From NCBI GenBank assembly GCA_964427535.1, contig CAYRVF010000001.1, positions 2,217 to 66,216 on the forward strand: a DNA stretch of 64,000 nucleotides. Direction: 5' to 3'. Both the position numbers and the translations under genes were made by a program. This document shows, piece by piece, positions 1 to 64,000 of this stretch. Positions within the stretch are counted from its first letter, which is position 1; each line of letters opens with the position of its first letter. This stretch comes from an uncultured Ktedonobacterales bacterium (lineage in GTDB: Bacteria > Chloroflexota > Ktedonobacteria > Ktedonobacterales > JADMIN01). The notes beneath the pieces are model-generated. The model was not told the origin of the DNA. It saw only the letters and a program-made list of their open reading frames with translations, and did no database searches.

Positions 1-1
1 C

Positions 2-514
2 CGTGTGTTGGTCACGGGTACCTTCTCGAAGGCCTACGCGATGACCGGCTGGCGGCTGGGGTGGGTGGTCGCGCCGCCGGACGTGGTGCCGCTGCTGACG
101 TTCGCCGTCTCCGCCCAGATCAACAATCTGCCGCTCTTCATCCAGCGCGCGGGCCACGCGGCGCTGACCGGCCCGCAGGACTGCGTCGGCGAGATGCGCG
201 CGTCGTACCGTGCGCGCCGTGACCTCGCGCTTGAGTTGCTGCGGACGCACGATCTCGTCGAGTACGTGCCGAGCGGCGCGTTCTACTTGCTCGTCGACGT
301 GGCACGCGCGGCGGGGCGGCAGGATGATCCCGCATTCGACAGCACCGCCTTCGCCGAGGCGCTGGTGCGCGAGCGGGGCATCGCGGTGGCCCCAGGCGCG
401 GCGTTCGGCGCCAGCATCCCCGGGAAAGTACGCCTCTCGCTCGCCAGCTCCGAGGAGACGCTGCGCGCGGGCATCAGCGGCCTGCTCGACTTCGCCGCGA
501 CCTACACCGGGTAG
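2..514 (+). CDS. Class I/II PLP-dependent aminotransferase, C-terminal fragment (5' end lies outside the window)
   Basis: The reading frame is open to the window edge. Translation contains FSKAYAMTGWRLGW, the PLP-lysine region typical of fold-type I aspartate/aromatic aminotransferases. Strong G/C third-position bias. Confidence 0.85.
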   Translation, partial: RVLVTGTFSKAYAMTGWRLGWVVAPPDVVPLLTFAVSAQINNLPLFIQRAGHAALTGPQDCVGEMRASYRARRDLALELLRTHDLVEYVPSGAFYLLVDVARAAGRQDDPAFDSTAFAEALVRERGIAVAPGAAFGASIPGKVRLSLASSEETLRAGISGLLDFAATYTG

Positions 515-519
515 CAGAC

Positions 520-544
520 GGCCGGGCGGGTGGCGTTCCCGGCC
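520..544. terminator. GC hairpin between convergent genes (GGCCGGG / CCCGGCC, 11-nt loop)
   Basis: Perfect 7-bp inverted repeat starting 6 nt after the aminotransferase stop codon. No clear T tract. Confidence 0.35.
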
Positions 545-639
545 GCGCGTCGGGCACCCCATCCAGCCGCAGCCCGGCCTCATGAAGTCAACTGGCACGG
601 CTCCTACAGTTATAAAGAGGGCAGCCGCACCTCTGCCCG

Positions 640-1629
640 CTAGCTCCGACCGAAGAACAGCCCGTTGACGACGGCGTTGCCAGGAATGGCATCGTTGGTA
701 AACTGGATCGTGAAATGACCGCGCACGTTCCAGACGAGATATTCGCCGCTCTCAAAGCCGGTCACAGTGCGAGAGTCGAGCGTGGTGTGCGTCGCGGGAT
801 CGATCATGCGGATCGTCTCGGTGCGGTGCAGGTTGTCCCAATCGAGCAGGTAGAGCGCGAGTTGGTGCGTCTGGCCGTCGGTGATATTCACGTCGAGGCT
901 GAAGCCGGTGAGCGAGTAGAGGCACCCGGCGACCCGATCACTGGGGCTGAACGTGCGTTGCAGCGCGCGCGCGTCGGCAGTTGAGCCAGCCCAGGTATAG
1001 CCGGCCGCGCCGGAGGGCGTGATGGTGATGCTCTTCGGCAGGCTCGCGGCGTCGCTGGGGAGATCCGCGCCTTCGCTGCCGTAGACGCCGTGCCACGACC
1101 CCTGTGTCGTCACGTCGCGCGAGACGAACGTCGCAGCCGCGTGTCCGGTGCTCACTGCCGCTGCCGTGCGCGCGGGAGTCGCTGTGCCGCGCGGGCTGGT
1201 GGCGTGTGATGTGCTGGGTACGTCCCGAGAGAGCGATGCGACAGGCGCGGCGGGCGTGACGATGTGGACGAGCAGCAGCATCAGCAGCATGCCGACCACC
1301 ACGCCGGTGCCGCCGACCGCGAGCAGCAGGCGCAGCAGCCCGCGGTCCATCGCACGCAGCCTGTCCATGACCTCCCCGGCCATGCTGACGCCGGACTGCC
1401 GCCAGCGGTCGAACGGCGGGTAGGCGGCGCCGGGGATACGTGGCCCGGCCAGCGGCACTGGCGTCTCCGGCACGGGCGGCGTGCGATGCCGGAGGTCCAG
1501 CAGCGTGGGCTGTTCGATCTCGTCCGTCTCCTGCTGCTCGCCATGAGCAGGCGGCGCCGAGGAGGGTCGTGAGGATGAGGGAGTGCTCACTCCGTGCCAC
1601 CTTTCTAATATGTGTGGAGTTTTAGGCAT
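640..1629 (-). CDS. Single-pass membrane protein: Pro-rich N-terminus, one TM helix, uncharacterised C-terminal beta-rich extracytoplasmic domain
   Basis: 329-aa ORF with a hydrophobic stretch LLRLLLAVGGTGVVVGMLLMLLLVHIV. The C-terminal ~170 aa (..ALYLLDWDNLHRTETIRMID..FTIQFTNDAIPGNAVVNGLFF) look like a globular sugar-binding-type beta sandwich. No family was recognised with certainty. Confidence 0.6.
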   Translation of the reverse strand: MPKTPHILERWHGVSTPSSSRPSSAPPAHGEQQETDEIEQPTLLDLRHRTPPVPETPVPLAGPRIPGAAYPPFDRWRQSGVSMAGEVMDRLRAMDRGLLRLLLAVGGTGVVVGMLLMLLLVHIVTPAAPVASLSRDVPSTSHATSPRGTATPARTAAAVSTGHAAATFVSRDVTTQGSWHGVYGSEGADLPSDAASLPKSITITPSGAAGYTWAGSTADARALQRTFSPSDRVAGCLYSLTGFSLDVNITDGQTHQLALYLLDWDNLHRTETIRMIDPATHTTLDSRTVTGFESGEYLVWNVRGHFTIQFTNDAIPGNAVVNGLFFGRS

Positions 1630-1876
1630 GCGGACAGTGGACGCAACAACCGTGCCTATCGGCCAGTCTACATCAAGCTGGCGTCTTTCTCAGACATCGG
1701 CACCAATTGGTCGTGCTGGGCAATTCACGCACAGCCTACCCAGCGCACACACCGGGTGTTTCCCAGACGCTCCGCGCAGCGGGCGGGCTGCTCTGTTTTA
1801 GACGATGGGCACGCGGACGAGGTATCGTCTGCGACAAGCGGCGAGTGGAGCGTAGCCGTCCGGGGAGGATGGATGT

Positions 1877-4111
1877 ATGCCGATTGAAATCACCGTGTCA
1901 CCGCCCGGCCTCACCATCAGCCAGGGCCGCACGTTCGTCGTCACCTCTGAGAGTGGCGAGATCGACTCCGCGACCGAGCAGGGGATCTTCGCCATCGACA
2001 CCCGATTTATCAACTACTACCAGCTCTACATCAACCAGCATCCGTGGAAGCTCGTGACCTCCAGCCCGCTGAGCTTCTACGCCGCGCGCATCCACATGAC
2101 GAACCCCACGATCGTCACAGAGCTGGGCACCATTCCCGAGCACACACTGCGTTTTACGCTCGACCGCATCGTCGAGGACGGCATCACCGAGGAACTCTCC
2201 ATCGCGAACCACTCAGGCCGAGCCGTCCGCTTTCTGCTGGAGCTGGCGTTGCGGTCCGATTTCGCCGATATCTTCGAGGTGAAGATGCGCTCGTTTATCC
2301 AGCGTGGACGCATTCAGACGACCTGGGACGAGCAGCAGCACATACTGCGCACATCGTACACCCACCTCGACTTCCATCGTGCGGTGTCCTACGTCGTGCC
2401 AGAGGCGACGGTGCCGATAGGCTACGCGAACGGTCGCATCTCCTTCGAGGTGGCGCTCGAGCACGGAGCGGAATGGAGGGGCTGCGGCGAGATGGTGCTG
2501 GAGCACGGGCAGCGCAGACGGCGCCTCATCCCGCGCACGCAACCACGTCGGATCACGATGCCCACATTCGCCGACATCGCGACGCGCACGCCCGCGGACG
2601 AGCAGCCCATCACCGATTTCGATGAGCGCCAGGCACGCTGGCGCGCGCGCTGCATGGCGATCGAGACGCCCAACCAGTATGTCTACAGCATGTACAGCGA
2701 AGCTGTCGACGACATGGGCGCGCTGCGCATCTACGACATGGATGTCTCCGACGAGGCGTGGGTGCCCGCGGCGGGCGTTCCCTGGTTCGTCACGCTCTTT
2801 GGCCGCGACAGCCTGATCGTGGCGCTGCAGAACATGCCGGTCGCGCCGGGGTTCGCCCGCGGCGCGCTGAAGCGGCTGGCGGAGTATCAGGCGACGCAGC
2901 GCGACGATTGGCGCGACGCGCAGCCCGGCAAGATTTTGCACGAGATCCGCTTCGGGGAGCTGGCGCACTTCAACAAAATCCCCTTTACGCCCTACTATGG
3001 CACTGCCGACGCGACGATCCTCTTTCTCATCACGCTCGATGAAGCCTATCGCTGGACAGGCGACCGCGAGCTGCTCCATGAGTATCGCGAGGTCGCCGAG
3101 CAGTGCCTGATGTGGATTGACAACTACGGTGACCTGGACGGCGACGGCTATCAGGAATACAAGACGTTTTCGCCTTTGGGCTACGAGAATCAGGGCTGGA
3201 AGGATGCCGCCGACGCCGTCGTCTACGCCGACGGGACCCAGGTGCCGCAACCCAAGGGGCTGTGTGAGTTGCAGGGCTACGTCTACGACGCGAAGCTTCG
3301 CATGGCTGAGATGTTCGAGGTGCTCGGCGACGTGGGCCGGGCACGGGCGCTGCGCGAGCAGGCCGCGACGCTGCGGCAGCGATTCAACGACGTGTTCTGG
3401 ATGGAGGACGAGGGCTGCTACGCGTATGGGCTGGACCCGCGGAAGCGGCAAATCACGAGTGTCACCTCCAACGCCGGGCATTGCCTGTGGAGTGGCATCG
3501 CCGACCCAGAGAAAGCGATCCGCACCGCGCACCGGCTGCTGCAGCCCGACATGTGGAGCGGCTGGGGAATCCGCACGATTACGAGTGAGAACCCGGCGTA
3601 CAATCCGTTCTCGTATCACATTGGCTCGGTGTGGCCACACGACAACGGCATCATCGCCGCGGGCTTCAAGCGCTATGGTCTGGCGGCCGAGGCGAATTTC
3701 GTGATTCGTGGCGTGTTTGATGCCGCGCGGAGGTTTGCGGTGTACCGCCTGCCAGAGATCTACGCGGGCATCGAGCGCAGCGGGCGCATCTCCGACTTTC
3801 CGGTGCTCTACCCGGGTGGCGCGAACATTCCCCAGGCATGGGCCTCGGGCGCCGTGTTCATGATGCTCCAGACGATCCTGGGTCTCCGCGCCGACGCGCC
3901 GCACGACCGACTCTATGTCAAGCCCACGCTGCCCGACTGGCTGCCCGCGCTGCAGCTACACCACCTGAACGTCGGCCCGACCCTACTCGATCTCCGCTTC
4001 TGGCGCGAGGGCACGGAGTCGCGGTGGGAGGTCGTCGGTCAGCGTCCACGCGACGACGCGCCGCTGTGCCCCATCACCGTGCTCGACGACCCAACGTTTC
4101 CGATGCGGTAA
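1877..4111 (+). CDS. Amylo-alpha-1,6-glucosidase / glycogen-debranching-enzyme-like (GDE_C family) protein
   Basis: 744 aa. Strings GVPWFVTLFGRDSLI, GKILHEIRFGE and WSGWGIRTITSENPAYNPFSYHIGSVWPHDN are characteristic of the bacterial/archaeal amylo-alpha-1,6-glucosidase family. Confidence 0.85.
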   Translation: MPIEITVSPPGLTISQGRTFVVTSESGEIDSATEQGIFAIDTRFINYYQLYINQHPWKLVTSSPLSFYAARIHMTNPTIVTELGTIPEHTLRFTLDRIVEDGITEELSIANHSGRAVRFLLELALRSDFADIFEVKMRSFIQRGRIQTTWDEQQHILRTSYTHLDFHRAVSYVVPEATVPIGYANGRISFEVALEHGAEWRGCGEMVLEHGQRRRRLIPRTQPRRITMPTFADIATRTPADEQPITDFDERQARWRARCMAIETPNQYVYSMYSEAVDDMGALRIYDMDVSDEAWVPAAGVPWFVTLFGRDSLIVALQNMPVAPGFARGALKRLAEYQATQRDDWRDAQPGKILHEIRFGELAHFNKIPFTPYYGTADATILFLITLDEAYRWTGDRELLHEYREVAEQCLMWIDNYGDLDGDGYQEYKTFSPLGYENQGWKDAADAVVYADGTQVPQPKGLCELQGYVYDAKLRMAEMFEVLGDVGRARALREQAATLRQRFNDVFWMEDEGCYAYGLDPRKRQITSVTSNAGHCLWSGIADPEKAIRTAHRLLQPDMWSGWGIRTITSENPAYNPFSYHIGSVWPHDNGIIAAGFKRYGLAAEANFVIRGVFDAARRFAVYRLPEIYAGIERSGRISDFPVLYPGGANIPQAWASGAVFMMLQTILGLRADAPHDRLYVKPTLPDWLPALQLHHLNVGPTLLDLRFWREGTESRWEVVGQRPRDDAPLCPITVLDDPTFPMR

Positions 4112-4230
4112 GGTGGCCGTCGCCTGCGGGTGGGTGGCGACGCGGGCGAGGCTTGCCGCGCCCCTACAAACGCGGCGCGGCAGTGCGGCGATGTGGCCCG
4201 CGGCCACTGGCCAGAGCGCCTGCCAAGCGG

Positions 4231-4252
4231 CCCCTCCCTGCGAGGGGAGGGG
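4231..4252. repeat. C-tract/G-tract hairpin element (CCCCTCCC ..6 nt.. GGGAGGGG), REP-like
   Basis: Perfect 8-bp stem in the intergenic region downstream of the glucosidase gene. Related C/G-tract motifs recur at 5918-5949 and 6121-6145. Confidence 0.4.
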
Positions 4253-4341
4253 GGCGGCGGGAGCGGTCGCCTGTTTGACGGCGTTTTGGCGGTCGTGATA
4301 CATTTTCCTGAAATACTCTGTTGTAAACCACACTATCATGA

Positions 4342-5907
<1,566 letters not shown>

Positions 5908-5927
5908 GGCAGGACCTATCCCCCTCC

Positions 5928-5949
5928 CCCCTTCCCTCACGGGAAGGGG
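5928..5949 (+). terminator. Hairpin downstream of guaB (CCCCTTCCC tcac GGGAAGGGG)
   Basis: Perfect 9-bp stem with a 4-nt loop, 21 nt after the guaB stop. No T tract. Confidence 0.45.
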
Positions 5950-6177
5950 TCCGCTGATTGAGCGGCTGAGGCGAAGGACACGATGGGCGTTGCTTCCGCG
6001 GATCGGCCCCCTCTCCCAGCCTCTCCCCCGCCTGACGGCTTACAGCGAGAGAGAGGAGCCAGACCCCGCACGCGGCGCGCTGTGCGCGCTCGCGTCCGTT
6101 TCCCCCTGCTCTCGGTGTCAGCGGGGGGAGGGGATTAGGGGAAGCGGGCCGCGCCCGTTAGCACACATGCACGCGGG

Positions 6178-8007
6178 TCACCGCACCAGCGGGCGGGTGG
6201 GGGCGGCGCTGCGGCCGGGGTCGCCGGGAGGCGCGCTGGAGGCCGCGATCTGCCGCAGCAGCGACCGGCGCAGCCGCTGGATGCGCGCGCGGTAGGCGTC
6301 TTCGGGCTGGGTGGCCGTGCGCTTGGGTGGGTCGCCCATCGCCACATGCCACGAGCGAAAGGCGAGGCCCGTCGCCGTCTGGTACAGTGCGCGCGCCGTC
6401 AGGTAGGCGCGGAGGCCGTAGGCCAGGGCATAGCGGTGCTCGGCGGCGGCGCGTAGCGAGGCGTTCTGCAGCAGCACGTACTCGTCGGGGGTGACGACAC
6501 CCGAGAGCACCTCGGGCATCAGGTACTCGCGGACGGTGGCGGCTTCGCGGCGCAGGGCGGCGAGGGCGATGCGCAACAGCAGCGCCTGCGCGGCGAAGAG
6601 CGGCACGTAATCGGCAACCAGCGTGCCGAAGGCGAGCAGCGTGTCGGCACGCCCGACGACCCCCAGTGAGGCCAGCGCGTCAGCACCGAAGACGATGACG
6701 TCGAAATAGGTGTGCAGCACGATAGCGGCGGCCAGCCCGGCGAGCGGCGCGAGCCACTGACGGCGCCGGTTCTGCGTCTCGCGGGCGTAGCCCAGTCCGG
6801 CGCCAAAGAGCGCCGTGAAGGTCGAGTGGCTGAGCCAGCCCAGCACCACGCGCCCCACCACGACGAACCCCAGATCGGCGCGCGGGGTCAGCGCGAAGTA
6901 GACGAAGTTCTCTACCATCGCGAAGCCCGCGCCGATGACCGCCCCGTAGATGATGCCGTCGGTGACGTTGTCGAACTCGTCGCGCAGAGCGAGCAGCAGT
7001 AGCAGCAGCCCCAGACCTTTGATGAGCTCCTCGGTGCCGCCGGCGACTAGCGCCTGCCCGAGCGCGTGCGTTAGCCCACCGGTCACGCCGCCAACAGGGA
7101 GCTGGCCCAGCACCAGCGCCGAGAGATGCCCTTCGAGAAAGAGCGCGGGCGGAATGGCGATCACGGCGCCCCAGACGAACGCGCCTAGCAGCGTCACCAG
7201 CGGCTCGCGCTCATAGGAATCGAGCGTGAACACGACGATGGCGACGCCGACGACCGGCACGAGCGGAATCGTGAGCGCGGCCAGCACGCGTCCGGCGCCA
7301 CCGGCCGCGAGCGCATCGTGCCCGACGAGGGAGGCGGTACCCAACGTCGCGATGGCGCTGACCAGGAAGACCGCCAGCGCCGCGACCGCCAACAGCCAGC
7401 GCACGCCCGCGCTGAACTCGCCGCGCAACGCGAACTGCAGCGTGACGCCCGGACTGAAGATGCGCGTGCTGCTCATCTCCAGCGAGTTGACCAGCCCCGT
7501 CGCGGCCGGGTCCTCGCCGTCGGGGTCAGAGGTGACGAGGCGCCGTGTGGCCTCTGAGGCGAGCGTGACCGTCGCGCTGGGGGCGACGAGCTGGAGCGCC
7601 GTCCGACCGAGGTGCAGCGTGCTCCCTGGCACGATCTCGACGCACACGCCCGGCGCGACCTCGTGGCCATCGACCCAGAGCGGATTGTGACTCGACAGAT
7701 TTTCGAGGCGCCAGCCGTCGTCGGTGAGCAGGAGACTCGCATGCTCGCGCGAGACGGCAGGGTCGAGCAGCACGACGGTATTCTGCAGGCCGCGGCCGAT
7801 GGTGGTCATGCGCTGGGTGAGCGGACAGACAGACTGTCCGGCGGCGAGTCCCGCGAAGCCCTGCTGCCGGGATGGCTGCTCGCGCGAGCCGGCGGCCGCT
7901 GGCAGGCGATCGAGCAACCGCAGCGCGCCGAAACTGGGGGGAAGCGCGGGCTTCACCTGCGACCGGGCGAGCAACGGCGTACGTGATCGGTGGGTGAGAG
8001 AACTCAC
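6178..8007 (-). CDS. FHA domain fused to a PrsW-family intramembrane protease
   Basis: The N-terminal TTIGRGLQNTVVLLDPAVSREHASLLL..WRLENLSSHNPLWVDGHEV is an FHA signature. The polytopic C-terminal part has the PrsW motifs EELIKG, GFAMVENFVY, HSTFTALFG and HTYFD. Confidence 0.85.
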   Translation of the reverse strand: MSSLTHRSRTPLLARSQVKPALPPSFGALRLLDRLPAAAGSREQPSRQQGFAGLAAGQSVCPLTQRMTTIGRGLQNTVVLLDPAVSREHASLLLTDDGWRLENLSSHNPLWVDGHEVAPGVCVEIVPGSTLHLGRTALQLVAPSATVTLASEATRRLVTSDPDGEDPAATGLVNSLEMSSTRIFSPGVTLQFALRGEFSAGVRWLLAVAALAVFLVSAIATLGTASLVGHDALAAGGAGRVLAALTIPLVPVVGVAIVVFTLDSYEREPLVTLLGAFVWGAVIAIPPALFLEGHLSALVLGQLPVGGVTGGLTHALGQALVAGGTEELIKGLGLLLLLLALRDEFDNVTDGIIYGAVIGAGFAMVENFVYFALTPRADLGFVVVGRVVLGWLSHSTFTALFGAGLGYARETQNRRRQWLAPLAGLAAAIVLHTYFDVIVFGADALASLGVVGRADTLLAFGTLVADYVPLFAAQALLLRIALAALRREAATVREYLMPEVLSGVVTPDEYVLLQNASLRAAAEHRYALAYGLRAYLTARALYQTATGLAFRSWHVAMGDPPKRTATQPEDAYRARIQRLRRSLLRQIAASSAPPGDPGRSAAPTRPLVR

Positions 8008-8168
8008 GGCATCCCCCGGCGGCGACGAACTGGACCTGCTACCATCCTGGCTGGACTATACCAAACTTGCCAGCAGAGGCAAACGTCCACCGGACCGTCT
8101 ACGCCTTGGCTGACTTGCGCGTGTACGCGAGCCAGCCAAAGCGACGTGCGGGCCAGAGCGGTGTGCCC

Positions 8169-9311
8169 TCAGGCGTCCGCCTGAGGAGCGGGCAGCGCAG
8201 GCGCGGGCTTCTCTGGCTCGATCTGCCGCTGGGCCGGATGCTCTTCGCGGTACGTGCGATAGAACCGCTGGAAGAGCTCGTTCAGTTGGCGGCGCGAAAG
8301 ATGCCTGCCGCTCTCGAAGTACTCGATGGCGACCTGCCCGATCGCCCACGTCCCGGCGGCAGCGATCGCGCCCGAGACGAGGTCGCCGCCGAAGGGCACG
8401 GCTTTCGAGGCCTCTTCTGCGAGATAGCGGAAGAACAGCCCGCCGCCGATGGTGACGACCAGCTCACGCAGATACTGCGCGCTCAGCGGCTCGCCGTAGA
8501 CCGCCGCGATCCGCAGCACGAGCCGGATCTGCGTGCCGAGCAGAATCGGAATGTCGACCAGCGGAATCGGCTCCAGGCCAGCGGCCAGGCTCACGAGCGC
8601 GGCCGAGCGCACTAGCCGGTTGGCAGCCTCGCGGCGGAAGCGCGGCAACTGGCGCCCCAGCACGACCGCCGCGACCGGGCTGGCCTCGATGATCGCCGGA
8701 ATCAGCTCTTCGGCGACGTTCTCGCCGGTGCGCGCCGAGATGGGGATGACGTCCTGCTCCTTCAGGCGCGCCGCCGCGCGAGCCGCCGCCTCGTCCGCGC
8801 CACCTTCGAGGAGATCGGCCTTGTTGAGCGCCACCACGTGCGGCTTCTCTTCGTCGCGCAGCTTGCCGATCAACTCCAGATCCACCGGACGCAACCCCTG
8901 CTGGGCGTCGAGCAGGTAGACGACGACCGACGCCTCCTCCACCGCCGAGGCTTGCATATCGGGCAGATGCCCGGGCGTGTCAATCAACGCGAACGGGCCG
9001 AAGGCGCCGCGGATGAGCGACGTCGTCGTGCCCGCCTCGGGGGAGACCTCAGAAAGGTACTTGCCCTGCAGCGTGTTGAAGAGCGTCGATTTCCCCGAAT
9101 TAGCCAGACCCACGATCGCGACCTGGGTGTGGAGCTCACCCTCGATCTCCTCCTGGGCCAGCTTCCAGTTGACCGAGCCCATGAATTTGCGCACGAGTTG
9201 CAGGTTCGAGGGGATACCCATCAGTGTCGAGAGGGAGAAGAGGTTGCGCCCTCCGGATGACCTGCCGGATTTCCCTCGTGTAGCGCTGCCGTCTCCACTG
9301 TTCTTCGCCAC
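8169..9311 (-). CDS. GTP-binding protein with a C-terminal DUF697 membrane-associated domain
   Basis: G1 GLANSGKST, G3 DTPG, G4 NKAD. The C-terminal LAAGLEPIPLVDIPILLGTQIRLVLRIAAVYG is DUF697-like. The start is set at GTG 9311, preceded by GGGAGG. ATG 9221 is an alternative. The track start at 9686 adds an implausible Arg/Thr-rich extension. Confidence 0.8.
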   Translation of the reverse strand: MAKNSGDGSATRGKSGRSSGGRNLFSLSTLMGIPSNLQLVRKFMGSVNWKLAQEEIEGELHTQVAIVGLANSGKSTLFNTLQGKYLSEVSPEAGTTTSLIRGAFGPFALIDTPGHLPDMQASAVEEASVVVYLLDAQQGLRPVDLELIGKLRDEEKPHVVALNKADLLEGGADEAAARAAARLKEQDVIPISARTGENVAEELIPAIIEASPVAAVVLGRQLPRFRREAANRLVRSAALVSLAAGLEPIPLVDIPILLGTQIRLVLRIAAVYGEPLSAQYLRELVVTIGGGLFFRYLAEEASKAVPFGGDLVSGAIAAAGTWAIGQVAIEYFESGRHLSRRQLNELFQRFYRTYREEHPAQRQIEPEKPAPALPAPQADA

Positions 9312-9461
9312 GATTCCGATCCTCCCGTGTATCCCGCCAGGTGTCTTTGTCTGGGTCTGCTGCCATGGGCACGCAGCCGTCGGCTGCCTGCGCTCCCCAG
9401 TCTCGCATGTCTTCCCGATATACGCGCGATGCCCCGCCTGGGTTAGAGCCTGCCCGCTTCG

Positions 9462-9493
9462 GTGCGTCGTGTGCGTCGTGCGCGTCGTGCGCA
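9462..9493. repeat. 9-bp tandem repeat (GTGCGTCGT x2, GCGCGTCGT, partial 4th copy)
   Basis: Read directly. It lies in the divergent intergenic region between the GTPase gene and recD2. Confidence 0.6.
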
Positions 9494-9691
9494 CCGAACG
9501 CACGGCAGCCTTCCCGTTTTTCGGGTGGGCATACGGAAAACCCTGTAGCAGGGACAGTGCCAAGCGCCACGGTGCACGGCTGGGAGCCGCCGCACGGCCC
9601 AGCAGCCAGACAGGCGCGAGTGATACAATTGGCCCGCACACAGACGCGGCCCGCACTGTGTCCGCCGGCCGCGCGGAGAGCCGCACCCGCT

Positions 9692-11926
9692 ATGCCCACG
9701 CTGTCAGGGACAATCGAGCGCATCGTCTTCCGCAACGAGCAGACGCATTATACCGTCGCCCGGCTGCGGCCCGACGACGCTGGGCGACTGTTTCGCAGCG
9801 AATTGCTCACGCTCGTCGGGTCGCTACCCGGAGTGAACGTGGGCGAGCAGATCGAGGTGACCGGCGCGTGGGAGGCCCACCCCCAGCACGGACGCCATCT
9901 GCGTGTGGCTTCCTTCGCCACGCACACACCTGTCTCCGCCGCCGGGCTGAAGCGCTACCTCGGCTCCGGCGTCATCAAGGGCATCGGTCCCAAGACGGCC
10001 GAGCGCATCGTCGAGCACTTCGGCGAGCAAACCCTCGCCATTCTGGAGCTGGAGCCCGAGCGGCTGACCGAGGTGCGCGGCATCAGCGCGGCTAAGCGCG
10101 ACGTCATCGTGCGCGGCTGGACCGAGCAGCAAGACATTCGCGACATCATGCTGTTTTTGCAAGGGCACGGCGTCTCGCCAGGGCTGGCCGCCAAAATCTA
10201 CCGGCAGTACGGCAAGGCGTCCGAGCAGACCATCCGCGAGAATCCCTACCAGCTCGAACGCGACATCTACGGCGTCGGCTTCCGCACCGCCGACACGCTC
10301 GCCGTCACCCTCGGGCTACCGCGCGACAGCATCCCCCGCCTGATGACCGGCATCAAGCACACGCTCTCGGAAGCGGCATCGGCCGACGGCCACTGCTATC
10401 TGCCGCGCGCCGAGCTGCTGACGCGCGCCGCCGCGCTGCTGCAGGTGACGGAGGAGGCGCTGACGCCCGCGCTGGAGCAGCTCCGGCGCGAGAAGGAGGT
10501 CTTCGTCGAGGCGGACGGCGACGGCGCGGACGATGACGAGCGCGTCTATCTCGCGCCGTTCTTCTACGCCGAGCAGGGCGCGGCGCGGCGGCTTCGCCTG
10601 CTCTTGCGTGCGCCGAGTCCGCTGCCGCCGGTCTCCGCCGCTGAGTGGCAGGCGACGTTTACGCAGATGCGGCACGAGCGCGGCATCCGCCTCTCGGAGG
10701 GCCAGCGCGACGCCGTACGCCTGGCCTACAGCGAGAAGGTGATGGTGCTGACAGGTGGGCCGGGGGTCGGCAAGACGACGGCACTGCGCGCACTGCTCGA
10801 TATCTTCGACGCGCGCGGCGTGACGTACGCCCTCGCGGCGCCGACCGGACGCGCGGCCCGGCGTATGGCGGAGGCGACCGGACGCCCCGCCTCGACCCTG
10901 CACCGGCTGCTGGAGTTCGTGCCCAGCAGCAACGACTTCCTCTACAACGAGGACCGCCCGCTGCCGCAGCAGGTGATTCTCGTGGATGAGGCGTCGATGC
11001 TCGACATCCTGCTGGCGTACCGGCTGTTGCGGGCAGTGCATCCGGCGGCGCATCTGCTGCTGGTGGGCGACGCCGATCAGCTCCCCTCGGTCGGCCCCGG
11101 CGCCGTGCTGGCGGACATCCTCCGCAGCGCCGCCGTGCCCAGTGTGCATCTGACGGAGCTGTTTCGCCAGGCGCGTGAGAGCGCGATCGTCGTGACGGCG
11201 CACGGCATCCACGCGGGCGAGATGCCGCCGCTGCGCTCCGCGCCGAGCGCCGACTTCTTCTTTCTGCCCGCCGCCGACCCGGCCGCCGCCGCGCACACCG
11301 TCACCGATCTCGTCGGGCGCCGCTTACCCGCGCGGTATGGCTTCGATCCCATCCGCGAGATTCAGGTGCTCGCGCCGATGTATAAGGGGCCGGCGGGCGT
11401 CAGCGCGCTCAACCAGGCGCTGCAGGCGCGGCTAAATCCGACGCCTCCGGCCGAGGTGCCGTTCGGCGAGACGTCTTTCCGTGTGGGCGACAATGTGATG
11501 CAGGTGCGCAACAACTACGACAAAGGGGCGGGCGGCGTCTTCAACGGCGACGTGGGGTATGTCGTCGAGGTGGGTGAGCAGAACCGCCTCACCGTGCTCT
11601 TCGCCGACGACAACGGCGGCATTCCGGTCGAGTACGAGGCGCACGAGCTCGACGAGCTGACGCTGGCCTACGCCTGCAGCATCCACCGCGCGCAGGGCAG
11701 CGAGTATCCGTGCGTCGTCGTGCCGCTGGTGATGCAGCACTACATGCTGCTGCAGCGCAACCTGCTCTACACGGCGATTACCCGCGCCAAGCGGTTGTGT
11801 GTCGTGGTGGGCGACCCGCGCGCGTTGCGCCGGGCCGTCGAGAACAACGCCCTCGCCACGCGCAACACCGGCCTCGCCCAGCGCCTGCTGGGTCCGGTGC
11901 TGCCGGGAGTGACGATCGAGAGGTGA
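9692..11926 (+). CDS. recD2: RecD2-type (YrrC-like) SF1B ATP-dependent DNA helicase
   Basis: N-terminal SGTIERIVFRNEQTHYTVARL, an HhH region, Walker A LTGGPGVGKTT, Walker B VDEASMLD, LVGDADQLPSVGPG, and C-terminal SIHRAQGSEYP. The start is moved to ATG 9692. The track start at 9341 adds a Cys/Ala/Arg-rich extension. Confidence 0.9.
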   Translation: MPTLSGTIERIVFRNEQTHYTVARLRPDDAGRLFRSELLTLVGSLPGVNVGEQIEVTGAWEAHPQHGRHLRVASFATHTPVSAAGLKRYLGSGVIKGIGPKTAERIVEHFGEQTLAILELEPERLTEVRGISAAKRDVIVRGWTEQQDIRDIMLFLQGHGVSPGLAAKIYRQYGKASEQTIRENPYQLERDIYGVGFRTADTLAVTLGLPRDSIPRLMTGIKHTLSEAASADGHCYLPRAELLTRAAALLQVTEEALTPALEQLRREKEVFVEADGDGADDDERVYLAPFFYAEQGAARRLRLLLRAPSPLPPVSAAEWQATFTQMRHERGIRLSEGQRDAVRLAYSEKVMVLTGGPGVGKTTALRALLDIFDARGVTYALAAPTGRAARRMAEATGRPASTLHRLLEFVPSSNDFLYNEDRPLPQQVILVDEASMLDILLAYRLLRAVHPAAHLLLVGDADQLPSVGPGAVLADILRSAAVPSVHLTELFRQARESAIVVTAHGIHAGEMPPLRSAPSADFFFLPAADPAAAAHTVTDLVGRRLPARYGFDPIREIQVLAPMYKGPAGVSALNQALQARLNPTPPAEVPFGETSFRVGDNVMQVRNNYDKGAGGVFNGDVGYVVEVGEQNRLTVLFADDNGGIPVEYEAHELDELTLAYACSIHRAQGSEYPCVVVPLVMQHYMLLQRNLLYTAITRAKRLCVVVGDPRALRRAVENNALATRNTGLAQRLLGPVLPGVTIER

Positions 11927-11955
11927 TCGCCCGCCTCGCCGGTACTCTGAGCGCG

Positions 11956-12687
11956 TCACATCAGCAGCGCGATGACGGCGACCGCCGCGCCCGAGACGAC
12001 GAGACCGAAGCCGCCGAGCGCGAGGTAGCGCAGCCCCCGCGGACTGAACGACACGCTCATCCAGTCGCGTGCGATCTGCCAGCGCTGGTGCCACCAGGCG
12101 ACGAGAGCGTCGCGGTGCCGCAGGGCGCTGCGTATGATGACGGCGACCACGATCAGGGCGAGCAACCCCAGCCCGAACTGCTGCACAATGCGTTCGATGA
12201 GCGGCAACTGATGCCCGAAGAGGTAGCCGAGCGTGCCCATCAGCGAGGCCCAGACGATGCCGCCCGTCGCGTTCCACAACAGGAAGCGGTTGTAGGGCAT
12301 GCGGCTGATGCCCGCGAGCACCGCGCTGAAGATGCGGCCCACCGGCACGAACCGTCCGAGGAAGACGGTCTTCTCGCCGTGGCGCGCGAAGAACGCCTCC
12401 GCCTTGACGAGCTTCGCCTCATCGAAGCGCAGTAGCCGCCCGTGTTTGCGCAGCAACGCCAGACCCGACGTGCGGCCGATCCAGTAGCCGCAGGTATCGC
12501 CGACGATCGCGCCGAGCGCCGCCGCTGCGATGACGCCCGGCAGCCAGAGCTTGCCCGTCGCCGCCAGCGCACTGGCGACCAGCAGCGAGGTCTCACCCGG
12601 CAGCGGCACGCCCGCACTCTCGGCCATCACGACGAGAAAGACGACGAAGTAGCCGTACGTCGCGACCCACGTGACGACCATCTGCAT
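11956..12687 (-). CDS. DedA-family (SNARE-associated) membrane protein
   Basis: YGYFVVFLVVMAESAGVPLPGETSLLVA...GRFVPVGRIFSAVLAGISRMPYNRFLLWNATGGIVWA. The start is set at ATG 12687 (MQMVVTW). The track start at 12966 is probably spurious. Confidence 0.85.
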   Translation of the reverse strand: MQMVVTWVATYGYFVVFLVVMAESAGVPLPGETSLLVASALAATGKLWLPGVIAAAALGAIVGDTCGYWIGRTSGLALLRKHGRLLRFDEAKLVKAEAFFARHGEKTVFLGRFVPVGRIFSAVLAGISRMPYNRFLLWNATGGIVWASLMGTLGYLFGHQLPLIERIVQQFGLGLLALIVVAVIIRSALRHRDALVAWWHQRWQIARDWMSVSFSPRGLRYLALGGFGLVVSGAAVAVIALLM

Positions 12688-13769
12688 CCCACGCACCGCC
12701 TTCCCGTCAACCCCACCAACCACTATCTGTGCCCGCGCCGCCTGAACCGTCCTCACACAGCGCAGGCTGCCAGCATGTCCATTGTCGCACAGGCACGTGA
12801 ACCTGCTATGAAATGCAACGCACGAGCGCGGCCAAATCGGCGAAATGTAGGCGGTAGCGCCCATCCGGTCCCTAGGTCTCGCGTGCGGGTAGGCGGGCAG
12901 GCACCGCACTCGGTCTGCGCATCCAGCCTGACGAGTATACGGGCAAGCGGCTGCCAGAGTTGCCACTCGGCTGGGGAGTGTCGTGTCGGGTAATAGCTAC
13001 GGATGCCACATGCCTGCCCTGGTGAGGGCGGACAACTAGCGCCATGCGAGACACACGCCCAGCCTCGGTCGGGAGTAACTGCCCATTGGCGTCGCGCCTG
13101 AGCGTTTCGTAGGCTGCCATTGCAGCAGACGAGGGCATTCCTACGCCGCTGCCGAACCGAGAAGAGAACGCCGTTTCCGCATCCTGCTGACGGGTGGCGC
13201 TGGCTCCATCGGGTCACGTACCGTCGAGGCGTCCTCTCTGGCTGCTGGACGCGACGTGGCCGTTGTGGAGAGCGTGCGGTCGTGCGGCGGCAGCCTATGT
13301 TCCAACATGCCAGCCAGTTGGTGTCTAGCCGTACCACGTCTCCGCTGTGCGCCCTGACACGATCGCTCGCGGCATGTGCGGACGAGACGTGGCGGCGTGG
13401 CCAGCGCACTGTATCGGGCACGTGCCTCGATGGCGTCGCGCAGCCGAGAGCCATTCAGTGGGCGCCGCGGTAGCGAACTCCAGCCAGTTCACGTATACTG
13501 ACTGCGACGGCCTTCCGTCCTGCCATCAACGCGCTACAGACGCGCTCCAGCAAGCTCGCCCCCGCGCCTGGCATGTCCAGGTATCCACACGGTTATGTGG
13601 CCGCGGGTCTCGTGTTGATGGCGATCCGCCTCCCGAAGAAATCGGCAAGGCGGCTGTTTAGCCATACATGCCATCTACCTAAGATATCGTTCACCAATCG
13701 GACAGTTCCTACTCCACTGCCTCTGGTTCATAGCCTCTGCACCCGTCGCCCGCTACCAGGAGGCTTACC

Positions 13770-14417
13770 GTGAAAGTACTCATCGCCAGCAACCGTACGC
13801 TTATTGGCCAGTCGCTGCTGACCTCGCTTCCCAACCTTTCATCAAGTGATGCGGTCGACGCTCGGCACTGCACGCTTGCAACGGTCTCAGAGGCTGTGCG
13901 GATTGAGGCTCCACATGTCGTTCTTGTGGATGCGACGACCAACTACGCCAGTGCCATCAGCACGATGCGCAAGCTGATCGAAGATATCCCCGATGTGTAC
14001 GTTGTCTTGCTGGGGGCGGAGAGCGATGAGGCATCGATCTACGAGGCAATTCTTGAGGGGGCTGCCGGGTACGTTACGATGGATGAGTCCCTCGATGCGC
14101 TACGGAACACGCTGCACGGGGTCATGCGCGGCGAGCTGGGGCTCTCGCGTGCTGCCGCCCAGCGGGTCGTGCGTCAATTGCGCAAGACGGCGCGCGCGTC
14201 TTCGTCGCAGACAAACGAGATGGAACACAAACTAACAGCCCGTGAGCAGCAAGTGTTCGACCTTGTGCGGCGTGGCCAGCGCAGTCGCGAGATCGCCGAG
14301 CAACTCTCCATCGCCGAAGCTACAGTGTACAAGCACATCCAAAATATCCTGGACAAGCTGCAGGTCCACAGCCGCACGCAGGCGATCTTCATGTCAAGCA
14401 CACATGAGGATTCATAA
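13770..14417 (+). CDS. LuxR/NarL-type DNA-binding regulator with a degenerate (pseudo-)receiver domain
   Basis: GTG start preceded by GGAGG. C-terminal HTH LTAREQQVFDLVRRGQRSREIAEQLSIAEATVYKHIQNILDKL. The receiver keeps the central LVD but has ASN in place of the N-terminal DD pair, LLGAE in place of the T/S position, and YVTMD in place of the conserved Lys. Confidence 0.8.
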   Translation: MKVLIASNRTLIGQSLLTSLPNLSSSDAVDARHCTLATVSEAVRIEAPHVVLVDATTNYASAISTMRKLIEDIPDVYVVLLGAESDEASIYEAILEGAAGYVTMDESLDALRNTLHGVMRGELGLSRAAAQRVVRQLRKTARASSSQTNEMEHKLTAREQQVFDLVRRGQRSREIAEQLSIAEATVYKHIQNILDKLQVHSRTQAIFMSSTHEDS

Positions 14418-14460
14418 CAGCCTCTGTCGATCGACAACCTGTGTCGATCGACAGAGGCTG
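14418..14460. terminator. Strong bidirectional hairpin (18-bp perfect stem, 7-nt loop) between convergent regulator genes
   Basis: CAGCCTCTGTCGATCGAC aacctgt GTCGATCGACAGAGGCTG begins at the base after the TAA stop at 14415-14417. Each arm contains the nested palindrome TCGATCGA. Confidence 0.65.
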
Positions 14461-14566
14461 GGCTTGCTCGAATGCTGGTCAGGTTGCGTCTCTTGGGGCT
14501 CGCTAGCTGCCGTGCCCTGCCGTGGCGTGCCATGAAGGCAGGCCTCATCCCTAGCTCCCACACAGA

Positions 14567-15298
14567 CTACTCCGCAGTGACGAGCCCTTTCCTGATGGCA
14601 TAGAGCACAGCTTGTGAGCGGTCAAAGATTCCCAGCTTGCGATAGATGTTGCTGATATGATTCCGCACCGTCTTTTCGCTGATGTGCAACTCGTGCGCAA
14701 TCTCTTTGGCGACCATGCCCCGGGCAATCATGGCGACCATCTGGAGCTCGCGCGGTGTCAGTCCATCGTAGTGATCGTTGCGCTCAGCACTGTGCTTGTT
14801 CAGGAGCTCCACCACATGCCCCGCTACGCTGGGCTCCATGACCTTCTGACCTGCCACGACGGCAAGCACGCCAGAGACGAGGGCAGACGGCGAGGCGTCT
14901 TTGAGCAGATAGCCGTCGGCGCCAGCCATCAAGGCTTCGATCACATACCCATCGTACACGAATGAGGTCAGGATGACGATGTGGACCTCCCGCCTCCGAG
15001 CCTTGATCTCGCGGATGGCCTGAATGCCATCCAGAACAGGCATGCGGATGTCCAGGAGGACAACGTCAGGCTGCACATCATCAACCAGATCGATCGCTTC
15101 CTGCCCGTTGCTTCCGCACCCGACCACGTGAATCCGGGAGTCGGCATCGAGCAGCGTTGCAATGCCTTCGCGCAGGAGGCGCTGATCGTCCACCACAAGC
15201 ACGCGAATAGGTCTTGTGGATTCACCTACGGAAGCACTCAGCATACTCTCCACAGCACACTCCTCTCGAGAGCTTGCTTCGTCACTCGACAACCGCAC
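14567..15298 (-). CDS. NarL/FixJ-family response regulator
   Basis: IRVLVVDDQRLLREG, VVLLDIRMPVLDG, IVILTSF, and HTH LTPRELQMVAMIARGMVAKEIAHELHISEKTVRNHISNIYRKL. The alternative start ATG 15244 is equally plausible. Confidence 0.9.
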   Translation of the reverse strand: MRLSSDEASSREECAVESMLSASVGESTRPIRVLVVDDQRLLREGIATLLDADSRIHVVGCGSNGQEAIDLVDDVQPDVVLLDIRMPVLDGIQAIREIKARRREVHIVILTSFVYDGYVIEALMAGADGYLLKDASPSALVSGVLAVVAGQKVMEPSVAGHVVELLNKHSAERNDHYDGLTPRELQMVAMIARGMVAKEIAHELHISEKTVRNHISNIYRKLGIFDRSQAVLYAIRKGLVTAE

Positions 15299-15337
15299 GG
15301 AGACGCTGGAGGATGCGTGTCGCGGCTGGATGGCAAT

Positions 15338-16123
15338 CTACCCGGTGCGTGAGACTGTGTGCCATAGGGCATCTGATGCGCTCACGAGCGCAAGGTCTCC
15401 GCGAGTGTCGACACTGTGAGGATGGGGCAGCAACAGCTCGAGCCGCATTCCGCGGTTAGGTGCGGTCACGATGTTCACGCGTCCGCCCAGCATCCGTACA
15501 CGATCCCGTATACTGCGGATGCCGAAGCCAGACCCTGATCCGGCGTGGTGTCCACTCTCGAGCGCGCTGCTGTGGCAGCCGACGCCGTCGTCGATGACGA
15601 TGATCGATAACCCAGCAGCGTGGCGCTCTAGGAGAACACTGACTGAGGATGCCGAGGCATGCTTCTCTACATTCGTCAGTGCCTCTCGCACAGCCAGGAA
15701 CAGGTGTGAGTTCCAGTGCGGCGGCAGCTCGTCTGGCCAGTCGTGCTGCTCGACGGTTAGCCGCATACCCCGACTCGCGAACTGCGGTTGTATCGAGTGC
15801 TGGATTGCCTCGACGAGAGTTGACTCGCACGCGGTTTGGGGCGCTGCATGTAAGCCAGCCAAGGAAGACCGTAAGGCATTCAATGCTTCTTGAGCCAGCC
15901 CTTTCCAGAGACCCAGGTCCACCTCCAGCCGCCCCGTCTCCAGAGGCTCACGCTCCAGTCGGTTGAAGCTCACCACGAGGGAGGTCAGCGGCTGAATGAC
16001 CGTGTCATGCAAGTCGCGGGCGAGGGCGCGGCGCTGGAGTTCGCAGGCATCCGCGATCATGAGCTGCTCCGTCGTGCTACCATGGAGACGCTGTGCGGCC
16101 CCAGACATCTGAGCATCACGCAT
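15338..16123 (-). CDS. Soluble HisKA_3-type histidine kinase (no TM or sensor domain)
   Basis: 261 aa. H-box LARDLHDTVIQPL, N-box EALTNVEKHA, G1 DDGVG, G2 GFGIRSIRDRV. Lies 39 nt upstream of the regulator gene on the same strand. Confidence 0.85.
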   Translation of the reverse strand: MRDAQMSGAAQRLHGSTTEQLMIADACELQRRALARDLHDTVIQPLTSLVVSFNRLEREPLETGRLEVDLGLWKGLAQEALNALRSSLAGLHAAPQTACESTLVEAIQHSIQPQFASRGMRLTVEQHDWPDELPPHWNSHLFLAVREALTNVEKHASASSVSVLLERHAAGLSIIVIDDGVGCHSSALESGHHAGSGSGFGIRSIRDRVRMLGGRVNIVTAPNRGMRLELLLPHPHSVDTRGDLALVSASDALWHTVSRTG

Positions 16124-17033
16124 GACTCACCTCACTCACGTAGGGCGTACCTGCTACGCAGACATACGCAGAGTCGGGTGGCTACCCGTAGAGCCCGTTA
16201 CAGACGGAAGTTGATCGACCGTAGGAGGCGGGTATACCATTCACAGAGAGCCCCTTCCCTGCCAATGCGAATGACGCTGGATTCAAACGGCGCTCGTGCA
16301 CCTGGTGGCAGACCGACCGGCTTCTGGCCCGTCGCCACTCCGCACACTGGCGCGCAGACGACAGGAGACACAGCGCACCGGATCGGACAGTCAAGCCGGC
16401 ATCGTCTCCTTAGCTAGTGATTCCTTGGCTTTGGTCCATCCACACTGTCAGTCGTGCGGCGCCCAGATCGCTGATTACATGGGAGTGTGTTTCAGCATGC
16501 AAGCCTACAGTGGGCGCTACAATGGCGGAAGGCGAAGTGCCGCTCACGACGAGCAGAGCTGTGCAAACGGCTCCATCTCCCAACTCTCCGCGACTGTCCA
16601 CCCGCCAGATGAGCACCTCGAACGTGCAGATTGTGGGGCGCACGTCGCACTTCAGGCCGCGTCACATGAGATGCAGGCCTCGCTCTATCCAGTGAGCGAC
16701 CCGTCAAAGACACGTTTAGTGGCACCCACAAGGCAGCGTATCTCAACTCAGCGGTAGGGACAACTCTAGAATTCGTTATCTTCAGCAGGGAGAATTGGTA
16801 GGCATCATACGACGCCTCATCGTTGTGAGGCGTCTGTAAGTGAGGTGTATGCTCCGCGGGCCAAACATGCAGAGCGCGATCGTTGGATTACAGCGGCTGC
16901 TTCGAGCCCACATCGTCTCAAGTCATCGAGGGCAGGCCCGTACGGGTAAAGATTATGCTTCCTTGATGGCGTGGCGCAGTCGGACCTCGTCAGCCAGCGC
17001 CAGCGTAAGGGAAAATTGACCCAGCCGGGTGCC

Positions 17034-17102
17034 GGGAAAAAAATACGCAAAAGTGGGCACGGCCAGGCACGGAAAAAGTACGCAAAAGTGAGCATGGCCA
17101 GG
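17034..17102. repeat. Two tandem ~33-nt direct repeats (period 35 nt) with identical core TACGCAAAAGTG and shared GGCCAGG tail
   Basis: GGGAAAAAAATACGCAAAAGTGGGCACGGCCAGG and CGGAAAAAGTACGCAAAAGTGAGCATGGCCAGG, read directly. They lie in a ~1.1 kb stretch with no credible ORF. Confidence 0.6.
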
Positions 17103-17241
17103 TAGTGACACTGGTATTGACGTGGGGTGGCGTCCCTACACTGTCCATGCGGTATCGCCAGCAGCCTCCTACCAGCGAAAAGCTACCCGACCCAACCCTC
17201 TCTTGTCGACCCGGCAGCCACGCCTGGCATGTGACAGCGCC

Positions 17242-17655
17242 TCATTGCAGGAGCACGTCGCTGACGGCCGTTATCCTCACCACCGTTCCGGCTCCAAGTT
17301 CGTGTAGGAGGAGCCGGGGCGCGGCGAGCGGCGACTCTGCAAGCGTCGCACTTATCACTGTCGGTGGGTAGCTAGAGAAGAGAGAGGCAATGAGCTGAGC
17401 CCTCTGCTGGAGCAGCTCTCCATCGCTGTCCAACACCACGATGACGCGTGGCCGAAGCGACGTTATGGCAGCGAGATACTTCTGGCCCTCCCAGGAAACG
17501 ACACGAAGTGGCAAGCTATCACCGAGAAGACTACGGACCATATCTTCGCCCATCTCGAGATCGGTGATGACCACACACACGGGCTCGGTGAAGGATCCCC
17601 GGATGGTGGCCTCGATCCCATGACTCGGTTGGCCTGGCATATCGATCCTCGTCAT
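17242..17655 (-). CDS. Possible stand-alone receiver-like (CheY-fold) protein; weak call
   Basis: The 137-aa ORF shows an alternating beta/alpha-like pattern: VCVVITD .. PRVIVVLDSD .. PTVISAT .. GAGTVV. No conserved Lys was seen and the codon bias is moderate. Confidence 0.35.
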   Translation of the reverse strand: MTRIDMPGQPSHGIEATIRGSFTEPVCVVITDLEMGEDMVRSLLGDSLPLRVVSWEGQKYLAAITSLRPRVIVVLDSDGELLQQRAQLIASLFSSYPPTVISATLAESPLAAPRLLLHELGAGTVVRITAVSDVLLQ

Positions 17656-18154
17656 GTCATATCAGGTGAAGCACACGTATTGGAGCTGTGCTCAGACAGG
17701 CCGCTATCCTCTCGATTACAGCCCGTTTCACGTAGGCTCAGCAGGGCGTTTGGGCAACGGGGGTGCAAACAGCGTTGGACGTCGTGCCCGCGGCGTGTGC
17801 AGACGTCTTGCCCCTGTGTCGTCCGCTCATGCGCGTCGGCTCGGCACGGCTGGTGGTGTTTACTGCTGTCTTGCTTGCCCCCAATGGCAAGGATATTCTC
17901 TACAGTGACCTAACCGCCTGGAGCGTGGAGTCCGTCATCTCCAGCAGAGGCATGTCACTGTAGTCAATGCTACTGTACTCATGCATGCGGGGCATCTGCG
18001 CTGGGGAAAACCCTAGAATTGCCCGGGACTCTTGGCGTCGCGGTCAAGGAGGTACATAAGGGGAAACGAGTACCTCGACTGCCGCTCACGCTTTGTCGGA
18101 TCCTTACTTGCTCGTGCAGCGCACTTCAGCAGCGCGCCCTGCCAGCATTCCATG

Positions 18155-18817
18155 CTACCCTGGCATCTGCCGCTGCTGCTGCTCTGGTTGGCAGATGCCC
18201 TGCTGCAACGCGATGCTCACCGCCTCAGCGCGTGAGCGCGCGCCGAGCTTTTCGAGCACGTTGCAGACATGGAACTCGACAGTCTTCAGTGACACACTCA
18301 GCGCCTCGGCGACTTGTGTGTTCCGATAGCCAGCGACCAGCAGCTGAAGGACATCGTATTCCCGAGCGGTCAATGACAGTACCGCACTGCCTGCGAGTAC
18401 CCGCGCGGCCTCCCCCATGATGACGGTGCTTCCGGCCGCTACGGCGTGCAGTGCCGCCACAAGCTGAGGTCCCGAGGCGCTCTTCGGGAGATACCCCTGT
18501 ATCCCCAGCTGCAGGAGCGCACGCGCGTAGGCGCGTTCGTCATAGCCCGTGACCACAAGCACTTTGACGGAGGGGAACCTGGCGTGTATCTGACGCGCCA
18601 CCTCGATGCCGCTGACATCTGGAAGGCGCACGTCCAGGAGGACGATATCTGGACGTTGCGCGCTCACCTGCCGCAGACCCTCCAGGCCCTCGCCCACCGC
18701 GCCGACGACCTCGACCCCCGTCGTGCGCTCCAGAAGCATGCGGGTGCCCTCTCGCAGCATCGGATGATCATCAACGATGAGCACTCTGATAGGCCATTGT
18801 TGGCTGGATATGTTCAT
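18155..18817 (-). CDS. NarL/FixJ-family response regulator
   Basis: IRVLIVDDHPMLREG, IVLLDVRLPDVSG, VLVVTGY, and HTH LTAREYDVLQLLVAGYRNTQVAEALSVSLKTVEFHVCNVLEKL. The start overlaps the upstream kinase stop by 47 nt. Confidence 0.9.
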   Translation of the reverse strand: MNISSQQWPIRVLIVDDHPMLREGTRMLLERTTGVEVVGAVGEGLEGLRQVSAQRPDIVLLDVRLPDVSGIEVARQIHARFPSVKVLVVTGYDERAYARALLQLGIQGYLPKSASGPQLVAALHAVAAGSTVIMGEAARVLAGSAVLSLTAREYDVLQLLVAGYRNTQVAEALSVSLKTVEFHVCNVLEKLGARSRAEAVSIALQQGICQPEQQQRQMPG

Positions 18818-21149
18818 CGGTTCCTCGCAATGCCACTTCCGTCACGACACGCGTGCCCCCACGTGCAGCGGACTCTACACTCACCCGTCCGTTCCAGGGA
18901 CGCACTCGCTCGCGCATGCCCAACAGTCCCAGGTGCGGTGACGAGTCTGGCGTGCTCGCGGGAGCAGCATTGCTCAGGATGCCTTTTCCGTCGTCGGCAA
19001 TGCGAAGCCAGACCCTTCGTTCATCGCGTCCGAGCACAACCCACACCTGATTAGCATAGGCGTGTTTGAGACAATTGGTGAGCGCCTCCTGTGCAATCCG
19101 GTACAGCGCGACTTCTAAATCGGCCTGGAGGCGCCCGAAAGCGATTGGCGACTCACATTCGACGATCAGACTCGCCGCCAGCTCGGAGCGTGCGGACAGA
19201 TCGCTCACCAACCATTCGAGTGCGGGGATGAGCCCAAGATCATCCAGCATCGGCGGCCGCAAGCCAGCGCAGATTGCCCGCAATGAAAAGCCGATCTCCT
19301 CCACTCCCTGCCGACTCCGCAGGCACTGTGGACAGGATGAGACATCGCTCATCTCACGCTTGAGCAGAATTGCGCGCTGCAAGGGATCATCGTGTACATC
19401 CAGCGCAATGCGTCGGCGCTCATCTTCCTGGACCTCCATCAGTCGTGTTGTGAGCGCCGCCAGCTCATGCTCGCGCTCCGCCAGCGCCGCCACCTGTCGT
19501 TCCAGGCTGCGCGTCAGGAGCGCATTCTGGAGTGCCGTCCCCACGAGGGGAGCAACGGTGGCAATAAGCAGCCGGTCGTCGTGCAGCAGTTCCGTGTCAT
19601 GGCGTTTCGGGCCGACAGCCAGTGTCCCAACGAATTCACTTTCAGACGTCAGAGGGATGAACAACTGAGTGGGATCACTGCCCTCGGCGCTGATATTCGC
19701 GGTTAGTGCCTCATGTGATGCGCTCGCTGGTAGCGCATGTGGTGCGCGGTCTCCGCAGCAGTACTGAGCTTGCGGTTCCTCCGACGACCCGAGGGTAATC
19801 GCCGCCCAGCGCAGATCGAGCAACTGCATGAGCCGCCGGAGGATGTGCGTCGCAATGGCCTCGACACCGTGTAGGTGAACTATTTCGTTGCTGAGTTGTT
19901 CGAGGGCGGCGGCATAGTCATAGACATCGTGGAACAGAAACCGCTCCAGGAGGCAGCGCAGGTAATACTGGGCTGGCGGGAATGTGGACGCAATCAGCAA
20001 GACCGCCAGCACGCTCCAAGGCAGCACGGATAGATGCCAGTTCGGGCCGATCACGGCATGGTAGAACAGGCTCAGGCCCAGGGCGTAGACGCTCAGGAGT
20101 GCTGCCCAGACAGTAAGTGCCACGAAGCTGCGCCTCGCCAGACGCGTGATGTCCGAGAACTGCCATCCGAGCACGGCCGTTCCCAGGCCAATAGGGATCA
20201 GCACAATGCTGATCACCGCGCTATCGACCGTCGCGAGCGGCTTGATGTCGAATAGTGGCGGCACGATGATGAGCAGGTAGAATGGTGCTAACCCAGCGAG
20301 CATCCCAAGCGCAACGATCGCCAGTGCGGGCCGGGCTGTCTGATGGGCTGACTTCTGAACCAGAGCAGAGATGGCGACCACGCCGGCTGCGATGAAATCT
20401 ACACCCATGAGAGCGAGCTCTGTGGGCAGTAGCCACTCGAATGCTGCCGGGTCGAAGATGACAACCCAGGCATACAATCCGACAAGCACGGCGGACACGC
20501 CCAGGCAACACGCCGCTGCCGCCCTCCCCCAGCGACGTGTGAGATGGTTGACGGGAAATGCGAGAAACAGCAGGAAGACGCTGGCCGCAAAGCTGATGAC
20601 GGCGACGTGTTCGATTGCAAGCGTCCAGCTTGCCCCGAAGGGGGTTGCGATACCGGCAACAAGCGCAACTGCACTGGAGAGGGACAGTCCGAGGATAATG
20701 TATCCAGTGATCAGGTCCATACCCAGCAGAAAAATGGCAACCCCGACTGCCATGAACCATGCGGCGAGTACGAGGAAGGAAAACCGGCGGCCGTTCGAAA
20801 CACTCCTCGCCGCGTCAACAGAGGCAGGAATCATTCTCCCTGTCTGTGAACGCACACGAACACTGGTAGCTCCAGCGACCGCCGCCGGACTGGTGGGTGG
20901 CGTGACGGCGCGCCCATTGATGTCAGTGACCACAGCACCACGTCGGATACCCGCATCCCATGCGCTCCCCGCCGGCTGGACCCAACTGATGACCAGCTTC
21001 GCCTGTTGCTCGCTGGCCCGCAGTCCGAGCAGAGCATCTTGCGATGTCGCCTTGAGACAGAGTTGTCCGAGCGCCAGCCATACGACAAGGCACGTCGCTG
21101 CGATAGCCCACCGGCGCGCGTCCACTGGAAGGAGACGAGTAACCATCAT
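18771..21149 (-). CDS. Membrane sensor histidine kinase: N-terminal PDZ-like domain, ~8-10 TM helices, GAF-like domain, HisKA_3 + HATPase_c
   Basis: 792 aa. The string VQPAGSAWDAGIRRGAVVTDINGRAV is PDZ-like and is followed by a long polytopic region. H-box RIALDVHDDPLQ, N-box EALTNCLKHA, G1 DDGKG, G2 GLLGMRERV. Confidence 0.85.
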   Translation of the reverse strand: MMVTRLLPVDARRWAIAATCLVVWLALGQLCLKATSQDALLGLRASEQQAKLVISWVQPAGSAWDAGIRRGAVVTDINGRAVTPPTSPAAVAGATSVRVRSQTGRMIPASVDAARSVSNGRRFSFLVLAAWFMAVGVAIFLLGMDLITGYIILGLSLSSAVALVAGIATPFGASWTLAIEHVAVISFAASVFLLFLAFPVNHLTRRWGRAAAACCLGVSAVLVGLYAWVVIFDPAAFEWLLPTELALMGVDFIAAGVVAISALVQKSAHQTARPALAIVALGMLAGLAPFYLLIIVPPLFDIKPLATVDSAVISIVLIPIGLGTAVLGWQFSDITRLARRSFVALTVWAALLSVYALGLSLFYHAVIGPNWHLSVLPWSVLAVLLIASTFPPAQYYLRCLLERFLFHDVYDYAAALEQLSNEIVHLHGVEAIATHILRRLMQLLDLRWAAITLGSSEEPQAQYCCGDRAPHALPASASHEALTANISAEGSDPTQLFIPLTSESEFVGTLAVGPKRHDTELLHDDRLLIATVAPLVGTALQNALLTRSLERQVAALAEREHELAALTTRLMEVQEDERRRIALDVHDDPLQRAILLKREMSDVSSCPQCLRSRQGVEEIGFSLRAICAGLRPPMLDDLGLIPALEWLVSDLSARSELAASLIVECESPIAFGRLQADLEVALYRIAQEALTNCLKHAYANQVWVVLGRDERRVWLRIADDGKGILSNAAPASTPDSSPHLGLLGMRERVRPWNGRVSVESAARGGTRVVTEVALRGTDEHIQPTMAYQSAHR

Positions 21150-22135
21150 GATGTGCCTCTCGGCGCGGGTCGTCCGGAGACTGACGGCACTAAGCGGCGC
21201 AATCTATAGACCTCGCCACACCCGCTCACCTGTGCGAGTGTTCGCAGTGCATGGAATGCCTGCTGCCGGTAGGTATGGGCAAGAACCCATCCGTAATGGA
21301 GGGCGCCCATCTCACCGAGCGCGGCAACGACCGCCTGTTCCTCCTCGGCATTCGGCACGTGTGGGGCGCGATACCAGTCGAGTATGAGTGTGTTGCCCTC
21401 GGCAGCCGCGCAGCGGAGGGCGTAGGCAACGGGAAGCGTTTTCTTCTTGCGTCGCAGGTCACTCCCACGGCACGAGGACGTACTATCGAGACCTGTCAGA
21501 TCATTGAGCAATTGGGCGACCATGCCGACGTGGCCGCCGAAATTACCAGCAGCCCGCTCCAGTGCCGGGTCATCGGTGGCAAGGGCCGCACCGACCTCAC
21601 AGGCCATCGCGACCAGCGAGCCAGACTTGCGCTGTGTCATCTGGCACGCCAGCTCTTCGTCTCCGACCGGCAGGGCTTCCAGCAGCAGGTCCAGATCCTC
21701 ACCCTCACTTGCGGCAAGGTAACCATGCGTGATGAGATTGCCGATGCGCTGGGCGTGATCGATGTCTAGGCACTCGGCAAGATGCCTCAGAGAGCGCTGG
21801 ACGAGCCAGATCAACGCGCTACTCGCATTGATGGCGCGAGCAGGCGTAATGCCCTGCTCGTTCCAATCATCGTCGACCACGTCGTCGACCACATCGGCCG
21901 CCGCGATCGAGAATTCGACGGCAGTCGCGCCCCACACGGCCGCATCCATGTCACCTCCGAGCACGGCACAGGTCTTGAGCACAAACGCTGGCCACTTGGC
22001 GCACGGCGGGGTAGCAAGCACGCGGCCCGGGCGCGCCATCAGATGGAGCAACAGATCACTGAACGCCGGGGTAAGCCTTTCCTCAGCGATCACCTGGCGG
22101 ACCGCTGCCTCAACCTGGGGGAAAGATCGACCCAT
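21146..22135 (-). CDS. Polyprenyl-synthetase-family (trans-isoprenyl diphosphate synthase fold) protein with degenerate second Asp-rich motif
   Basis: The first motif is present (AAADVVDDVVDDD). KSGSLVAMACEVGAALA and GSDLRRKKKTLPV match family positions. The second DDxxD position reads AQLLNDLTGLD. Its stop overlaps the kinase start (ATGA), and its start is preceded by GGAGG 11 nt after the upstream small ORF. Confidence 0.7.
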   Translation of the reverse strand: MGRSFPQVEAAVRQVIAEERLTPAFSDLLLHLMARPGRVLATPPCAKWPAFVLKTCAVLGGDMDAAVWGATAVEFSIAAADVVDDVVDDDWNEQGITPARAINASSALIWLVQRSLRHLAECLDIDHAQRIGNLITHGYLAASEGEDLDLLLEALPVGDEELACQMTQRKSGSLVAMACEVGAALATDDPALERAAGNFGGHVGMVAQLLNDLTGLDSTSSCRGSDLRRKKKTLPVAYALRCAAAEGNTLILDWYRAPHVPNAEEEQAVVAALGEMGALHYGWVLAHTYRQQAFHALRTLAQVSGCGEVYRLRRLVPSVSGRPAPRGTS

Positions 22136-22146
22136 CGGAGCCTCCG

Positions 22147-22395
22147 CTAGCTAGCTGCGGTCTCCCGGTGTGTTTCCGTGGCAGAGGCAAAGAACCATTC
22201 CTCCGGACTGAGCGCCGGGATGAGGGCACTGATATCACCATTCAGGCGCCGCATGGCACGCTGCAGTGCGCGAACAGACGCTCGCTGGTCTGCCGACAGT
22301 CGCGCCAAGGAGTCACGGTACAGGGGCGACGGTGATACGGAGGCGCCATCCCGCAGCATGTTGCGAACTACATCATGCAAAGTCGTCACATCCAT
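22147..22395 (-). CDS. Small (82 aa) predicted helical protein, first gene of the synthase-kinase-regulator operon; function unknown
   Basis: ATG 22395 is preceded by AGGAGAG with a 6-nt spacer. The track start at 22449 is a GTG. No family was recognised. C-terminus ..LSPEEWFFASATETHRETAAS. Confidence 0.5.
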   Translation of the reverse strand: MDVTTLHDVVRNMLRDGASVSPSPLYRDSLARLSADQRASVRALQRAMRRLNGDISALIPALSPEEWFFASATETHRETAAS

Positions 22396-22758
22396 AGGGG
22401 ACTCTCCTGCGTCTCTCATCACGGCATCCCTGCGGGGCGCGTGTGTCACGGCTGCGACATGGCCGGTATAGCATCGGGTCGCAATCTCAGCAAAATGGAA
22501 TCGTCCTAGTGGGAACTAGGCAATTCACCCATGCTCAATGGGGCATGGCATCGCGGCGCGACACGTTGCACACACGAACCCGGACCTGTGCTCTCCACCA
22601 CCCCCACCCCAACCATCCTCACGTTGCGCTGCACACGTCACCAGACGCTGCCGTCGCTTCGCATATGGCACCAGCGCGTTCAGCGTGGAGGCGTGGGCTG
22701 ACAATCACCACCCGGGCAGATGTGGAAGTCGGGTGATGTGCTCTCTGCGACTCAGCGA

Positions 22759-24144
22759 TCAGTCCCGCACACGAAGCATGGTATTGGCATCAACGCTGTT
22801 ATGGCTAGGCGAGCCTGCCGGACAGTAGGCTGTGGGATGGGGACGGCCGATCCCGCAGTAGCGAAATCCCAGGCGTGTCATCTCGGCTGCATCGAAGAGG
22901 TTGCGCCCATCTACCAGCACAGGGGTTCGCATGATCTCGCGTAAACGCAGCAAGTTGAGCTGGCGGAACACCTTCCACTCCGTGACCACGACTACACCCT
23001 CGCAGCCCTCGGCCGCTTGGTAGGCATCGGCGCAGTACGTGATCGCGTAGTCGCACATGGCCTTGCGGGCGTTCGTCATCGCGACGGGGTCGTACGCTCG
23101 CACCTCCGCCCCTGCCTCCAGAAGCCAGCCGATGATGTCGATGGCGGGTGCGTCGCGCATGTCGTCGGTATTCTCTTTGAACGCCAGCCCAAGCACGCCG
23201 ATGCGCCGGCCCGCCAGATCGCCCAGTTCCTCCTGCAGCTTGGTGATCGCCAGACGCCGCTGATCAGTGTTGATGACCATGACGGCTTCGAGCAGCTGGG
23301 GATGCAGGCCAGCCTGACCGGCCATGTGCGCCAGTGCCCGTACGTCTTTGGGAAAGCACGAGCCCCCATAGCCGAGACCGGCGTCGAGAAAGGCGCGGCC
23401 GATGCGCCGATCGTAGCCCATCCCCGCAGCCACCTCCGTGACATCGGCCCCCAACCGCTCACAGATGCGCGCCATCTCGTTGATGAAACTGATCTTCGTC
23501 GCCAGGAAGGCATTGGAGGCATACTTGATCATCTCGGCCGTGTAGAGATCGGTAATCACGATCGGTGCGCGCAGGGGCAGGTAGAGCTCTGCGACCCGCT
23601 GGGCGGCAGCACGATCGGTGGAGCCGAGCACGACGCGATCCGGCGCGAGGAAGTCCTGCACAGCCGAGCCTTCACGCAGGAACTCAGGATTGGAGACCAC
23701 GGCGATGCGAAGCTCGGGATCCCGCATATGCTCGTTGACAATCGAGGACACCAGATCCCCGCTGCCCACCGGCATCGTGCTCTTGTTGATAATAATGGCC
23801 GGATGATCCAGATGCTGCGCAATCATGCGCGCGGCGGCCTCGACGTACTGCATGTCGGCACCCGCGCTGCCGGGTGCTGTGGGCGTGTTGACCGCGATAA
23901 AGATGAAGTCGGCACCAGTCAGCGCGTCGGCGTAGTTCGTCGTAAAATGCAGCCGGTCAGCCTGAACGTTCATCTCGACCAGCGGTGCGAGGCCTGGCTC
24001 GTATATCGGCAGCTCACCCGCGTCGAGACGCACGATCTTCTCAGCAGCCACATCCATACATGTAACCCGGTTGCCCAGGCTCGCGAAGCATGCGCCAGTC
24101 ACCAGCCCGACATACCCTGTGCCCACAACACAGATCGTACTCAT
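22759..24144 (-). CDS. ugd: UDP-glucose (or UDP-N-acetylhexosamine) 6-dehydrogenase
   Basis: [21 protein letters not shown] (NAD fold) and the catalytic [14 protein letters not shown]. The start is set at ATG 24144. Confidence 0.9.
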
Positions 24145-24213
24145 CTCCGTTCTCCTCGCGAGCCGTAGCGCCCACACGTCTGGCGCCCACACGTCTGGCG
24201 CACCACCAGCGCC

Positions 24214-25218
24214 TTACGTCGTCGCGCTCCTCGCCCAGGCGGGCCGTCTGGTGTCTGTCCCGCTGGCCTCGCCCTCCTGCGTCGCCAAGATACGACTCAG
24301 CGAAGCAAGCATCTCCTCGCGCATGGGCGAGTGCAAGGCGAGGGCAAGTTGTGTCTCCGCCAGCCCAAAGGGGACGCCCATGTCGTAGCGCTCGCCACAG
24401 GTCTCAAAGGCGAGGTAGGGCTCGTGCTCAGCGAGCAGCGCCTGCGCGGAGGTAAGCTGAAACTCGCCCCGCTCGCGCATCTCGTGGGCGATGATGTAGC
24501 TCAGGCACTCAAAGATCGCTGGGGTGAAGACCTGCATGCCGAAGAAGCAGAGATACTCACCCGGGCTCAGTCCGGGCGTGCGCAACTCCCGCTCCGCACG
24601 CTCAGGGGTAGGCTTCTCCACCATTGCCGTGACGTCATAGATGTTCGCCTCACCCGGCACTGGCTTGCCACGCACCGTCCCAAAGAAGTGTAGCAACCGC
24701 TCCGGCGTCCGTTTGACCGCCGACACGGTCTTGCTCATGCGATCGAACACCTCCACCACCTGCCGCGCACAGCGCCGACCCGCTGGATCCGTGGAAATGT
24801 AGACGTGATCGCCGAGCAACAGCAGGAAGGGCTCATCGCCGACCCACTCCCGTGCGCTGTAGACGGCGTGTCCGTAGCCCTCAGGCGAGGGCTGCGTGAC
24901 GTAATGCAGCACACGTTCCAGGCGGCCGAGCTGCTCGGATTCGCGTAAGGCCCAGTCCTTGCCGTCAAACGCCGGCAGGAGATCTGTCGAGAGGCCGCGA
25001 AAGTGCTGGCGATACCGCTCGGCATCGCCTGGTGCGGTGACAATGCAGATTTCCTCGATGCCTGCATCCAGCGCTTCCTCGGCAATGATCTGTACCGTCG
25101 GCTTGGTGAGACCGTCGATGTCGACGAGCGGAAACATCTCCTTCTGGACCGTCGTCGAAGCCGGATACTGGCGCGTTCCCCGTCCGGCCGCGGTGATGAC
25201 GGCCTTGCGAACCCGCAT
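24214..25218 (-). CDS. Sugar-1-phosphate nucleotidyltransferase (UTP-glucose-1-phosphate uridylyltransferase-like)
   Basis: N-terminal KAVITAAGRGTRQYPASTTVQKEMFPLVD (GxGTR pyrophosphorylase loop). 334 aa. Confidence 0.8.
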   Translation of the reverse strand: MRVRKAVITAAGRGTRQYPASTTVQKEMFPLVDIDGLTKPTVQIIAEEALDAGIEEICIVTAPGDAERYRQHFRGLSTDLLPAFDGKDWALRESEQLGRLERVLHYVTQPSPEGYGHAVYSAREWVGDEPFLLLLGDHVYISTDPAGRRCARQVVEVFDRMSKTVSAVKRTPERLLHFFGTVRGKPVPGEANIYDVTAMVEKPTPERAERELRTPGLSPGEYLCFFGMQVFTPAIFECLSYIIAHEMRERGEFQLTSAQALLAEHEPYLAFETCGERYDMGVPFGLAETQLALALHSPMREEMLASLSRILATQEGEASGTDTRRPAWARSATT

Positions 25219-25301
25219 CGTTGTGCTCCCCTCTGATGCAAGAGCCGTGTCGCCTGTCGACGGAGCCGTGGCAGGCGTTTCAGGCAGAAGGGCGGACGCA
25301 G

Positions 25302-25991
25302 CTATCCCGTCTCCTCGCCGTGGCTTCGACTCATGTCTGGTGTGCGGTCATAGGGACGGTAGTCATGCCCGTGCGGGGCGACGCCCGTCGTGCATGTCAG
25401 GTCGTCGACACGTTTCCTGACACGCCCTGGATTGCCGGTGACCAGCGACCGTGGCGGGATGTCATGCGTGACGACGGCGCCCGAGCCAATCACTGCATAC
25501 TCGCCAATGGTGACCATTGGCAGGATCGTGACGTTGACGCCCACCTGGACACCGCGTTGCAGCGTCGGGCCACGCATGCAGACGCTCGAGAACGCACACC
25601 CCGGGTGCAGATCGTTCGCGATCGTGACGCCCGGTGCCAGAAAGACATCGTCCTCGATCACAGTGAACTGGGCCACATAGCAGTTGGCGTGGATTTTGAC
25701 GTTGGAACTGATGCGACAGCCGTAGTCAATGGTGGTGTTGTTCCAGATCTGCACGTGGTCGCCCAAGCGGTTTTGCTCGCGCACGATCACATTGTGACCA
25801 GTCTGGAAGTCTGTGCCAATGGTCGAGCCAGCGTAGATCACGGTGCCGCTCCGCAGCCGAGCACGCGGTCCAATGCGGAGGGTTAAATCCTCGATGGTGC
25901 GCCCTGGCAGGTAGCCAATGAGGGCGGTTTCGTCGCAGTCGATCGCCGCGTCGAGGAGGAGCAGATGCGGCTCCGCGAGTCCACTCGTCAT
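25302..25991 (-). CDS. Left-handed beta-helix (hexapeptide) sugar N-acetyltransferase, WbpD-like
   Basis: Repeated hexapeptide pattern (..IGTDFQTGHNVIV..IWNNTTIDYGCRISSNVKIHANCYV..VTIGEYAVIGSGAVV). The start overlaps the upstream oxidoreductase stop (ATGA). Confidence 0.8.
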   Translation of the reverse strand: MTSGLAEPHLLLLDAAIDCDETALIGYLPGRTIEDLTLRIGPRARLRSGTVIYAGSTIGTDFQTGHNVIVREQNRLGDHVQIWNNTTIDYGCRISSNVKIHANCYVAQFTVIEDDVFLAPGVTIANDLHPGCAFSSVCMRGPTLQRGVQVGVNVTILPMVTIGEYAVIGSGAVVTHDIPPRSLVTGNPGRVRKRVDDLTCTTGVAPHGHDYRPYDRTPDMSRSHGEETG

Positions 25992-27070
25992 GTGCGCGCT
26001 CCCTGGATGTGTGACGAGCGCGTCCTGATTGCGGCGCCCACGTCATCCTGGGGGATGTCGACGAACGCGCCATCGGCGGCGAGGGAGGCATCCGCCGCTT
26101 CGAGCGTCCGCACGATTTGCACGCCATTCCGTCCATCGCTGAGCGGAGTCCGCCCTTCCAGAATCGCTTCCGCGAAGTGGTTGCACTCCACGGCCAGCGG
26201 CTCACTCCAGGGGAGATGCGGACTGACGACGTCACCATAGCGGTACGACAGCTGAAACTCGCCGAACGTCGAGGTGTGATCGGGGACATCAACGCCCCGG
26301 TTGTACACGCGGATCTTGTCGTTCATATCGACGTCGTCGTAGACCACCATCCGCTGATCGCCGACGAGGGTGAAGCGGCGGATTTTGGAGGGACTCAGCC
26401 AGCTCACATGAATCAGCGCGAGCATGCCATTGGGATACTGCAGAGTGAGTTGCACCACATCATTCACGTCGCGCCGCACATATGCACCACCATGCGCACT
26501 CACCCGCACAGGAGCAGCGCCAAAGACGTGCCCTAATATCGAGATGTCATGGGGTGCGAGATCCCAGATGACGTTGATATCCTTCTGGAAGAGACCCAGG
26601 CTGGCGCGGATCGCGTCCACGTAATAGACGCGCCCCAGCGCGCCACTCTGTACCAGCCGGCGGAGCTCCTCTACGGCCGGGTTATACATGAACGTGTGAC
26701 CGACCATGAGCACTCGGCCCTGCTGGATGGCGAGGGCGGCGAGTGCCTCGGCGCGCGCCGCGCTGTCCGCGAGGGGTTTCTCGACGAGGACGTGTTTGCC
26801 GCGTTCCAGGGCGGCCCGCGCCAGGTGATAATGCGTGCGGATGGGCGTGGCGATGACCACGGCATCGACGTCGCTGTTCAGCACTTCCTCAATACTCTCG
26901 GTTATCCGGGCGGAAGGATGATCCCAATGGGCCGCCTCGCGGCGTGCGGGAGAGAGGTCTGCCAGGTGTGTCACGCGGCCAAGAGGCAATCGGGAAAGGT
27001 TACGCGCCAAATGCGGTCCCCAATACCCATACCCGATAACTCCGAAACGGAGCCGGGAGTTCCCTGGCAT
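25988..27070 (-). CDS. Gfo/Idh/MocA-family NAD-dependent sugar oxidoreductase, WbpB-like
   Basis: LRFGVIGYGYWGPHLARN Rossmann start and HVLVEKPLA. The start is set at ATG 27070; the track start at 27307 adds 79 implausible residues. Confidence 0.85.
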   Translation of the reverse strand: MPGNSRLRFGVIGYGYWGPHLARNLSRLPLGRVTHLADLSPARREAAHWDHPSARITESIEEVLNSDVDAVVIATPIRTHYHLARAALERGKHVLVEKPLADSAARAEALAALAIQQGRVLMVGHTFMYNPAVEELRRLVQSGALGRVYYVDAIRASLGLFQKDINVIWDLAPHDISILGHVFGAAPVRVSAHGGAYVRRDVNDVVQLTLQYPNGMLALIHVSWLSPSKIRRFTLVGDQRMVVYDDVDMNDKIRVYNRGVDVPDHTSTFGEFQLSYRYGDVVSPHLPWSEPLAVECNHFAEAILEGRTPLSDGRNGVQIVRTLEAADASLAADGAFVDIPQDDVGAAIRTRSSHIQGART

Positions 27071-27649
27071 GGTGAGCGGAAGGTCATGAACCTCAACACT
27101 GATACGGTGAGTGTCTTCGCTTCCGTTCGCCAAGTGCTTGCCGAAATGATCGAGCATAGGACGCACCCCTCTGACTAAGCCAGCGCGTGACTCCTGCGAG
27201 TCATCAGCGCACAGTATTGACCGCGCGCCGTCTCCTGTGAATAGGTGGTGCGCGCCTGCCACGCAAGGTGCATCTACCTGTACGCATTCGGGTGATGCGC
27301 CCATCAACGTGGTGTCCGCAGACGGAACAAGCAGTGCGCCTCCAGCCCCCTGTCACGCACCTCTCAGCCTGGCGATGTGTGCCCGAGCACGCATGGCCCG
27401 CACCTGCCCACCATCGATCTGACCGCCTAGGCGGATGTCCCCTCCAGTGTGCCGATAGATCGCCCATGTACCGCTGTAGGCGACACGCATACGCTTCGGT
27501 GGGCCGATGCCTCGTGTCCTGAAGAGCAGGTCGAAAACACGGTCAGTGCCGTGTGCAGGTTCGACGCCGCCAGCACGGAGTGCCAGGGGCGCGACGGAAT
27601 CGGACACCGCACCATCCAGAATGAGTCTTGCAGCAAGGGGTAGGTATGC

Positions 27650-28663
27650 ATGGCAATACTTGTCACGGGGGGAGCTGGCTTCATCGGTTCTCACGTCGTC
27701 GAACGCCTGGTCGGGCGCGGTGACGAAGTCGTGGTGCTGGATGACTTCAACAACTACTACGATCCAAGCATCAAAGAGCGCAACCTGGCCGCACTGGCAA
27801 CCCATTCGCACCTGCACGTGATCCGTGGTGACGTTGCCGAACCGGATGACGTCGCCCGCGCATTTGCCGTGCGCCCAATCCACGCAATCATCCACTTAGC
27901 AGCTCGAGCAGGCGTGCGCCCATCTATAAGCGACCCCTTGCTGTATGAGCGTGTGAATATCCGCGGCACCCTGCTGATTCTTGAGCAAGGCAGGCGGGTA
28001 GGCGTAGGACGCGTTATTTTCGCCAGCTCGTCATCGGTCTATGGCGTGACCTCGACCGTACCCTTTCAGGAGTCCGATCCTGCTGATCGGGCGATTTCGC
28101 CGTATGCCGCGACAAAGCGTGCGGGCGAATTGCTTTGCCATACCTACCATCATCTCTACGGGATGCCCATCACCTGCCTGCGATTCTTTACGGTGTACGG
28201 CCCGCGCCAGCGCCCAGACCTCGCCATTCATAGCTTCACACGGAACATCTGGCTCGGTGAGCCCATCTCCGTGTTCGGTGACGGCAGCTCGGCCCGCGAC
28301 TACACCTACGTCAGCGACGTGGTCAGTGGGCTGGTCGCCGCGCTTGATCGTCCCGTGCCGTTCGGCTATGAAATCTTCAACCTCGGGAACTCCAGCCCGG
28401 TCGGGCTCGAAACCCTCATTCACCTCATCGAGAGCTCGTTGGGGCGCACCGCGATCCTGAAGCGCGCACCGAGCCAGCCGGGTGACGTCCACATCACCTA
28501 TGCCGGCATCAGCAAGGCGCAGCGTCTGCTGGGCTATCAGCCGCGAGTGTCGATCGAGGAGGGGATCGAGCGCTTCTGCTCCTGGTACCTGACAGAGTAC
28601 GAGCAGAGCCTGGCCATGGGCCTGAGCGGAGTGCCTCAGCAGCAGGATGCACTCGTACCATGA
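27650..28663 (+). CDS. UDP-glucuronate 4-epimerase (extended SDR)
   Basis: VTGGAGFIGSHV, the hallmark DDFNNYYDPSIKERNL, and the catalytic YAATKRAGE. Confidence 0.85.
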   Translation: MAILVTGGAGFIGSHVVERLVGRGDEVVVLDDFNNYYDPSIKERNLAALATHSHLHVIRGDVAEPDDVARAFAVRPIHAIIHLAARAGVRPSISDPLLYERVNIRGTLLILEQGRRVGVGRVIFASSSSVYGVTSTVPFQESDPADRAISPYAATKRAGELLCHTYHHLYGMPITCLRFFTVYGPRQRPDLAIHSFTRNIWLGEPISVFGDGSSARDYTYVSDVVSGLVAALDRPVPFGYEIFNLGNSSPVGLETLIHLIESSLGRTAILKRAPSQPGDVHITYAGISKAQRLLGYQPRVSIEEGIERFCSWYLTEYEQSLAMGLSGVPQQQDALVP

Positions 28664-30087
28664 GCACGGCACACGAGTCGGTCATGCCGGCCTCTGCACA
28701 GCACACTCCCGTCTCGGTCGTTTTCCTGACGGGCCAGTTCCACCCCGTGCAAGGTGGATCTGAAGTGGCCGCGTTGCGCGAGGCCAAGGCGCTACGGGCC
28801 CGAGGCCACGACGTGCGGGTGGTCACGCTGCGCTGGAAGACGAGCTGGCCTCGGGATGACGTGATTGAGGGCGTGCCCGTGCGCCGTATTGGTGGATTGT
28901 TCCTCCGCGGCCGATTGCGCTCGCGCTTCGGGGCGAAGTGGCTGGTGGAGGCGCTATTGTGGCTCGAGCTGGTGCGCAGCCGCGACTCATATGATGTGAT
29001 GCATCTGCGTATGCTGCGCGAATTGGCGCGCCCTGCCCTGCTTGCCGCACGTCTGGCTCGCAAGCCTGTGATCGCCCGTGTTGCGAACTCCGGTCGTGGG
29101 CCTGATCGACCGGTTCGCCGCGATCAGCCATTTCGCCTGTTCGCCGGCGATCTCGATCCGCGATCCCCTTTTCTGGTGTGCCGGGACATGTCGCGTAACG
29201 GTGACCTCGACGATCTGCGCCACTCACAGTGGCTCGCCGGCCTAACATTGCGCCTGCTAAGGCATCGGCGGGTGACGTTCATGGCGACGAGCGCGCGCAT
29301 CCGCTCCGATCTCATTCGCTACGGCTTCCGACCGGAAAAGATCGCGGTGCTGCCGACCTGCGTTGATCTCGACGCGTTTCAAGAGACCGCCCAGCGCGTG
29401 CGCACGCGTGCCGCCGCGGATGGTGCGCCCGTCGTGCTCTGCGTCGGACACTACCGGTACGAGAAGGGTTTGGACATCCTGCTGCACGCGTGGAGACACG
29501 TGCATGCGCGCGTTCCGGGGGTTCAGCTCGTGCTTGCGGGCCAGGGACAGCTGGAGCCGCAGCTGCGGGAGATGTGTGCGGCGCTGCGGCTCAACGACTG
29601 TGTTCGGTTTGCCGGCATGATCTATGACGTCCGCTCGGTGCTGGCCGAGGCGGATGTCTTCGTGTTGCCATCACGGTATGAGGGGCTGTCGAATGCGCTG
29701 CTCGAGGCGATGGCGTCGAGCTTGCCCTGCGTCGCGACGCGCGTGAGCGGCAGCGAGGACGTCATCGTCGACGGCGAGAACGGCCTGCTCGTCCCGTCCG
29801 AAGATCCAGATGCCCTCGCGTCCGCACTGCTAGCACTGTTGACGGATCGGGAGCGCGCGCGAGCAATCGGCGAGGCCGGCTGGCGGCGCATCGCTCAGTC
29901 GTACAACCAGCCACAGATGACGGAGCGTCTGGGACGCCTGTACGCAGCAGTCACTTCAGGCGGCGCTGCCGATAGCTATGTGGACCCCCAACCGGCGCCA
30001 CTCCTTTCCACGGTGTCACCACGTCCGAAACGGGCGATGATGCGAGGTGAACTACGCACCTATCAGCACGAGGGTTCCAGTCGATAG
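28660..30087 (+). CDS. GT4-family glycosyltransferase
   Basis: The start overlaps the epimerase stop (ATGA). C-terminal EGLSNALLEAMASSLPCVATRVSGSEDVIVDGENGLLV (E-x7-E region). Confidence 0.85.
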   Translation: MSTAHESVMPASAQHTPVSVVFLTGQFHPVQGGSEVAALREAKALRARGHDVRVVTLRWKTSWPRDDVIEGVPVRRIGGLFLRGRLRSRFGAKWLVEALLWLELVRSRDSYDVMHLRMLRELARPALLAARLARKPVIARVANSGRGPDRPVRRDQPFRLFAGDLDPRSPFLVCRDMSRNGDLDDLRHSQWLAGLTLRLLRHRRVTFMATSARIRSDLIRYGFRPEKIAVLPTCVDLDAFQETAQRVRTRAAADGAPVVLCVGHYRYEKGLDILLHAWRHVHARVPGVQLVLAGQGQLEPQLREMCAALRLNDCVRFAGMIYDVRSVLAEADVFVLPSRYEGLSNALLEAMASSLPCVATRVSGSEDVIVDGENGLLVPSEDPDALASALLALLTDRERARAIGEAGWRRIAQSYNQPQMTERLGRLYAAVTSGGAADSYVDPQPAPLLSTVSPRPKRAMMRGELRTYQHEGSSR

Positions 30088-30109
30088 AGCACGCAAGAGA
30101 GGTGCAATC

Positions 30110-32044
30110 ATGTGCGGCATAGCTGGATTCGTGAACCTCGATCTGGATCCGGAGGCCGAGGGCGCTCTGCTTCGCCAGATGACCGACATCATTCGCCATC
30201 GCGGCCCCGATGACGACGGGCACTGGCTGGGCGATGGTGCCGCACTGGGGATGCGCCGTCTCAGTATTATCGACCTGAGCGGAGGAAAACAGCCGATCGC
30301 GAATGAGGACGGCTCGGTTATTGCCGTCTTCAACGGTGAGATTTACAACTACCGCGAGCTCCGCCGCGAGTTGGAGACAGAGGGCCACACCTTCGCGACC
30401 AATAGCGACACCGAGACAATCGTCCATGCGTATGAGGATGACGGTGTCGCGTTTGTGCGCCGGTTGCGCGGGATGTTTGCTATCGCCCTGTGGGATCGGC
30501 GGCGCAGGCGTCTGGTCCTGACGCGCGATCGCTTTGGCAAGAAACCGATCCACTACATCTGCGATGACCACCGCCTCATCTTTGGGTCCGAGATCAAGTC
30601 GCTGCTGCTGGCGCCAGATGTGCCGAGGGAGCTCGATCCGGCCGCGGTGAGCCAGTATTTCACGTTTGGTTACATCTCCGCGCCCCACACGGCCTTTGCG
30701 GACATCCATAAGCTGCCGGCCGCCCACACGCTGGTATTCGAGGACGGCCGCGCCACCCTCCAGCGCTACTGGCAGCTCGACTTTACGCCGCGCTGCACCG
30801 ATGACGAAGCGACCGCAGCGCATAAGGTGCGGGAACTGCTGACCGAGGCCGTGCGTATCCGATTGATCAGCGACGTTCCGCTGGGCGCGTTTCTGAGTGG
30901 CGGCGTGGATTCAAGCGCTGTGGTGGCACTCATGTGTGAGGTCGCCGGGGAGCGGGTCAAGACGTTTTCGATTGGCTTCGAAGAAGCGGATTATAGCGAG
31001 CTGGAGTACGCCCGACTGATCGCCAAGCGCTACGACACCGACCATCGCGAGTTTATTGTGCGGATGGACCTGCTCGACGTTCTGCCACGGCTGGTGTGGG
31101 CATTCGATGAGCCATTTGCCGATGCCTCGATGATACCCACGTACTACGTGTCGAAGCTCGCGCGCGAGCACGTGACGGTAGCGCTTTCAGGCGATGGCGG
31201 TGACGAGCTGTTTGGGGGCTACAATAGCTACACCCAGGCGATGCGGGAGAACCGCATGAGCGAGCGTCTGGGGCCAATGCGCACGTTGGGACCGCTCATC
31301 TCATCCCTGCTCCCCGAAGGCACGAGGGGGAAGAACCGCTTGCGCCGGTTAAATCTGTCGCCCGAGATGCGGTGCGTGGAGGCCGGGTCCATCTACTCGA
31401 CCACACGGCGCGAACGCATCCTGCAACCAGAGTTTCTGCGCGCATACATCGATCCCTGGGGCGGGCACCTGGATCGCTTCGCCGAAGTGTCCGATCTCGA
31501 CTTCTTTACGCAGATGCAGCACGTGCATGTGGAAGAGTACCTCCCCTATGACATCCTGGTCAAAGTGGATAAGGCCAGTATGTATACGTCACTGGAGACG
31601 CGCGCGCCCATCCTCGATCATGTGCTGGCCGAGTATGTCGCGTCCTTGCCCCATAGCGTGCGCAACCTGGGCGGACACCAGAAATATCTTTTCAAGCGCG
31701 CCGTGCGCGATGTGCTACCCGACGAGAATCTGACGCGGCGCAAGATGGGTTTTGGTCTTCCCGTCGAACACTGGTTGCGCGGTGAGTTGAACGAGCTCGT
31801 CTGGGATTTGCTCACTAGTCAGCAAGCCAGGAATCGCGGCGTCATCGATACGCGGCAGGTGGAGCGCATGCTGCTCGAACACCAGCGCCATACCTACGAC
31901 CACAGTCGGCGCATCTGGGCGTGGCTCTGCTTTGAACTCTGGTGTCGCGTCTATCTCGATCGCAGCGAGCAACCAGCAGCGTCCGTGGAGCAGCTATCCG
32001 GGTACGACCGCACGCTCGCCGAGGTCGCCTCACCGCTCAGATGA
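30110..32044 (+). CDS. Asparagine-synthase-family glutamine amidotransferase (AsnB/WbpS-like), copy 1
   Basis: Ntn start MCGIAGF, PP-loop FLSGGVDSSAVV, 644 aa. The start is set at ATG 30110, preceded by GAGAGG. Confidence 0.9.
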   Translation: MCGIAGFVNLDLDPEAEGALLRQMTDIIRHRGPDDDGHWLGDGAALGMRRLSIIDLSGGKQPIANEDGSVIAVFNGEIYNYRELRRELETEGHTFATNSDTETIVHAYEDDGVAFVRRLRGMFAIALWDRRRRRLVLTRDRFGKKPIHYICDDHRLIFGSEIKSLLLAPDVPRELDPAAVSQYFTFGYISAPHTAFADIHKLPAAHTLVFEDGRATLQRYWQLDFTPRCTDDEATAAHKVRELLTEAVRIRLISDVPLGAFLSGGVDSSAVVALMCEVAGERVKTFSIGFEEADYSELEYARLIAKRYDTDHREFIVRMDLLDVLPRLVWAFDEPFADASMIPTYYVSKLAREHVTVALSGDGGDELFGGYNSYTQAMRENRMSERLGPMRTLGPLISSLLPEGTRGKNRLRRLNLSPEMRCVEAGSIYSTTRRERILQPEFLRAYIDPWGGHLDRFAEVSDLDFFTQMQHVHVEEYLPYDILVKVDKASMYTSLETRAPILDHVLAEYVASLPHSVRNLGGHQKYLFKRAVRDVLPDENLTRRKMGFGLPVEHWLRGELNELVWDLLTSQQARNRGVIDTRQVERMLLEHQRHTYDHSRRIWAWLCFELWCRVYLDRSEQPAASVEQLSGYDRTLAEVASPLR

Positions 32045-32112
32045 GGGGGACGACGGCGTCTCACGGGACGCGACAGCGATCGATGCCCGCGAGAGTGTGA
32101 GGAGGCTGGCGT

Positions 32113-33789
32113 ATGCGTCAGCATCGACATCTTCAGGCGCGACCGGGCGCACTCCATGGTGTGATCGAGCGCGCGCGACGCCAAATCGAGCGGTTACACC
32201 CCGCCCTCCTCATGGGAGTGGTAGGCGTCATCGTGATCACGCTGCTCGCCTCTGTCGCGGGGATCCAGAGCCACGTGGCGGCTAGCGACCAGCAGGCATC
32301 CGGCAGGCCGGGCGCACAAGGGACTCCGGTCACCTCCAACCCGCAAGACGCACACAGCTCGGCTATTGCGCGTGAGAATGCCAATGTCGGCACCAATGCC
32401 TGGCTCATCTCGCCGGAACAAACGGCGAGGAATCAGATCCAAGCGTACGCAAGCGCCACATCGGTGCTACCGGGTCAGCGGTTGACCTTCCACGTGAGCG
32501 TGCAACAGGACGGCATGCCCTACTCCATCGATGTGTACCGGCTGGGATGGTATGGCGGACTGGGTGGCCGACTCATGCTGGACGTTCAGCAGCGGGTAGG
32601 TCATGCGCAGGGCTACTACGATGCGGGCACGCACACACTGGTCGGCTGTTCGTCCTGCACTGTGGATCAGAGCGTTGGTCTGGTGGAGGCGCATTGGCAG
32701 CCCTCCTACGTCCTCACGGTACCCACAAGTTGGACGACGGGAGTCTATGAGGCGAAATTTACCGACGCAAATGACAAACAGACGTCCGTGTCGTTCGACG
32801 TGGCGGGGAGCTCGCGTTCCACGTACCTGGCCATCACTGCGGTGGCAACCGAGGCGGCATACAATACGTGGGGCGGGTATAGCCTCTACGTGGGTCCCGA
32901 TGACACATACGGATCGCGAGCGTTCAAGGTCTCCCTGAACCGGCCAACCGCTGGTGTGGACTCGACAGAAGGGCTGAATTTTGAGATCGACACCATCCGC
33001 TGGCTGGAGCGGATGGGCTATGACGTCACCTACACAAGCGGCGTCGATCTGCACGAACATCCCGAGCAGCTCCGGACGCATCGGGCGGTGCTGATCCTCG
33101 GACACAGCGAGCACTGGTCCAAGGAGATGCGCGATGGCGTCGAAGCAGCGCGCGACGCGGGCGTCGGTCTGGCATTCCTGGGTGGTGGCGACGTCCACAT
33201 GCAGATTCGCTTCGAGCCAGCGGGCGACGGCACACCGGATCGGACGATCGTGGGCTATAGGGATGCCGCGCTCGATCCTCTGAATGGTGTGGATAACGCT
33301 CGCGTCACCGTGGAATGGCGCAGCCCCCCTGTCTCCCGACCGGAGAACGCACTCACGGGACTCATGTATTCCTCGTATACACAATCGCCGTCGGGATTTC
33401 CGTGGCAATTGAGCAGTTGGGCGCGCTCTCCTCTGTTAGAGGGAACAGGACTGCAGCGCGGGCAGTCGTACGGTTGTGATATCGTCGGCTACGTGTGGGA
33501 TGAGGAGTCCGACCACAATGGCGCCACTCCTGCCGGACTCAATGATCTTGGCGCATCGCCGACACGGACTTTTCTCGGCACAACTGACGCCGGGGACACA
33601 ACATATTACGTTGCCAGCTCGGGAGCCTTGGTCTTCGATGCCGGGACGGTCAACTGGGGCTACGCGCTGGATAGCTTCCGTCTCGTGCCGCCGAATGACT
33701 GCAGCGGTCAAACCGCGCCGGTGCCGGGATTGCAGAAACTCATGTCGAACGTCATGGCGGCACTCATCGTCAAGCAGAGCCATCCCTAA
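32113..33789 (+). CDS. Membrane-anchored exported protein of the N,N-dimethylformamidase beta-subunit-like (DUF6605) family
   Basis: GAGGAGG RBS and an N-terminal TM helix (LLMGVVGVIVITLLASVAG). Strings IQAYASATSVLPGQRLTFHVS..IDVYRLGWYGGLGGR and AAYNTWGGYSLYVGPDD..RAFKVSLNRP are recalled from that family. Confidence 0.6.
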   Translation: MRQHRHLQARPGALHGVIERARRQIERLHPALLMGVVGVIVITLLASVAGIQSHVAASDQQASGRPGAQGTPVTSNPQDAHSSAIARENANVGTNAWLISPEQTARNQIQAYASATSVLPGQRLTFHVSVQQDGMPYSIDVYRLGWYGGLGGRLMLDVQQRVGHAQGYYDAGTHTLVGCSSCTVDQSVGLVEAHWQPSYVLTVPTSWTTGVYEAKFTDANDKQTSVSFDVAGSSRSTYLAITAVATEAAYNTWGGYSLYVGPDDTYGSRAFKVSLNRPTAGVDSTEGLNFEIDTIRWLERMGYDVTYTSGVDLHEHPEQLRTHRAVLILGHSEHWSKEMRDGVEAARDAGVGLAFLGGGDVHMQIRFEPAGDGTPDRTIVGYRDAALDPLNGVDNARVTVEWRSPPVSRPENALTGLMYSSYTQSPSGFPWQLSSWARSPLLEGTGLQRGQSYGCDIVGYVWDEESDHNGATPAGLNDLGASPTRTFLGTTDAGDTTYYVASSGALVFDAGTVNWGYALDSFRLVPPNDCSGQTAPVPGLQKLMSNVMAALIVKQSHP

Positions 33790-33851
33790 CACGCCTACCG
33801 TACTGCGCGAGGTGAGCCATCCCGAGCCGCTTCGCCCATTCGCCTTGAGTT

Positions 33852-35168
33852 TCACCCATTGGCGTTGAGACGAACGCGGAAATACACGATAGAGCCGTTC
33901 GATTGGTAGTGGCCGTCGACGTAGTCGGCGAGGGCTGTGCCAGTGCGTGGCGCGGCGATACGGAAGGACCCTGTCCCTTCCAGGCTGTGGGAGCCAAGGC
34001 TCAGATCCACCGGTGTGCCGAGCCGGGTGCCATCTGTGTCGCCGTTGGCCGTCGGCACCACACGCAGCGCGTTGCCGCTCATGCTTATCAGGTAGAAGCG
34101 CCCGGCCGTATCCTGGATGAGCCGCGCCTTGTAATTGTCCAGCACGTCGTCCTGGACATTCACGTCTTTGACCACCACGCCTCCCTGGAGGATGGCATGG
34201 TGCAAGCCGCCGTCGGCCTCGTCCACATAGAGAACGTGCAGTCGTCCCAGTGTATCCAGGTACGCATCGATCGGGAACACGATGATGTTGACATCCTCGC
34301 CGGTGGTGCTCGGTGTGCACGGCTCTTGCGCGAGGAGCGTCTGGCTCAACTCGCCACTCGGCGTGAAAGCGTTGGCTAGATGGAACACTCGCGCAGTGTC
34401 AAAGACGAAGGTATGACCGTGGGCGCTGCAGCCTATCTCAGACTGCAGCACGTCACGCACGGCGACGATGCTGAGATCGTTGTTCGAGCCGAGCAGGTAG
34501 AAACCATATGTGTAGCGGTACGGGATCTGTTGTTTGGCGTACGTCCACGTCCCCATAGCCGGGTTGTACACGGCCAGGTAGAATTGGCCGGGCACGTCGT
34601 CACCAGTCTGCGCCGCTACTATCGTCCCTTGCGCATTGGCATCGACACCCGCGTAGCCCTGGCCGCCGTCCCACGTACCAGGCAGGATGGTCGTCGAGAA
34701 CGATGTGCCTCCGTCAGTTGAGACCACATCGGAGAATTTCCCGTTCACATATGGGAACACGTGGATGGCGTCGTGCGCTCCCCGCACAATGTTCGTCGGC
34801 TCCAACCCCGCCCGCCCCTGATACACGAGCGTCCACGTGCCAGTGGAGCTCGACCGTTTCATCACATGATAGTTGCCGTCCTGCGCGTTGTAGACGAGGT
34901 ACACGTCGCCATTGGACAACCGGATGATACGGCTCTTGTGCTGCCCCCAATAGTCGGCGAAGCCAGTCGTCACATCGGTGGCAACCACCTCCAGGCGCTC
35001 CAGCGACGGGGACGGAGCGGGCGCGGGACGCTCTAATGTCGGGGTCGGAGCTGGTGTTGGTATCACCACGACCCTGCTGCTCCTGGCGCACCCGCCCAGC
35101 AGGGTCGCCAGGAGGCTCGTCACGAGAAGCGCAAGTATTGCCATGCGTGTGCGCAGAGCATGCGGCAT
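33852..35168 (-). CDS. Putative lipoprotein, beta-propeller/BNR (Asp-box)-containing
   Basis: With the start at ATG 35168 the N-terminus MPHALRTRMAILALLVTSLLATLLGGC carries a lipobox. One Asp-box-like VSTDGGTSF is present. The protein is Thr/Gly/Tyr-rich and beta-type. The track start at 35405 is unlikely. Confidence 0.55.
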   Translation of the reverse strand: MPHALRTRMAILALLVTSLLATLLGGCARSSRVVVIPTPAPTPTLERPAPAPSPSLERLEVVATDVTTGFADYWGQHKSRIIRLSNGDVYLVYNAQDGNYHVMKRSSSTGTWTLVYQGRAGLEPTNIVRGAHDAIHVFPYVNGKFSDVVSTDGGTSFSTTILPGTWDGGQGYAGVDANAQGTIVAAQTGDDVPGQFYLAVYNPAMGTWTYAKQQIPYRYTYGFYLLGSNNDLSIVAVRDVLQSEIGCSAHGHTFVFDTARVFHLANAFTPSGELSQTLLAQEPCTPSTTGEDVNIIVFPIDAYLDTLGRLHVLYVDEADGGLHHAILQGGVVVKDVNVQDDVLDNYKARLIQDTAGRFYLISMSGNALRVVPTANGDTDGTRLGTPVDLSLGSHSLEGTGSFRIAAPRTGTALADYVDGHYQSNGSIVYFRVRLNANG

Positions 35169-35996
35169 GTGCCAGGCCGGGAGCAGTGAATGGAGTCTGG
35201 CAGCGGTGAATATGGGGCGAGTGGCACCCTTGCCGTGAGAGCGCCGGCGCCCTCTCTCGGGGCGGGTGAAAGCTTGTCGTGTTCCGATCAGACCTGGCCT
35301 TGGGGCAGAACGGCTCCAGGAGACCATGCCATCCACGTTCCGCGCATCACTGGATTGTTGATCAGCGGATCGAATCCGGTAATGATCATCCGCATGTCTG
35401 CTCATGGCTCCTCCAGTGACGCCTAGAACCCCAAGCAGACAGCTGGTGGATGCTTTCCCGCCTCGTCAGGTATCACCATTAGCCGTAGCATCTCGCCGCG
35501 AGTGTGCCGCACACTAGTGGTGCGGTGCGCCGACCCACCGCCAAAAAGAGGCTTCAAGGTGTGGTGGCTGTCCTTGGCCATCAGCCGTCCCAGTGTCCGC
35601 ACAGTCCACTTCCAGCAGCACGATCTGCACTCGCCGGCGTGCTTGCTCGGCCATCAAGACGGCGACATCCTCTTCGAGCGTCATGCCTCTACGGTACACC
35701 ATGGCGCGTCCATCTGAGTAGATAGTACGCTGGAGGGTTAGGGCGTGTTATCAATCGTGCGGCGTTAAGTCGACTGTGGGCCGCCGTGTGCAGATGTGAC
35801 GTGCGGCCAGGCTCTCGGGATGGCGGCCCAGCAGCGGCGGGTAAACCGTGCGGAGGATAGCGTGTGGGGGCCGCTCCAACGGTGGCGGTCCGGAGACGGC
35901 GAGCCACTACGTCCTACAGGAGATTGGACAATCCGACATGGCAGTGCTCGGCTATGTAGGCGACGTAGGCGAAAGCCACCGCCGCAGGACTCCCCA

Positions 35997-36029
35997 TCAA
36001 CGCTCAGTCAACGCTCAATCAACGCTCAG
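35997..36029. repeat. 11-bp tandem repeat x3 (TCAACGCTCAG / TCAACGCTCAA / TCAACGCTCAG)
   Basis: Read directly, in the 740-nt intergenic region between the lipoprotein and methyltransferase genes. Confidence 0.6.
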
Positions 36030-36145
36030 AGTGCGGCCGGATAGCGCCACGCACGCACTGCGACCGCACTGGGGTCATCGCGGCCCGATGGAGCCGCCAA
36101 CCGATGGGAAGCAAAGCGGCCGCTCTCATATCTCCCTCGCGGCGC

Positions 36146-37000
36146 TCATGTCGACAGCCTAGCCAGGACAAGGTAGGCAATGCCCGTAGAGCGTATCACG
36201 GGGACGTTTTGATCGGCTAGGCGCTGTAGTATATGGTGGACCGAAAGTGCGAGCCGATTGGGTAGAACGTTATGGCTGAGGAAGGTGAACGGCGCGAACC
36301 CGAGAGTCTTGCTCCTGACCTTTGTCATGCCGACATCCCCTAGCGCTCCATCAATGAAACGGCGCCGGTGGTAGACCAACTTTGGCAACTGCTCAGGCAA
36401 TCCAACCTGGAACCCAATCCGCCTGAGGACTGCTCTCACACGCCGCCTGAGGGGGGCGAGTGATGGATTGAGACGTGGGTCGAGCAGTGCGGGCAGCCCT
36501 ATCCAATTAGAGGTCGTCAGGCGGACATGTCCCTCTGGTTTGGTCACGCGAGCCATCTCTCGTAGTGCCGGTTCTGCATGTGCCAGCCAGGGAAAGACCC
36601 CAATCGCCAGCACGAGGTCAAAGAAGTCGTCTGCGTACGTCAGATCGTAGACATCACCAACCTCCACGTTGATCTGGCAGTCGCGTCCGGCCTGGGCCAC
36701 GTTTTCACGCGCTTGCTGCACCATCGCGTCACTGACATCAATCGCCTGAACACGCAATCCCCGCTCCGCGAGTGCAATGGCCATCAAGCCCGCACCGCAG
36801 CCAATCTCGAGGACCTGCGAACCTGGCGCAAGAGCGAGGCTATCGATCCAGTCGAGCACCGCCGCGCTGCGTGCTCGCATCGTCTCGGCATACGCACTCT
36901 GGCTGCTGTACAGATCATTCCAATGCGACGACTGGGATTGGAACTGAGCGGTCACTTTTGCTTGATATTCCTCACGGGCATCATCAACCACACTCTTCAT
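36146..37000 (-). CDS. Class I SAM-dependent methyltransferase (paralog A)
   Basis: Motif I VLEIGCGAGLMAIALAERGLRVQAIDVS. Clearly paralogous along its length to the ORF at 41834..42718. Confidence 0.85.
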   Translation of the reverse strand: MKSVVDDAREEYQAKVTAQFQSQSSHWNDLYSSQSAYAETMRARSAAVLDWIDSLALAPGSQVLEIGCGAGLMAIALAERGLRVQAIDVSDAMVQQARENVAQAGRDCQINVEVGDVYDLTYADDFFDLVLAIGVFPWLAHAEPALREMARVTKPEGHVRLTTSNWIGLPALLDPRLNPSLAPLRRRVRAVLRRIGFQVGLPEQLPKLVYHRRRFIDGALGDVGMTKVRSKTLGFAPFTFLSHNVLPNRLALSVHHILQRLADQNVPVIRSTGIAYLVLARLST

Positions 37001-37471
37001 CGCGAATCCTCCGCGCTCTTCTCATGTGCCACACGCTCCCGTGATGGGAGTGATGAGTGGCAAGGGCCACCTCTGGATTCAAGTTGTCCTGGATGCAAAC
37101 CAGAGTGCCAAATTCAAGCAGCGTCGTTGCAGCCAACCAGTGATTTTCATTGACTGCCTCTGGCTGCATGCACCCTCGCACCAGGCTCTATGTCCACAAC
37201 ACGCTTTCAGCATATGTGTCCGGGTGTCGAATTACCCCAGGGGAATCCCTAGCCTTGTGCAGGCGATCCGCTGATGGAGACGCGCAAAGAACTGCACCCA
37301 GCGTGCACCTGGTTGCTGCGGACTCAGACTGTGCCATGCGATGGACCTGTTCAGTGTGCACCCTCGTGGCGTCATGCGAAGACCAGCCATTCGCTCATGC
37401 GTGCCCAAGGTGGGCATGCCCTATCGACGCATGCGGTCGGCGCTGACGACGAGCACGCTTTCCACACGTAG

Positions 37472-37505
37472 CGGCCCCACCGGCGGCGCGCCGCCGGTGG
37501 GGCCG
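37472..37505. promoter_or_regulatory. Perfect 34-bp GC-rich palindrome CGGCCCCACCGGCGGCG|CGCCGCCGGTGGGGCCG
   Basis: All 17 base pairs were checked by hand. It lies 184 nt upstream of the comA-like start and is followed by TAATGTCTTTG. Confidence 0.5.
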
Positions 37506-37688
37506 TAATGTCTTTGCGGAGCACGCCGACTTTGCTCTCTCAGGCGCATCGATCCGCTTAGGGCCAGGGCTCGACGATAACGCCGCGCAGGCGGTGATAG
37601 ATGCGTGTCCCTTGCCTGTGTGGGGCAGTTCACCCATTCAACTGCGCCAAGAAACGTGTCTACATTGGGGTACGAAGAGGAAGCAGAA

Positions 37689-38522
37689 ATGGAGGGTTGC
37701 GAGATGCGCGACGGTCACAATCACCTGAGCACACAGGAATACCTGCACTTGATCGGCGTGGCAGAGCTGCCACCGTTGATATGTCCATTCGATCCAGGCT
37801 ATGACCCCGTGACGGTGGAGAGCCATCTCGAGCAGAGTGCCCACCTGATGACCTCGCTGAAAATCTCGATGGCATGCTGGCTAGTTGCTGATGAACGAGC
37901 TACCCGCCGGAAGATCGCAGCGGCACGAGCTCACAATGTGCCGGCGGTGACCGGGGGGACCCCACTCGAGATCGCTGTGGTTCAGGGACAACTGGAGGCA
38001 TATCTTGACCTCTGCGCGGACCTGGGGATCTCACGGATCGAATGTGCGGAAGGCTTCACCACCCTGCCTATGGAACCCCGGGTGATCGTGCAGATGGCCC
38101 GTGAGCGAGGACTCACTGTCCAGTACGAGATGGGCAAGAAGCATGAAGGGCCCTTCACCACGGACTCCCTCAATGAGGCCATCGCACGAGGGAAGGCATG
38201 GCTGGATGGCGGGGCAGTACAGCTTGTCGTCGAGGCCCGCGAGAGCGCACGCGGGATTGGGGCATTCGGGGACGACGGATCCCTCAACACGGATGTTGCG
38301 GACCGCTTCGCCGAGGAATTCGGCCTTGATGTCGCCATGTTCGAGGCTCCCAATAAACCGAGCCAGTTTGCATTCCTCGATCACTTCGGACCGCACGTCC
38401 AGCTCTGCAACGTGCGCCTGGAGGAACTGCTGCGTGTCGAGATCTACCGCCGCGGCCTCCATGCGGACGCGTTCGAGAAACCCAAGCTGCGGCCGGCATA
38501 CATGGTGCGCGAGCCTGCATAG
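37689..38522 (+). CDS. comA: (2R)-phospho-3-sulfolactate synthase family protein (ComA/YitD-like)
   Basis: LKISMACW.., GGTPLEIA, IECAEGF, VVEARESARGIG and MFEAPNKPSQFAFLDHFGPHVQLCNV..LRVEIYRRGLHADAF parallel the conserved blocks of ComA/YitD as I recall them. The start is set at ATG 37689, after GAGGAAGCAGAA. Confidence 0.8.
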   Translation: MEGCEMRDGHNHLSTQEYLHLIGVAELPPLICPFDPGYDPVTVESHLEQSAHLMTSLKISMACWLVADERATRRKIAAARAHNVPAVTGGTPLEIAVVQGQLEAYLDLCADLGISRIECAEGFTTLPMEPRVIVQMARERGLTVQYEMGKKHEGPFTTDSLNEAIARGKAWLDGGAVQLVVEARESARGIGAFGDDGSLNTDVADRFAEEFGLDVAMFEAPNKPSQFAFLDHFGPHVQLCNVRLEELLRVEIYRRGLHADAFEKPKLRPAYMVREPA

Positions 38523-38536
38523 AACGGGAGCTGGTC

Positions 38537-39262
38537 ATGCGGAAGACAGTAGCGATTGATTGCTTTCCTCAGAGCGTGGAAACCTATCGGGATGGCTACG
38601 CGCTTGTCGCGGTCGACGTGATCAGGGCCACGACCACGGCAGTGACCTGTGTCGCCCTTGGTCGAAGGTGCTATCCGGTCCCGTCGATCGAGGCCGCGGC
38701 TCCACTCGCCGCGAGGCTCACTGAACCGCTCCTTGTGGGAGAGGTTGGTGGGAACATGCCTACTGGCTTCGACATGAACAACAGTCCGGCAGACTTGGAG
38801 ACTCGGACCGACATTCACCGCCCGATGATTCATGTGTCTTCCTCAGGCACAAAGCTCATGTGCGGAGCTGCCGAGTCGCAGCCGATGTACATCGCCTGCC
38901 TGCGGAATTACAGTGCGTTAGTCACCCATCTGGCGGCTCACCATTCAATGGTCGCCGTTATCGGTGCAGGCTCCAAGGGCGAGTTCCGCGAGGAGGATCA
39001 ACTTTGCTGCGCCTGGATTGCAGAAGGTCTCCTCGAGGAGGGTTTCGTACCCCAGGACGTCAGGACAGCCGCAATTATTGAGCGATGGAGCGGTATCCCC
39101 GTCGACGCGATCGTCGAAGGTGCAAGCGCTGAATATCTCCGGCGTACCGACCAAACACGGGACCTCGACTTTATCCTAGCGCACGTCAATGACCTCAACG
39201 ATGTGTACCAAGTCGAGGATGGTCAGGTGGTGAGGCAGCTGGCAGAGACATTGGTCGGCTAA
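38537..39262 (+). CDS. comB: 2-phosphosulfolactate phosphatase family protein (ComB/YitC-like)
   Basis: AVDVIRATTTAVT (family signature D-V/I-x-R-A-T/S-T) and HVSSSGTK. 241 aa. Lies 14 nt after the comA-like stop, with a GGGAG RBS. Confidence 0.75.
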   Translation: MRKTVAIDCFPQSVETYRDGYALVAVDVIRATTTAVTCVALGRRCYPVPSIEAAAPLAARLTEPLLVGEVGGNMPTGFDMNNSPADLETRTDIHRPMIHVSSSGTKLMCGAAESQPMYIACLRNYSALVTHLAAHHSMVAVIGAGSKGEFREEDQLCCAWIAEGLLEEGFVPQDVRTAAIIERWSGIPVDAIVEGASAEYLRRTDQTRDLDFILAHVNDLNDVYQVEDGQVVRQLAETLVG

Positions 39263-39423
39263 GAGAGCTCTGGGGTCGCTGCATACTCTCCAGGCACCGT
39301 CCCAGCACAACTCGGCATTACCCAGCCGCACGGTCCACTTGCCAAGGGGCAGTCGTCGGCCTCAGTCCATCCCGCCGTTCCTGTGTGCACTACCACCCAG
39401 CGATCACTCTACGGAGGTGATGC

Positions 39424-40341
39424 ATGGCCCTAGGATCCGGCCCCTATCCGTGCAGTCCAGAGCTTCCAACACGCATACATGACCATAGCGCGGTGCGGGT
39501 CTCGGGATATGCAGAGGCTCCCATCGGGGTCTTTGACTCTGGTGTAGGAGGATTGACCATCCTTGCGGCGCTACGCGATGAGTTGCCAGGCGAAAGCTAT
39601 GTGTACTTCGGTGACTCGGCGCACTTCCCCTATGGCATGCGGAGTGACAGCGAAATTATCGAGTTGTCGACCCACGCAGGCCAGTTTCTGCTTGAACAAG
39701 GTGTGAAGCTGCTCGTTGTCGCCTGCAACACTGCCTCACTTGCGGCACTCGACACGTTACGCACCACCTTCCATGTTCCGTTGGTGGGTGTCGTCCCGGC
39801 AGTCGAAGCTGCCGTACGGGCTACGAAGAACGGACGCATTGGCATTGCCGTAACTAATCATGCTGCTCAAGCCCCACACCTACGCCGCCTCATTGATGAG
39901 TTTGCACAGGGCATCCAAGTCCACGTCGCTGGTTGTTCTGAGTTAGTGGCACTCGTCGAGGACGGCAAGTTCGCGGGGCCCGCGGTAGAGCAAGCGGTAA
40001 AGCAGGCACTGACCCCCATGTTGATGGACGGTGTGGACGTCATTGTGCTGGGCTGCACCCATTTTCCCGCCTTGCGTCCTGTGGTCGAGCGTATTGCCGG
40101 GTGTCGTGTGAAAGTCGTTGATAGCACCACAGCTGTCGCGCGCCGCACCCACCGGGTGCTGGCTGCAGAGGCGTTGATCCAGCCTGCCACCTTCCATCAC
40201 GAAGTCTCTGGCACGCTTGAGGTGTGGTGTAGTGGTGAGGCGGCCGCGTTCAGCACAGTTGCAAGCAAACTGCTGGGCAGCCGCATCGTCGCCCGTCAGA
40301 CCACACTTCAAGGCAGACAATCAGGAACACTTTGGGTGTGA
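39424..40341 (+). CDS. murI: Glutamate racemase
   Basis: IGVFDSGVGGLTIL, YFGDSAHFPYG, the catalytic VVACNTAS and GCTHFP. GGAGG lies 6 nt upstream of the ATG. ~30-aa N-terminal extension. Confidence 0.9.
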   Translation: MALGSGPYPCSPELPTRIHDHSAVRVSGYAEAPIGVFDSGVGGLTILAALRDELPGESYVYFGDSAHFPYGMRSDSEIIELSTHAGQFLLEQGVKLLVVACNTASLAALDTLRTTFHVPLVGVVPAVEAAVRATKNGRIGIAVTNHAAQAPHLRRLIDEFAQGIQVHVAGCSELVALVEDGKFAGPAVEQAVKQALTPMLMDGVDVIVLGCTHFPALRPVVERIAGCRVKVVDSTTAVARRTHRVLAAEALIQPATFHHEVSGTLEVWCSGEAAAFSTVASKLLGSRIVARQTTLQGRQSGTLWV

Positions 40342-40360
40342 CGTGGGCAGGTAACACGAA

Positions 40361-41764
40361 ATGGTGACACCGTCGGGGGTTGCCATGTCGTCCTTCACGG
40401 ACGGGGGCCCCTGCAATGCCCGCGGCATACTGCGAATCAGGAGGTCGGACGCAGTGAGTAGCTGGCCAGATACGACTCGAGAAACCATTTTGAATGTACC
40501 AATCGAGCGCGACACACTCACCGCCTCGGGCCTCCAATCAGCAACTCGACAGGTCACATATGACGCACTGGTGCTCGATGCGAGACTGCGCCAAGCGTTG
40601 GCGGCTGTACGTTCGCTCGGCAGGCGCGGTCTGAAAGTAGCGGCAGTGGGATCCTCTGATCGGCAACCGGCCTTGGCCTCGCGGTGGTGTCAGCAGGCCT
40701 TCGTCTGCCCAACTGAAGAGGGTACTGATGCGTATTTGCCGTACCTTGAGCAACTGCTCGAGCATACCCCCGCACGGGTGTTGGTCGCCTCGTCTGAAGG
40801 AACCATACCCTTGCTACGTCGTCATCGTGAGCGACTCGAGCAACGGGTACGTATTGCTCTCGCAGCAGAACCGGCCCTCGCCATCGCTAGCAACAAAGCG
40901 CGTACGTTGGAGATTGCCAGGCAGTTGGGCCTGTGCACCCCTCGCTCTGTCCATGTCGGGGCAGCGAGTGACGTCCGCGCGGCCGTGCGTGATATCGGGC
41001 TCCCAGCGGTGGTCAAGCCGATGCTCTCATGGGCGCAAGGCCAAGGCCAGGGTACGTACGTGATAAGTACGTTGGTAACGACACCCGACGACGCGCTGCG
41101 GGCTGTGGAAAAGTTGGCGAGCGTCGGCATGACAGCGCTCTTTCAAGAATTCCTGTCCGGCAGACGCGAGTCCCTCACCTTCATGTATGCAAACCACCAG
41201 ATGTACGCGCGTTTTGCTCAATGGGGTAAGCGTGTATACCCTCCATTGGGGGGCCAATCTGTGCTGGGCCAAAGCATTGCGGTACCGCCAGATATTGGCG
41301 ATCAAGCCGAGCGTCTCGTGCGTGAAATAGAGTTGGAAGGTTGTTCGCACGTCGAATTCCGACGTGACAGTGCTGGACATCCCTACCTCATGGAAATCAA
41401 TCCGCGTCTCGCCGCATCCACCGAGCTTGCTGTGCGTTCAGGGGTCGACTTTCCCTATCTGCTGTACCAGTGGGCAAGCGGACAAAAGATAGATGTGGTG
41501 GAGGGGTATCGCGTCGGCGTCTGGTTGCGCTACTTGTCGGGTGACCTCATGACCACGGTAGCAGCAGTGCAGCAACGTGGCAGACCGGGAGTAGCACCGC
41601 CGGCCAAGGCAATCGTCGACTTCTGCCTCGCGTTCTTCGTGCCTATGGGGTACTACTACGTCGATTGGCGGGATCCCGGTCCAGCGTGGACAGCGACGAC
41701 TGGCTTTGTCGGTCATGCGGTGCGAAAGGCAAGAACGCTGCGATTGTCACGCGCGCCGCGTTGA
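40361..41764 (+). CDS. ATP-grasp-fold carboxylate-amine ligase (substrate unknown)
   Basis: ALVLDARLRQALAAVRSLGRRGLKV (pre-ATP-grasp), LPAVVKP, LFQEFL, HVEFRRDSAGHPYLMEINPRL. The true start may be downstream of 40361. Confidence 0.8.
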   Translation: MVTPSGVAMSSFTDGGPCNARGILRIRRSDAVSSWPDTTRETILNVPIERDTLTASGLQSATRQVTYDALVLDARLRQALAAVRSLGRRGLKVAAVGSSDRQPALASRWCQQAFVCPTEEGTDAYLPYLEQLLEHTPARVLVASSEGTIPLLRRHRERLEQRVRIALAAEPALAIASNKARTLEIARQLGLCTPRSVHVGAASDVRAAVRDIGLPAVVKPMLSWAQGQGQGTYVISTLVTTPDDALRAVEKLASVGMTALFQEFLSGRRESLTFMYANHQMYARFAQWGKRVYPPLGGQSVLGQSIAVPPDIGDQAERLVREIELEGCSHVEFRRDSAGHPYLMEINPRLAASTELAVRSGVDFPYLLYQWASGQKIDVVEGYRVGVWLRYLSGDLMTTVAAVQQRGRPGVAPPAKAIVDFCLAFFVPMGYYYVDWRDPGPAWTATTGFVGHAVRKARTLRLSRAPR

Positions 41765-41833
41765 TGAGTCACGGCACTTCGGCTTTACCATACGTGCTCA
41801 CGCTGGTACCGAACCGGAGCTAACCGCCTGCGC

Positions 41834-42718
41834 ATGTACGACCAGGGGGTCTCGACAATGGACCAAGCAGCTATCCCGTATCACCAGCAGCAAGCCCAGG
41901 TGAACGCCTATTTCTGGTCCCACGCGGCTTTCTGGAAAGACATCTACGGTGATGCTAGCGTGCAGGCCGAAGTGTACCGGGATCGCTTGGCGACCACACT
42001 CGCGTGGATCGACAGTTTAGCGCTGAAACCGGGCTCGCGTGTCCTCGACACTGGCTGTGGCGCAGGCTTCTTAGCAGTCGCCCTCGCCCAGCGCGGCTTT
42101 CGTGTCCAGGCGATCGACGCCGCCGAGGCTATGGTCGAGCTTTCGCGCCGACATGCGGTGGAATCTGGGACTGCCGAGCGGCTGTCAGTGCAACTCGGCG
42201 ATGTCCAAGCTCTGCCGTTCGAGGACGGGGCCTTCGACCTGGTGGTCGCCCTGGGCGTCCTTCCGTGGCTCCCACGGCCAGAGCTGGCAATGCGAGAGAT
42301 GGCGCGTGTGACGCGGCCGAACGGTTACGTCCTGCTCACGGCTGACAATCCAGCTAGGCTGATCACCGTTCTCGACCCGTGGAATTGTCCGGCGCTTGCG
42401 CCACTGCGAGGACGCGTCAAAGTCGTGCTCGGGCGCGCTGGGCGGCTTCACCCATCGCATGAGAGTACCCTGCGTGTCCCAGTCACGTATCACAGCCCAC
42501 GCCAAATCGATACAGCGCTCGCGAGCGCTCAGCTTGCCAAGACCAGAGGCATGACACTCGGGTTTGGGCCCTTCAAGATCCGGCACCGACGGCTGCTCCC
42601 GCATTCTCTAGGTATCGCGGTCCATCGGTGGCTGCAGCGCCTGGCGGATCGGGGCGTGCCGGTCTTGCGCGCCACCGGAGCACAGTACCTGGTACTCGCG
42701 AGGAAATCCGCGCTCTAG
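41834..42718 (+). CDS. Class I SAM-dependent methyltransferase (paralog B)
   Basis: VLDTGCGAGFLAVALAQRGFRVQAIDAA and C-terminal RATGAQYLVLARKS. The corresponding strings in paralog A are VLEIGCGAGLMAIALAERGLRVQAIDVS and RSTGIAYLVLARLS. Confidence 0.85.
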   Translation: MYDQGVSTMDQAAIPYHQQQAQVNAYFWSHAAFWKDIYGDASVQAEVYRDRLATTLAWIDSLALKPGSRVLDTGCGAGFLAVALAQRGFRVQAIDAAEAMVELSRRHAVESGTAERLSVQLGDVQALPFEDGAFDLVVALGVLPWLPRPELAMREMARVTRPNGYVLLTADNPARLITVLDPWNCPALAPLRGRVKVVLGRAGRLHPSHESTLRVPVTYHSPRQIDTALASAQLAKTRGMTLGFGPFKIRHRRLLPHSLGIAVHRWLQRLADRGVPVLRATGAQYLVLARKSAL

Positions 42719-43055
42719 TCTACTGTCCAGACGGACCAGCGGAGTGTGCAGTGGAGTCGGTGAGCGAAGCACCACACTCATGCAGCAGCGCACACTCTCA
42801 TGCCAAGAAGGCTGACCCGTGCACCGATTCGCGCCGCTCGTGAACACAAGCTCTAGGCTACGTGTATAACCGCCTTGGTCGAAGTAACCTGATCCGACGC
42901 TTGCAGAGCCGCTTGCCCGACGATGGCAAGCATCAACAGCTCTCTCGTGAGGCTGACATGAACGAAAACCTGCGCCGGCGACCGATACGTGGCGAAAGCG
43001 CCGGACGACCGGCCGGCCAGGAACCAGGCGTCACGCAGAGAGAGGCGAGACGTGC

Positions 43056-44327
43056 ATGCACCTGAGAGCCCAACTCCGCGCCCTGTTTCGTCCAGGCAAG
43101 GCGCGTATTGCCAGCGTAGTCGTCGTTGTCGTGCTCATCCCGCTGGCGGCACTTGGAGTCCACGCGCTGCAGGTGTGCATGAGCTACGGCCCCTGCATGC
43201 CGACACAGGTAGGCACCTCGACCGGATCCGGCACCAGCTCCGCGCCCCCCGCACCGCCCACGGCGGGAAGCGCTCACACGCAGCATTATGAGTATGTCTT
43301 TCCCGATGGTGAGATGTATGTGTACGACATGGATCACGGTCACCGGCTCGTCCAGCACATCAGCTTGCCAACAACTGCTGGCGTGAGGGGCATCGTTGCA
43401 AGCCCGGTTACGCACATGCTCTACGTCAGTTACGGGGGAGATGGCGGTAACAATGGGAATGGCTCACTGCTCAAGTTCGACCTGATCGCCAATCGGATCC
43501 TCTGGACGAAACAGTATGCGCATGGCATTGACAGCATGGCCATCACGCCGGACGGCAAGTCCATCTATCTGCCCGATGGCGAGCTCACAAACAACGGCAA
43601 CTGGTACGTCATCGATGCCGCTAGCGGCGCGGAAACCGGCACCGTTCGGGGAGGGCTGGGGCCGCACAATACCATCGTCAGCCTCAACGGCACGCATGTG
43701 TACCTCGGCGGCAGGAATTACAACTATCTCGAGGTGGCGGACACGACCACCAACCACGTCATTCGGAAGATTGGGCCGCTTTGTGGTGGTGTCAGACCGT
43801 TTACCATCAATGGCAAACAAACCCTCGCCTATACAACTGCTACCGGCTTCCTCGGTTTCCAGGTCAGTGACATCACGACGGGCCGGGTACTCTATACCGT
43901 GCCAGTCAAGGGATTCTCGTGGGATACGGGAGGACCCTCTGCTCCAAGCCACGGCATCTCGCTGTCTCCCAACGAGAAGGAACTCTATGTCATGGATTCG
44001 CCGAACAGTCGCGTCCACGTCTTCGACGTGAGCGGCGTTCCAGCCGTGGCACCTCGGCAGGTTGCCGATATCAAGGTCACGTCGATGGCAGGAAGCGAAT
44101 CACCGTGCGCGTACGATTGCGCGAAAGACGGCTGGCTTCAACACAGCGGGGACGGGCGCTTCGTCTATGTCGGAGACTCTGGCGACGTGATCGACACGGC
44201 AACGCGTACCGTGACAACCACCCTACCGCCACTATCCAACACCCGGAAGCTGCTCGAAATTGACTGGCAGAACGGGACGCCGGTCTTCACCACCTCGCGC
44301 AGCGGGCTGGGCTACGTCGTCCGCTGA
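43056..44327 (+). CDS. Membrane-anchored exported beta-propeller protein (YVTN/lactonase-like repeats)
   Basis: N-terminal TM helix IASVVVVVVLIPLAALGV, a Ser/Pro/Thr linker, then repeated ..YV(S/M/G)..G.. beta-strand blocks (LYVSYGGDG, IYLPDGE, VYLGGRN, LYVMDSPN, VYVGDSGD). Confidence 0.6.
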   Translation: MHLRAQLRALFRPGKARIASVVVVVVLIPLAALGVHALQVCMSYGPCMPTQVGTSTGSGTSSAPPAPPTAGSAHTQHYEYVFPDGEMYVYDMDHGHRLVQHISLPTTAGVRGIVASPVTHMLYVSYGGDGGNNGNGSLLKFDLIANRILWTKQYAHGIDSMAITPDGKSIYLPDGELTNNGNWYVIDAASGAETGTVRGGLGPHNTIVSLNGTHVYLGGRNYNYLEVADTTTNHVIRKIGPLCGGVRPFTINGKQTLAYTTATGFLGFQVSDITTGRVLYTVPVKGFSWDTGGPSAPSHGISLSPNEKELYVMDSPNSRVHVFDVSGVPAVAPRQVADIKVTSMAGSESPCAYDCAKDGWLQHSGDGRFVYVGDSGDVIDTATRTVTTTLPPLSNTRKLLEIDWQNGTPVFTTSRSGLGYVVR

Positions 44328-44591
44328 CACCAAGCGCCACACCGCCCCCCGCGCCTAGCATGCTCAAGGATGCCAGGTGCGCTGGTGCTGGTGTGATAGG
44401 AGTTGTGTCATTGCCGCGGGCCAGCGATGCTCAGTCGTCCATGCGGGACATCAGCCTAGTATCACGCCCAGGCTTTTATCTATAGTCCGTGCGCGGGCAG
44501 GAAGCTACACTGCATTGGTACGACCGTTGGGCAGGTGCTGCGCAGCACCTGTTCCGTATCGCAGGACAGGACACGCAGGGCGAGGGGGCTC

Positions 44592-45743
44592 ATGTACAGG
44601 AAACTCCGCAGCATACAGCCAGTACGCACACTCGTCGGGGCCTGCCTTTACTACAGCGGACTGGTGCCACTTCTACGCTGGCGGAGGCGTCGCCAGGGGC
44701 AGCGTCTGATCATCCTCACGTACCACCGGGCGGCCGGGGATGGTTTGCGTGGTCAGTTGCTCTACCTCCAGCGGCACTATCGCCTCCTCCCCCTCGAGGT
44801 GGCGCTTGAGGAGCTCTCCGCGCCTCGTAGTGGTGACGCACAGCAGCAGCCCGATCAGCGTACCACGGCGGTGTTGACCTTCGACGACGGGTACCGCGAC
44901 AACTACACGCACCTCTTCCCGCTCGTGTGTGAGCTCGGCATCCCAGTCACCATCTTCCTGATTCCAGGCTACATCGACAGCGGCGACCATTTCTGGTGGC
45001 TCGAAGGCGAACGCCTCGTCCGCCGTGGGCAGGCCAGCGCAGCCAGCTTCGCGGGCCGCACCTACCACCTGGATAACTCAGAGGAGCGTGAGGCGCTGAC
45101 GCGGGCGATTGACGCCGGCCTACGGTACGCGACGTCGATCGCTGACCGGGAGGCATTTCTCGCCTCGATACGTGAGGCGCTAGCCGTACCGCCATCGGTA
45201 GCTGGCGAAGAGTTGCCAGCCCTACCGCTTACCTGGGCGCAGGTGCGAGAGATGGAGGCGAGCGGGTGGGTCTCGTATGGCGCCCATACGATGCACCATC
45301 CCGTCCTGGCCTGTCTGCGCGATCCGGCCGAGGTCGAGCGCGAGATAGGCGAGTGCCGCATGGTGCTCGAGCAGCAACTGGGTCACCCTGTGCGCACGCT
45401 AGCCTACCCAATAGGGCACCACGAGCACCTCGGTGAGTATGCGCTCGAGGCCGTGCGCGCAGCGGGCTACCGTTGGGCAGCAATCAACTCGACCGGAGTG
45501 AACACTCCACAGAGCGATCCATTGCTTCTGCGGCGTATCGGAGCGGAGGCCAGTGACCACTGGTTGGTCCTGGCAGCGCGCGTAGCCGGGGTGCGGGTGC
45601 CGGGCCTGCTGTTTGCACCGAAGAGCAAGACCAGGATTGAGCCGGTCCACAACACTCCATCTCAGCAGACACACACCGCAATGGGAGTCTATACGAGTCC
45701 CGTGGATGAGCCAGTGAGCGGACTGTCACGCCAACTGCAGTAA
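44592..45743 (+). CDS. Polysaccharide deacetylase (CE4 / NodB homology domain)
   Basis: VLTFDDGYRDNYTHLFP (TFDDG motif), GAHTMHHPVL, and an N-terminal TM helix. The start is set at ATG 44592, after GAGGGGG. Confidence 0.85.
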   Translation: MYRKLRSIQPVRTLVGACLYYSGLVPLLRWRRRRQGQRLIILTYHRAAGDGLRGQLLYLQRHYRLLPLEVALEELSAPRSGDAQQQPDQRTTAVLTFDDGYRDNYTHLFPLVCELGIPVTIFLIPGYIDSGDHFWWLEGERLVRRGQASAASFAGRTYHLDNSEEREALTRAIDAGLRYATSIADREAFLASIREALAVPPSVAGEELPALPLTWAQVREMEASGWVSYGAHTMHHPVLACLRDPAEVEREIGECRMVLEQQLGHPVRTLAYPIGHHEHLGEYALEAVRAAGYRWAAINSTGVNTPQSDPLLLRRIGAEASDHWLVLAARVAGVRVPGLLFAPKSKTRIEPVHNTPSQQTHTAMGVYTSPVDEPVSGLSRQLQ

Positions 45744-45843
45744 GCCGGTAGCGCGAATGTCGCTGTCGCGGTGAGGCAGTGACCACGTGCGACCCAAGCG
45801 GCTGCATTGGCAGTGTGCGTTAGCCCCCAGAACGGCAGGAGAG

Positions 45844-48816
45844 ATGTCGCAAATCTCGAACGCGGCGTCTGCGCAGGCAGAGGCGGCCCGCCACCGAACC
45901 GCGAATCAACGTATTTTCCGCGCCTTCCTGAGCATCTCATCGGCGGCACTCTTGATCCGCGTGATGGGTATGCTCAATCAGGTGATCGTCACCTCGCATT
46001 TCGGCCTCGGCGCGGCAATGGACGCCTACTTCGTGGCCTCTGGGCTGCCCCTCCTCATCGCGTCGCTCATCACTGGCTCGCTGGATGTCTCGGTCGTCCC
46101 GGGCTATACACGCGTACGAGACCACGCTACACGAGAGCAGATGACCATTTTCTTCAGCACGCTGCTGAATCTGTTTCTCATTGGGGCGGCACTGCTCACT
46201 GTGGTCATGTTCGTTTTCCGTCGCCAGCTCATCTTCATCGTGGCCCCTGGCCTGGACCCGGGGACCATGCAACTGGCAGTCAACCTCACTCCATTCATCA
46301 TTCCCGCGTTTCTCTTTCTGGTCGCGATCGGCTACCTGGAGTCCATTCTCGCCGCGGAAGGGCAGTTCGGGTGGCCCGCCTATGCCGGCGTACTCGTCCC
46401 CTTCACAACGGCTGTACTGGTGCTAGTGATAGGCAGATCAGAGGGCGTCATTATCCTGTGTATTGGGATGCTCGTTGGCCTATGCTTCCAGATCAGTGTG
46501 GTTGTGGTGCGGGTGCGGAGCACAACGATTGCCTACCGCCCCATCATAGACCTGCACAATGCGGAGATCGCCGCGGTGTTAGCCCTTGCCTGGCCTGCCC
46601 TTGTTAGCGGCCTGATCTTACAGGCTAGTCCTCTCGTCGACCAGATGTTTGCATCGACCCTCTCGGCAGGCAGCATTTCCGCGCTTAACTACTCACTCAA
46701 GCTCATCAGCGTGCCGGTCGGTGTCATCTTTGCCGCAGCGGGGCGAGCGGTGCTCCCGTTTCTGTCGCGTCAAATCGCTGCCGGGGATGTACGCGCCTTC
46801 AAAGAAACTCTGCGTTTGAATTTATGGGTTGTTGGTGGTGTGACAGCCGTGTTGTCCGCTCTCATGTTTGTGTTCGCGCATCTGATCGTGCAAATCCTCT
46901 TCCAACGCGGGGCCTTCACGCCGGCCGATACCACGCACACAGCCAGCACGCTGAGGGGCTTCACGGTGGGCCTGATACCGATGGCGCTGGGGTTCATGTT
47001 GGCGCGGACCTTTAGCGCAGTTCGCAAGACATATGTCCTCACGTTGACGAGTCTCTTCGCAATTCTGGCCAACGCCCTCTTCGACTTTATCTTCGCTCGC
47101 CTGTGGCAGAGCGTTGGCATTGCCCTGTCAACCTCGGCGGTTTACTACTGCACGATGATTATCCTGCTCATCCTGCTCCGGCGTGAGGTCGGCAATCTGG
47201 ACCTGCTGAGGCCTCCGCCGGAACTTCTGGTGGGCCTCCGCCAGATGGGCGGCGCTCGCTTTCGGCAGTGCCAGACATGGATCGCGAGGTTCACGATGAA
47301 CATTCCGCGTCGGTTCGGTGTGGAACTCCACGACCTCCCGTGGGTGGCCTCGCGGGAGGAGCGCCTCCCGGGGATTGGCATCCCGCCTCAGCTGCGACAA
47401 CCGCTGTTGTACAGCGTTGCACTGCTTGCCATCTTAGCGGCGGGAGTCGGCAGCGTCTTCATGGACCCCGTTTTGGTCCTACGGATTGTCCTGGGGGTCC
47501 CCTTCATCCTGATCCTCTTGCGCTTTCCCTACGTGCTGTTGCTGGTGTGGGCGTCCATCGAAGTCTTTTTTGGCTCGGCGGTTCCCTTCCTCAGCGGCAA
47601 TAATGTGCAGACTGCCCTCACGGTGCCGACCTTACTCCTGTTGGTGACGGTGCCGTTCTGGGAGACCGTGAGGCGCATCCCCGCGCTGGCCTTCATGCTG
47701 CTCTTCCTGTTGTGGTCGCTCATAAGCATTGGAGTCTCGAGTATCGATCCCGTGACCTTCCTGAAAGAGTGGACGCTTACCCTGGATGTCGTGGCCCTGG
47801 CAGTGCTGTCGGTGAACATCTTGACGACGCGACGCCGCTTGCTGGGAGTAACCGACACTATCCTGGCGTTGTCGGCGGGCCTCGCGCTGTTTGGGATCTA
47901 TGGCTACGTCACGCACCGCTACGGGCAACTTGACACGCAAGCGGGGGTCTTTCGTGCCAGCTCGATCTTCGGCGTCGCCACCGGCTTTTCTTTCTTCCTG
48001 TCGCTCGTGATCCCACTGGCGCTCTATCGCCTGTTTACCGTTCGAGGCCTGCTATGGCGGGCCGGTCTTTCGGCCCTCATTCTCGTCTTTCTGCTGGCAC
48101 TCGGGCTGACGTTCACACGCGCGGCCCTTGCCACTGTTCCTCTGTGCCTCATCATCCTCGGCCTCTTCTTGCCCTCGCGCCGGATGAAGGTGAGCGTACT
48201 TTGCGGCACTCTTGGGGTGGGCATCCTCCTGGTGCTCTTGGAGGTGTTGGGCTATGTGCACGTCTTCGATCGCTTCTTTAACCAGGATCTTGCGACACTC
48301 AATGGGCGCACCTATCTGTGGGCGGCCGTGCTGGATCACTTCGACCCCACCCAGATCTTCGGCCACGGGCTGGGCGCATCTGACGCTCTGTTGACCGCGT
48401 TGCATATCGGCGCCAATGGCCTGACCTCTATCAGCCTCATTGGGACGTCTCCACACAGTCTCTTTTTGGGGACACTCTACGACCACGGTATCATCGGCCT
48501 GTTGCTGCTCACATTGGCTCTAACGGCCCTCCTGGTGAGCCTGGTCAAAGGCGCAAAAAAGGCTTCAGGAGAGCATCGTCTCCTCTACTCCATCGCGCTG
48601 GCGGTCTGTATCAGCACGATCATCCAGTCGATCGACTCGAACCAGATCATGGAGCCATTGCTAGGCACCTACTTCTGGATCATCGTGACGCTCCCGTTCG
48701 CCCGCTACTGGTCATATCCCAAGCCACCATCCGAGACCGAACAGCCGTTAGTGGGCACAAATGTGGGACCGAGCCCAGAGTCACGGCAACAAAGGGTGTC
48801 GCAGCCACTACGCTAG
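45844..48816 (+). CDS. Fusion protein: MurJ/MviN-like MOP flippase (N-terminal ~480 aa) + O-antigen polymerase/ligase (Wzy_C) domain (C-terminal ~470 aa)
   Basis: N-terminal part: ALLIRVMGMLNQVIVTSHFGLGAAMDAYFVASGLP plus ~14 TM helices. Linker around 47180-47400. C-terminal part: FRASSIFGVATGFSFFLS, TFTRAALATVPL, NGRTYLWAAVLDHF..IFGHGLG, SPHSLFLGTLYDHGIIGLLLL. One uninterrupted frame. GTG 45787 is an alternative start. Confidence 0.8.
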   Translation: MSQISNAASAQAEAARHRTANQRIFRAFLSISSAALLIRVMGMLNQVIVTSHFGLGAAMDAYFVASGLPLLIASLITGSLDVSVVPGYTRVRDHATREQMTIFFSTLLNLFLIGAALLTVVMFVFRRQLIFIVAPGLDPGTMQLAVNLTPFIIPAFLFLVAIGYLESILAAEGQFGWPAYAGVLVPFTTAVLVLVIGRSEGVIILCIGMLVGLCFQISVVVVRVRSTTIAYRPIIDLHNAEIAAVLALAWPALVSGLILQASPLVDQMFASTLSAGSISALNYSLKLISVPVGVIFAAAGRAVLPFLSRQIAAGDVRAFKETLRLNLWVVGGVTAVLSALMFVFAHLIVQILFQRGAFTPADTTHTASTLRGFTVGLIPMALGFMLARTFSAVRKTYVLTLTSLFAILANALFDFIFARLWQSVGIALSTSAVYYCTMIILLILLRREVGNLDLLRPPPELLVGLRQMGGARFRQCQTWIARFTMNIPRRFGVELHDLPWVASREERLPGIGIPPQLRQPLLYSVALLAILAAGVGSVFMDPVLVLRIVLGVPFILILLRFPYVLLLVWASIEVFFGSAVPFLSGNNVQTALTVPTLLLLVTVPFWETVRRIPALAFMLLFLLWSLISIGVSSIDPVTFLKEWTLTLDVVALAVLSVNILTTRRRLLGVTDTILALSAGLALFGIYGYVTHRYGQLDTQAGVFRASSIFGVATGFSFFLSLVIPLALYRLFTVRGLLWRAGLSALILVFLLALGLTFTRAALATVPLCLIILGLFLPSRRMKVSVLCGTLGVGILLVLLEVLGYVHVFDRFFNQDLATLNGRTYLWAAVLDHFDPTQIFGHGLGASDALLTALHIGANGLTSISLIGTSPHSLFLGTLYDHGIIGLLLLTLALTALLVSLVKGAKKASGEHRLLYSIALAVCISTIIQSIDSNQIMEPLLGTYFWIIVTLPFARYWSYPKPPSETEQPLVGTNVGPSPESRQQRVSQPLR

Positions 48817-48834
48817 CGACGCCAGAACGGAGGG

Positions 48835-50148
48835 GTGATGAGCAAGCCGCGCATCTACATCGCCGTTGCCGATTTTCATCCATCGCTTGGAGGAACTGAA
48901 CAGCAAGCTCGCATGCACAGCCATCTGCTGCGCGAGCGGGGCTGTGAGACGACCGTCGTGACCTTTCGCCACCACCCATCCTGGCCGCGGCGAGATGTGG
49001 TCGACGGTGTGCCGGTCATGCGCGTAGCCGGGTGGCCCTTGATACATCGCCAGGAGCGGCGGGCGCCACTGCGAAAATTGTCGTACCTGATGGCCATGGC
49101 GATCATGGGCTGGACGCTCTGGCGACAGCGCCGGCACTACGATATCGTGCATGTCTATAAGCTCAATGTGCTGGCGCTTTCGGCAGCGTTGGTGTGTCGA
49201 GTCACGGGCACCCCACTGCTCGTTTCCGTCCGAGCCACAGGCGTGGGTGATGCAACGCGGCTTCCGAACGACGCCTCATGGGGTGCTGGACTACCCGATA
49301 GGGCTGCACCGGTTTCGCCGGTCGCTGAACACCTTCGCATGGATGGAGACCTGGAAGATCTGGAGCGCATAGGACGGGTGGGCGTACGACTCACCCGATA
49401 TCTGCTCCGTCGGAACGGCGCTGTCGTGGTTGCGCTGAGCTCGCAGACACAGACGTATTTGGCCGCGCACCACTTTGAGCTGCCTCATGTGCACCTCGTC
49501 CCGAATGGTGTAGACATCATCCGATTTGCGCCGCCCCGCGCAGAGCCCTCCTCGAATGAGCAGGCACAGACCGTCATCTGTGTCTCGAAGCTGCGGTACC
49601 AGAAGGGCATCGACGTTCTTCTACGAGCATGGCGCCTGGTGCGTGATCAGGTCCCGCAGGCACGACTGATCGTCGTCGGCGACGGCCCGTTGGAGGAATC
49701 GCTGCAGCATCTCGCGAAGACGCTCGACATCGCCGACAGCGTCGAATTCACGGGGCGGCAGACCGACGTGCCGACGCAGCTCCACCGTGGCGGGCTGGCA
49801 GTCCTCGCCTCACGCTACGAAGGCATGCCGAACGCCATTCTGGAGGCGATGGCCTGCGGCCTGCCCTGTGTGGCCACACGCGTCAGCGGCAGCGAGGACA
49901 TCATTCAGCACGGCATGAACGGCCTGCTGGTCGAGCCGGAAGATGTAGATGGCCTCGCGCAGGCGTTGCTCACCCTGTTACGCGATCCCGCGCTGGCTCG
50001 GACATATGGTCGTGCTGCCCGTGCCGCCGTCGAGAACCACTATGCGCTCGAACACATCATGGATGTGTACATGCGGCTCTACGAGGACATGGCCGACGGT
50101 AGGAAGCTGAGAGCGGAGAGCGCATCCCAACCGGCGCTGGGCACCTGA
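48835..50148 (+). CDS. GT4-family glycosyltransferase
   Basis: EGMPNAILEAMACGLPCVATRVSGSEDIIQHGMNGLLVEPED. The C-terminal block is nearly identical to that of the GT4 at 28660. Confidence 0.85.
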   Translation: MMSKPRIYIAVADFHPSLGGTEQQARMHSHLLRERGCETTVVTFRHHPSWPRRDVVDGVPVMRVAGWPLIHRQERRAPLRKLSYLMAMAIMGWTLWRQRRHYDIVHVYKLNVLALSAALVCRVTGTPLLVSVRATGVGDATRLPNDASWGAGLPDRAAPVSPVAEHLRMDGDLEDLERIGRVGVRLTRYLLRRNGAVVVALSSQTQTYLAAHHFELPHVHLVPNGVDIIRFAPPRAEPSSNEQAQTVICVSKLRYQKGIDVLLRAWRLVRDQVPQARLIVVGDGPLEESLQHLAKTLDIADSVEFTGRQTDVPTQLHRGGLAVLASRYEGMPNAILEAMACGLPCVATRVSGSEDIIQHGMNGLLVEPEDVDGLAQALLTLLRDPALARTYGRAARAAVENHYALEHIMDVYMRLYEDMADGRKLRAESASQPALGT

Positions 50149-50175
50149 CCGGCCCGGACGAGACCGTCAGCTCTC

Positions 50176-51174
50176 CTACGCGGGTGAGGTTATACGCTTG
50201 CCATGTCCCTCAATCCCATTGTAGCCATACCGGACCGTGGCATCGGTCATCCCGGCCTCAGTGAACCACCTCCGCAGGGTCTTAATCGTGACCGGTGAGT
50301 CATAACGCGGCGATAGCATATCGAACGCGTCCAGATATGCCCACTCCTTCAGCATGCTCCCTTGAAGTCCCAATCTGCTGTAGTCAGGTACGAGCAGGCG
50401 CCAGTTCATGGTGGGACCGATACGGGGGATACGGCTAATTGCGCGGGTAAGCGGCCAGACAAAGTCAATCCAGCGGCGCGTGAGGCGATATAGGCGCGGA
50501 GGATCTATGCGCGTGGTCAACGGGCGAACGTAATACTTCGTCGCCAGGTAGGTACGGAAGAACGTCCTCTTGTAGATGTCCACCACGAGCTCCCCATTGG
50601 GTTTAAGCATGGGGGGCAGCGCTAGAAACGCCGCGTGCACGTCTGGCGTGTGCTGCAGCATACCAAAACAGAAGACTTTGTCGAACGACCCAGGGCGAAA
50701 CGGCATGGCATAGACATCGGCCTGGACGATCAAGACATTCTCGCGCCACCCGTTCGAGGCATAGTTGGCCTCGACGGCATGACTGTAGTCCAGCGATACG
50801 ACAAACGCCCCCGTCGAAGCCGCCTGTTCGGTAAACCGCCCCGAGCCACTTCCCACCTCCAGAATCACCTGACCCGTAAGATCTCTCGGCCAGCGGGTTT
50901 CCTCGAAGAAGCGCCGCTCGGATCGCTTTACTCCGCTGTAGCTATCGTACTGTGTTCTCGCGTGCAAGGTCCACTCGAATCCAAAACTCGAAGCGTAGTT
51001 CTCGATAGGAACGAAACGCGGAATGTACCAGACGACCGGATACATTGTCTGGCAGTCCGTACAGAGTAATTCCGCTGTCTCCAGAATGTCTCCCTGCCGC
51101 TTCTCGGCCGAGCTGATAACGAGTTGGCCCAGGCATCGCGGACACGCAAGATACTTTACAGCGGACTCTCTCAC
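50176..51174 (-). CDS. SAM-dependent methyltransferase with N-terminal Trm112-like zinc-ribbon
   Basis: LACPRCLGQL....LLCTDCQTMYPVVWYIPRF (CxxC..CxxC) followed by motif I ILEVGSGSGRF. The start is set at GTG 51174, after GAGGAG with a 6-nt spacer. The track start is 51357. Confidence 0.8.
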   Translation of the reverse strand: MRESAVKYLACPRCLGQLVISSAEKRQGDILETAELLCTDCQTMYPVVWYIPRFVPIENYASSFGFEWTLHARTQYDSYSGVKRSERRFFEETRWPRDLTGQVILEVGSGSGRFTEQAASTGAFVVSLDYSHAVEANYASNGWRENVLIVQADVYAMPFRPGSFDKVFCFGMLQHTPDVHAAFLALPPMLKPNGELVVDIYKRTFFRTYLATKYYVRPLTTRIDPPRLYRLTRRWIDFVWPLTRAISRIPRIGPTMNWRLLVPDYSRLGLQGSMLKEWAYLDAFDMLSPRYDSPVTIKTLRRWFTEAGMTDATVRYGYNGIEGHGKRITSPA

Positions 51175-51810
51175 GGGTAGCTCCTCTCTACTCGAGTGGT
51201 AGGCTGCACTGCGCGACCCTGTTCCCGGACCGTCCGATGCGGTGACTGCGTCCGTGAGACTGCCAGTGAAAGCTGCCATTCCACGCATGCCCTCGCATCG
51301 CGCTGCGAATGAAGCGCAGCAAAATGTGTGTTTGTTGGCCAGTGTAGGTGTCCGCACGAAGAAGGTCTCTGGGGAAAACCCCCTAGTTTAGTGCAGGGAA
51401 CTTGTATCACGGCCCCACTAGACATGCGCGCGGTCTTGGATGCATGACAACCCGCACCTGCCTAGCGTGCTTCAGCCAGGCGAGTAACATAGTGGACGTG
51501 GGTCGAGTGCAGATGTCAGTCAGCAGCGATGAACTACGTGGGAAACATGCGAGGCAAAGGCTCACTGGGGGGAGGGCGGCGACAACTGAACGGTCCTGGG
51601 GCCTCGGGCGCTCGTCTCTCCATCCGTTCATGGGCGGATGTCCCGCACGCACCTTCACACGCGCCCTATGTACCTCGGGTTGGAGGCGGCGGTACGCTCC
51701 TAGAGGGAGCCCGCAAACCAGCGCAGATGACGCGGTACACAGTCTCTGCGCCCAGCTGAGAATGCACCCTCGGCGTGCAGTGGAGCCGTACAGGCGCTAT
51801 ACCCAGGATA

Positions 51811-51846
51811 AGGCACACCAGGCACATTAGACACATCAGGCACACT
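51811..51846. repeat. 9-bp tandem repeat x4 (AGGCACACC AGGCACATT AGACACATC AGGCACACT)
   Basis: Read directly, ~250 nt upstream of the FemAB/CelD-like gene in a 730-nt divergent intergenic region. Confidence 0.6.
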
Positions 51847-52091
51847 GTGTCGCACCACTCGCGCTGAAGCCCGACGGGACCTCGACAGCCGAGCGACACG
51901 ATGCCTTCAACACCAATCTCCACCCACCAGTGATGCTCATTCGAGCTATCAGGTGCGAATCCAACGCGCGGCCCACCGCGTGCCCAAGTTGTGCGACGGA
52001 CAACTGACGAGCGAGCCAGCATCGGTACCAGAAGCGTTCCGCACAGGTCGGTGGCAGTCGAAGCGCAATCTCTGGGAGACTGGAGTCGAAG

Positions 52092-53288
52092 ATGGCTTTG
52101 ATCACGCGTACAGCAACGTGGACTCCCGCCAGCACGCTCCGACCACGCGTCTACACATCCTGGGACGAGCTGGCAGAGCTCCGCGCGGCGTGGGAGCACC
52201 TGCTGCAAGAGAGCACAGGTCCCACGATCTTCTCAACTCAAGAGTGGCTGGGCGCCTGGTGGAAGGCATTTAGCGCGGGCAAGCAACTCCTCACCATCAC
52301 CTTTTCGAACTCGCGCGGCGAACTGGTCGGAGTGGCACCGTTCTATCTCGACGAGGTGAACGGTCGCTATTACGGCAGGCTCAGGCGACTGCGACTCGTC
52401 GGTGACGGAACAGTGGACTCTGATAACCTCGATCTGATAGTCCGCACCGGTCAGGAAGAAGTCTGCGCGAAAGCGGTGCTCGACTGGCTCGCATCCGAGT
52501 CGGTGTGGGATCTCTGTGAGTTGAACACGCTGCCTGCCAATTCACCGAACACCCGCCCGATGTTGAGGCTCCTCGACACGATGAAATGGGTTCAGGGCGT
52601 GTATGAGCACCCGAATTCCGCGGTCGTCTTGCCTGAGAACTGGGACGCATATCTCGGGCAGCTTTCCAAAGAGCAGGCCTACGGAATCGAGCGCTACACA
52701 CGCCGGCTGCGCCGGCACTACGCTGTTGCGATCTACAAGTGTGTGAGAGAAGAGGAGCTACCAGGGTATTTGGACGTCTTGTTCGATTTGCACCAGAAGC
52801 GGTGGACTGGCCGAGGGCTCCCAGGAACCTTTTCCTCACAGGAGCGCAGGCAGTTTTACACGGACATGAGCCGGGCGTTCCTTCGCCGCGGGTGGTTAGA
52901 GTTCTGGTTGTTGGAACTCGACGGGATGATCGTAGCGGCACAATTTGCCTTCCGCTACGGCGATACGGTGTATCAGCTGCAGGAAGGTCTCGATCCAGCC
53001 CATTACACCGATCGGGCGGGCCAGGTATTGCGAGCCCACATCATCAAGCAGCTCATCGCTGACGGTGTACATCGCTATGATTTCTTACGCGGAGATCAAG
53101 AACATAAGCGGAACTGGGGGGCTCTACCGGGTTCGTACACCTATATTCATTTTGCCAAACCCTTTACCCGCGCGGGTCTGTACATCCCGTGGCGAGACCG
53201 TATCGAGACGGGCAGGAGATGGTTGGAGGCGAATGCTCCGGCTCCCGCTTACTCACTGGTACGAGACATCTATCGCCGCATCCAGTGA
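52092..53288 (+). CDS. FemAB/CelD-like GNAT-fold acyltransferase (BioF2-like acetyltransferase domain)
   Basis: 398 aa. N-terminal WDELAELRAAWEHLLQES..TIFSTQEWLGAWWKAF and C-terminal YDFLRGDQEHKRNWGA are typical of the CelD/BcsL and PEP-CTERM-associated FemAB-related families. Confidence 0.7.
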   Translation: MALITRTATWTPASTLRPRVYTSWDELAELRAAWEHLLQESTGPTIFSTQEWLGAWWKAFSAGKQLLTITFSNSRGELVGVAPFYLDEVNGRYYGRLRRLRLVGDGTVDSDNLDLIVRTGQEEVCAKAVLDWLASESVWDLCELNTLPANSPNTRPMLRLLDTMKWVQGVYEHPNSAVVLPENWDAYLGQLSKEQAYGIERYTRRLRRHYAVAIYKCVREEELPGYLDVLFDLHQKRWTGRGLPGTFSSQERRQFYTDMSRAFLRRGWLEFWLLELDGMIVAAQFAFRYGDTVYQLQEGLDPAHYTDRAGQVLRAHIIKQLIADGVHRYDFLRGDQEHKRNWGALPGSYTYIHFAKPFTRAGLYIPWRDRIETGRRWLEANAPAPAYSLVRDIYRRIQ

Positions 53289-53324
53289 CGCCTGATACCC
53301 GTCCGCACCGTCGCGATACGAGCC

Positions 53325-53349
53325 CGAAGGTCGCTGGCGTCGACCTTCG
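53325..53349 (+). terminator. Hairpin after the acyltransferase gene (CGAAGGTCG ctggcgt CGACCTTCG)
   Basis: Perfect 9-bp stem starting 37 nt after the stop codon. Confidence 0.45.
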
Positions 53350-53745
53350 CTGGACACTGGGCAGTCCCACGACAGCATGACCGGTAGAGCAGTGGAAGCT
53401 GTCGACTCCAATAGCTGTTAGCTATGCGGTGGAGCTCATCAGGTGGAGCAGTCGCTTCAGGCCACCACTGCGCGCTCGTGGAAAGCGCCGTGGCATATGC
53501 CGCTATGACGACGTGACGCGCGCTCCCGCGACTCCCTCCGACACCTCCAAGACATCCGCACAGCCGCGATTCCAGCCGCAGAGTGGCAACTCCACCACTC
53601 ACCAGTACGTGGGTAGATGTCCCGCGTGCGCCTACACGCCCTCCCCATTTACGCCAGGCTGAGCTATGCCGCTACACTACGACAACGCATCACACACCCT
53701 GGCACACCTTGGCGCACGTGCTCGTCGGAAGGGGCAGACAGCCAC

Positions 53746-55665
53746 ATGTGCGGAATAGCCGGATTCATCGACGCGCAGCGCAGCAATGAAGACGCCACGC
53801 ACCTGATAGACACGATGTGCCGAGTCATTCGCCACCGCGGCCCAGACGACCAGGGGATCTGGGTCGGCGATGGCGTCGCGCTCGGCATGCGTCGGCTCGC
53901 CATTATTGATCTGGCAAGCGGCCAGCAGCCGATATTCAACGAAGACCAGAGCATCCTGGTCGTGTTCAACGGCGAGATCTATAACTACCTCGACTTGCGC
54001 GAGGAACTCCGGGCGCACGGCCATCACTTTCGGACAGACTCTGACACGGAGGCTATCGTCCACGCGTATGAGGAGTATGGCGATCAGTGCGTGACGCACC
54101 TTCGTGGCATGTTCACCTTCGCTCTCTGGGACAACACGCGCCAGCGCCTGTTGCTGGCGCGTGATCGATTTGGCAAGAAGCCATTGAACTACTATTGGGA
54201 CGGACAGCGACTTATTTTCGGGTCTGAGATCAAGTCCCTTCTCATGGCGGGCATCCCACGCGAGATCAATCCCATCGCGCTCGACGAATATGTCGCCTAC
54301 GGCTACGTGCCCAGCCCCAACACGGTGTTTCGCGACGTCTACAAACTGCCGGCAGCCCACAGCTTGATCTATCAGAACGGGCACATCAGCATCGAGCGCT
54401 ACTGGCAGCTCCCTTTTACCCCGACATGCCAGGATGACGAGCGCACCGCCATCGAGCGCACGCGAGCACTTCTCGAAGATGCTGTGAGAGTCCGCTTGAT
54501 GAGTGAGGTGCCGTTGGGAGCCTTTCTGAGCGGCGGCGTCGATTCGAGCGTCGTCGTCGGGCTCATGAGCCAGATGATGTCGCAGCCGGTCAAGACGTTC
54601 TCCATCGGCTTCGAGGAGCAACACTACAGCGAGTTATCCTATGCCCGGCAGGTGGCGAGACATTTCGGCACTGACCACCGCGAGCTGGTCGTCCAGCCGG
54701 AGTTGGTCTCCGTCCTCCCCGAACTGGCCTGGGCCTATGACGAACCGTTCGGCGACGACTCGATGTTGCCCACCTACTATGTGTCCAAGCTGGCATGCGA
54801 ATCGGTCACGGTGGCGCTCAGTGGCGACGGCGGCGACGAGATCTTCGGGGGGTACTCAAGCTATCAGCGCGAGTGGCTCATCCAGCGCACGCCAGCCTGG
54901 ACACGCTTCCTGGTCGGACATGGGGCGGCATTCATGCCCGATGGCATGCGTGGCAAGAAGCGCCTCAGCGCTTTACATCGCGATCTCGATATGCGCTGCG
55001 TGCAAGCCAACACGCTCCTTCCCGCGGGATCTCGCCGTGCAATCTACCAACCCGAGTTCCTGGCGCAGCTAGGCGATCACGACCCGTATCACCGGCAGCT
55101 GGCCCTCTTCCAGGGCGCGCGCGATCTGGACACCGTGGCACGCATGCAGTATGTGGACGCGCAACACCACCTGACCGACGACATTCTGGTCAAGGTCGAC
55201 AAGGCCAGCATGTTCAACTCGCTAGAGACACGCGCCCCGCTGCTCGACCAACATCTGGTGGAGTATGTCTCGTCACTGCCCACCTCGGTGCGCATGGGCA
55301 ACGGCACGCTCAAGTCCCTCCTCAAGAAGTCCGCCGCCGACCTGCTCCCCGACGAGGTCCTCACGCGCCCGAAACACGGGTTTGATGTGCCACTCGAGCA
55401 CTGGTTCCGCGGCGAGCTGACCGCCTATGCCTATGACATGCTCTGCTCGCCCCTGGCACAACAGCGGGGGATCTTTCGGCCCGAGTTTGTCCGCGAGCTG
55501 CTGCAGGCCCATGCCAGTCGCCGGTGGCTGAACTACGGACGGGCCATCTGGGGTCTCCTCTGCCTCGAGCTCTGGATGCAGGTGTACATGGATCCGCCGC
55601 TCGCGCGCATTGCACGGGGCGCTCAGGCGCCCGCATCACCTGCGCTGGCGATTAACGAAGGATAG
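53746..55665 (+). CDS. Asparagine-synthase-family glutamine amidotransferase (AsnB/WbpS-like), copy 2
   Basis: MCGIAGF and FLSGGVDSSVVV. Collinear with copy 1 along the full length, with identity well above half by eye. The start is set at ATG 53746. Confidence 0.9.
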   Translation: MCGIAGFIDAQRSNEDATHLIDTMCRVIRHRGPDDQGIWVGDGVALGMRRLAIIDLASGQQPIFNEDQSILVVFNGEIYNYLDLREELRAHGHHFRTDSDTEAIVHAYEEYGDQCVTHLRGMFTFALWDNTRQRLLLARDRFGKKPLNYYWDGQRLIFGSEIKSLLMAGIPREINPIALDEYVAYGYVPSPNTVFRDVYKLPAAHSLIYQNGHISIERYWQLPFTPTCQDDERTAIERTRALLEDAVRVRLMSEVPLGAFLSGGVDSSVVVGLMSQMMSQPVKTFSIGFEEQHYSELSYARQVARHFGTDHRELVVQPELVSVLPELAWAYDEPFGDDSMLPTYYVSKLACESVTVALSGDGGDEIFGGYSSYQREWLIQRTPAWTRFLVGHGAAFMPDGMRGKKRLSALHRDLDMRCVQANTLLPAGSRRAIYQPEFLAQLGDHDPYHRQLALFQGARDLDTVARMQYVDAQHHLTDDILVKVDKASMFNSLETRAPLLDQHLVEYVSSLPTSVRMGNGTLKSLLKKSAADLLPDEVLTRPKHGFDVPLEHWFRGELTAYAYDMLCSPLAQQRGIFRPEFVRELLQAHASRRWLNYGRAIWGLLCLELWMQVYMDPPLARIARGAQAPASPALAINEG

Positions 55666-55740
55666 TCGACTCACCATACCGACGAAGAGTACGTCGTGGC
55701 ACGAGTCGCGCGCCTTCTCAACCTAAAGGAGACAGGCACT

Positions 55741-56808
55741 ATGGCTGCGGCATCTGCCAACCCGGTCCGCAGAGAGACTCCGCAGGTAGCGAAGAAGCCG
55801 CTACGGGTGTTGATGGTCACGGGAGCCTACCCGACACCGCAGGTCCCGCATTCGGGCACGTTCATCAAGAGCCAGGTCGATTCGCTTATCGAGGCAGGTG
55901 TTGACGTCGAGGTGATCCACCCCACGCCTGGCCCTGTGCCACTACGCTACATGAGCGCAGCCACACAGGTGTTCTTCAAGACGCTCACCCGTCGTTTCGA
56001 TGTCGTTCACGGCCACTACAGCACCTGGTGCCTGGCCGCCCGTCTGCAATGGACGACGCCTCTGGTGGTCGCGTTTCTCGGCAGCGATGTCTTCAACCCC
56101 CCGCTCGCCGATCACCGCTACAGCAAGAAGGGCACGCTCACCGGAGTTGTGAGTCGCTGGTTGTCTCAGCGGGTTGACGCCGTGATTGTCAAGTCGGAGG
56201 CGATGCGCGAGGCAATCCCGGCCAAGTCCGTCTATGTGATCCCCAACGGCGTCGACCTTGACCTATTTCATCCCGTCCAGCGCTCCAAGGCACGCGCGGC
56301 GCTCGGCTGGAACCCACACGGCTGTTATGTGCTGTTTGGCAATAACCCGAAGATCCCCGTAAAAGACTTTCCTCTGGCGCAGCTCGCGATCGAGCGTCTA
56401 CGGGCCAGAGGCGTGTCTGTGGAGCTGGTCGTCGCCACCGGGCTGCCCCACGCGACGGTCGCGCAGTATATCAACGCCAGCAATGCCCTGCTCCTGACCT
56501 CGAAATCCGAAGGCTCACCTAATATCGTGAAGGAAGTGATGGCCTGCAACGTCCCGGTGGTCGCGACTGACGTCGGCGATGTCGCCCAGGTCATCGGGCA
56601 CACGGCAGGCTGCTACGTCTGCCCCTCCGACCCTGACGCATTGGCGACCGGCCTCCAGAAGGCGCTCGAATACCCAACGCCAACCACTGGTCGCGCTGAT
56701 ATCGCCCATCTGGCGAACTCGCTCGTCGCGGAGCAGGTCATAGCGGTGTACGAACACGTGATCGACGAGTGGCGGAAAGTGGGGAGAGCACATGCGCGCA
56801 CAGCCTAG
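55741..56808 (+). CDS. GT4-family glycosyltransferase
   Basis: AAGGAGA lies 8 nt upstream of ATG 55741. SEGSPNIVKEVMACNVPVVATDVGDVAQVI. Confidence 0.8.
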   Translation: MAAASANPVRRETPQVAKKPLRVLMVTGAYPTPQVPHSGTFIKSQVDSLIEAGVDVEVIHPTPGPVPLRYMSAATQVFFKTLTRRFDVVHGHYSTWCLAARLQWTTPLVVAFLGSDVFNPPLADHRYSKKGTLTGVVSRWLSQRVDAVIVKSEAMREAIPAKSVYVIPNGVDLDLFHPVQRSKARAALGWNPHGCYVLFGNNPKIPVKDFPLAQLAIERLRARGVSVELVVATGLPHATVAQYINASNALLLTSKSEGSPNIVKEVMACNVPVVATDVGDVAQVIGHTAGCYVCPSDPDALATGLQKALEYPTPTTGRADIAHLANSLVAEQVIAVYEHVIDEWRKVGRAHARTA

Positions 56809-58153
56809 ACGGGGAAGAACCAAGACCCACGCCCCCAAAGTTCTGATGCTGGTTGAGAATCGCCCGGCGCCCGACGATGCGCGTGTCTGGCCCGAAGCCC
56901 TGGCGTTACGTGATCGCGGGTTTCAGGTTAGTGTTATCTCGCCCAAAGGCGCAGAAGCGTATCGTGAGACACATAGCTGCATAGACGGCATTCACATCTA
57001 CCGCTACGACTTGCCGACCGGCGACAGCGCCACGGCGTACATCGCCGAGTACGCCATCGCGCTGGTCAAGACATTCGGGCTCAGCCTGTGGGTGTGGCTT
57101 CGCCGCGGCTTCGACGTCGTTCATACTGCCAATCCGCCAGATATCTTCTTCACCGTCGGCTGGTTTTACCGCCTGTTCGGCAAGCGGTTCGTGTTCGATC
57201 AGCACGATCTGTCTCCTGAGCTGTTCGAGGTGCTCTTCATCGAGGGTCGCGTTCCTCGCAAGAGTGCCGAACTCCTCCACAAGCTGCTACTGTGCTGTGA
57301 ATGGTGTAGCTATCGAGCGGCAAATCTGGTCATCGTGACAAACCAGTCGATCGGGCGCATCGCGGCCCGACGTGGAGGATGCTCGGCACAGAAGGTGGCC
57401 GTGGTACGAAACGGGCCTGACCTTCGGCACATGCAGCCGGTCGCCCCCGATCCCCAGCTGAAGATGGGACGCCGCCATCTGCTTGCCTATCTTGGAGTGA
57501 TGGGTGCGCAGGATGGCGTCGCCTACGCGGTCCATGCGCTTGAGAGCCTCGTTCATCGGCGTGGCCGTCGCGATGTCGCCATGGTATTGATGGGCGATGG
57601 GGCCCAGGCTCCCGCGCTGCGTGCGCTTGTTCACGAGCTGGCACTGGAGGAGTACGTTCGTTTCACGGGCTGGCTGCCGCATGACGACATCGTCCGGTAC
57701 CTCAGTGTGTCGGATATTGGCCTGTCGCCCGACCCGCATAACGTGTTGAACGACGCCAGTACCATGATTAAGACGATGGAGTACATGGCGTTGGGCAAGC
57801 CCCTCGTCGCCTTCGATCTCACCGAGACACGCGTTACCGCCCAGGAAGCCGGGCTCTACGCAACGCCGAACCTTGCGGAAGACTTCGCGAACAAAATCGA
57901 GGCGTTACTGGACGACGAAGCACTCCGCCTGAGGATGGGGGCGCTGGGACGCAAGCGCATCGAGGACGTGCTGAGCTGGGACCATTCGACGGAGCACCTT
58001 CTGTGCGCCTATGAGCGGCTATTGGGCAGAGATATGAGTACCGGTCATGTCGCGTCCGAGGCGACGAGAACCAGGATGAGCCCTCAGAACAGAGCGGTAG
58101 GGCACGTCGGCCAGAGGCAGCCCCATGAGGTACACACTGGCCACCCGGCATAG
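56792..58153 (+). CDS. GT4-family glycosyltransferase (WbuB-like)
   Basis: VLMLVENRPAPDDARVWPEALALRDRGFQVSVISPK, TMIKTMEYMALGKPLVAFDL. Overlaps the upstream GT stop by 17 nt. Confidence 0.85.
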   Translation: MRAQPRRGRTKTHAPKVLMLVENRPAPDDARVWPEALALRDRGFQVSVISPKGAEAYRETHSCIDGIHIYRYDLPTGDSATAYIAEYAIALVKTFGLSLWVWLRRGFDVVHTANPPDIFFTVGWFYRLFGKRFVFDQHDLSPELFEVLFIEGRVPRKSAELLHKLLLCCEWCSYRAANLVIVTNQSIGRIAARRGGCSAQKVAVVRNGPDLRHMQPVAPDPQLKMGRRHLLAYLGVMGAQDGVAYAVHALESLVHRRGRRDVAMVLMGDGAQAPALRALVHELALEEYVRFTGWLPHDDIVRYLSVSDIGLSPDPHNVLNDASTMIKTMEYMALGKPLVAFDLTETRVTAQEAGLYATPNLAEDFANKIEALLDDEALRLRMGALGRKRIEDVLSWDHSTEHLLCAYERLLGRDMSTGHVASEATRTRMSPQNRAVGHVGQRQPHEVHTGHPA

Positions 58154-58433
58154 TCCGTTGCCCACCTGCCTACTTCTGGGCAGATATCCTTTACGCTCGT
58201 GAGACGGTTCCCCCATGTAGGGCACATCGGCAGCCCAATACGCTGAAGCAACGCGGCAACCTCCTCCTGTCTGGAGGATCGACCGGCAGACGCTGAGGAG
58301 CGCGAGCAGCATGCCCCATTGCGGGCAACCTGAGAAGGCCCGGTGAGGAGTATCAGGGTCGTCATAGTGCCCCGTTGGGTCACTTCCACCTCTAGCTGTG
58401 CCAGTGGGCGCGCGTGGATGAGAGGACAGGGAG

Positions 58434-60119
58434 ATGCCTTCACCTGCACAGAATAAGTTCCCAGCGTTACGACAGTACTCCGCGATTACCGTGCGATGGC
58501 TGTGGTTCCTGGGCCTCTCCGTGGTGATCGCGGCGGTCGGCGCATACGTTGTGAGCAAGGAAACTCGCCCCGTCTACCGCGCGACCACACTGCTTATCGT
58601 AGACCAACAAGCCCCTGGACAGGATACCTACACCGGCCTGCTTGCCAGTACGCAGCTCATCGCGACATACAAAGTGCTGCTTACTGAGCCGCTGGTGCTG
58701 CAGAAGGCGGCGGACCAAGTTGGCGGCATCTCCGAAGGGCAACTGCAGTCGCATGTCCAGGTCACGGACCAAGCGGGGACGCAGCTCATTAACCTGCAGG
58801 TGGACGACACCGATCCTGTTCGTGCTGCGCGTTTAGCCAATGCGATTGCGGGTGCTTTCGAGCAGGTACAACAGCAAGCCGCGACGGCGAATTATGTCAG
58901 CGCTCAGCAGGTATTCAGTCAGCAGATTTCCCAGACGTCGGCGCAGATCACGTCCCTGACCGACCAGATCAATGCGCTCCAGGCGAAGGATCCCTTTAAC
59001 CAGCAGATCCCCGCACTGCAGCAGCAGCTGAATAGTGCCCAGAAGAACTTCGAAGCCCTGCAAACGCTGTATGCCCAACTTCCCGCACAACAAGCCTCCG
59101 TAGCCACCAGCACCCACATATTCCAACCGGCCACTCCGCCGACCTCGCCAGATCATCCCAGACCCTTGCGATATGCGCTGGTTGCTGGCGCGCTCGGCCT
59201 CGTGCTGGCAGGCTGTCTGGTGTTTCTGATTGAGCTCTTCGGCAACCGCCTCCACACATCAGAACAGATCGAGGAGTTGATGGGGGTGCCCGTGCTCGCG
59301 GCAATTCGCGCGCAGAAAGGCGCGAATATGCTCCTCTCGGCTCCCGAGGCCTCGCGAAACATGCGCTTGGCGGCAAGTTTTCGTGCCCTGGAATCCAATC
59401 TCAGCTTTATAGAGCTCGAAAGACCGCTCCACACGGTTGTTGTCACGGGCGCGGCGCCCGGTGAAGGCAAAACCATGACGGCGGTCAACCTCGCTATATC
59501 ACTGGCTCAGAGCGGTAAGCGAGTGCTTCTCGTCGACGCGGATATGCGCAATCCGCAGATCCACAATCTGCTCGGCATCCCAAATTCAAACGGGTTGTCG
59601 CAGTGGCTCGCGCACAGAAGCGCCCCTACGTTCGTATCCGTATTTCCAGATCTGCCCAACCTCTACGTCATGCCGGCTGGTCCCTGCCCGCCAAATCCAT
59701 CGCAGTTGTTAGGCACCGAGCAGATGCAGCAAATGTTCAAGTGGTCGATCGGTGATCCACCCGGCAGCGGCAATGTGGATATGGTGATCGTGGACACCCC
59801 ACCTCTGGGCACATGTGTCGATGCGGCTCTGGTGGCGGGGGTCGCCGATGGGACACTGCTCGTCGTCGACGGGTCACGACTGCGCGCGGGCCCCATCTTG
59901 CGCGTGAGGGATACGCTTCTGCGCGCCAACGCGACGATAATCGGCATCGTTCTCAACCGCGCGGAGCGCCGCCAGGCCGTGCAGCAGGAGAACTACGCGT
60001 ACTCCCAGTATCACACCTTGCGTACTCGTACCTCCGAAACGGCAGATGCACACGTGCCTGTTGGCATGGGACAGGCCGGTGCTGAAGGGAGCCCGACAGC
60101 GAAACCACCTGCGGGATGA
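58434..60119 (+). CDS. Polysaccharide co-polymerase (Wzz) fused to BY-kinase (tyrosine autokinase)
   Basis: An N-terminal TM helix plus Wzz/coiled-coil region and a second TM helix. Walker A GAAPGEGKTMTAVNLA, A' VLLVDADMRNP, B VIVDTPP. Tyr-containing tail ENYAYSQYH. Confidence 0.85.
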   Translation: MPSPAQNKFPALRQYSAITVRWLWFLGLSVVIAAVGAYVVSKETRPVYRATTLLIVDQQAPGQDTYTGLLASTQLIATYKVLLTEPLVLQKAADQVGGISEGQLQSHVQVTDQAGTQLINLQVDDTDPVRAARLANAIAGAFEQVQQQAATANYVSAQQVFSQQISQTSAQITSLTDQINALQAKDPFNQQIPALQQQLNSAQKNFEALQTLYAQLPAQQASVATSTHIFQPATPPTSPDHPRPLRYALVAGALGLVLAGCLVFLIELFGNRLHTSEQIEELMGVPVLAAIRAQKGANMLLSAPEASRNMRLAASFRALESNLSFIELERPLHTVVVTGAAPGEGKTMTAVNLAISLAQSGKRVLLVDADMRNPQIHNLLGIPNSNGLSQWLAHRSAPTFVSVFPDLPNLYVMPAGPCPPNPSQLLGTEQMQQMFKWSIGDPPGSGNVDMVIVDTPPLGTCVDAALVAGVADGTLLVVDGSRLRAGPILRVRDTLLRANATIIGIVLNRAERRQAVQQENYAYSQYHTLRTRTSETADAHVPVGMGQAGAEGSPTAKPPAG

Positions 60120-60555
60120 GGAACAGGCACGTTGCACGTGAGGATAGGCGCGCTCGTCCCGAGGTCGGTCGTCTACGCGTGGGTCCCTCAGGTCCACATC
60201 AAGAGAGGTGTGGTTCGCGCTCCTGGAGCGCGCGTCATCACGACGCCTAGAGGCCGAGCTGCGTGCAGGGGGGCCGCGGGGCGCGGCTGAGATGGTGATT
60301 CTGAGCTTGCCTCTGGCGCGGCCTTCCGCTCCGTCCTGCTTCCTCCTCGGAGTGGATCGCCTCAGCAGCCTCACGCGAGAGGACGAGCATCGCTCGATGA
60401 GCCGGACGACTGTGCCGGCCTCGAGCCGTTCACGGTTTCTGGTGACAGCGCTCTATGTCCGCGCATCGGCCTGCCGATGGCCTGCCCGATGCTGCGTCGG
60501 TTCGACGTGCTGAAGGTGCGTCGTGATCAGGCTCTGTGCACGGTCAGCGTCGACC

Positions 60556-61689
60556 TCAGGAGGTGGCATCGAACAGATGCACGGCCGTGGCGATGCGCTC
60601 GATCTGCTCATCGGTCAACTCAGCGTACATCGGCAGCGAGAGGCACTCGCTGGCCCACCGCTCCGCCTCCGGGAAGCCACCCGGTGCATACCTCAGCCAC
60701 GCGTACGCCGGCTGCAAGTGGATCGGCACCGGATAGTGGATGCCGGTAGCGATACCATACTCCGTCAGAAACGCCCGCAGGCGATCGCGCTCAGGATGGC
60801 GCACCACGTAGAGGTGGAAGACGTCATAGACCCCGTCCCCGCCAACGACAGGCAGCATCAGCGAGGTGTCTGCCAGCCTATCGCTCAGATGGAGGACATG
60901 CGCCCGGCGCTCTTCGTTCCAACGCTCCAGATGCCGCAGCTTGACGCGCAGGATAGCTGCCTGGATCTCGTCCATGCGTGCATTGCGGCCGATCGCCTCA
61001 TGATGATAGCGACCCTGGGAGCCATGGTCGCGCAAGCGGCGCACGTGCTGTGCCAGCGTAGGATTATTGGTCGTCACCGCGCCGGCCTCACCATACGCAC
61101 CGAGATTCTTGGAATAATAGAAGCTAAAGCAGGCGATATCGCCAAGCGCACCAGCCCGGCGGCTGCCTAGCTGCGCACCGTGCGCCTGGCAGGCGTCTTC
61201 GATAACGGTGAGGCCATGCGTGCGGGCAATCGTGATGATGGGTTCCATCTCGGCGGGGCGCCCATAGAGGTGTACCGGGATGATCGCCCGAGTGCGCGAT
61301 GTGATGGTGGCCTCGAGCTGTCTGAGGTCCAGGCCAGCGGTGCGGGTGTCCACGTCCACGAAGACGGGGCGCGCACCGACGGCACTGATGGCTTCCGCTG
61401 TAGCGATGAACGTATTGGGCTGGGTGATCACCTCGTCGCCTGATCCGACGCCAACCGCGCGCAGCGCCAGCTCGAGCGCGTCGGTACCGTTGCTCACGCC
61501 GATGGCCTCGCGAGAGCCACAAAAGCGTGCGAACTCCTCTTCGAACGCGCGCTGCTGCGGCCCCTGAAAGAGGTGCATGGAGTCCAGCACGCCTGCGATT
61601 GCCGTCAGAATCTCATCTTTGAGTGGCGCATATTGCGCCCGTAAGTCGACCAGTGGAATCTCAGGGGACGTGGAGATGAGCGTCGTCAT
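60556..61689 (-). CDS. DegT/DnrJ/EryC1/StrS-family sugar aminotransferase (WbpE-like)
   Basis: DEVITQPNTFIATAEAI, and FSFYYSKNLGAYGEAGAV (PLP lysine). GGGGGAG RBS. Confidence 0.9.
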   Translation of the reverse strand: MTTLISTSPEIPLVDLRAQYAPLKDEILTAIAGVLDSMHLFQGPQQRAFEEEFARFCGSREAIGVSNGTDALELALRAVGVGSGDEVITQPNTFIATAEAISAVGARPVFVDVDTRTAGLDLRQLEATITSRTRAIIPVHLYGRPAEMEPIITIARTHGLTVIEDACQAHGAQLGSRRAGALGDIACFSFYYSKNLGAYGEAGAVTTNNPTLAQHVRRLRDHGSQGRYHHEAIGRNARMDEIQAAILRVKLRHLERWNEERRAHVLHLSDRLADTSLMLPVVGGDGVYDVFHLYVVRHPERDRLRAFLTEYGIATGIHYPVPIHLQPAYAWLRYAPGGFPEAERWASECLSLPMYAELTDEQIERIATAVHLFDATS

Positions 61690-61816
61690 GGATGACTCCC
61701 CCGACCCTCTCTAGTCTGAATAGGGATAGGGCCGCCTGCCAGGCCCTGTCCGCTGGTGACACGGTCACTGTCTCCTGCGGCCGAGTGGGCCGTGGCGCGC
61801 GGCATCCCAGGTTTTT

Positions 61817-62767
61817 TTAACCTGCGCCGCTACAGCGCAGCACCGCGGGGATTGTGCGCAGCAGGAGCGAGATATCGCGCCACAGCGACCCGTGGACCGC
61901 GTAATCGAGATCCATCTCGACCATCCCGTCGAAGCTCACCCGGCCGCGCCCATCGACTTGCCACTGCCCGGTAATCCCCGGCGGCACGCGCAGCCTCGCC
62001 AGAGCGCGCTCGCTGTAGCGCTCGACCTCATCGGCCATCGGCGGCCGAGGCCCTACGAGACTCATCTCACCCTGCACGACGTTGATCAGCTGCGGCAATT
62101 CGTCGATGCTCAGCTTGCGGAGGATGCGGCCGACCCGAGTGATGCGCGGGTCGGCCTGGTGTTTGAATGGCGAGCCCACAACAAACGGTTTCTCGCGTTG
62201 CCTGCGTCGCCAGCGCGGGTGCGAGGACAGCGCAGGCTCGCCCATCAACGGATGACTGCTCGTCTCTGCCCGGCTCGACGCGACATCTGCGCCACTCGGT
62301 ACGAGAGAAGCCGCAGACGAGACGACAACAACGTCCAGGGGGACACCATTCATCCACTTGGCCACAATCTCCAGGTGGGCGGCGTGTGCCTGCTCGGGCG
62401 GCGCCTGGCGCATCGTCCGGAATTTGTAGACGACAAACGGGCGACCATCCTTGCCGATACGGACCTGCCGATAGAGTGCCGGCCCTGGGGAGTCCAGGCG
62501 GATCAGCACCGTGATGAGCGGGTACAGGGGGAACGTCAGCAGCAAGGCCGGTATGGCGAGCGCGAGGTCCAACGAGCGCTTCAGCACGTAGCTGCGTCTC
62601 GCGGGCAGGATGCCTGTTGCCGCATGCGTTCTGTAAGTCTCGAGCAACCGGAGCTGAGGTCCCTGAGCATCTATGGTCCGGAGAAGCTCGACCGTGGCAC
62701 GCTGGCCGCGAGCCGCTCGCCCGTCGTGCCGTCCTAGCTGCATGTGTGGCTGAGTGAGTGCTCTCAT
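61817..62767 (-). CDS. Small (monotopic, PglC/EpsL-type) polyprenyl-phosphate sugar phosphotransferase with an enlarged internal loop
   Basis: [63 protein letters not shown]. There are 86 residues between FRTM and DPRIT. Confidence 0.85.
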
Positions 62768-63480
62768 GAATCTCCCTCTCTCTGCCGTTGCGTGACGATG
62801 CTGGATGCGTGGACACGTTCAAGCAGGTATAGGATGACCATATGTCTGAGCGTGCGGCTGGATAGAATCGCCGATCAGAGCGAGGCCTACACATCAGGTG
62901 CGTTCCCAGCCGGCTCGCGGGCGGCGCTCACGTGGATAGGGAGTGTGCTTCCCGTGCTCGTCACGACTGTACGCGCTCATGGGGTACTCCCACATGAGCA
63001 ACGTCCCTGTGTGCGGTAAAGGACATGCGCCCAACGAGGCGCTGCAGCCGGATGTGTTGCTGCTGCTGCACACCGCACGCACCCGCTAACAGCAGTTGGC
63101 GGGTGCGAGATGACAGATGCGACAGGGAGGTCACCACACTAGCGGCGAACTCCGCCCACCGACTCCTCGTGGCCCGCAGAGACGGCCACGAGGTGGTCTG
63201 CTGCACGTCCAGATCCTCTGCACCACACCCGCAGCGGACTCGAGGCGACTGGCCACACGCCACGAGCTAAACAGCCAGCCTGCCGACGCGCGTGTAGACG
63301 CGTGTCCCGCCTGCATACGGGCGCACTGCTCATTCATCCTGCGCAGGCGCGGTACCTATACTTCTTCGTACCGATGTGCCCGCCCTCTTGCTGGCCTATC
63401 GTGATGCGCCCGAGGCATGGCAGCGCAGGGCGCCCTCACCCGCAAGCGCCCCAGCCGCAGATCTGGAATCGAGGTGATCA

Positions 63481-64000
63481 GTGACCGCTGAGAGATATCT
63501 CGTCACCGGAGCCGCGGGCTTCATTGGGTCGCACCTTGCCCAAGCGCTCGTGGAGCGTGGGGCCGTTGTGCGTGTTCTGGACAACTTCGCCACTGGGCAC
63601 GAAGCTAATCTGCGCGTCCTAGACGGCCACGCAGAACTCATCCAAGGCGACCTGCGCGATCCGCAGACGGTGCGCGCCGCTGTCGCCGGTATCGACGTCG
63701 TCTTTCACCAGGCTGCGCTGGCCTCGGTGCCGCGCTCCATTGCCGATCCACTCACGTCACTTGAGACGAATGTCAACGGGACGCAACACGTGCTGCTGGC
63801 CGCGCGCGACGCCGGGGTGCGACGCGTTGTCTATGCTGGGTCTTCATCGGTCTATGGAGATACGCCTGTGCTCCCCAAGCGAGAGGATATGTGCCCTCAT
63901 CCCCTCTCTCCCTATGCACTGCAGAAACTCACCGGTGAACTGCTGTGTGGTGTCTTCACGCGCATCTACGGCCTTGAGACCGTCGTTCTCCGCTACTTCA
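63481..64000 (+). CDS. NAD-dependent sugar nucleotide 4-epimerase (WbpP/TviC-like), N-terminal part; not in the supplied ORF track
   Basis: My own translation from GTG 63481 (GAGGTG RBS 4 nt upstream) gives [44 protein letters not shown]...SSSVYGD...[11 protein letters not shown]...VVLRYF. The frame is open to the window end. Confidence 0.85.

Follow-up and report, generated by a model that had tools for sequence, protein, structure and literature searches.

A ComA-ComB, glutamate racemase and ATP-grasp cassette in a Chloroflexota glycan locus: a predicted module for sulfolactate decoration of a surface polysaccharide

The window, that is, the whole stretch of 64,000 nucleotides analyzed here, comes from a soil Chloroflexota bacterium that is Ktedonobacteria-like. 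The initial annotation described a six-gene cassette at 36146-42718, and all six open reading frames are present and score above the Pfam thresholds. These limits enclose a real cassette but miss a conserved beta-propeller and a deacetylase located downstream, and the boundaries of the module should be set at 36146-45743:

36146-37000, minus strand: MT1, class I SAM-dependent methyltransferase (Methyltransf_11, 82.9 bits), paralog of MT2
37001-37703, no strand given: intergenic region separating the divergent MT1 and ComA genes
37704-38522, plus strand: ComA-like (2R)-phospho-3-sulfolactate synthase (PF02679, 158.9 bits)
38537-39262, plus strand: ComB-like 2-phosphosulfolactate phosphatase (PF04029, 119.2 bits)
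39424-40341, plus strand: MurI-type glutamate racemase, putative dedicated paralog (TIGR00067, 221 bits)
40361-41764, plus strand: ATP-grasp ligase, ATPgrasp_Ter/PRK12767-like (PF15632, 40.5 bits)
41834-42718, plus strand: MT2, class I SAM-dependent methyltransferase (Methyltransf_11, 86.8 bits), paralog of MT1
43056-44327, plus strand: YVTN-type beta-propeller with N-terminal membrane anchor (TIGR02276 YVTN repeat), accessory of ComAB cassettes
44535-45743, plus strand: CE4 polysaccharide deacetylase (PDA; PF01522, 73.5 bits), partner of the ATP-grasp

The six cassette genes sit within a genuine Wzx/Wzy-type glycan locus, the two halves of which flank the module:

22759-36145: host glycan locus upstream of the module
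45787-62767: host glycan locus downstream of the module

The upstream half encodes sugar enzymes (a TuaD-like UDP-Glc dehydrogenase, a GalU-like enzyme and an epimerase), a NeuD/PglB-type acetyltransferase, a UDP-GlcNAc 3-dehydrogenase-like GFO protein, a GT4, an AsnB amidotransferase, a DMFA2_C-like protein and a lipoprotein with no assigned function. The downstream half encodes a MurJ-Wzy fusion, a third methyltransferase (MT3), three GT4s, a FemAB-like GNAT, AsnB, a Wzz/tyrosine kinase, DegT and a priming Bac_transf, bringing the locus to four GT4s and two AsnB amidotransferases of the XrtA/PEP-CTERM type. Between the divergent MT1 and ComA genes lies a perfect GC-rich hairpin of 16 bp (37471-37506); neither a sigma-70-like promoter nor an Rfam family was found within 37001-37703.

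The locally reduced GC content reported initially is genuine, though slight. Recounting gave exactly the reported 32/60 at 37681-37740, and the cassette has a GC content of 0.602 against 0.626 and 0.614 in its flanks. The large contrast with guaB, located on the plus strand near 5326, arises because GC steps down across the window, from 0.677 at 1-13 kb to 0.616 at 13-64 kb. GC3 of the six cassette genes ranges from 0.61 to 0.71, whereas the 19 other glycan genes average 0.738 (Mann-Whitney p = 0.0005), a slight reduction that fits a mobile module.

Proteins of the ComA and ComB families convert PEP and sulfite into phosphosulfolactate and then into sulfolactate. Profile searches bear out the assignment of both genes, as well as those of the racemase and the ATP-grasp. 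ComA matches PF02679 (cut-off 25.2) over profile positions 17-243 of 243, and ComB lies well above the PF04029 cut-off of 26.4. The ComA gene, first reported to start at 37689, is placed by the gene caller at 37704 with a product of 272 aa, in a frame open from 37605, and ComB begins 14 bp past its end. ComA aligns over its full length with Methanocaldococcus jannaschii ComA (1QWG/24FO; 107 bits) and retains the EhGKK, ExRES and FEAPxK segments, while alignment of ComB with 2Z0J and 1VR0 reveals conserved DVIRATT, GExGG, FDxxNSP and AGxxGEF motifs. Both proteins score below every NCBIfam equivalog cut-off, for archaeal and other models alike (for instance 154 bits with TIGR03849, whose cut-off is 280).

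The racemase exceeds the TIGR00067 glutamate racemase cut-off (146.65), its DSGVGG, PYG, ACNT and GCTHFP motifs are all intact, and it shares 60-67 % of its residues with housekeeping MurI, which is encoded elsewhere in a conserved synteny (GroES/EL, biotinyl protein, methylmalonyl-CoA mutase, MurI, NADH dehydrogenase). Position 106, which lies three residues away from the catalytic ACNT, is Leu in 8/8 cassette-linked racemases and Gln in housekeeping copies (Q106L), and the window racemase shares with the other cassette-linked copies a long branch. Racemase::ATP-grasp fusions occur in four protein clusters (P0004, P0009, P0011 and P0016). By these sequence features, the cassette racemase is in all appearance a separate, dedicated MurI paralog lineage. 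The initial inclusion of MurI in the cassette is borne out to that extent, as a dedicated paralog fused to the ligase in relatives, but not as a general member of the module: the racemase was found in 0/80 metagenome ComA loci and in 4 of the 48 ComA loci of at least 6 kb, 20 of which carry instead a pair formed by an FMN-dependent (FMNdh) and a D-2-hydroxyacid dehydrogenase (D2HADH). Racemase and pair never co-occur in these 48 loci; the racemase is a rare alternative to the dehydrogenase pair, both members of which are missing from the window.

The gene at 40361-41764 is the sole ATP-grasp of the window, in which tblastn found no second copy. It passes the PF15632 cut-off (29.1), and the core of its AlphaFold model (residues 64-350) has an ATP-grasp fold matched by Foldseek to PurK, RizA, BL00235 and Ddl; sequence and fold searches alike returned generic matches only, indicating no substrate. 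The protein has more than 2000 homologues. In the ATP-grasp phylogeny, it falls within a racemase-linked clade (bootstrap 72 %) that is sister to a dehydrogenase-linked clade (58 % for the two together), and the tree tracks partner type with moderate bootstrap support. The ligase is not specific to the cassette: the family mostly occurs without ComAB, and its substrate is therefore not readable from its family. Homologues of about 60 % identity are found in most Ktedonobacteria glycan loci, where ComAB is absent and they are paired with a CE4 deacetylase and an unrelated flavoprotein (C2). This flavoprotein is present in 44 of the 68 loci for which an ATP-grasp was called, and beside ComA in 0/48 of the loci of at least 6 kb. 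The deacetylase, whose translation displays TFDDG, HTMHH and RTLAYP motifs, has homologues in 47/68 of the loci with a called ATP-grasp and is a conserved partner of this ligase.

MT1 and MT2 share 49 % identity over 286 aa (E = 9e-89), and both match Methyltransf_11/25 with 80-87 bits. The closest PDB relative of MT2 is the sugar O-methyltransferase RebM (3BUS, 75 bits), and matches to the NodS profile remain under threshold. The description of the two genes as a paralogous pair is confirmed, but they are core members of the module rather than mere brackets, since homologues adjoin ComA in 62/80 metagenome loci, frequently in tandem or fused into a double methyltransferase. Protein P0087 is an ATP-grasp::MT fusion, and locus L168 encodes a PDA::MT fusion together with an ATP-grasp::sulfotransferase fusion adjoining an ATP sulfurylase/APS kinase, a variant predicted to obtain its sulfo group by another route, through the fused sulfotransferase. 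The best PDB match of the beta-propeller is the Methanosarcina mazei S-layer beta-propeller 1L0Q. Ten ComA loci encode homologues of it (57-80 % identity), placed after or before the ATP-grasp on one side and FMNdh/D2HADH on the other.

Over about 130 related loci, including other genomes and dozens of soil-metagenome contigs, the recurring unit consists of MT(s)-ComA-ComB plus ATP-grasp, nearly always amid glycan genes. The proposed co-occurrence was indeed observed, ComA-ComB, MT paralogs and ATP-grasp lying among GT, Wzy, Wzz, deacetylase and AsnB genes. When searched from the ATP-grasp side, L002/L003, L004, L005 and L026 all carry ComA, ComB and MT beside the ligase, with GT4, Wzy/MurJ, Wzz, DMFA2_C and deacetylase genes as neighbours in shuffled order and strand. 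The 80 metagenome ComA loci include ComB in 76, D2HADH in 32, FMNdh in 18, and ATP-grasp, beta-propeller and deacetylase in 10 each; many of the metagenome contigs are too short to reveal gene context. Among the 48 loci of at least 6 kb, 33 encode an ATP-grasp (of the window's family or of the divergent 'c6' family directly after ComB), 36 an MT and 32 at least one glycan gene family. Close ComA-ComB pairs, at 71-72 % identity, are found as well beside an ornithine-cyclodeaminase (OCD)-family gene and a GNAT gene, away from any glycan genes, so that these communities must put sulfolactate to one or more other uses.

The presence of sulfolactate enzymes in a surface-polysaccharide cluster points to a predicted surface polymer with a carbon-bonded sulfonate. 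The earlier proposal of glycan decoration by sulfolactate and D-Glu is partly supported, by genomic context and gene assignments, and needs correcting as to the generality of murI and the specificity of the ATP-grasp. On balance, we lean towards 36146-45743 being a swappable tailoring module that would put sulfolactate and D-Glu on the repeat unit of a Wzx/Wzy-dependent surface heteropolysaccharide. Given its full-length homology and motifs, ComA would join sulfite to PEP, ComB would strip the phosphate to release (2R)-3-sulfolactate, and the dedicated MurI paralog, with its intact catalytic motifs and its fusion to the ligase in relatives, would supply extra D-glutamate. The CE4 deacetylase may de-N-acetylate an amino sugar in the repeat unit, and the sole ATP-grasp would activate a carboxylate as acyl phosphate before forming an amide, most likely coupling D-Glu, sulfolactate or both to the amine thus exposed on the sugar. 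As another option, it could join the C6 carboxylate of GlcA to the amine of D-Glu. The amide linkage to uronic acids proposed initially is one option, but N-acylation of a de-N-acetylated amino sugar is at least as likely because the deacetylase/ATP-grasp pairing is tight. MT1 and MT2 would methylate the substituent or the sugar, and the predicted product is a surface polymer bearing a carbon-bonded sulfonate plus D-Glu. In sister cassettes, the FMN-dependent L-2-hydroxyacid dehydrogenase and the D-2-hydroxyacid dehydrogenase would replace the racemase and invert (R)- to (S)-sulfolactate, so that with either the racemase or the pair upstream the ligase would receive a D-configured acid. As the window has one ATP-grasp for two candidate acids, one or more attachment steps have no assigned enzyme.

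The strict exclusion between racemase and dehydrogenase pair in otherwise equivalent cassettes suggests another scheme, in which the racemase does the job of the pair by acting on sulfolactate or a derived cysteate, yielding a single D-configured sulfonated substituent and no D-Glu. One substituent would suit one ATP-grasp, the ligases of the two cassette types are sister clades, Q106L lies near the catalytic motif, and a PF01177 enzyme, CuyB, can racemise a sulfonated amino acid (PMC11193023), the window racemase being a weak match to CuyB (50 bits in a profile search). We nevertheless find this scheme unlikely in view of a score above the glutamate racemase equivalog cut-off, canonical MurI motifs, high identity to housekeeping MurI, and a window devoid of any dehydrogenase or aminotransferase able to convert sulfolactate to cysteate. 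Moreover, we know of no established racemisation of 2-hydroxy acids in the PF01177 superfamily. It is hardly credible, conversely, that murI is an ordinary peptidoglycan glutamate racemase present by chance beside a functional cassette reduced to MT-ComA-ComB-ATP-grasp: its profile match looks like ordinary MurI and the 80 metagenome ComA loci are devoid of it, but the housekeeping MurI of the lineage has its own synteny, the Q106L marker and long branch unite the cassette-linked copies, and the fusions to ATP-grasp arose in four independent protein clusters.

Bacillus subtilis spores accumulate sulfolactate and Ktedonobacteria are spore formers, small dipeptide-like metabolites are often made by ATP-grasp enzymes, and the ComA-ComB pairs with OCD-family and GNAT genes stand apart from glycan genes. 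The cassette could accordingly make a free small molecule (a sulfolactate or sulfolactyl-D-Glu osmolyte, spore solute or signal) and lie in a glycan locus only through co-regulation. This alternative is improbable and disfavoured at this locus: the MT/ComA/ComB/ATP-grasp set remains amid glycan genes in rearranged loci, the ATP-grasp is tightly paired with the deacetylase, the PDA::MT and ATP-grasp::MT fusions tie the enzymes together, and the window ComA scores higher against the archaeal enzyme (107 bits) than against B. subtilis YitD (59 bits). To our knowledge, most members of the ComA family in bacteria and plants have never had their function tested, and with both proteins below the equivalog cut-offs, they might catalyze other chemistry on another nucleophile or phosphoester, in which case the substituent would not be a sulfonate. 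We consider this very unlikely considering the full-length alignment to M. jannaschii ComA with its catalytic segments, the strict ComA-ComB pairing (76/80) that a two-step pathway predicts, the reliance of the parallel L168 variant on PAPS-dependent sulfation, and the frequency of 2HADH and FMN-dependent dehydrogenases as partners, which matches known sulfolactate enzymology (PMC6303947).

The predicted sulfolactate and D-Glu tailoring module combines features of several known systems. Methanogen coenzyme M ComA/ComB and B. subtilis YitD/YitC belong to the same two families, in the same adjacent order and with the same predicted reactions, but the window genes are embedded with ATP-grasp, MT and CE4 deacetylase genes in a glycan locus, where the predicted fate of the product is covalent attachment rather than a cofactor or free solute. 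Unlike the methanogen pathway, the window includes neither ComC nor ComDE, and its proteins score under the archaeal equivalog cut-offs. In the Campylobacter jejuni capsule, an ATP-grasp amidates the GlcA carboxylate (PMC11800379). This C-terminal TupA-like amidoligase of Cj1438 from HS:2 (PMC11800379; Riegert et al., 2022, PMC9619395) is likewise encoded in a polysaccharide locus, next to the genes that supply a small amine other than a sugar, which it couples to a sugar acid through an amide bond, a logic to which the window ligase may be likened. The latter belongs to another ATP-grasp subfamily (PF15632/PRK12767, no PF14305/TupA match), it might ligate in either direction, and its predicted substituents are sulfolactate and D-Glu instead of serinol or ethanolamine phosphate.

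Two dehydrogenases, including the 2HADH-family enzyme SlcC, invert sulfolactate (PMC6303947, PMC11193023). As described in these two citing papers, the SlcC/ComC system of Chromohalobacter salexigens (Denger and Cook, 2010) resembles the sister cassettes, which likewise pair L- and D-specific dehydrogenases by ComAB; it is catabolic with an Ldh_2-family ComC, whereas the sister cassettes have a biosynthetic context and an L-specific enzyme of the FMN_dh family, and the window cassette itself has neither dehydrogenase. A ligase fed by a racemase or by a D-2-hydroxyacid dehydrogenase, as in the sister cassettes, also recalls Ddl with alanine racemase and VanA with VanH, an analogy of logic only, as substrates and polymer differ and the window ligase falls outside the Ddl/VanA family (19-34 bits, far under the cut-offs). 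Finally, CE4 de-N-acetylation, methylation, N-acylation and sulfo addition by NodB, NodS, NodA and NodH with NodPQ during Nod-factor synthesis resemble the predicted module. Here, an ATP-grasp would perform the acylation with a free acid where NodA uses acyl-ACP, the sulfo group is predicted to be a C-sulfonate from ComAB rather than a sulfate ester, and the substrate would be a Wzy-type polymer rather than a chitin oligomer. With its sulfotransferase, ATP sulfurylase/APS kinase and PDA::MT fusion, L168 is especially Nod-like.

The module examined here (36146-45743) runs from a minus-strand class I methyltransferase (MT1) through ComA, ComB, a MurI-like racemase and an ATP-grasp ligase to a second methyltransferase (MT2), a beta-propeller protein and a CE4 polysaccharide deacetylase. 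The six ORFs described in the initial annotation are all present where it had placed them, and its naming of ComA, ComB, racemase and ATP-grasp is borne out by Pfam matches that are all full-length and above threshold.

Pfam matches of the cassette proteins
MT1 and MT2: class I methyltransferase domains, 80-87 bits
ComA: PF02679, 158.9 bits (cut-off 25.2), profile positions 17-243 of 243
ComB: PF04029, 119.2 bits (cut-off 26.4)
Racemase: Asp_Glu_race, 93.7 bits
ATP-grasp ligase: PF15632 ATPgrasp_Ter, 40.5 bits (cut-off 29.1)

Both ComA and ComB miss every NCBIfam equivalog cut-off (for ComA against TIGR03849 arch_ComA, 154.2 bits for a cut-off of 280), and are therefore divergent bacterial members of their families. 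Residues 28-259 of ComA align with residues 18-250 of the Methanocaldococcus jannaschii enzyme (1QWG/24FO) and keep EhGKK, ExRES and FEAPxK, which we take to be active-site segments of that enzyme; similarity is higher to this protein (107 bits) than to Bacillus subtilis YitD (59 bits). Likewise, the ComB motifs DVIRATT, GExGG, FDxxNSP and AGxxGEF align with 2Z0J and 1VR0. Together, the two enzymes would produce (2R)-sulfolactate. No Ldh_2 (ComC) or TPP-decarboxylase (ComDE) family of the coenzyme M pathway was found among the annotated ORFs of the window, which also lacks homologues of the FMN-dependent L-2-hydroxyacid dehydrogenase (FMNdh) and the D-2-hydroxyacid dehydrogenase (D2HADH) that replace the racemase in sister cassettes.

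The racemase scores 221.3 bits against the glutamate racemase equivalog TIGR00067 (cut-off 146.65) and retains the DSGVGG, PYG, ACNT and GCTHFP motifs, including the two catalytic cysteines. Its closest relatives, at 65-67 % identity, are housekeeping MurI genes, which in Ktedonobacteria occupy a conserved neighborhood of GroES/EL, a biotinyl protein, methylmalonyl-CoA mutase, MurI and NADH dehydrogenase. The window copy differs from these on both counts, lying in a glycan locus and carrying Leu106 (ACNTAS-L). This leucine is shared by all eight cassette-linked racemases (the window copy, those of loci L004 and L005, four fusion domains and the protein cluster P0178), whereas glutamine occupies the position in every housekeeping copy. 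The cassette-linked racemases also sit on longer branches, with catalytic and substrate-binding motifs kept. Together, these features mark the window racemase as a dedicated paralog, which most likely still racemises glutamate and would supply D-Glu. In one locus (L164:3540-5392), the housekeeping murI synteny is interrupted, between the biotinyl-protein gene and methylmalonyl-CoA mutase, by a resolvase and an IS605 OrfB/TnpB-like element.

The module is embedded in a complete Wzx/Wzy-type heteropolysaccharide locus (22.7-62.8 kb), which encodes a priming Bac_transf protein, a MurJ-Wzy_C fusion, a Wzz/P-loop tyrosine kinase and four GT4 glycosyltransferases. The predicted source of glucuronic acid (GlcA) is a TuaD-like UDP-glucose dehydrogenase together with a GalU-like enzyme; that of a 3-amino or 3-acetamido sugar is a UDP-GlcNAc 3-dehydrogenase-like GFO protein with a DegT aminotransferase and a NeuD/PglB-type acetyltransferase. 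The locus further includes two XrtA/PEP-CTERM-type AsnB amidotransferases, a FemAB-like GNAT and the CE4 deacetylase, which matches PF01522 (73.5 bits, cut-off 23.1) and whose translation contains the catalytic TFDDG (Asp-Asp) and HTMHH (His-His) motifs. Given the genes for GlcA and amino-sugar supply and the deacetylase, substituents could plausibly be attached either to a uronic carboxylate or to an amine freed by de-N-acetylation.

Several other proteins of the region merit description. The MurJ-Wzy_C fusion is a single 1009-aa ORF (45787-48816) joining a MurJ-type flippase (227 bits) to a Wzy_C polymerase/ligase domain; it is conserved across Ktedonobacteria loci at 960-1008 aa, appears as two split genes in L004, and has a counterpart in another lineage (L109:6652-9657) where Wzy_C is fused with a Polysacc_synt flippase instead. 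A DMFA2_C-domain protein with an N-terminal membrane anchor (32113-33789, 300 bits) is conserved in the Ktedonobacteria locus between Wzz and the deacetylase, and is followed in the window by a 517-aa predicted lipoprotein (33852-35405) that matches no Pfam family and lacks homologues in all of the loci fetched. The stretch immediately upstream of the glycan genes (13770-22135) encodes three LuxR/GerE-type regulators, two of which contain receiver domains, along with a HisKA_3 kinase and a 792-aa PDZ-GAF-HATPase kinase, followed by a polyprenyl synthetase (21146-22135); these are candidates for the regulators and lipid-carrier supply of the glycan locus. No other protein of the ComAB cassettes is as conserved as the membrane-anchored YVTN beta-propeller (43056-44327), with identity up to 80 %. 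Its best PDB match is the S-layer protein 1L0Q of the archaeon Methanosarcina mazei, and it may be displayed at the surface and carry or bind the glycan there.

In the mechanism that we propose, the deacetylase would expose a sugar amine, the ATP-grasp ligase, the only one in the window, would form the amide bond or bonds, and the methyltransferases would methylate the substituent or the sugar. The acceptor may be the sugar amine or the carboxylate of GlcA, the latter being the acceptor used by Cj1438C of Campylobacter jejuni (PMC11800379). The ligase may handle either sulfolactate or D-Glu, and the remaining acid could be attached by the pair of AsnB-like enzymes, by the FemAB-like GNAT, or by the ATP-grasp acting iteratively. 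MT1 and MT2 are 49 % identical; in a PDB search with the methyltransferase, the nearest relatives (RebM, MitM, a glucose O-methyltransferase and LahSB) had mixed acceptor types, and the acceptor is therefore left unassigned. The predicted structure of the ligase matches PurK, RizA, BL00235 and Ddl with a Foldseek probability of 1.0 (core pLDDT 70-95). Regarding its substrate, PDB sequence and AlphaFold/Foldseek searches returned generic ATP-grasp neighbors only, at a TM score of about 0.4 and with low-confidence termini (mean pLDDT 62). The ligase may work like the TupA-like amidoligases of the Cj1438C type, yet it lies outside their family, as the TupA-like profile PF14305 is missing from its Pfam matches at E <= 0.01. 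Nor does it belong to the Ddl/VanA family (PRK01372, 34 bits versus 243; TIGR01205, 23.8 bits versus 245). A small-molecule cluster of the mycosporine-like or NAGGN-like type was considered and rejected, since a sugar-phosphate cyclase is missing from the window and the EPS-type amidotransferase model is the better match for the AsnB genes.

A metagenome scan with ComA recovered 80 loci at 70-81 % identity.

Neighbors of ComA in the 80 metagenome loci
ComB: 76 of 80
Homologue of the window methyltransferases: 62 of 80
D2HADH: 32 of 80
FMNdh: 18 of 80
Window-type ATP-grasp: 10 of 80
Homologue of the beta-propeller at 43056-44327, 57-80 % identical: 10 of 80
CE4 deacetylase: 10 of 80

Two methyltransferase genes frequently lie in tandem or are fused into one double protein. 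Among the 48 loci of at least 6 kb, an ATP-grasp is present in 33, a methyltransferase in 36 and one or more glycan gene families in 32. The racemase neighbors ComA in none of the 80 metagenome loci. In about 20 loci (L096:7959-9266, L089-L094, L097, L100, L108-L114, L129-L137, L152 and L157), ComB is directly followed by a protein of approximately 435 aa, here called c6, in the order MT-MT-ComA-ComB-c6, with glycosyltransferases, a Wzy/flippase fusion, AsnB and deacetylase-like genes nearby. With 24 % identity to the window ATP-grasp, only a weak CPSase_L_D2 Pfam match (20.8 bits) and no NCBIfam model, c6, which always occupies this position, is a very divergent ATP-grasp and in practice an unannotated family. 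Six further loci (L148, L151, L154, L156, L159 and L160; ComA 71-72 % identical and near position 10000 in the longer ones) present ComA beside an ornithine cyclodeaminase/mu-crystallin family gene and a GNAT (Acetyltransf_3), with no methyltransferase, ATP-grasp or glycan genes. ComAB therefore has another use too, and in this context sulfolactate may be turned into some other product.

Homologues of the ATP-grasp number more than 2000. Identity is 60-72 % for the best 120, and the few of these with a named source all come from Ktedonobacteria; the homologues thus point to a Ktedonobacteria-like source for the window. Some carry a fused Asp/Glu racemase domain (P0004, P0009, P0011 and P0016), one a class I methyltransferase (P0087) and one a sulfotransferase (P0118). 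A reference-genome scan yielded 76 loci, in 68 of which an ATP-grasp gene was called. As tblastn and ORF clustering of these loci show, the usual Ktedonobacteria layout has MurJ-Wzy, UGDH and Wzz on one strand, then a DMFA2_C-like protein, the deacetylase, the ATP-grasp and C2, a FAD/NAD(P)-binding flavoprotein some 410 aa long that matches Pyr_redox_2/3 and weakly resembles ArsO, YpdA and Lys-Orn monooxygenases. The deacetylase-ATP-grasp-C2 unit is frequently repeated two or three times, and C2 is found in 44 of the 68 loci, other phyla included. Only L002/L003, L004, L005 and L026 carry ComA, ComB and methyltransferases, and these lack C2, which identifies the ATP-grasp and deacetylase as a conserved platform, and ComAB, racemase and methyltransferases as one of several interchangeable accessory sets. 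The cultured strains covered (K. rubrisoli, four Dictyobacter species, Thermosporothrix hazakensis and strain brp13) are all of the flavoprotein type, and ComAB is present in none of them. Tandem C2 triads are found in L007:8800-17300 (K. rubrisoli CP035758), L019, L020, L022, L023, L027, L030, L032, L065 and others, including cultured strains, and the ATP-grasp-C2 pair also in MAGs of Gemmatimonadota, Rokubacteria, Nitrospirae and others. Three archaeal-binned contigs (L050 and L055, labelled Methanobacteriota archaeon, and L071, labelled Nitrosopolaris) have C2 and ATP-grasp homologues 57-61 % identical; they stem from the same soil studies as many bacterial matches, and the explanation is either an error of binning or transfer between domains.

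In none of the 48 ComA loci of at least 6 kb do the racemase and the FMNdh/D2HADH pair occur together. The ATP-grasps that accompany them fall into two clades, which cluster with each other and not with the C2-linked majority. Support is moderate, with bootstrap values of 72 % for the racemase-linked clade and 58 % for its union with the dehydrogenase-linked one; in 91.5 % of replicates, the smallest clade common to both groups contains no more than 15 of the 86 leaves. In known sulfolactate metabolism, SlcC belongs to the 2HADH family, and the stereocenter of sulfolactate is inverted by two dehydrogenases with opposite stereospecificity (PMC6303947, PMC11193023). The cassette pair fits this enzymology, and a PDB search with its D2HADH gave generic 2HADH matches without a subfamily, hence no support for SlcC-like specificity. 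Two readings of the racemase are left: D-Glu could be a D-configured alternative substrate for the ligase, as in our main model, or the racemase could act on a sulfonated substrate instead, with a weak CuyB match as the sole support. The switch between a racemase and a D-hydroxyacid dehydrogenase as suppliers of related ATP-grasp ligases is analogous to Ddl versus VanH/VanA; this is an analogy, and the window ligase falls outside that family.

The initial annotation had also read a locally lower GC content. Its spot count of 32/60 is exact and guaB is indeed present on the plus strand, but the contrast with guaB (43/60) mostly stems from a window-wide step near 13 kb (GC 0.677 at 1-13 kb versus 0.616 at 13-64 kb), and a cassette-specific GC island was rejected as its cause. 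GC3 of the six cassette genes is nonetheless lower (0.61-0.71) than the glycan-locus mean (0.738; p = 0.0005), which fits a more mobile module. At this sharp step, GC3 falls from 0.82-0.92 in 1-13000 (guaB, RecD2, a PrsW/FHA protein and a glycogen-debranching-like enzyme) to about 0.7 in 13001-64000, and the regulatory and glycan genes may together form one large island that was acquired. An Rfam scan of the entire window gave no family at threshold, and a promoter/terminator scan of 35.4-46 kb only one GC hairpin above shuffled expectation. This hairpin, a perfect 16-bp GC-rich inverted repeat (GCGGCCCCACCGGCGG/CGCCGCCGGTGGGGCCGT), occupies 37471-37506, in the divergent intergenic region upstream of ComA; having no T-tract, it is not a canonical terminator and may be a regulatory or repeat element.

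The original interpretation of the cassette thus stands for its family assignments and its linkage to glycan genes and is refined elsewhere, its exact product being a prediction. We lean, by a modest degree, toward glycan tailoring as the role of the module. More tentatively, abundant soil Ktedonobacteria would decorate a surface heteropolysaccharide or surface-protein glycan with sulfolactate, here together with D-Glu and methylation, through a plug-in platform; ComA/ComB would gain a third role besides coenzyme M and spore sulfolactate, and soils a source of sulfonate. To our knowledge, ComA/ComB-type enzymes have so far been linked only to coenzyme M and Bacillus spores, and the literature that we searched connects neither sulfolactate, ComA nor ComB to polysaccharides, glycans or Ktedonobacteria, the terms 'sulfolactyl' and 'sulfolactic acid' being absent. 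If the proposal is correct, this would be the first glycan bearing sulfolactate, a C-sulfonated hydroxy acid, which would join taurine and sulfoquinovose among the sulfonates of glycoconjugates. Carbon-bonded sulfur makes up a large part of soil organic sulfur, and a biosynthetic source of its polymer-bound sulfonate fraction would be identified; close relatives of the cassette in at least 196 soil-metagenome stretches would then suggest that this source is widespread and previously unrecognized.

ATP-grasp amidoligase tailoring cassettes are already known; what would be new is a plug-in architecture that has recruited the coenzyme M enzymes as its source of a C-sulfonated acyl group. The ATP-grasp and deacetylase would form a general platform, and the acid substituent would depend on which supply genes are combined with it: ComAB with racemase, ComAB with dehydrogenases, sulfotransferase with PAPS synthase, or the flavoprotein, the last being its commonest form and directly amenable to study in cultured Ktedonobacteria. 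Gene fusions in two loci tie deacetylase, methyltransferase and ligase to one substrate: L169 has the order ComA-ComB-ATP-grasp::MT-D2HADH, and in L168:5680-11660 an ATP-grasp::sulfotransferase precedes a bifunctional ATP sulfurylase/APS kinase and a deacetylase::methyltransferase fusion. L168 represents a PAPS-based version of the module, in which the sulfo group would come from PAPS instead of ComAB, a variant that resembles N-deacetylase/sulfotransferase logic. Finally, Nod factors are tailored by NodB, NodS, NodA, NodH and NodPQ, and the combination of a CE4 deacetylase, a methyltransferase, N-acylation and a sulfo group is analogous to this system, as an analogy only.

Follow-up and report, generated by a model that had tools for sequence, protein, structure and literature searches.

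The Polysaccharide Locus and Its Fusion Gene

The window, by which we mean the whole 64-kb stretch of DNA analyzed here, comes from a Ktedonobacteria-type bacterium and contains a cell-surface polysaccharide locus. Positions 22759–45743 encode a UDP-Glc dehydrogenase, an NTP transferase, a GFO oxidoreductase, an epimerase, a GT4 glycosyltransferase and an AsnB-type amidotransferase, together with a DMFA2_C protein, methyltransferases, ComA/ComB, a racemase, an ATP-grasp protein, an NHL protein and a polysaccharide deacetylase. Next comes the fusion gene, whose coding region most likely occupies 45844–48816 on the forward strand, and 18 bp downstream of it lies a GT4 glycosyltransferase (48835–50148, forward strand; Pfam and NCBIfam). 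A methyltransferase, a FemAB-like Acetyltransf_6 protein, a second AsnB-type amidotransferase and two GT4s follow at 50176–58153. The locus also includes a polysaccharide co-polymerase (PCP; 58434–60119, forward strand) that combines a Wzz domain with a BY tyrosine autokinase, identified by Pfam Wzz, a P-loop and TIGR01007 (142.9 bits, over the cutoff of 108), and a priming polyprenyl-phosphate glycosylphosphotransferase (PGT, Bac_transf; 61817–62767, reverse strand; Pfam and NCBIfam).

In this setting of a PGT, four GT4s and a PCP/BY-kinase, the fusion carries the sole Wzx-like and the sole Wzy-like domain of the locus. The first-pass annotation had seen no separate Wzx or Wzy gene, and ORF and Pfam scans bear this out across the 64-kb window: Pfam returned neither a Polysacc_synt match nor a second Wzy_C match, and the remaining ORFs with multiple TM segments, which encode a histidine kinase, a PrsW protease and a VTT/DedA protein, do not resemble Wzx or Wzy.

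The uninterrupted frame of about 1000 codons reported for this gene is real. In the ORF list, 45787–48816 (forward strand) is one open frame without a stop, 1009 aa from a GTG at 45787, and residue numbers throughout refer to this 1009-aa version. Because AGGAGAG lies just 5' of an ATG at 45844, and because the database gene call (P0001, 100% identity to the fusion) is 990 aa long, the ATG is the likelier start, giving a product of 990 aa plus stop; the first 19 codons of the longest ORF are probably untranslated.

The Flippase Half

The N-terminal half (aa 39–468; 45901–47190, forward strand) was delimited from Pfam, PDB alignment, Foldseek and residue conservation. Its proposed MurJ-like character is confirmed by a match to Pfam MurJ PF03023 over aa 70–469 (E 3e-67, 227.5 bits against a cutoff of 27.4), and a HMMER alignment pairs aa 43–467 with residues 3–432 of PDB MurJ 7waw. 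Foldseek recovers the 12-TM MOP core fold from MurJ 7wax (E 2.4e-16, TMt 0.81, rmsd 1.7 Å, 432 columns) and gives a TMt of 0.82 for WzxE 9g9n. At E ≤ 0.1, the only Pfam matches in the fusion are MurJ, MatE and Wzy_C, with none to the Polysacc_synt-type profiles PF01943, PF13440 and PF14667.

The half nevertheless departs from canonical MurJ in three respects. Its score against the TIGR01695 equivalog is 219.6 bits, under the cutoff of 235.55, with profile positions 3–431 of 506 matched. Alignments to MurJ end at TM12, and the Pfam MurJ matches of all relatives end at about 401–407 of 451, so that TM13-14 are absent; these two extra C-terminal helices form a lipid-tail groove and are described as exclusive to MurJ and conserved in its diderm and monoderm forms (PMC6465408; bioRxiv 10.64898/2026.06.21.733627). 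The helices at aa 534–579 were considered as displaced TM13-14 and rejected, because in a related two-gene locus (L045) they start the unfused Wzy_C protein, and the unfused flippase (497 aa) already ends in the linker.

The third respect is the cationic triad, R18-R24-R270 in diderm MurJ and K22-R176-K302 in monoderm MurJ, which takes the Arg24-type charge from TM5. In the HMMER alignment to PDB MurJ, on which the residue mapping depends, R58, D79 and K305 are the conserved equivalents of MurJ R18, D39 and R270; R58 is present in all 82 homologues aligned (82/82), and position 305 is Lys in 78 and Arg in 4. The position of E. coli R24 is N64 here and Asn, Ser or Tyr among the homologues. We tempered the loss of Arg24 alone as an argument against lipid II flipping, since monoderm MurJ draws this charge from TM5, and the corresponding position (E. 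coli M171, S. aureus R176) was then checked too; it is T208 here and Thr in 79 of the 82. The triad is thus basic at two of its three positions only. Because TM13-14 are missing, the triad is incomplete and the NCBIfam score is below cutoff, the half is, by its sequence, a 12-TM MurJ-like protein and not canonical MurJ.

These departures bear on whether the N-terminal half could be the cell's housekeeping lipid II flippase, with the Wzy_C domain as an accessory acting on or near peptidoglycan precursors. Such a role would fit the strength of the PF03023 match, the fact that the top PDB matches in sequence and fold are MurJ, and a class-wide conservation of the kind expected for a core envelope gene; it would also fit a tblastn search of about 800 kb of related loci (about 20 kb per genome), which returned fused genes only and no second MurJ. 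It is difficult to reconcile with the equivalog score, the lack of TM13-14 or the neutral residues N64 and T208 in the triad. Moreover, the gene always sits inside a PGT/GT4/PCP polysaccharide cassette, one MAG holds two paralogous clusters (L035 and L037), and related unfused 12-TM proteins likewise occur in sugar-nucleotide/GT clusters. We therefore consider a housekeeping role highly improbable.

The Wzy_C Half

The C-terminal half (aa 534–971; 47386–48699, forward strand) has 14 predicted TM helices and a WaaL-like fold. Its AF2 model (pLDDT 81.9, pTM 0.80) found a sole significant PDB match in the fold search, WaaL 7tpg_B (E 4.1e-7, probability 1.00, TMt 0.60, 437 columns); by sequence, searching the PDB with phmmer and with profiles reached MurJ chains only. 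Pfam Wzy_C PF04932 matches aa 764–908 (48076–48510, forward strand) at 52.6 bits (cutoff 31.7), and the earlier assignment of this half as Wzy_C-like now stands on both profile and fold. The Wzy_C family takes in polymerases as well as ligases and O-oligosaccharyltransferases, and the question is to which of these the fusion is closer.

Like a Wzy, the half belongs to the Wzy_C type, spans the membrane many times and has large external loops. Alignment and model place an external beta-hairpin at aa 713–724 (47923–47958, forward strand) with an invariant R723, and topology and the homologue alignment place a large external loop at aa 823–891 (48253–48459, forward strand). The latter contains an R829-x10-G840 tract (nt 48271–48306), intact in 80 of 82 homologues, and the invariant residues N839, R841, W845, G859 and G861. 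In Pseudomonas aeruginosa Wzy, two external loops have RX10G tracts with essential Arg residues (PMC3854497); the half studied here has exactly one such tract, and its second external element has the invariant R723 without an exact RX10G. A highly conserved His or 'HN' motif in the large loop is needed for WaaL ligation (PMC9938171, citing Ashraf 2022). The candidate here, equated with the ligase-type His by motif position rather than by structural superposition, is H890; at this position 56 of the 82 homologues have His, 24 have Ser and 2 have Gln. Because the RX10G tract holds an invariant Arg as in Wzy and the WaaL-type His is not invariant, we infer that the half probably acts as a polymerase.

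A flippase-ligase would be the competing interpretation, with the Wzy_C half as a WaaL/PglL-type transferase passing a flipped, possibly unpolymerized, glycan to a protein, lipid or wall-polymer acceptor. Pfam names Wzy_C the 'O-antigen ligase' family, WaaL is the only structural match, and a bifunctional fusion of glycosyltransferase and ligase is known in Brucella WadA (PMC9938171). Profile scans of the window found no LCP-type ligase, so the attachment enzyme would otherwise be missing. However, this interpretation would leave the PCP/BY-kinase, a chain-length and polymerization regulator that sits beside the fusion in most loci, without a polymerase partner in the locus, and it accords poorly with the Ser and Gln found in place of H890, with 14 TM helices rather than the 12 of WaaL, and with the Wzy-like tract. 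Ktedonobacteria are monoderm, and a lipid A-core is not known from monoderm Chloroflexota, so that this acceptor is not expected. We regard a ligase function as unlikely, though worth keeping in view.

Linker, Topology and Ancestral Gene Boundary

Conservation, length, pLDDT and the split form in L045 define a K/R-rich linker between the halves (aa 469–533; 47191–47385, forward strand). The charged linker that had been noted is indeed there, with 12 K/R and 7 D/E over aa 464–539, and pLDDT falls below 50 over aa 503–536. Among the 82 homologues, column identity is 0.18 in the linker against 0.6–0.8 in both halves, and linker length ranges from 14 to 110 aa. That the halves are about equally conserved and the linker is not indicates that both halves are under selection. 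Since the two proteins of L045 align to aa 16–485 and aa 517–983, the alignments place the ancestral gene boundary within the linker.

The predicted topology is 12 TM helices, a cytoplasmic linker and 14 TM helices, a count and orientation that would let both halves function. The 12-TM MOP core is predicted to end on the cytoplasmic side, where the K/R-rich linker also lies, and helix parity then puts the beta-hairpin with R723 and the 823–891 loop outside and the C-terminus inside. An inside C-terminus is independently required by those homologues in which it bears a cytoplasmic GT4 domain. The pTM of 0.65 for the full chain, against 0.80 for the C half alone, gives no sign of a fixed inter-domain interface.

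Distribution, Split Forms and Rearrangements

An architecture search recovered MurJ plus Wzy_C in all of the homologues listed, at least 120 at 46–61% identity, and in 39 loci from Ktedonobacteria genomes, one of these genomes being the complete sequence of Ktedonosporobacter rubrisoli; more distant fused representatives make up a second tier with the same genomic context. The 39 loci have a common gene order, PCP-fusion-GT4-GT4-AsnB-(AsnB)-GT4-GT4, with the PCP/BY-kinase directly upstream of the fusion in most of them. O-antigen and capsule loci are typically hypervariable, but in the Ktedonobacteria loci examined this one is conserved throughout.

This distribution effectively refutes the idea that two neighboring genes were joined here by an assembly error, either a missed stop or a frameshift, a concern raised with the original observation and one to which we give almost no chance. 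A true two-gene form does exist in L045, and the halves of a related contig (L044) occupy different frames with a 31-nt overlap. However, the continuous frame recurs in over 120 independent database clusters as well as in the 39 genome loci, from different studies, and conservation extends over both halves and the flanks of the junction. L044 was also considered as an ancestral split form and rejected; its break sits at a 'YQRWLT' segment duplicated in the two frames, pointing to a derived frameshift or a slip in the assembly.

Several loci show the same domains in other arrangements. L045 consists of a PCP, a MurJ-like protein of 497 aa, a 12 bp gap and a Wzy_C protein of 495 aa, which are 52% and 40% identical to the corresponding parts of the fusion, and split MurJ-like and Wzy_C pairs also occur in similar proteobacterial AsnB/deacetylase/ComA loci (L042 and L043). 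In L046, a reverse-order Wzy_C-MurJ-like fusion lies inside a PGT/Wzb/PCP/GT4 cassette, again with the PCP adjacent, as it is in L045. In P0013, the orthologue of the downstream GT4 is joined to the C-terminus of the flippase-Wzy protein, and further GT4 fusions are found in P0121, P0133 and P0146. The domain orders in the family and its relatives are thus GT4-flippase, flippase-GT4, flippase-Wzy, Wzy-flippase and flippase-Wzy-GT4. The reverse-order fusion of L046, which is unrelated, and several fusions to the neighboring GT4 arose independently.

Proposed Function and Implications

Wzx/Wzy-dependent synthesis is arguably the commonest way in which O-antigens, capsules and wall polymers are made, and we know of no demonstration of contact between flippase and polymerase in this pathway. 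We propose, with a probability of roughly 0.65, that the fusion unites in a single chain the flippase and the polymerase of a Wzx/Wzy-type pathway, and that this pathway makes a conserved cell-surface glycopolymer in Ktedonobacteria. Hypothetically, the PGT and GT4 enzymes of the locus would assemble repeat units on a polyprenyl-diphosphate carrier, where the units would be amidated, methylated and otherwise decorated. The N-terminal 12-TM MOP domain would flip the lipid-linked unit to the outer leaflet, and the tethered 14-TM domain, with its conserved-Arg loops outside, would polymerize it, with the adjacent PCP/tyrosine kinase controlling this step. The flexible linker would keep flippase and polymerase at 1:1 and close together within the membrane, so that a flipped unit could pass to the polymerase without diffusing away. 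This coupling had been suggested from the single frame, and it gains comparative support from the split genes of L045, the independent reverse-order and GT4 fusions, and PCP synteny.

A broader and more tentative hypothesis is that this family, together with its relatives, amounts to a modular assembly line for glycans on a single chain, in which the last cytoplasmic GT, the flippase and the polymerase are tethered in various orders and lipid-linked units are obligatorily channeled in cis from glycosylation to flipping to polymerization. If so, nature would have supplied genetic proof of the Wzx-Wzy super-complex that has long been proposed, and these proteins would be a single-polypeptide target for a first flippase-polymerase structure, for a wall polymer of Ktedonobacteria that is conserved class-wide and possibly essential. 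Conservation of the locus within the Ktedonobacteria loci examined hints at an envelope polymer resembling a common antigen in this little-studied, Gram-positive-staining, actinomycete-like lineage.

Conservation of the fusion across these loci supports the long-held, unproven idea that flipping and polymerization are physically coupled, and recurrent independent fusions, in both orders and with a neighboring GT, are classic Rosetta-stone evidence for physical joint action. The architecture was not known to have been characterized when first noticed, and our full-text literature search turned up no paper on a natural fusion of flippase with polymerase or of MurJ with Wzy_C. As a 1:1 complex in one chain, it is suited to cryo-EM, co-evolution analysis and channeling assays. 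NCBI and JGI pipelines label the fusion family 'MurJ'. Automatic annotation under this name can cover 12-TM flippases that lack TM13/14 and serve other glycans, a point that counts both in annotating genomes and in weighing MurJ as a drug target.

Comparison with Known Systems

The XrtA/PEP-CTERM EPS loci supply the best NCBIfam matches of the neighboring genes (TIGR03108, TIGR03088, TIGR04063 and TIGR03018), and the proteobacterial loci with adjacent unfused MurJ-like and Wzy_C genes add to this likeness. However, all neighbor matches are below curated cutoffs (TIGR03108 at 642 and 648 bits against 816.9, stp2/stp3 far under), and the 64-kb window has no exosortase-like multi-TM ORF. With MurJ/MviN, known from E. 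coli, T. africanus and S. aureus structures, the fusion shares TM1-12 and PF03023; it differs in lacking the TM13-14 groove, in having Asn and Thr at the diderm Arg24 and monoderm TM5-Arg positions, and in being joined to a Wzy_C protein within a polysaccharide cassette.

WaaL 7TPG shares the Pfam family and the fold of the C-terminal half. It differs in its 12 TM helices and in its lipid A-core acceptor, which a monoderm host is not expected to offer, whereas the fusion family has a variable ligase-type His and a PCP partner that points to polymerization. Brucella WadA, in which a cytoplasmic glycosyltransferase is combined with an O-antigen ligase membrane domain (PMC9938171), parallels the GT4 fusions of P0013, P0121, P0133 and P0146, but it has no flippase domain, carries its GT at the N-terminus and is a ligase in a diderm.

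The Clostridioides difficile MviN (CD2781) lies in the locus for the cell-wall glycopolymer PSII and is implicated in its export (PMC5065235), a precedent for MurJ-family flippases in loci for glycopolymers other than peptidoglycan. Like the fusion, it is a MurJ-family protein in a taxon-wide conserved locus for a non-peptidoglycan, Wzy-type wall polymer of a monoderm; it differs in standing alone, with a separate putative polymerase, CD2777. The same pathway logic is found in the Wzx/Wzy/Wzz pathway, for which a Wzx-Wzy-Wzz complex has been proposed from complementation genetics (PMC10030265, citing Marolda 2006). The shared features are locus content (PGT, GTs and PCP/BY-kinase), a 12-TM MOP flippase, and external loops with conserved Arg in the Wzy-type half. 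The flippase of the fusion belongs by sequence to the MurJ family rather than the Polysacc_synt (PST) family of Wzx, and flippase and polymerase, separate proteins in that pathway, are here a single chain.

The fusion gene and its conservation

ORF calling shows that the fusion gene occupies one frame at window 45787-48816 (+), 1009 codons long and without an internal stop. The longest ORF starts at GTG 45787 (+, 1009 aa, the numbering used here), but ATG 45844 (+) is probably the start codon, because AGGAGAG lies upstream of it and the resulting 990 aa agree with the database gene call; window 45787-45843 is the stretch between the two. Residues 70-469 match MurJ (PF03023) at 227.5 bits, residues 764-908 match Wzy_C (PF04932) at 52.6 bits (gathering score 31.7), and a 76-residue stretch with 12 K/R and 7 D/E separates the two halves. 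The arrangement read in the first-pass annotation, one frame of ~1000 codons holding a MurJ half, a charged linker and a Wzy_C half, is thus present in full. Among 82 homologues no part of the protein is less conserved than the linker (column identity 0.18 versus 0.6-0.8 in both halves), whose length ranges from 14 to 110 residues, and its pLDDT is below 50 in the full-length AlphaFold model. This suggests a flexible tether between the flippase and Wzy halves; a linker of only 14 residues forces the two domains to be membrane neighbours.

A missed stop or frameshift between the halves had been raised as a concern. However, 334 matches came from a search of 5.8 billion protein clusters, and MurJ plus Wzy_C is found in 120 of the 120 matches listed, at 46-61% identity and 91-99% coverage except for one triple fusion aligned locally over 45%; named homologues among the matches listed come from Ktedonobacteraceae MAGs. 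In a scan of one genome per species, the full-length fusion occurs in 39 loci, all of them from Ktedonobacteria/Chloroflexota, among them Ktedonosporobacter rubrisoli, whose genome is complete. Two paralogous copies (loci L035 and L037) occur in a single MAG (MFD09603.bin.1.156), each with its own cluster of polysaccharide co-polymerase (PCP) and GT4 glycosyltransferase genes. Fused proteins that are more divergent form a second tier (530-675 bits), recovered when a profile was searched exhaustively against 1.84 billion representatives; one of them has the same gene context. The fusion is not an assembly artefact. In one related, frame-broken contig (L044 3900-4010) the halves lie in different frames with a 31-nt overlap and 'YQRWLT' is encoded twice, 17 codons apart, which indicates a short out-of-frame duplication or assembly slip inside the linker.

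Fold, topology and the flippase half

On the full-length AlphaFold model, whose pLDDT is 83.4, TM1-12 of MurJ (7wax) can be superposed with an rmsd of 1.7 Å over 432 columns, and so can 12-TM WzxE. Modelled separately, residues 464-1009 form 14 TM helices (pLDDT 81.9, pTM 0.80). Whether the topology would let both halves function had been left to be checked. Helix parity, counted from the cytoplasmic K/R-rich linker, places two elements outside. One is the beta-hairpin 713-724, which carries the invariant R723; the other is the large loop 823-891, where R829, N839, R841, W845, G859 and G861 are invariant. Helix parity also places the C-terminus inside, as is independently required by homologues with a cytoplasmic GT4 domain at that end. 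The predicted topology is thus compatible with the function of both halves.

The flippase half falls below the TIGR01695 equivalog cutoff, and its alignments with solved MurJ chains end at TM12. According to published descriptions, only MurJ has TM13-14, and diderm and monoderm MurJ both retain them (PMC6465408; bioRxiv 10.64898/2026.06.21.733627). Helices 534-579 were considered as displaced TM13-14 and rejected, as they belong to the Wzy protein in L045, a relative in which flippase and Wzy_C genes are split, adjacent and in the fusion's order. The L045 flippase (497 aa) aligns gap-free to fusion residues 16-485 at 52% identity and its Wzy_C protein (495 aa) to residues 517-983 at 40%; these boundaries assign the extra helices to the Wzy protein, so the flippase natively has 12 TM helices. 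The cationic triad keeps its R18 (R58) and R270 (K305) equivalents, and neither of the two positions known for the third charge is basic (N64 at Ec R24; T208 at Ec M171/Sa R176), which speaks for a substrate that is not lipid II. C. difficile MviN provides a precedent for a MurJ-family flippase in a non-peptidoglycan wall-polymer locus (PMC5065235).

The polysaccharide locus

The gene sits in a ~40-kb Wzy-type polysaccharide locus that encodes sugar-nucleotide enzymes, four GT4 glycosyltransferases, a Bac_transf priming enzyme, two AsnB-type amidotransferases, several methyltransferases, a polysaccharide deacetylase, a FemAB-like acyltransferase, ComA/ComB and a PCP with its tyrosine autokinase (TIGR01007, above cutoff). 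The top NCBIfam matches of the neighbours are XrtA/PEP-CTERM EPS families, with every score below cutoff. The order PCP - fusion - GT4 - GT4 - AsnB - (AsnB) - GT4 - GT4 is kept across the 39 loci. Such conservation is unusual among surface-polysaccharide loci and suggests that the locus may make a common, core envelope polymer.

ComA/ComB usually serve coenzyme M or sulfolactate metabolism. Here the phosphosulfolactate synthase and phosphatase (window 37605-39262) lie inside the locus alongside a racemase and an ATP-grasp ligase, a setting that hints at a sulfolactate-type decoration of an unusual kind. From its gene content, the polymer made by the locus is expected to carry amidated uronic acids (two AsnB) and methyl groups, and it may carry a substituent derived from sulfolactate (ComA/ComB). 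At L043 10378-11142, a ComA with 60% identity to that of the window lies close to a split pair of MurJ-like and Wzy_C genes, in a MAG of a proteobacterium. A DMFA2_C (N,N-dimethylformamidase beta-subunit-like) protein recurs in these polysaccharide loci (window 32113-33789, many of L001-L039, and L046 3106-4665, a reverse-fusion locus), and a 517-aa ORF at window 33852-35405 (-) is without a Pfam match.

As the first-pass annotation had proposed, the locus has no separate Wzx or Wzy gene: a hydropathy scan of every ORF of at least 100 aa across the 64 kb found no further membrane protein resembling Wzx or Wzy. Besides the fusion, multi-TM ORFs encode only a histidine kinase, a PrsW protease and a VTT/DedA protein. 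Two of these, outside the locus, are unusual: an FHA domain fused to the PrsW intramembrane protease (6178-8007, -) and a histidine kinase (18771-21149, -) that has ~11 TM helices as well as PDZ and GAF domains, with a polyprenyl synthetase (21146-22135) next to it at the locus edge.

Polymerase or ligase

The Wzy_C family spans both polymerases and ligases, and we consider a polymerase roughly three times as likely as a ligase for this half. WaaL O-antigen ligase (7tpg_B, E 4.1e-7), the only significant PDB match of the residue 464-1009 model, is its only solved structural relative; this agrees with a ligase, as do the single RX10G tract found in the Wzy_C half and the lack of any LCP-type attachment enzyme in Pfam scans of the window. 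However, the host is a monoderm in which no lipid A-core is expected, PCP/BY-kinase (the autokinase) adjoins the fusion in nearly every locus, and the fusion is the sole Wzy_C protein present, all of which favour a polymerase. Two sequence features also favour a polymerase: the R-x10-G tract of the large loop, a motif holding essential Arg residues in P. aeruginosa Wzy (PMC3854497), is intact in 80 of 82 sequences, and the His of the terminal 'HN' motif, important in ligases (PMC9938171, citing Ashraf 2022), is replaced by Ser in 24 and by Gln in 2 of the 82. The gene is best described as encoding a single-chain protein, a 12-TM MurJ-like flippase joined to a putative 14-TM Wzy-type polymerase, conserved across Ktedonobacteria.

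Proposed coupling and comparison with known systems

Besides L045, split adjacent pairs occur more distantly in proteobacterial L042 and L043, loci that have AsnB, deacetylase and ComA genes in common with that of the window. In P0217 (918 aa) the order is reversed, with Wzy_C ahead of the MurJ-like half; this fusion lies at L046 8001-10757 (GCA_038209275.1, JBBQXW010000057.1) in a cassette ordered priming enzyme - DMFA2_C - Wzb-like phosphatase (LMW-PTP) - PCP - fusion - GT4 x4. Only 26% identity links its flippase half to that of the window's fusion, and the two Wzy halves show essentially no sequence relationship. P0217 joins the same partner families and is an independent fusion. In the window, the downstream GT4 begins 18 bp after the fusion stop (48816-48835). 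C-terminal fusion to a GT4 occurs in at least two lineages, each with a different paralogue, and gives MurJ-like + Wzy_C + GT4 proteins of 1400-1516 aa (P0013, P0069, P0089, P0117, P0121, P0133). Further architectures around the 12-TM MurJ-like flippase (P0146, P0165, P0181, P0191, P0194) are Wzy_C+GT4, GT4+MurJ-like, MurJ-like+GT4, MurJ-like+SAM methyltransferase and MurJ-like+LTXXQ.

That the same pathway partners have fused repeatedly is Rosetta-stone evidence that they cooperate physically. The split pairs, the reverse-order fusion and the GT4 fusions lend support to the coupling of translocation to polymerisation suggested in the first-pass annotation. The full-chain pTM of 0.65, versus 0.80 for the C half alone, does not support a rigid interface. 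The recurrent fusions fit a Wzx-Wzy-Wzz super-complex, proposed from genetics (PMC10030265, citing Marolda 2006).

Full-text literature searches found no description of a natural flippase-polymerase fusion, and the present fusion offers a direct way to test whether flippase and polymerase are coupled. Brucella WadA, in which a cytoplasmic GT is joined to a membrane domain of Wzy_C type (PMC9938171), is a characterised precedent for the GT + Wzy_C-type fusions seen around this flippase family. Compared with canonical MurJ, the flippase half is MurJ-like but without TM13-14 and the third triad charge. The fusion is an uncharacterised variant of the known Wzx/Wzy system and not a new kind of system.
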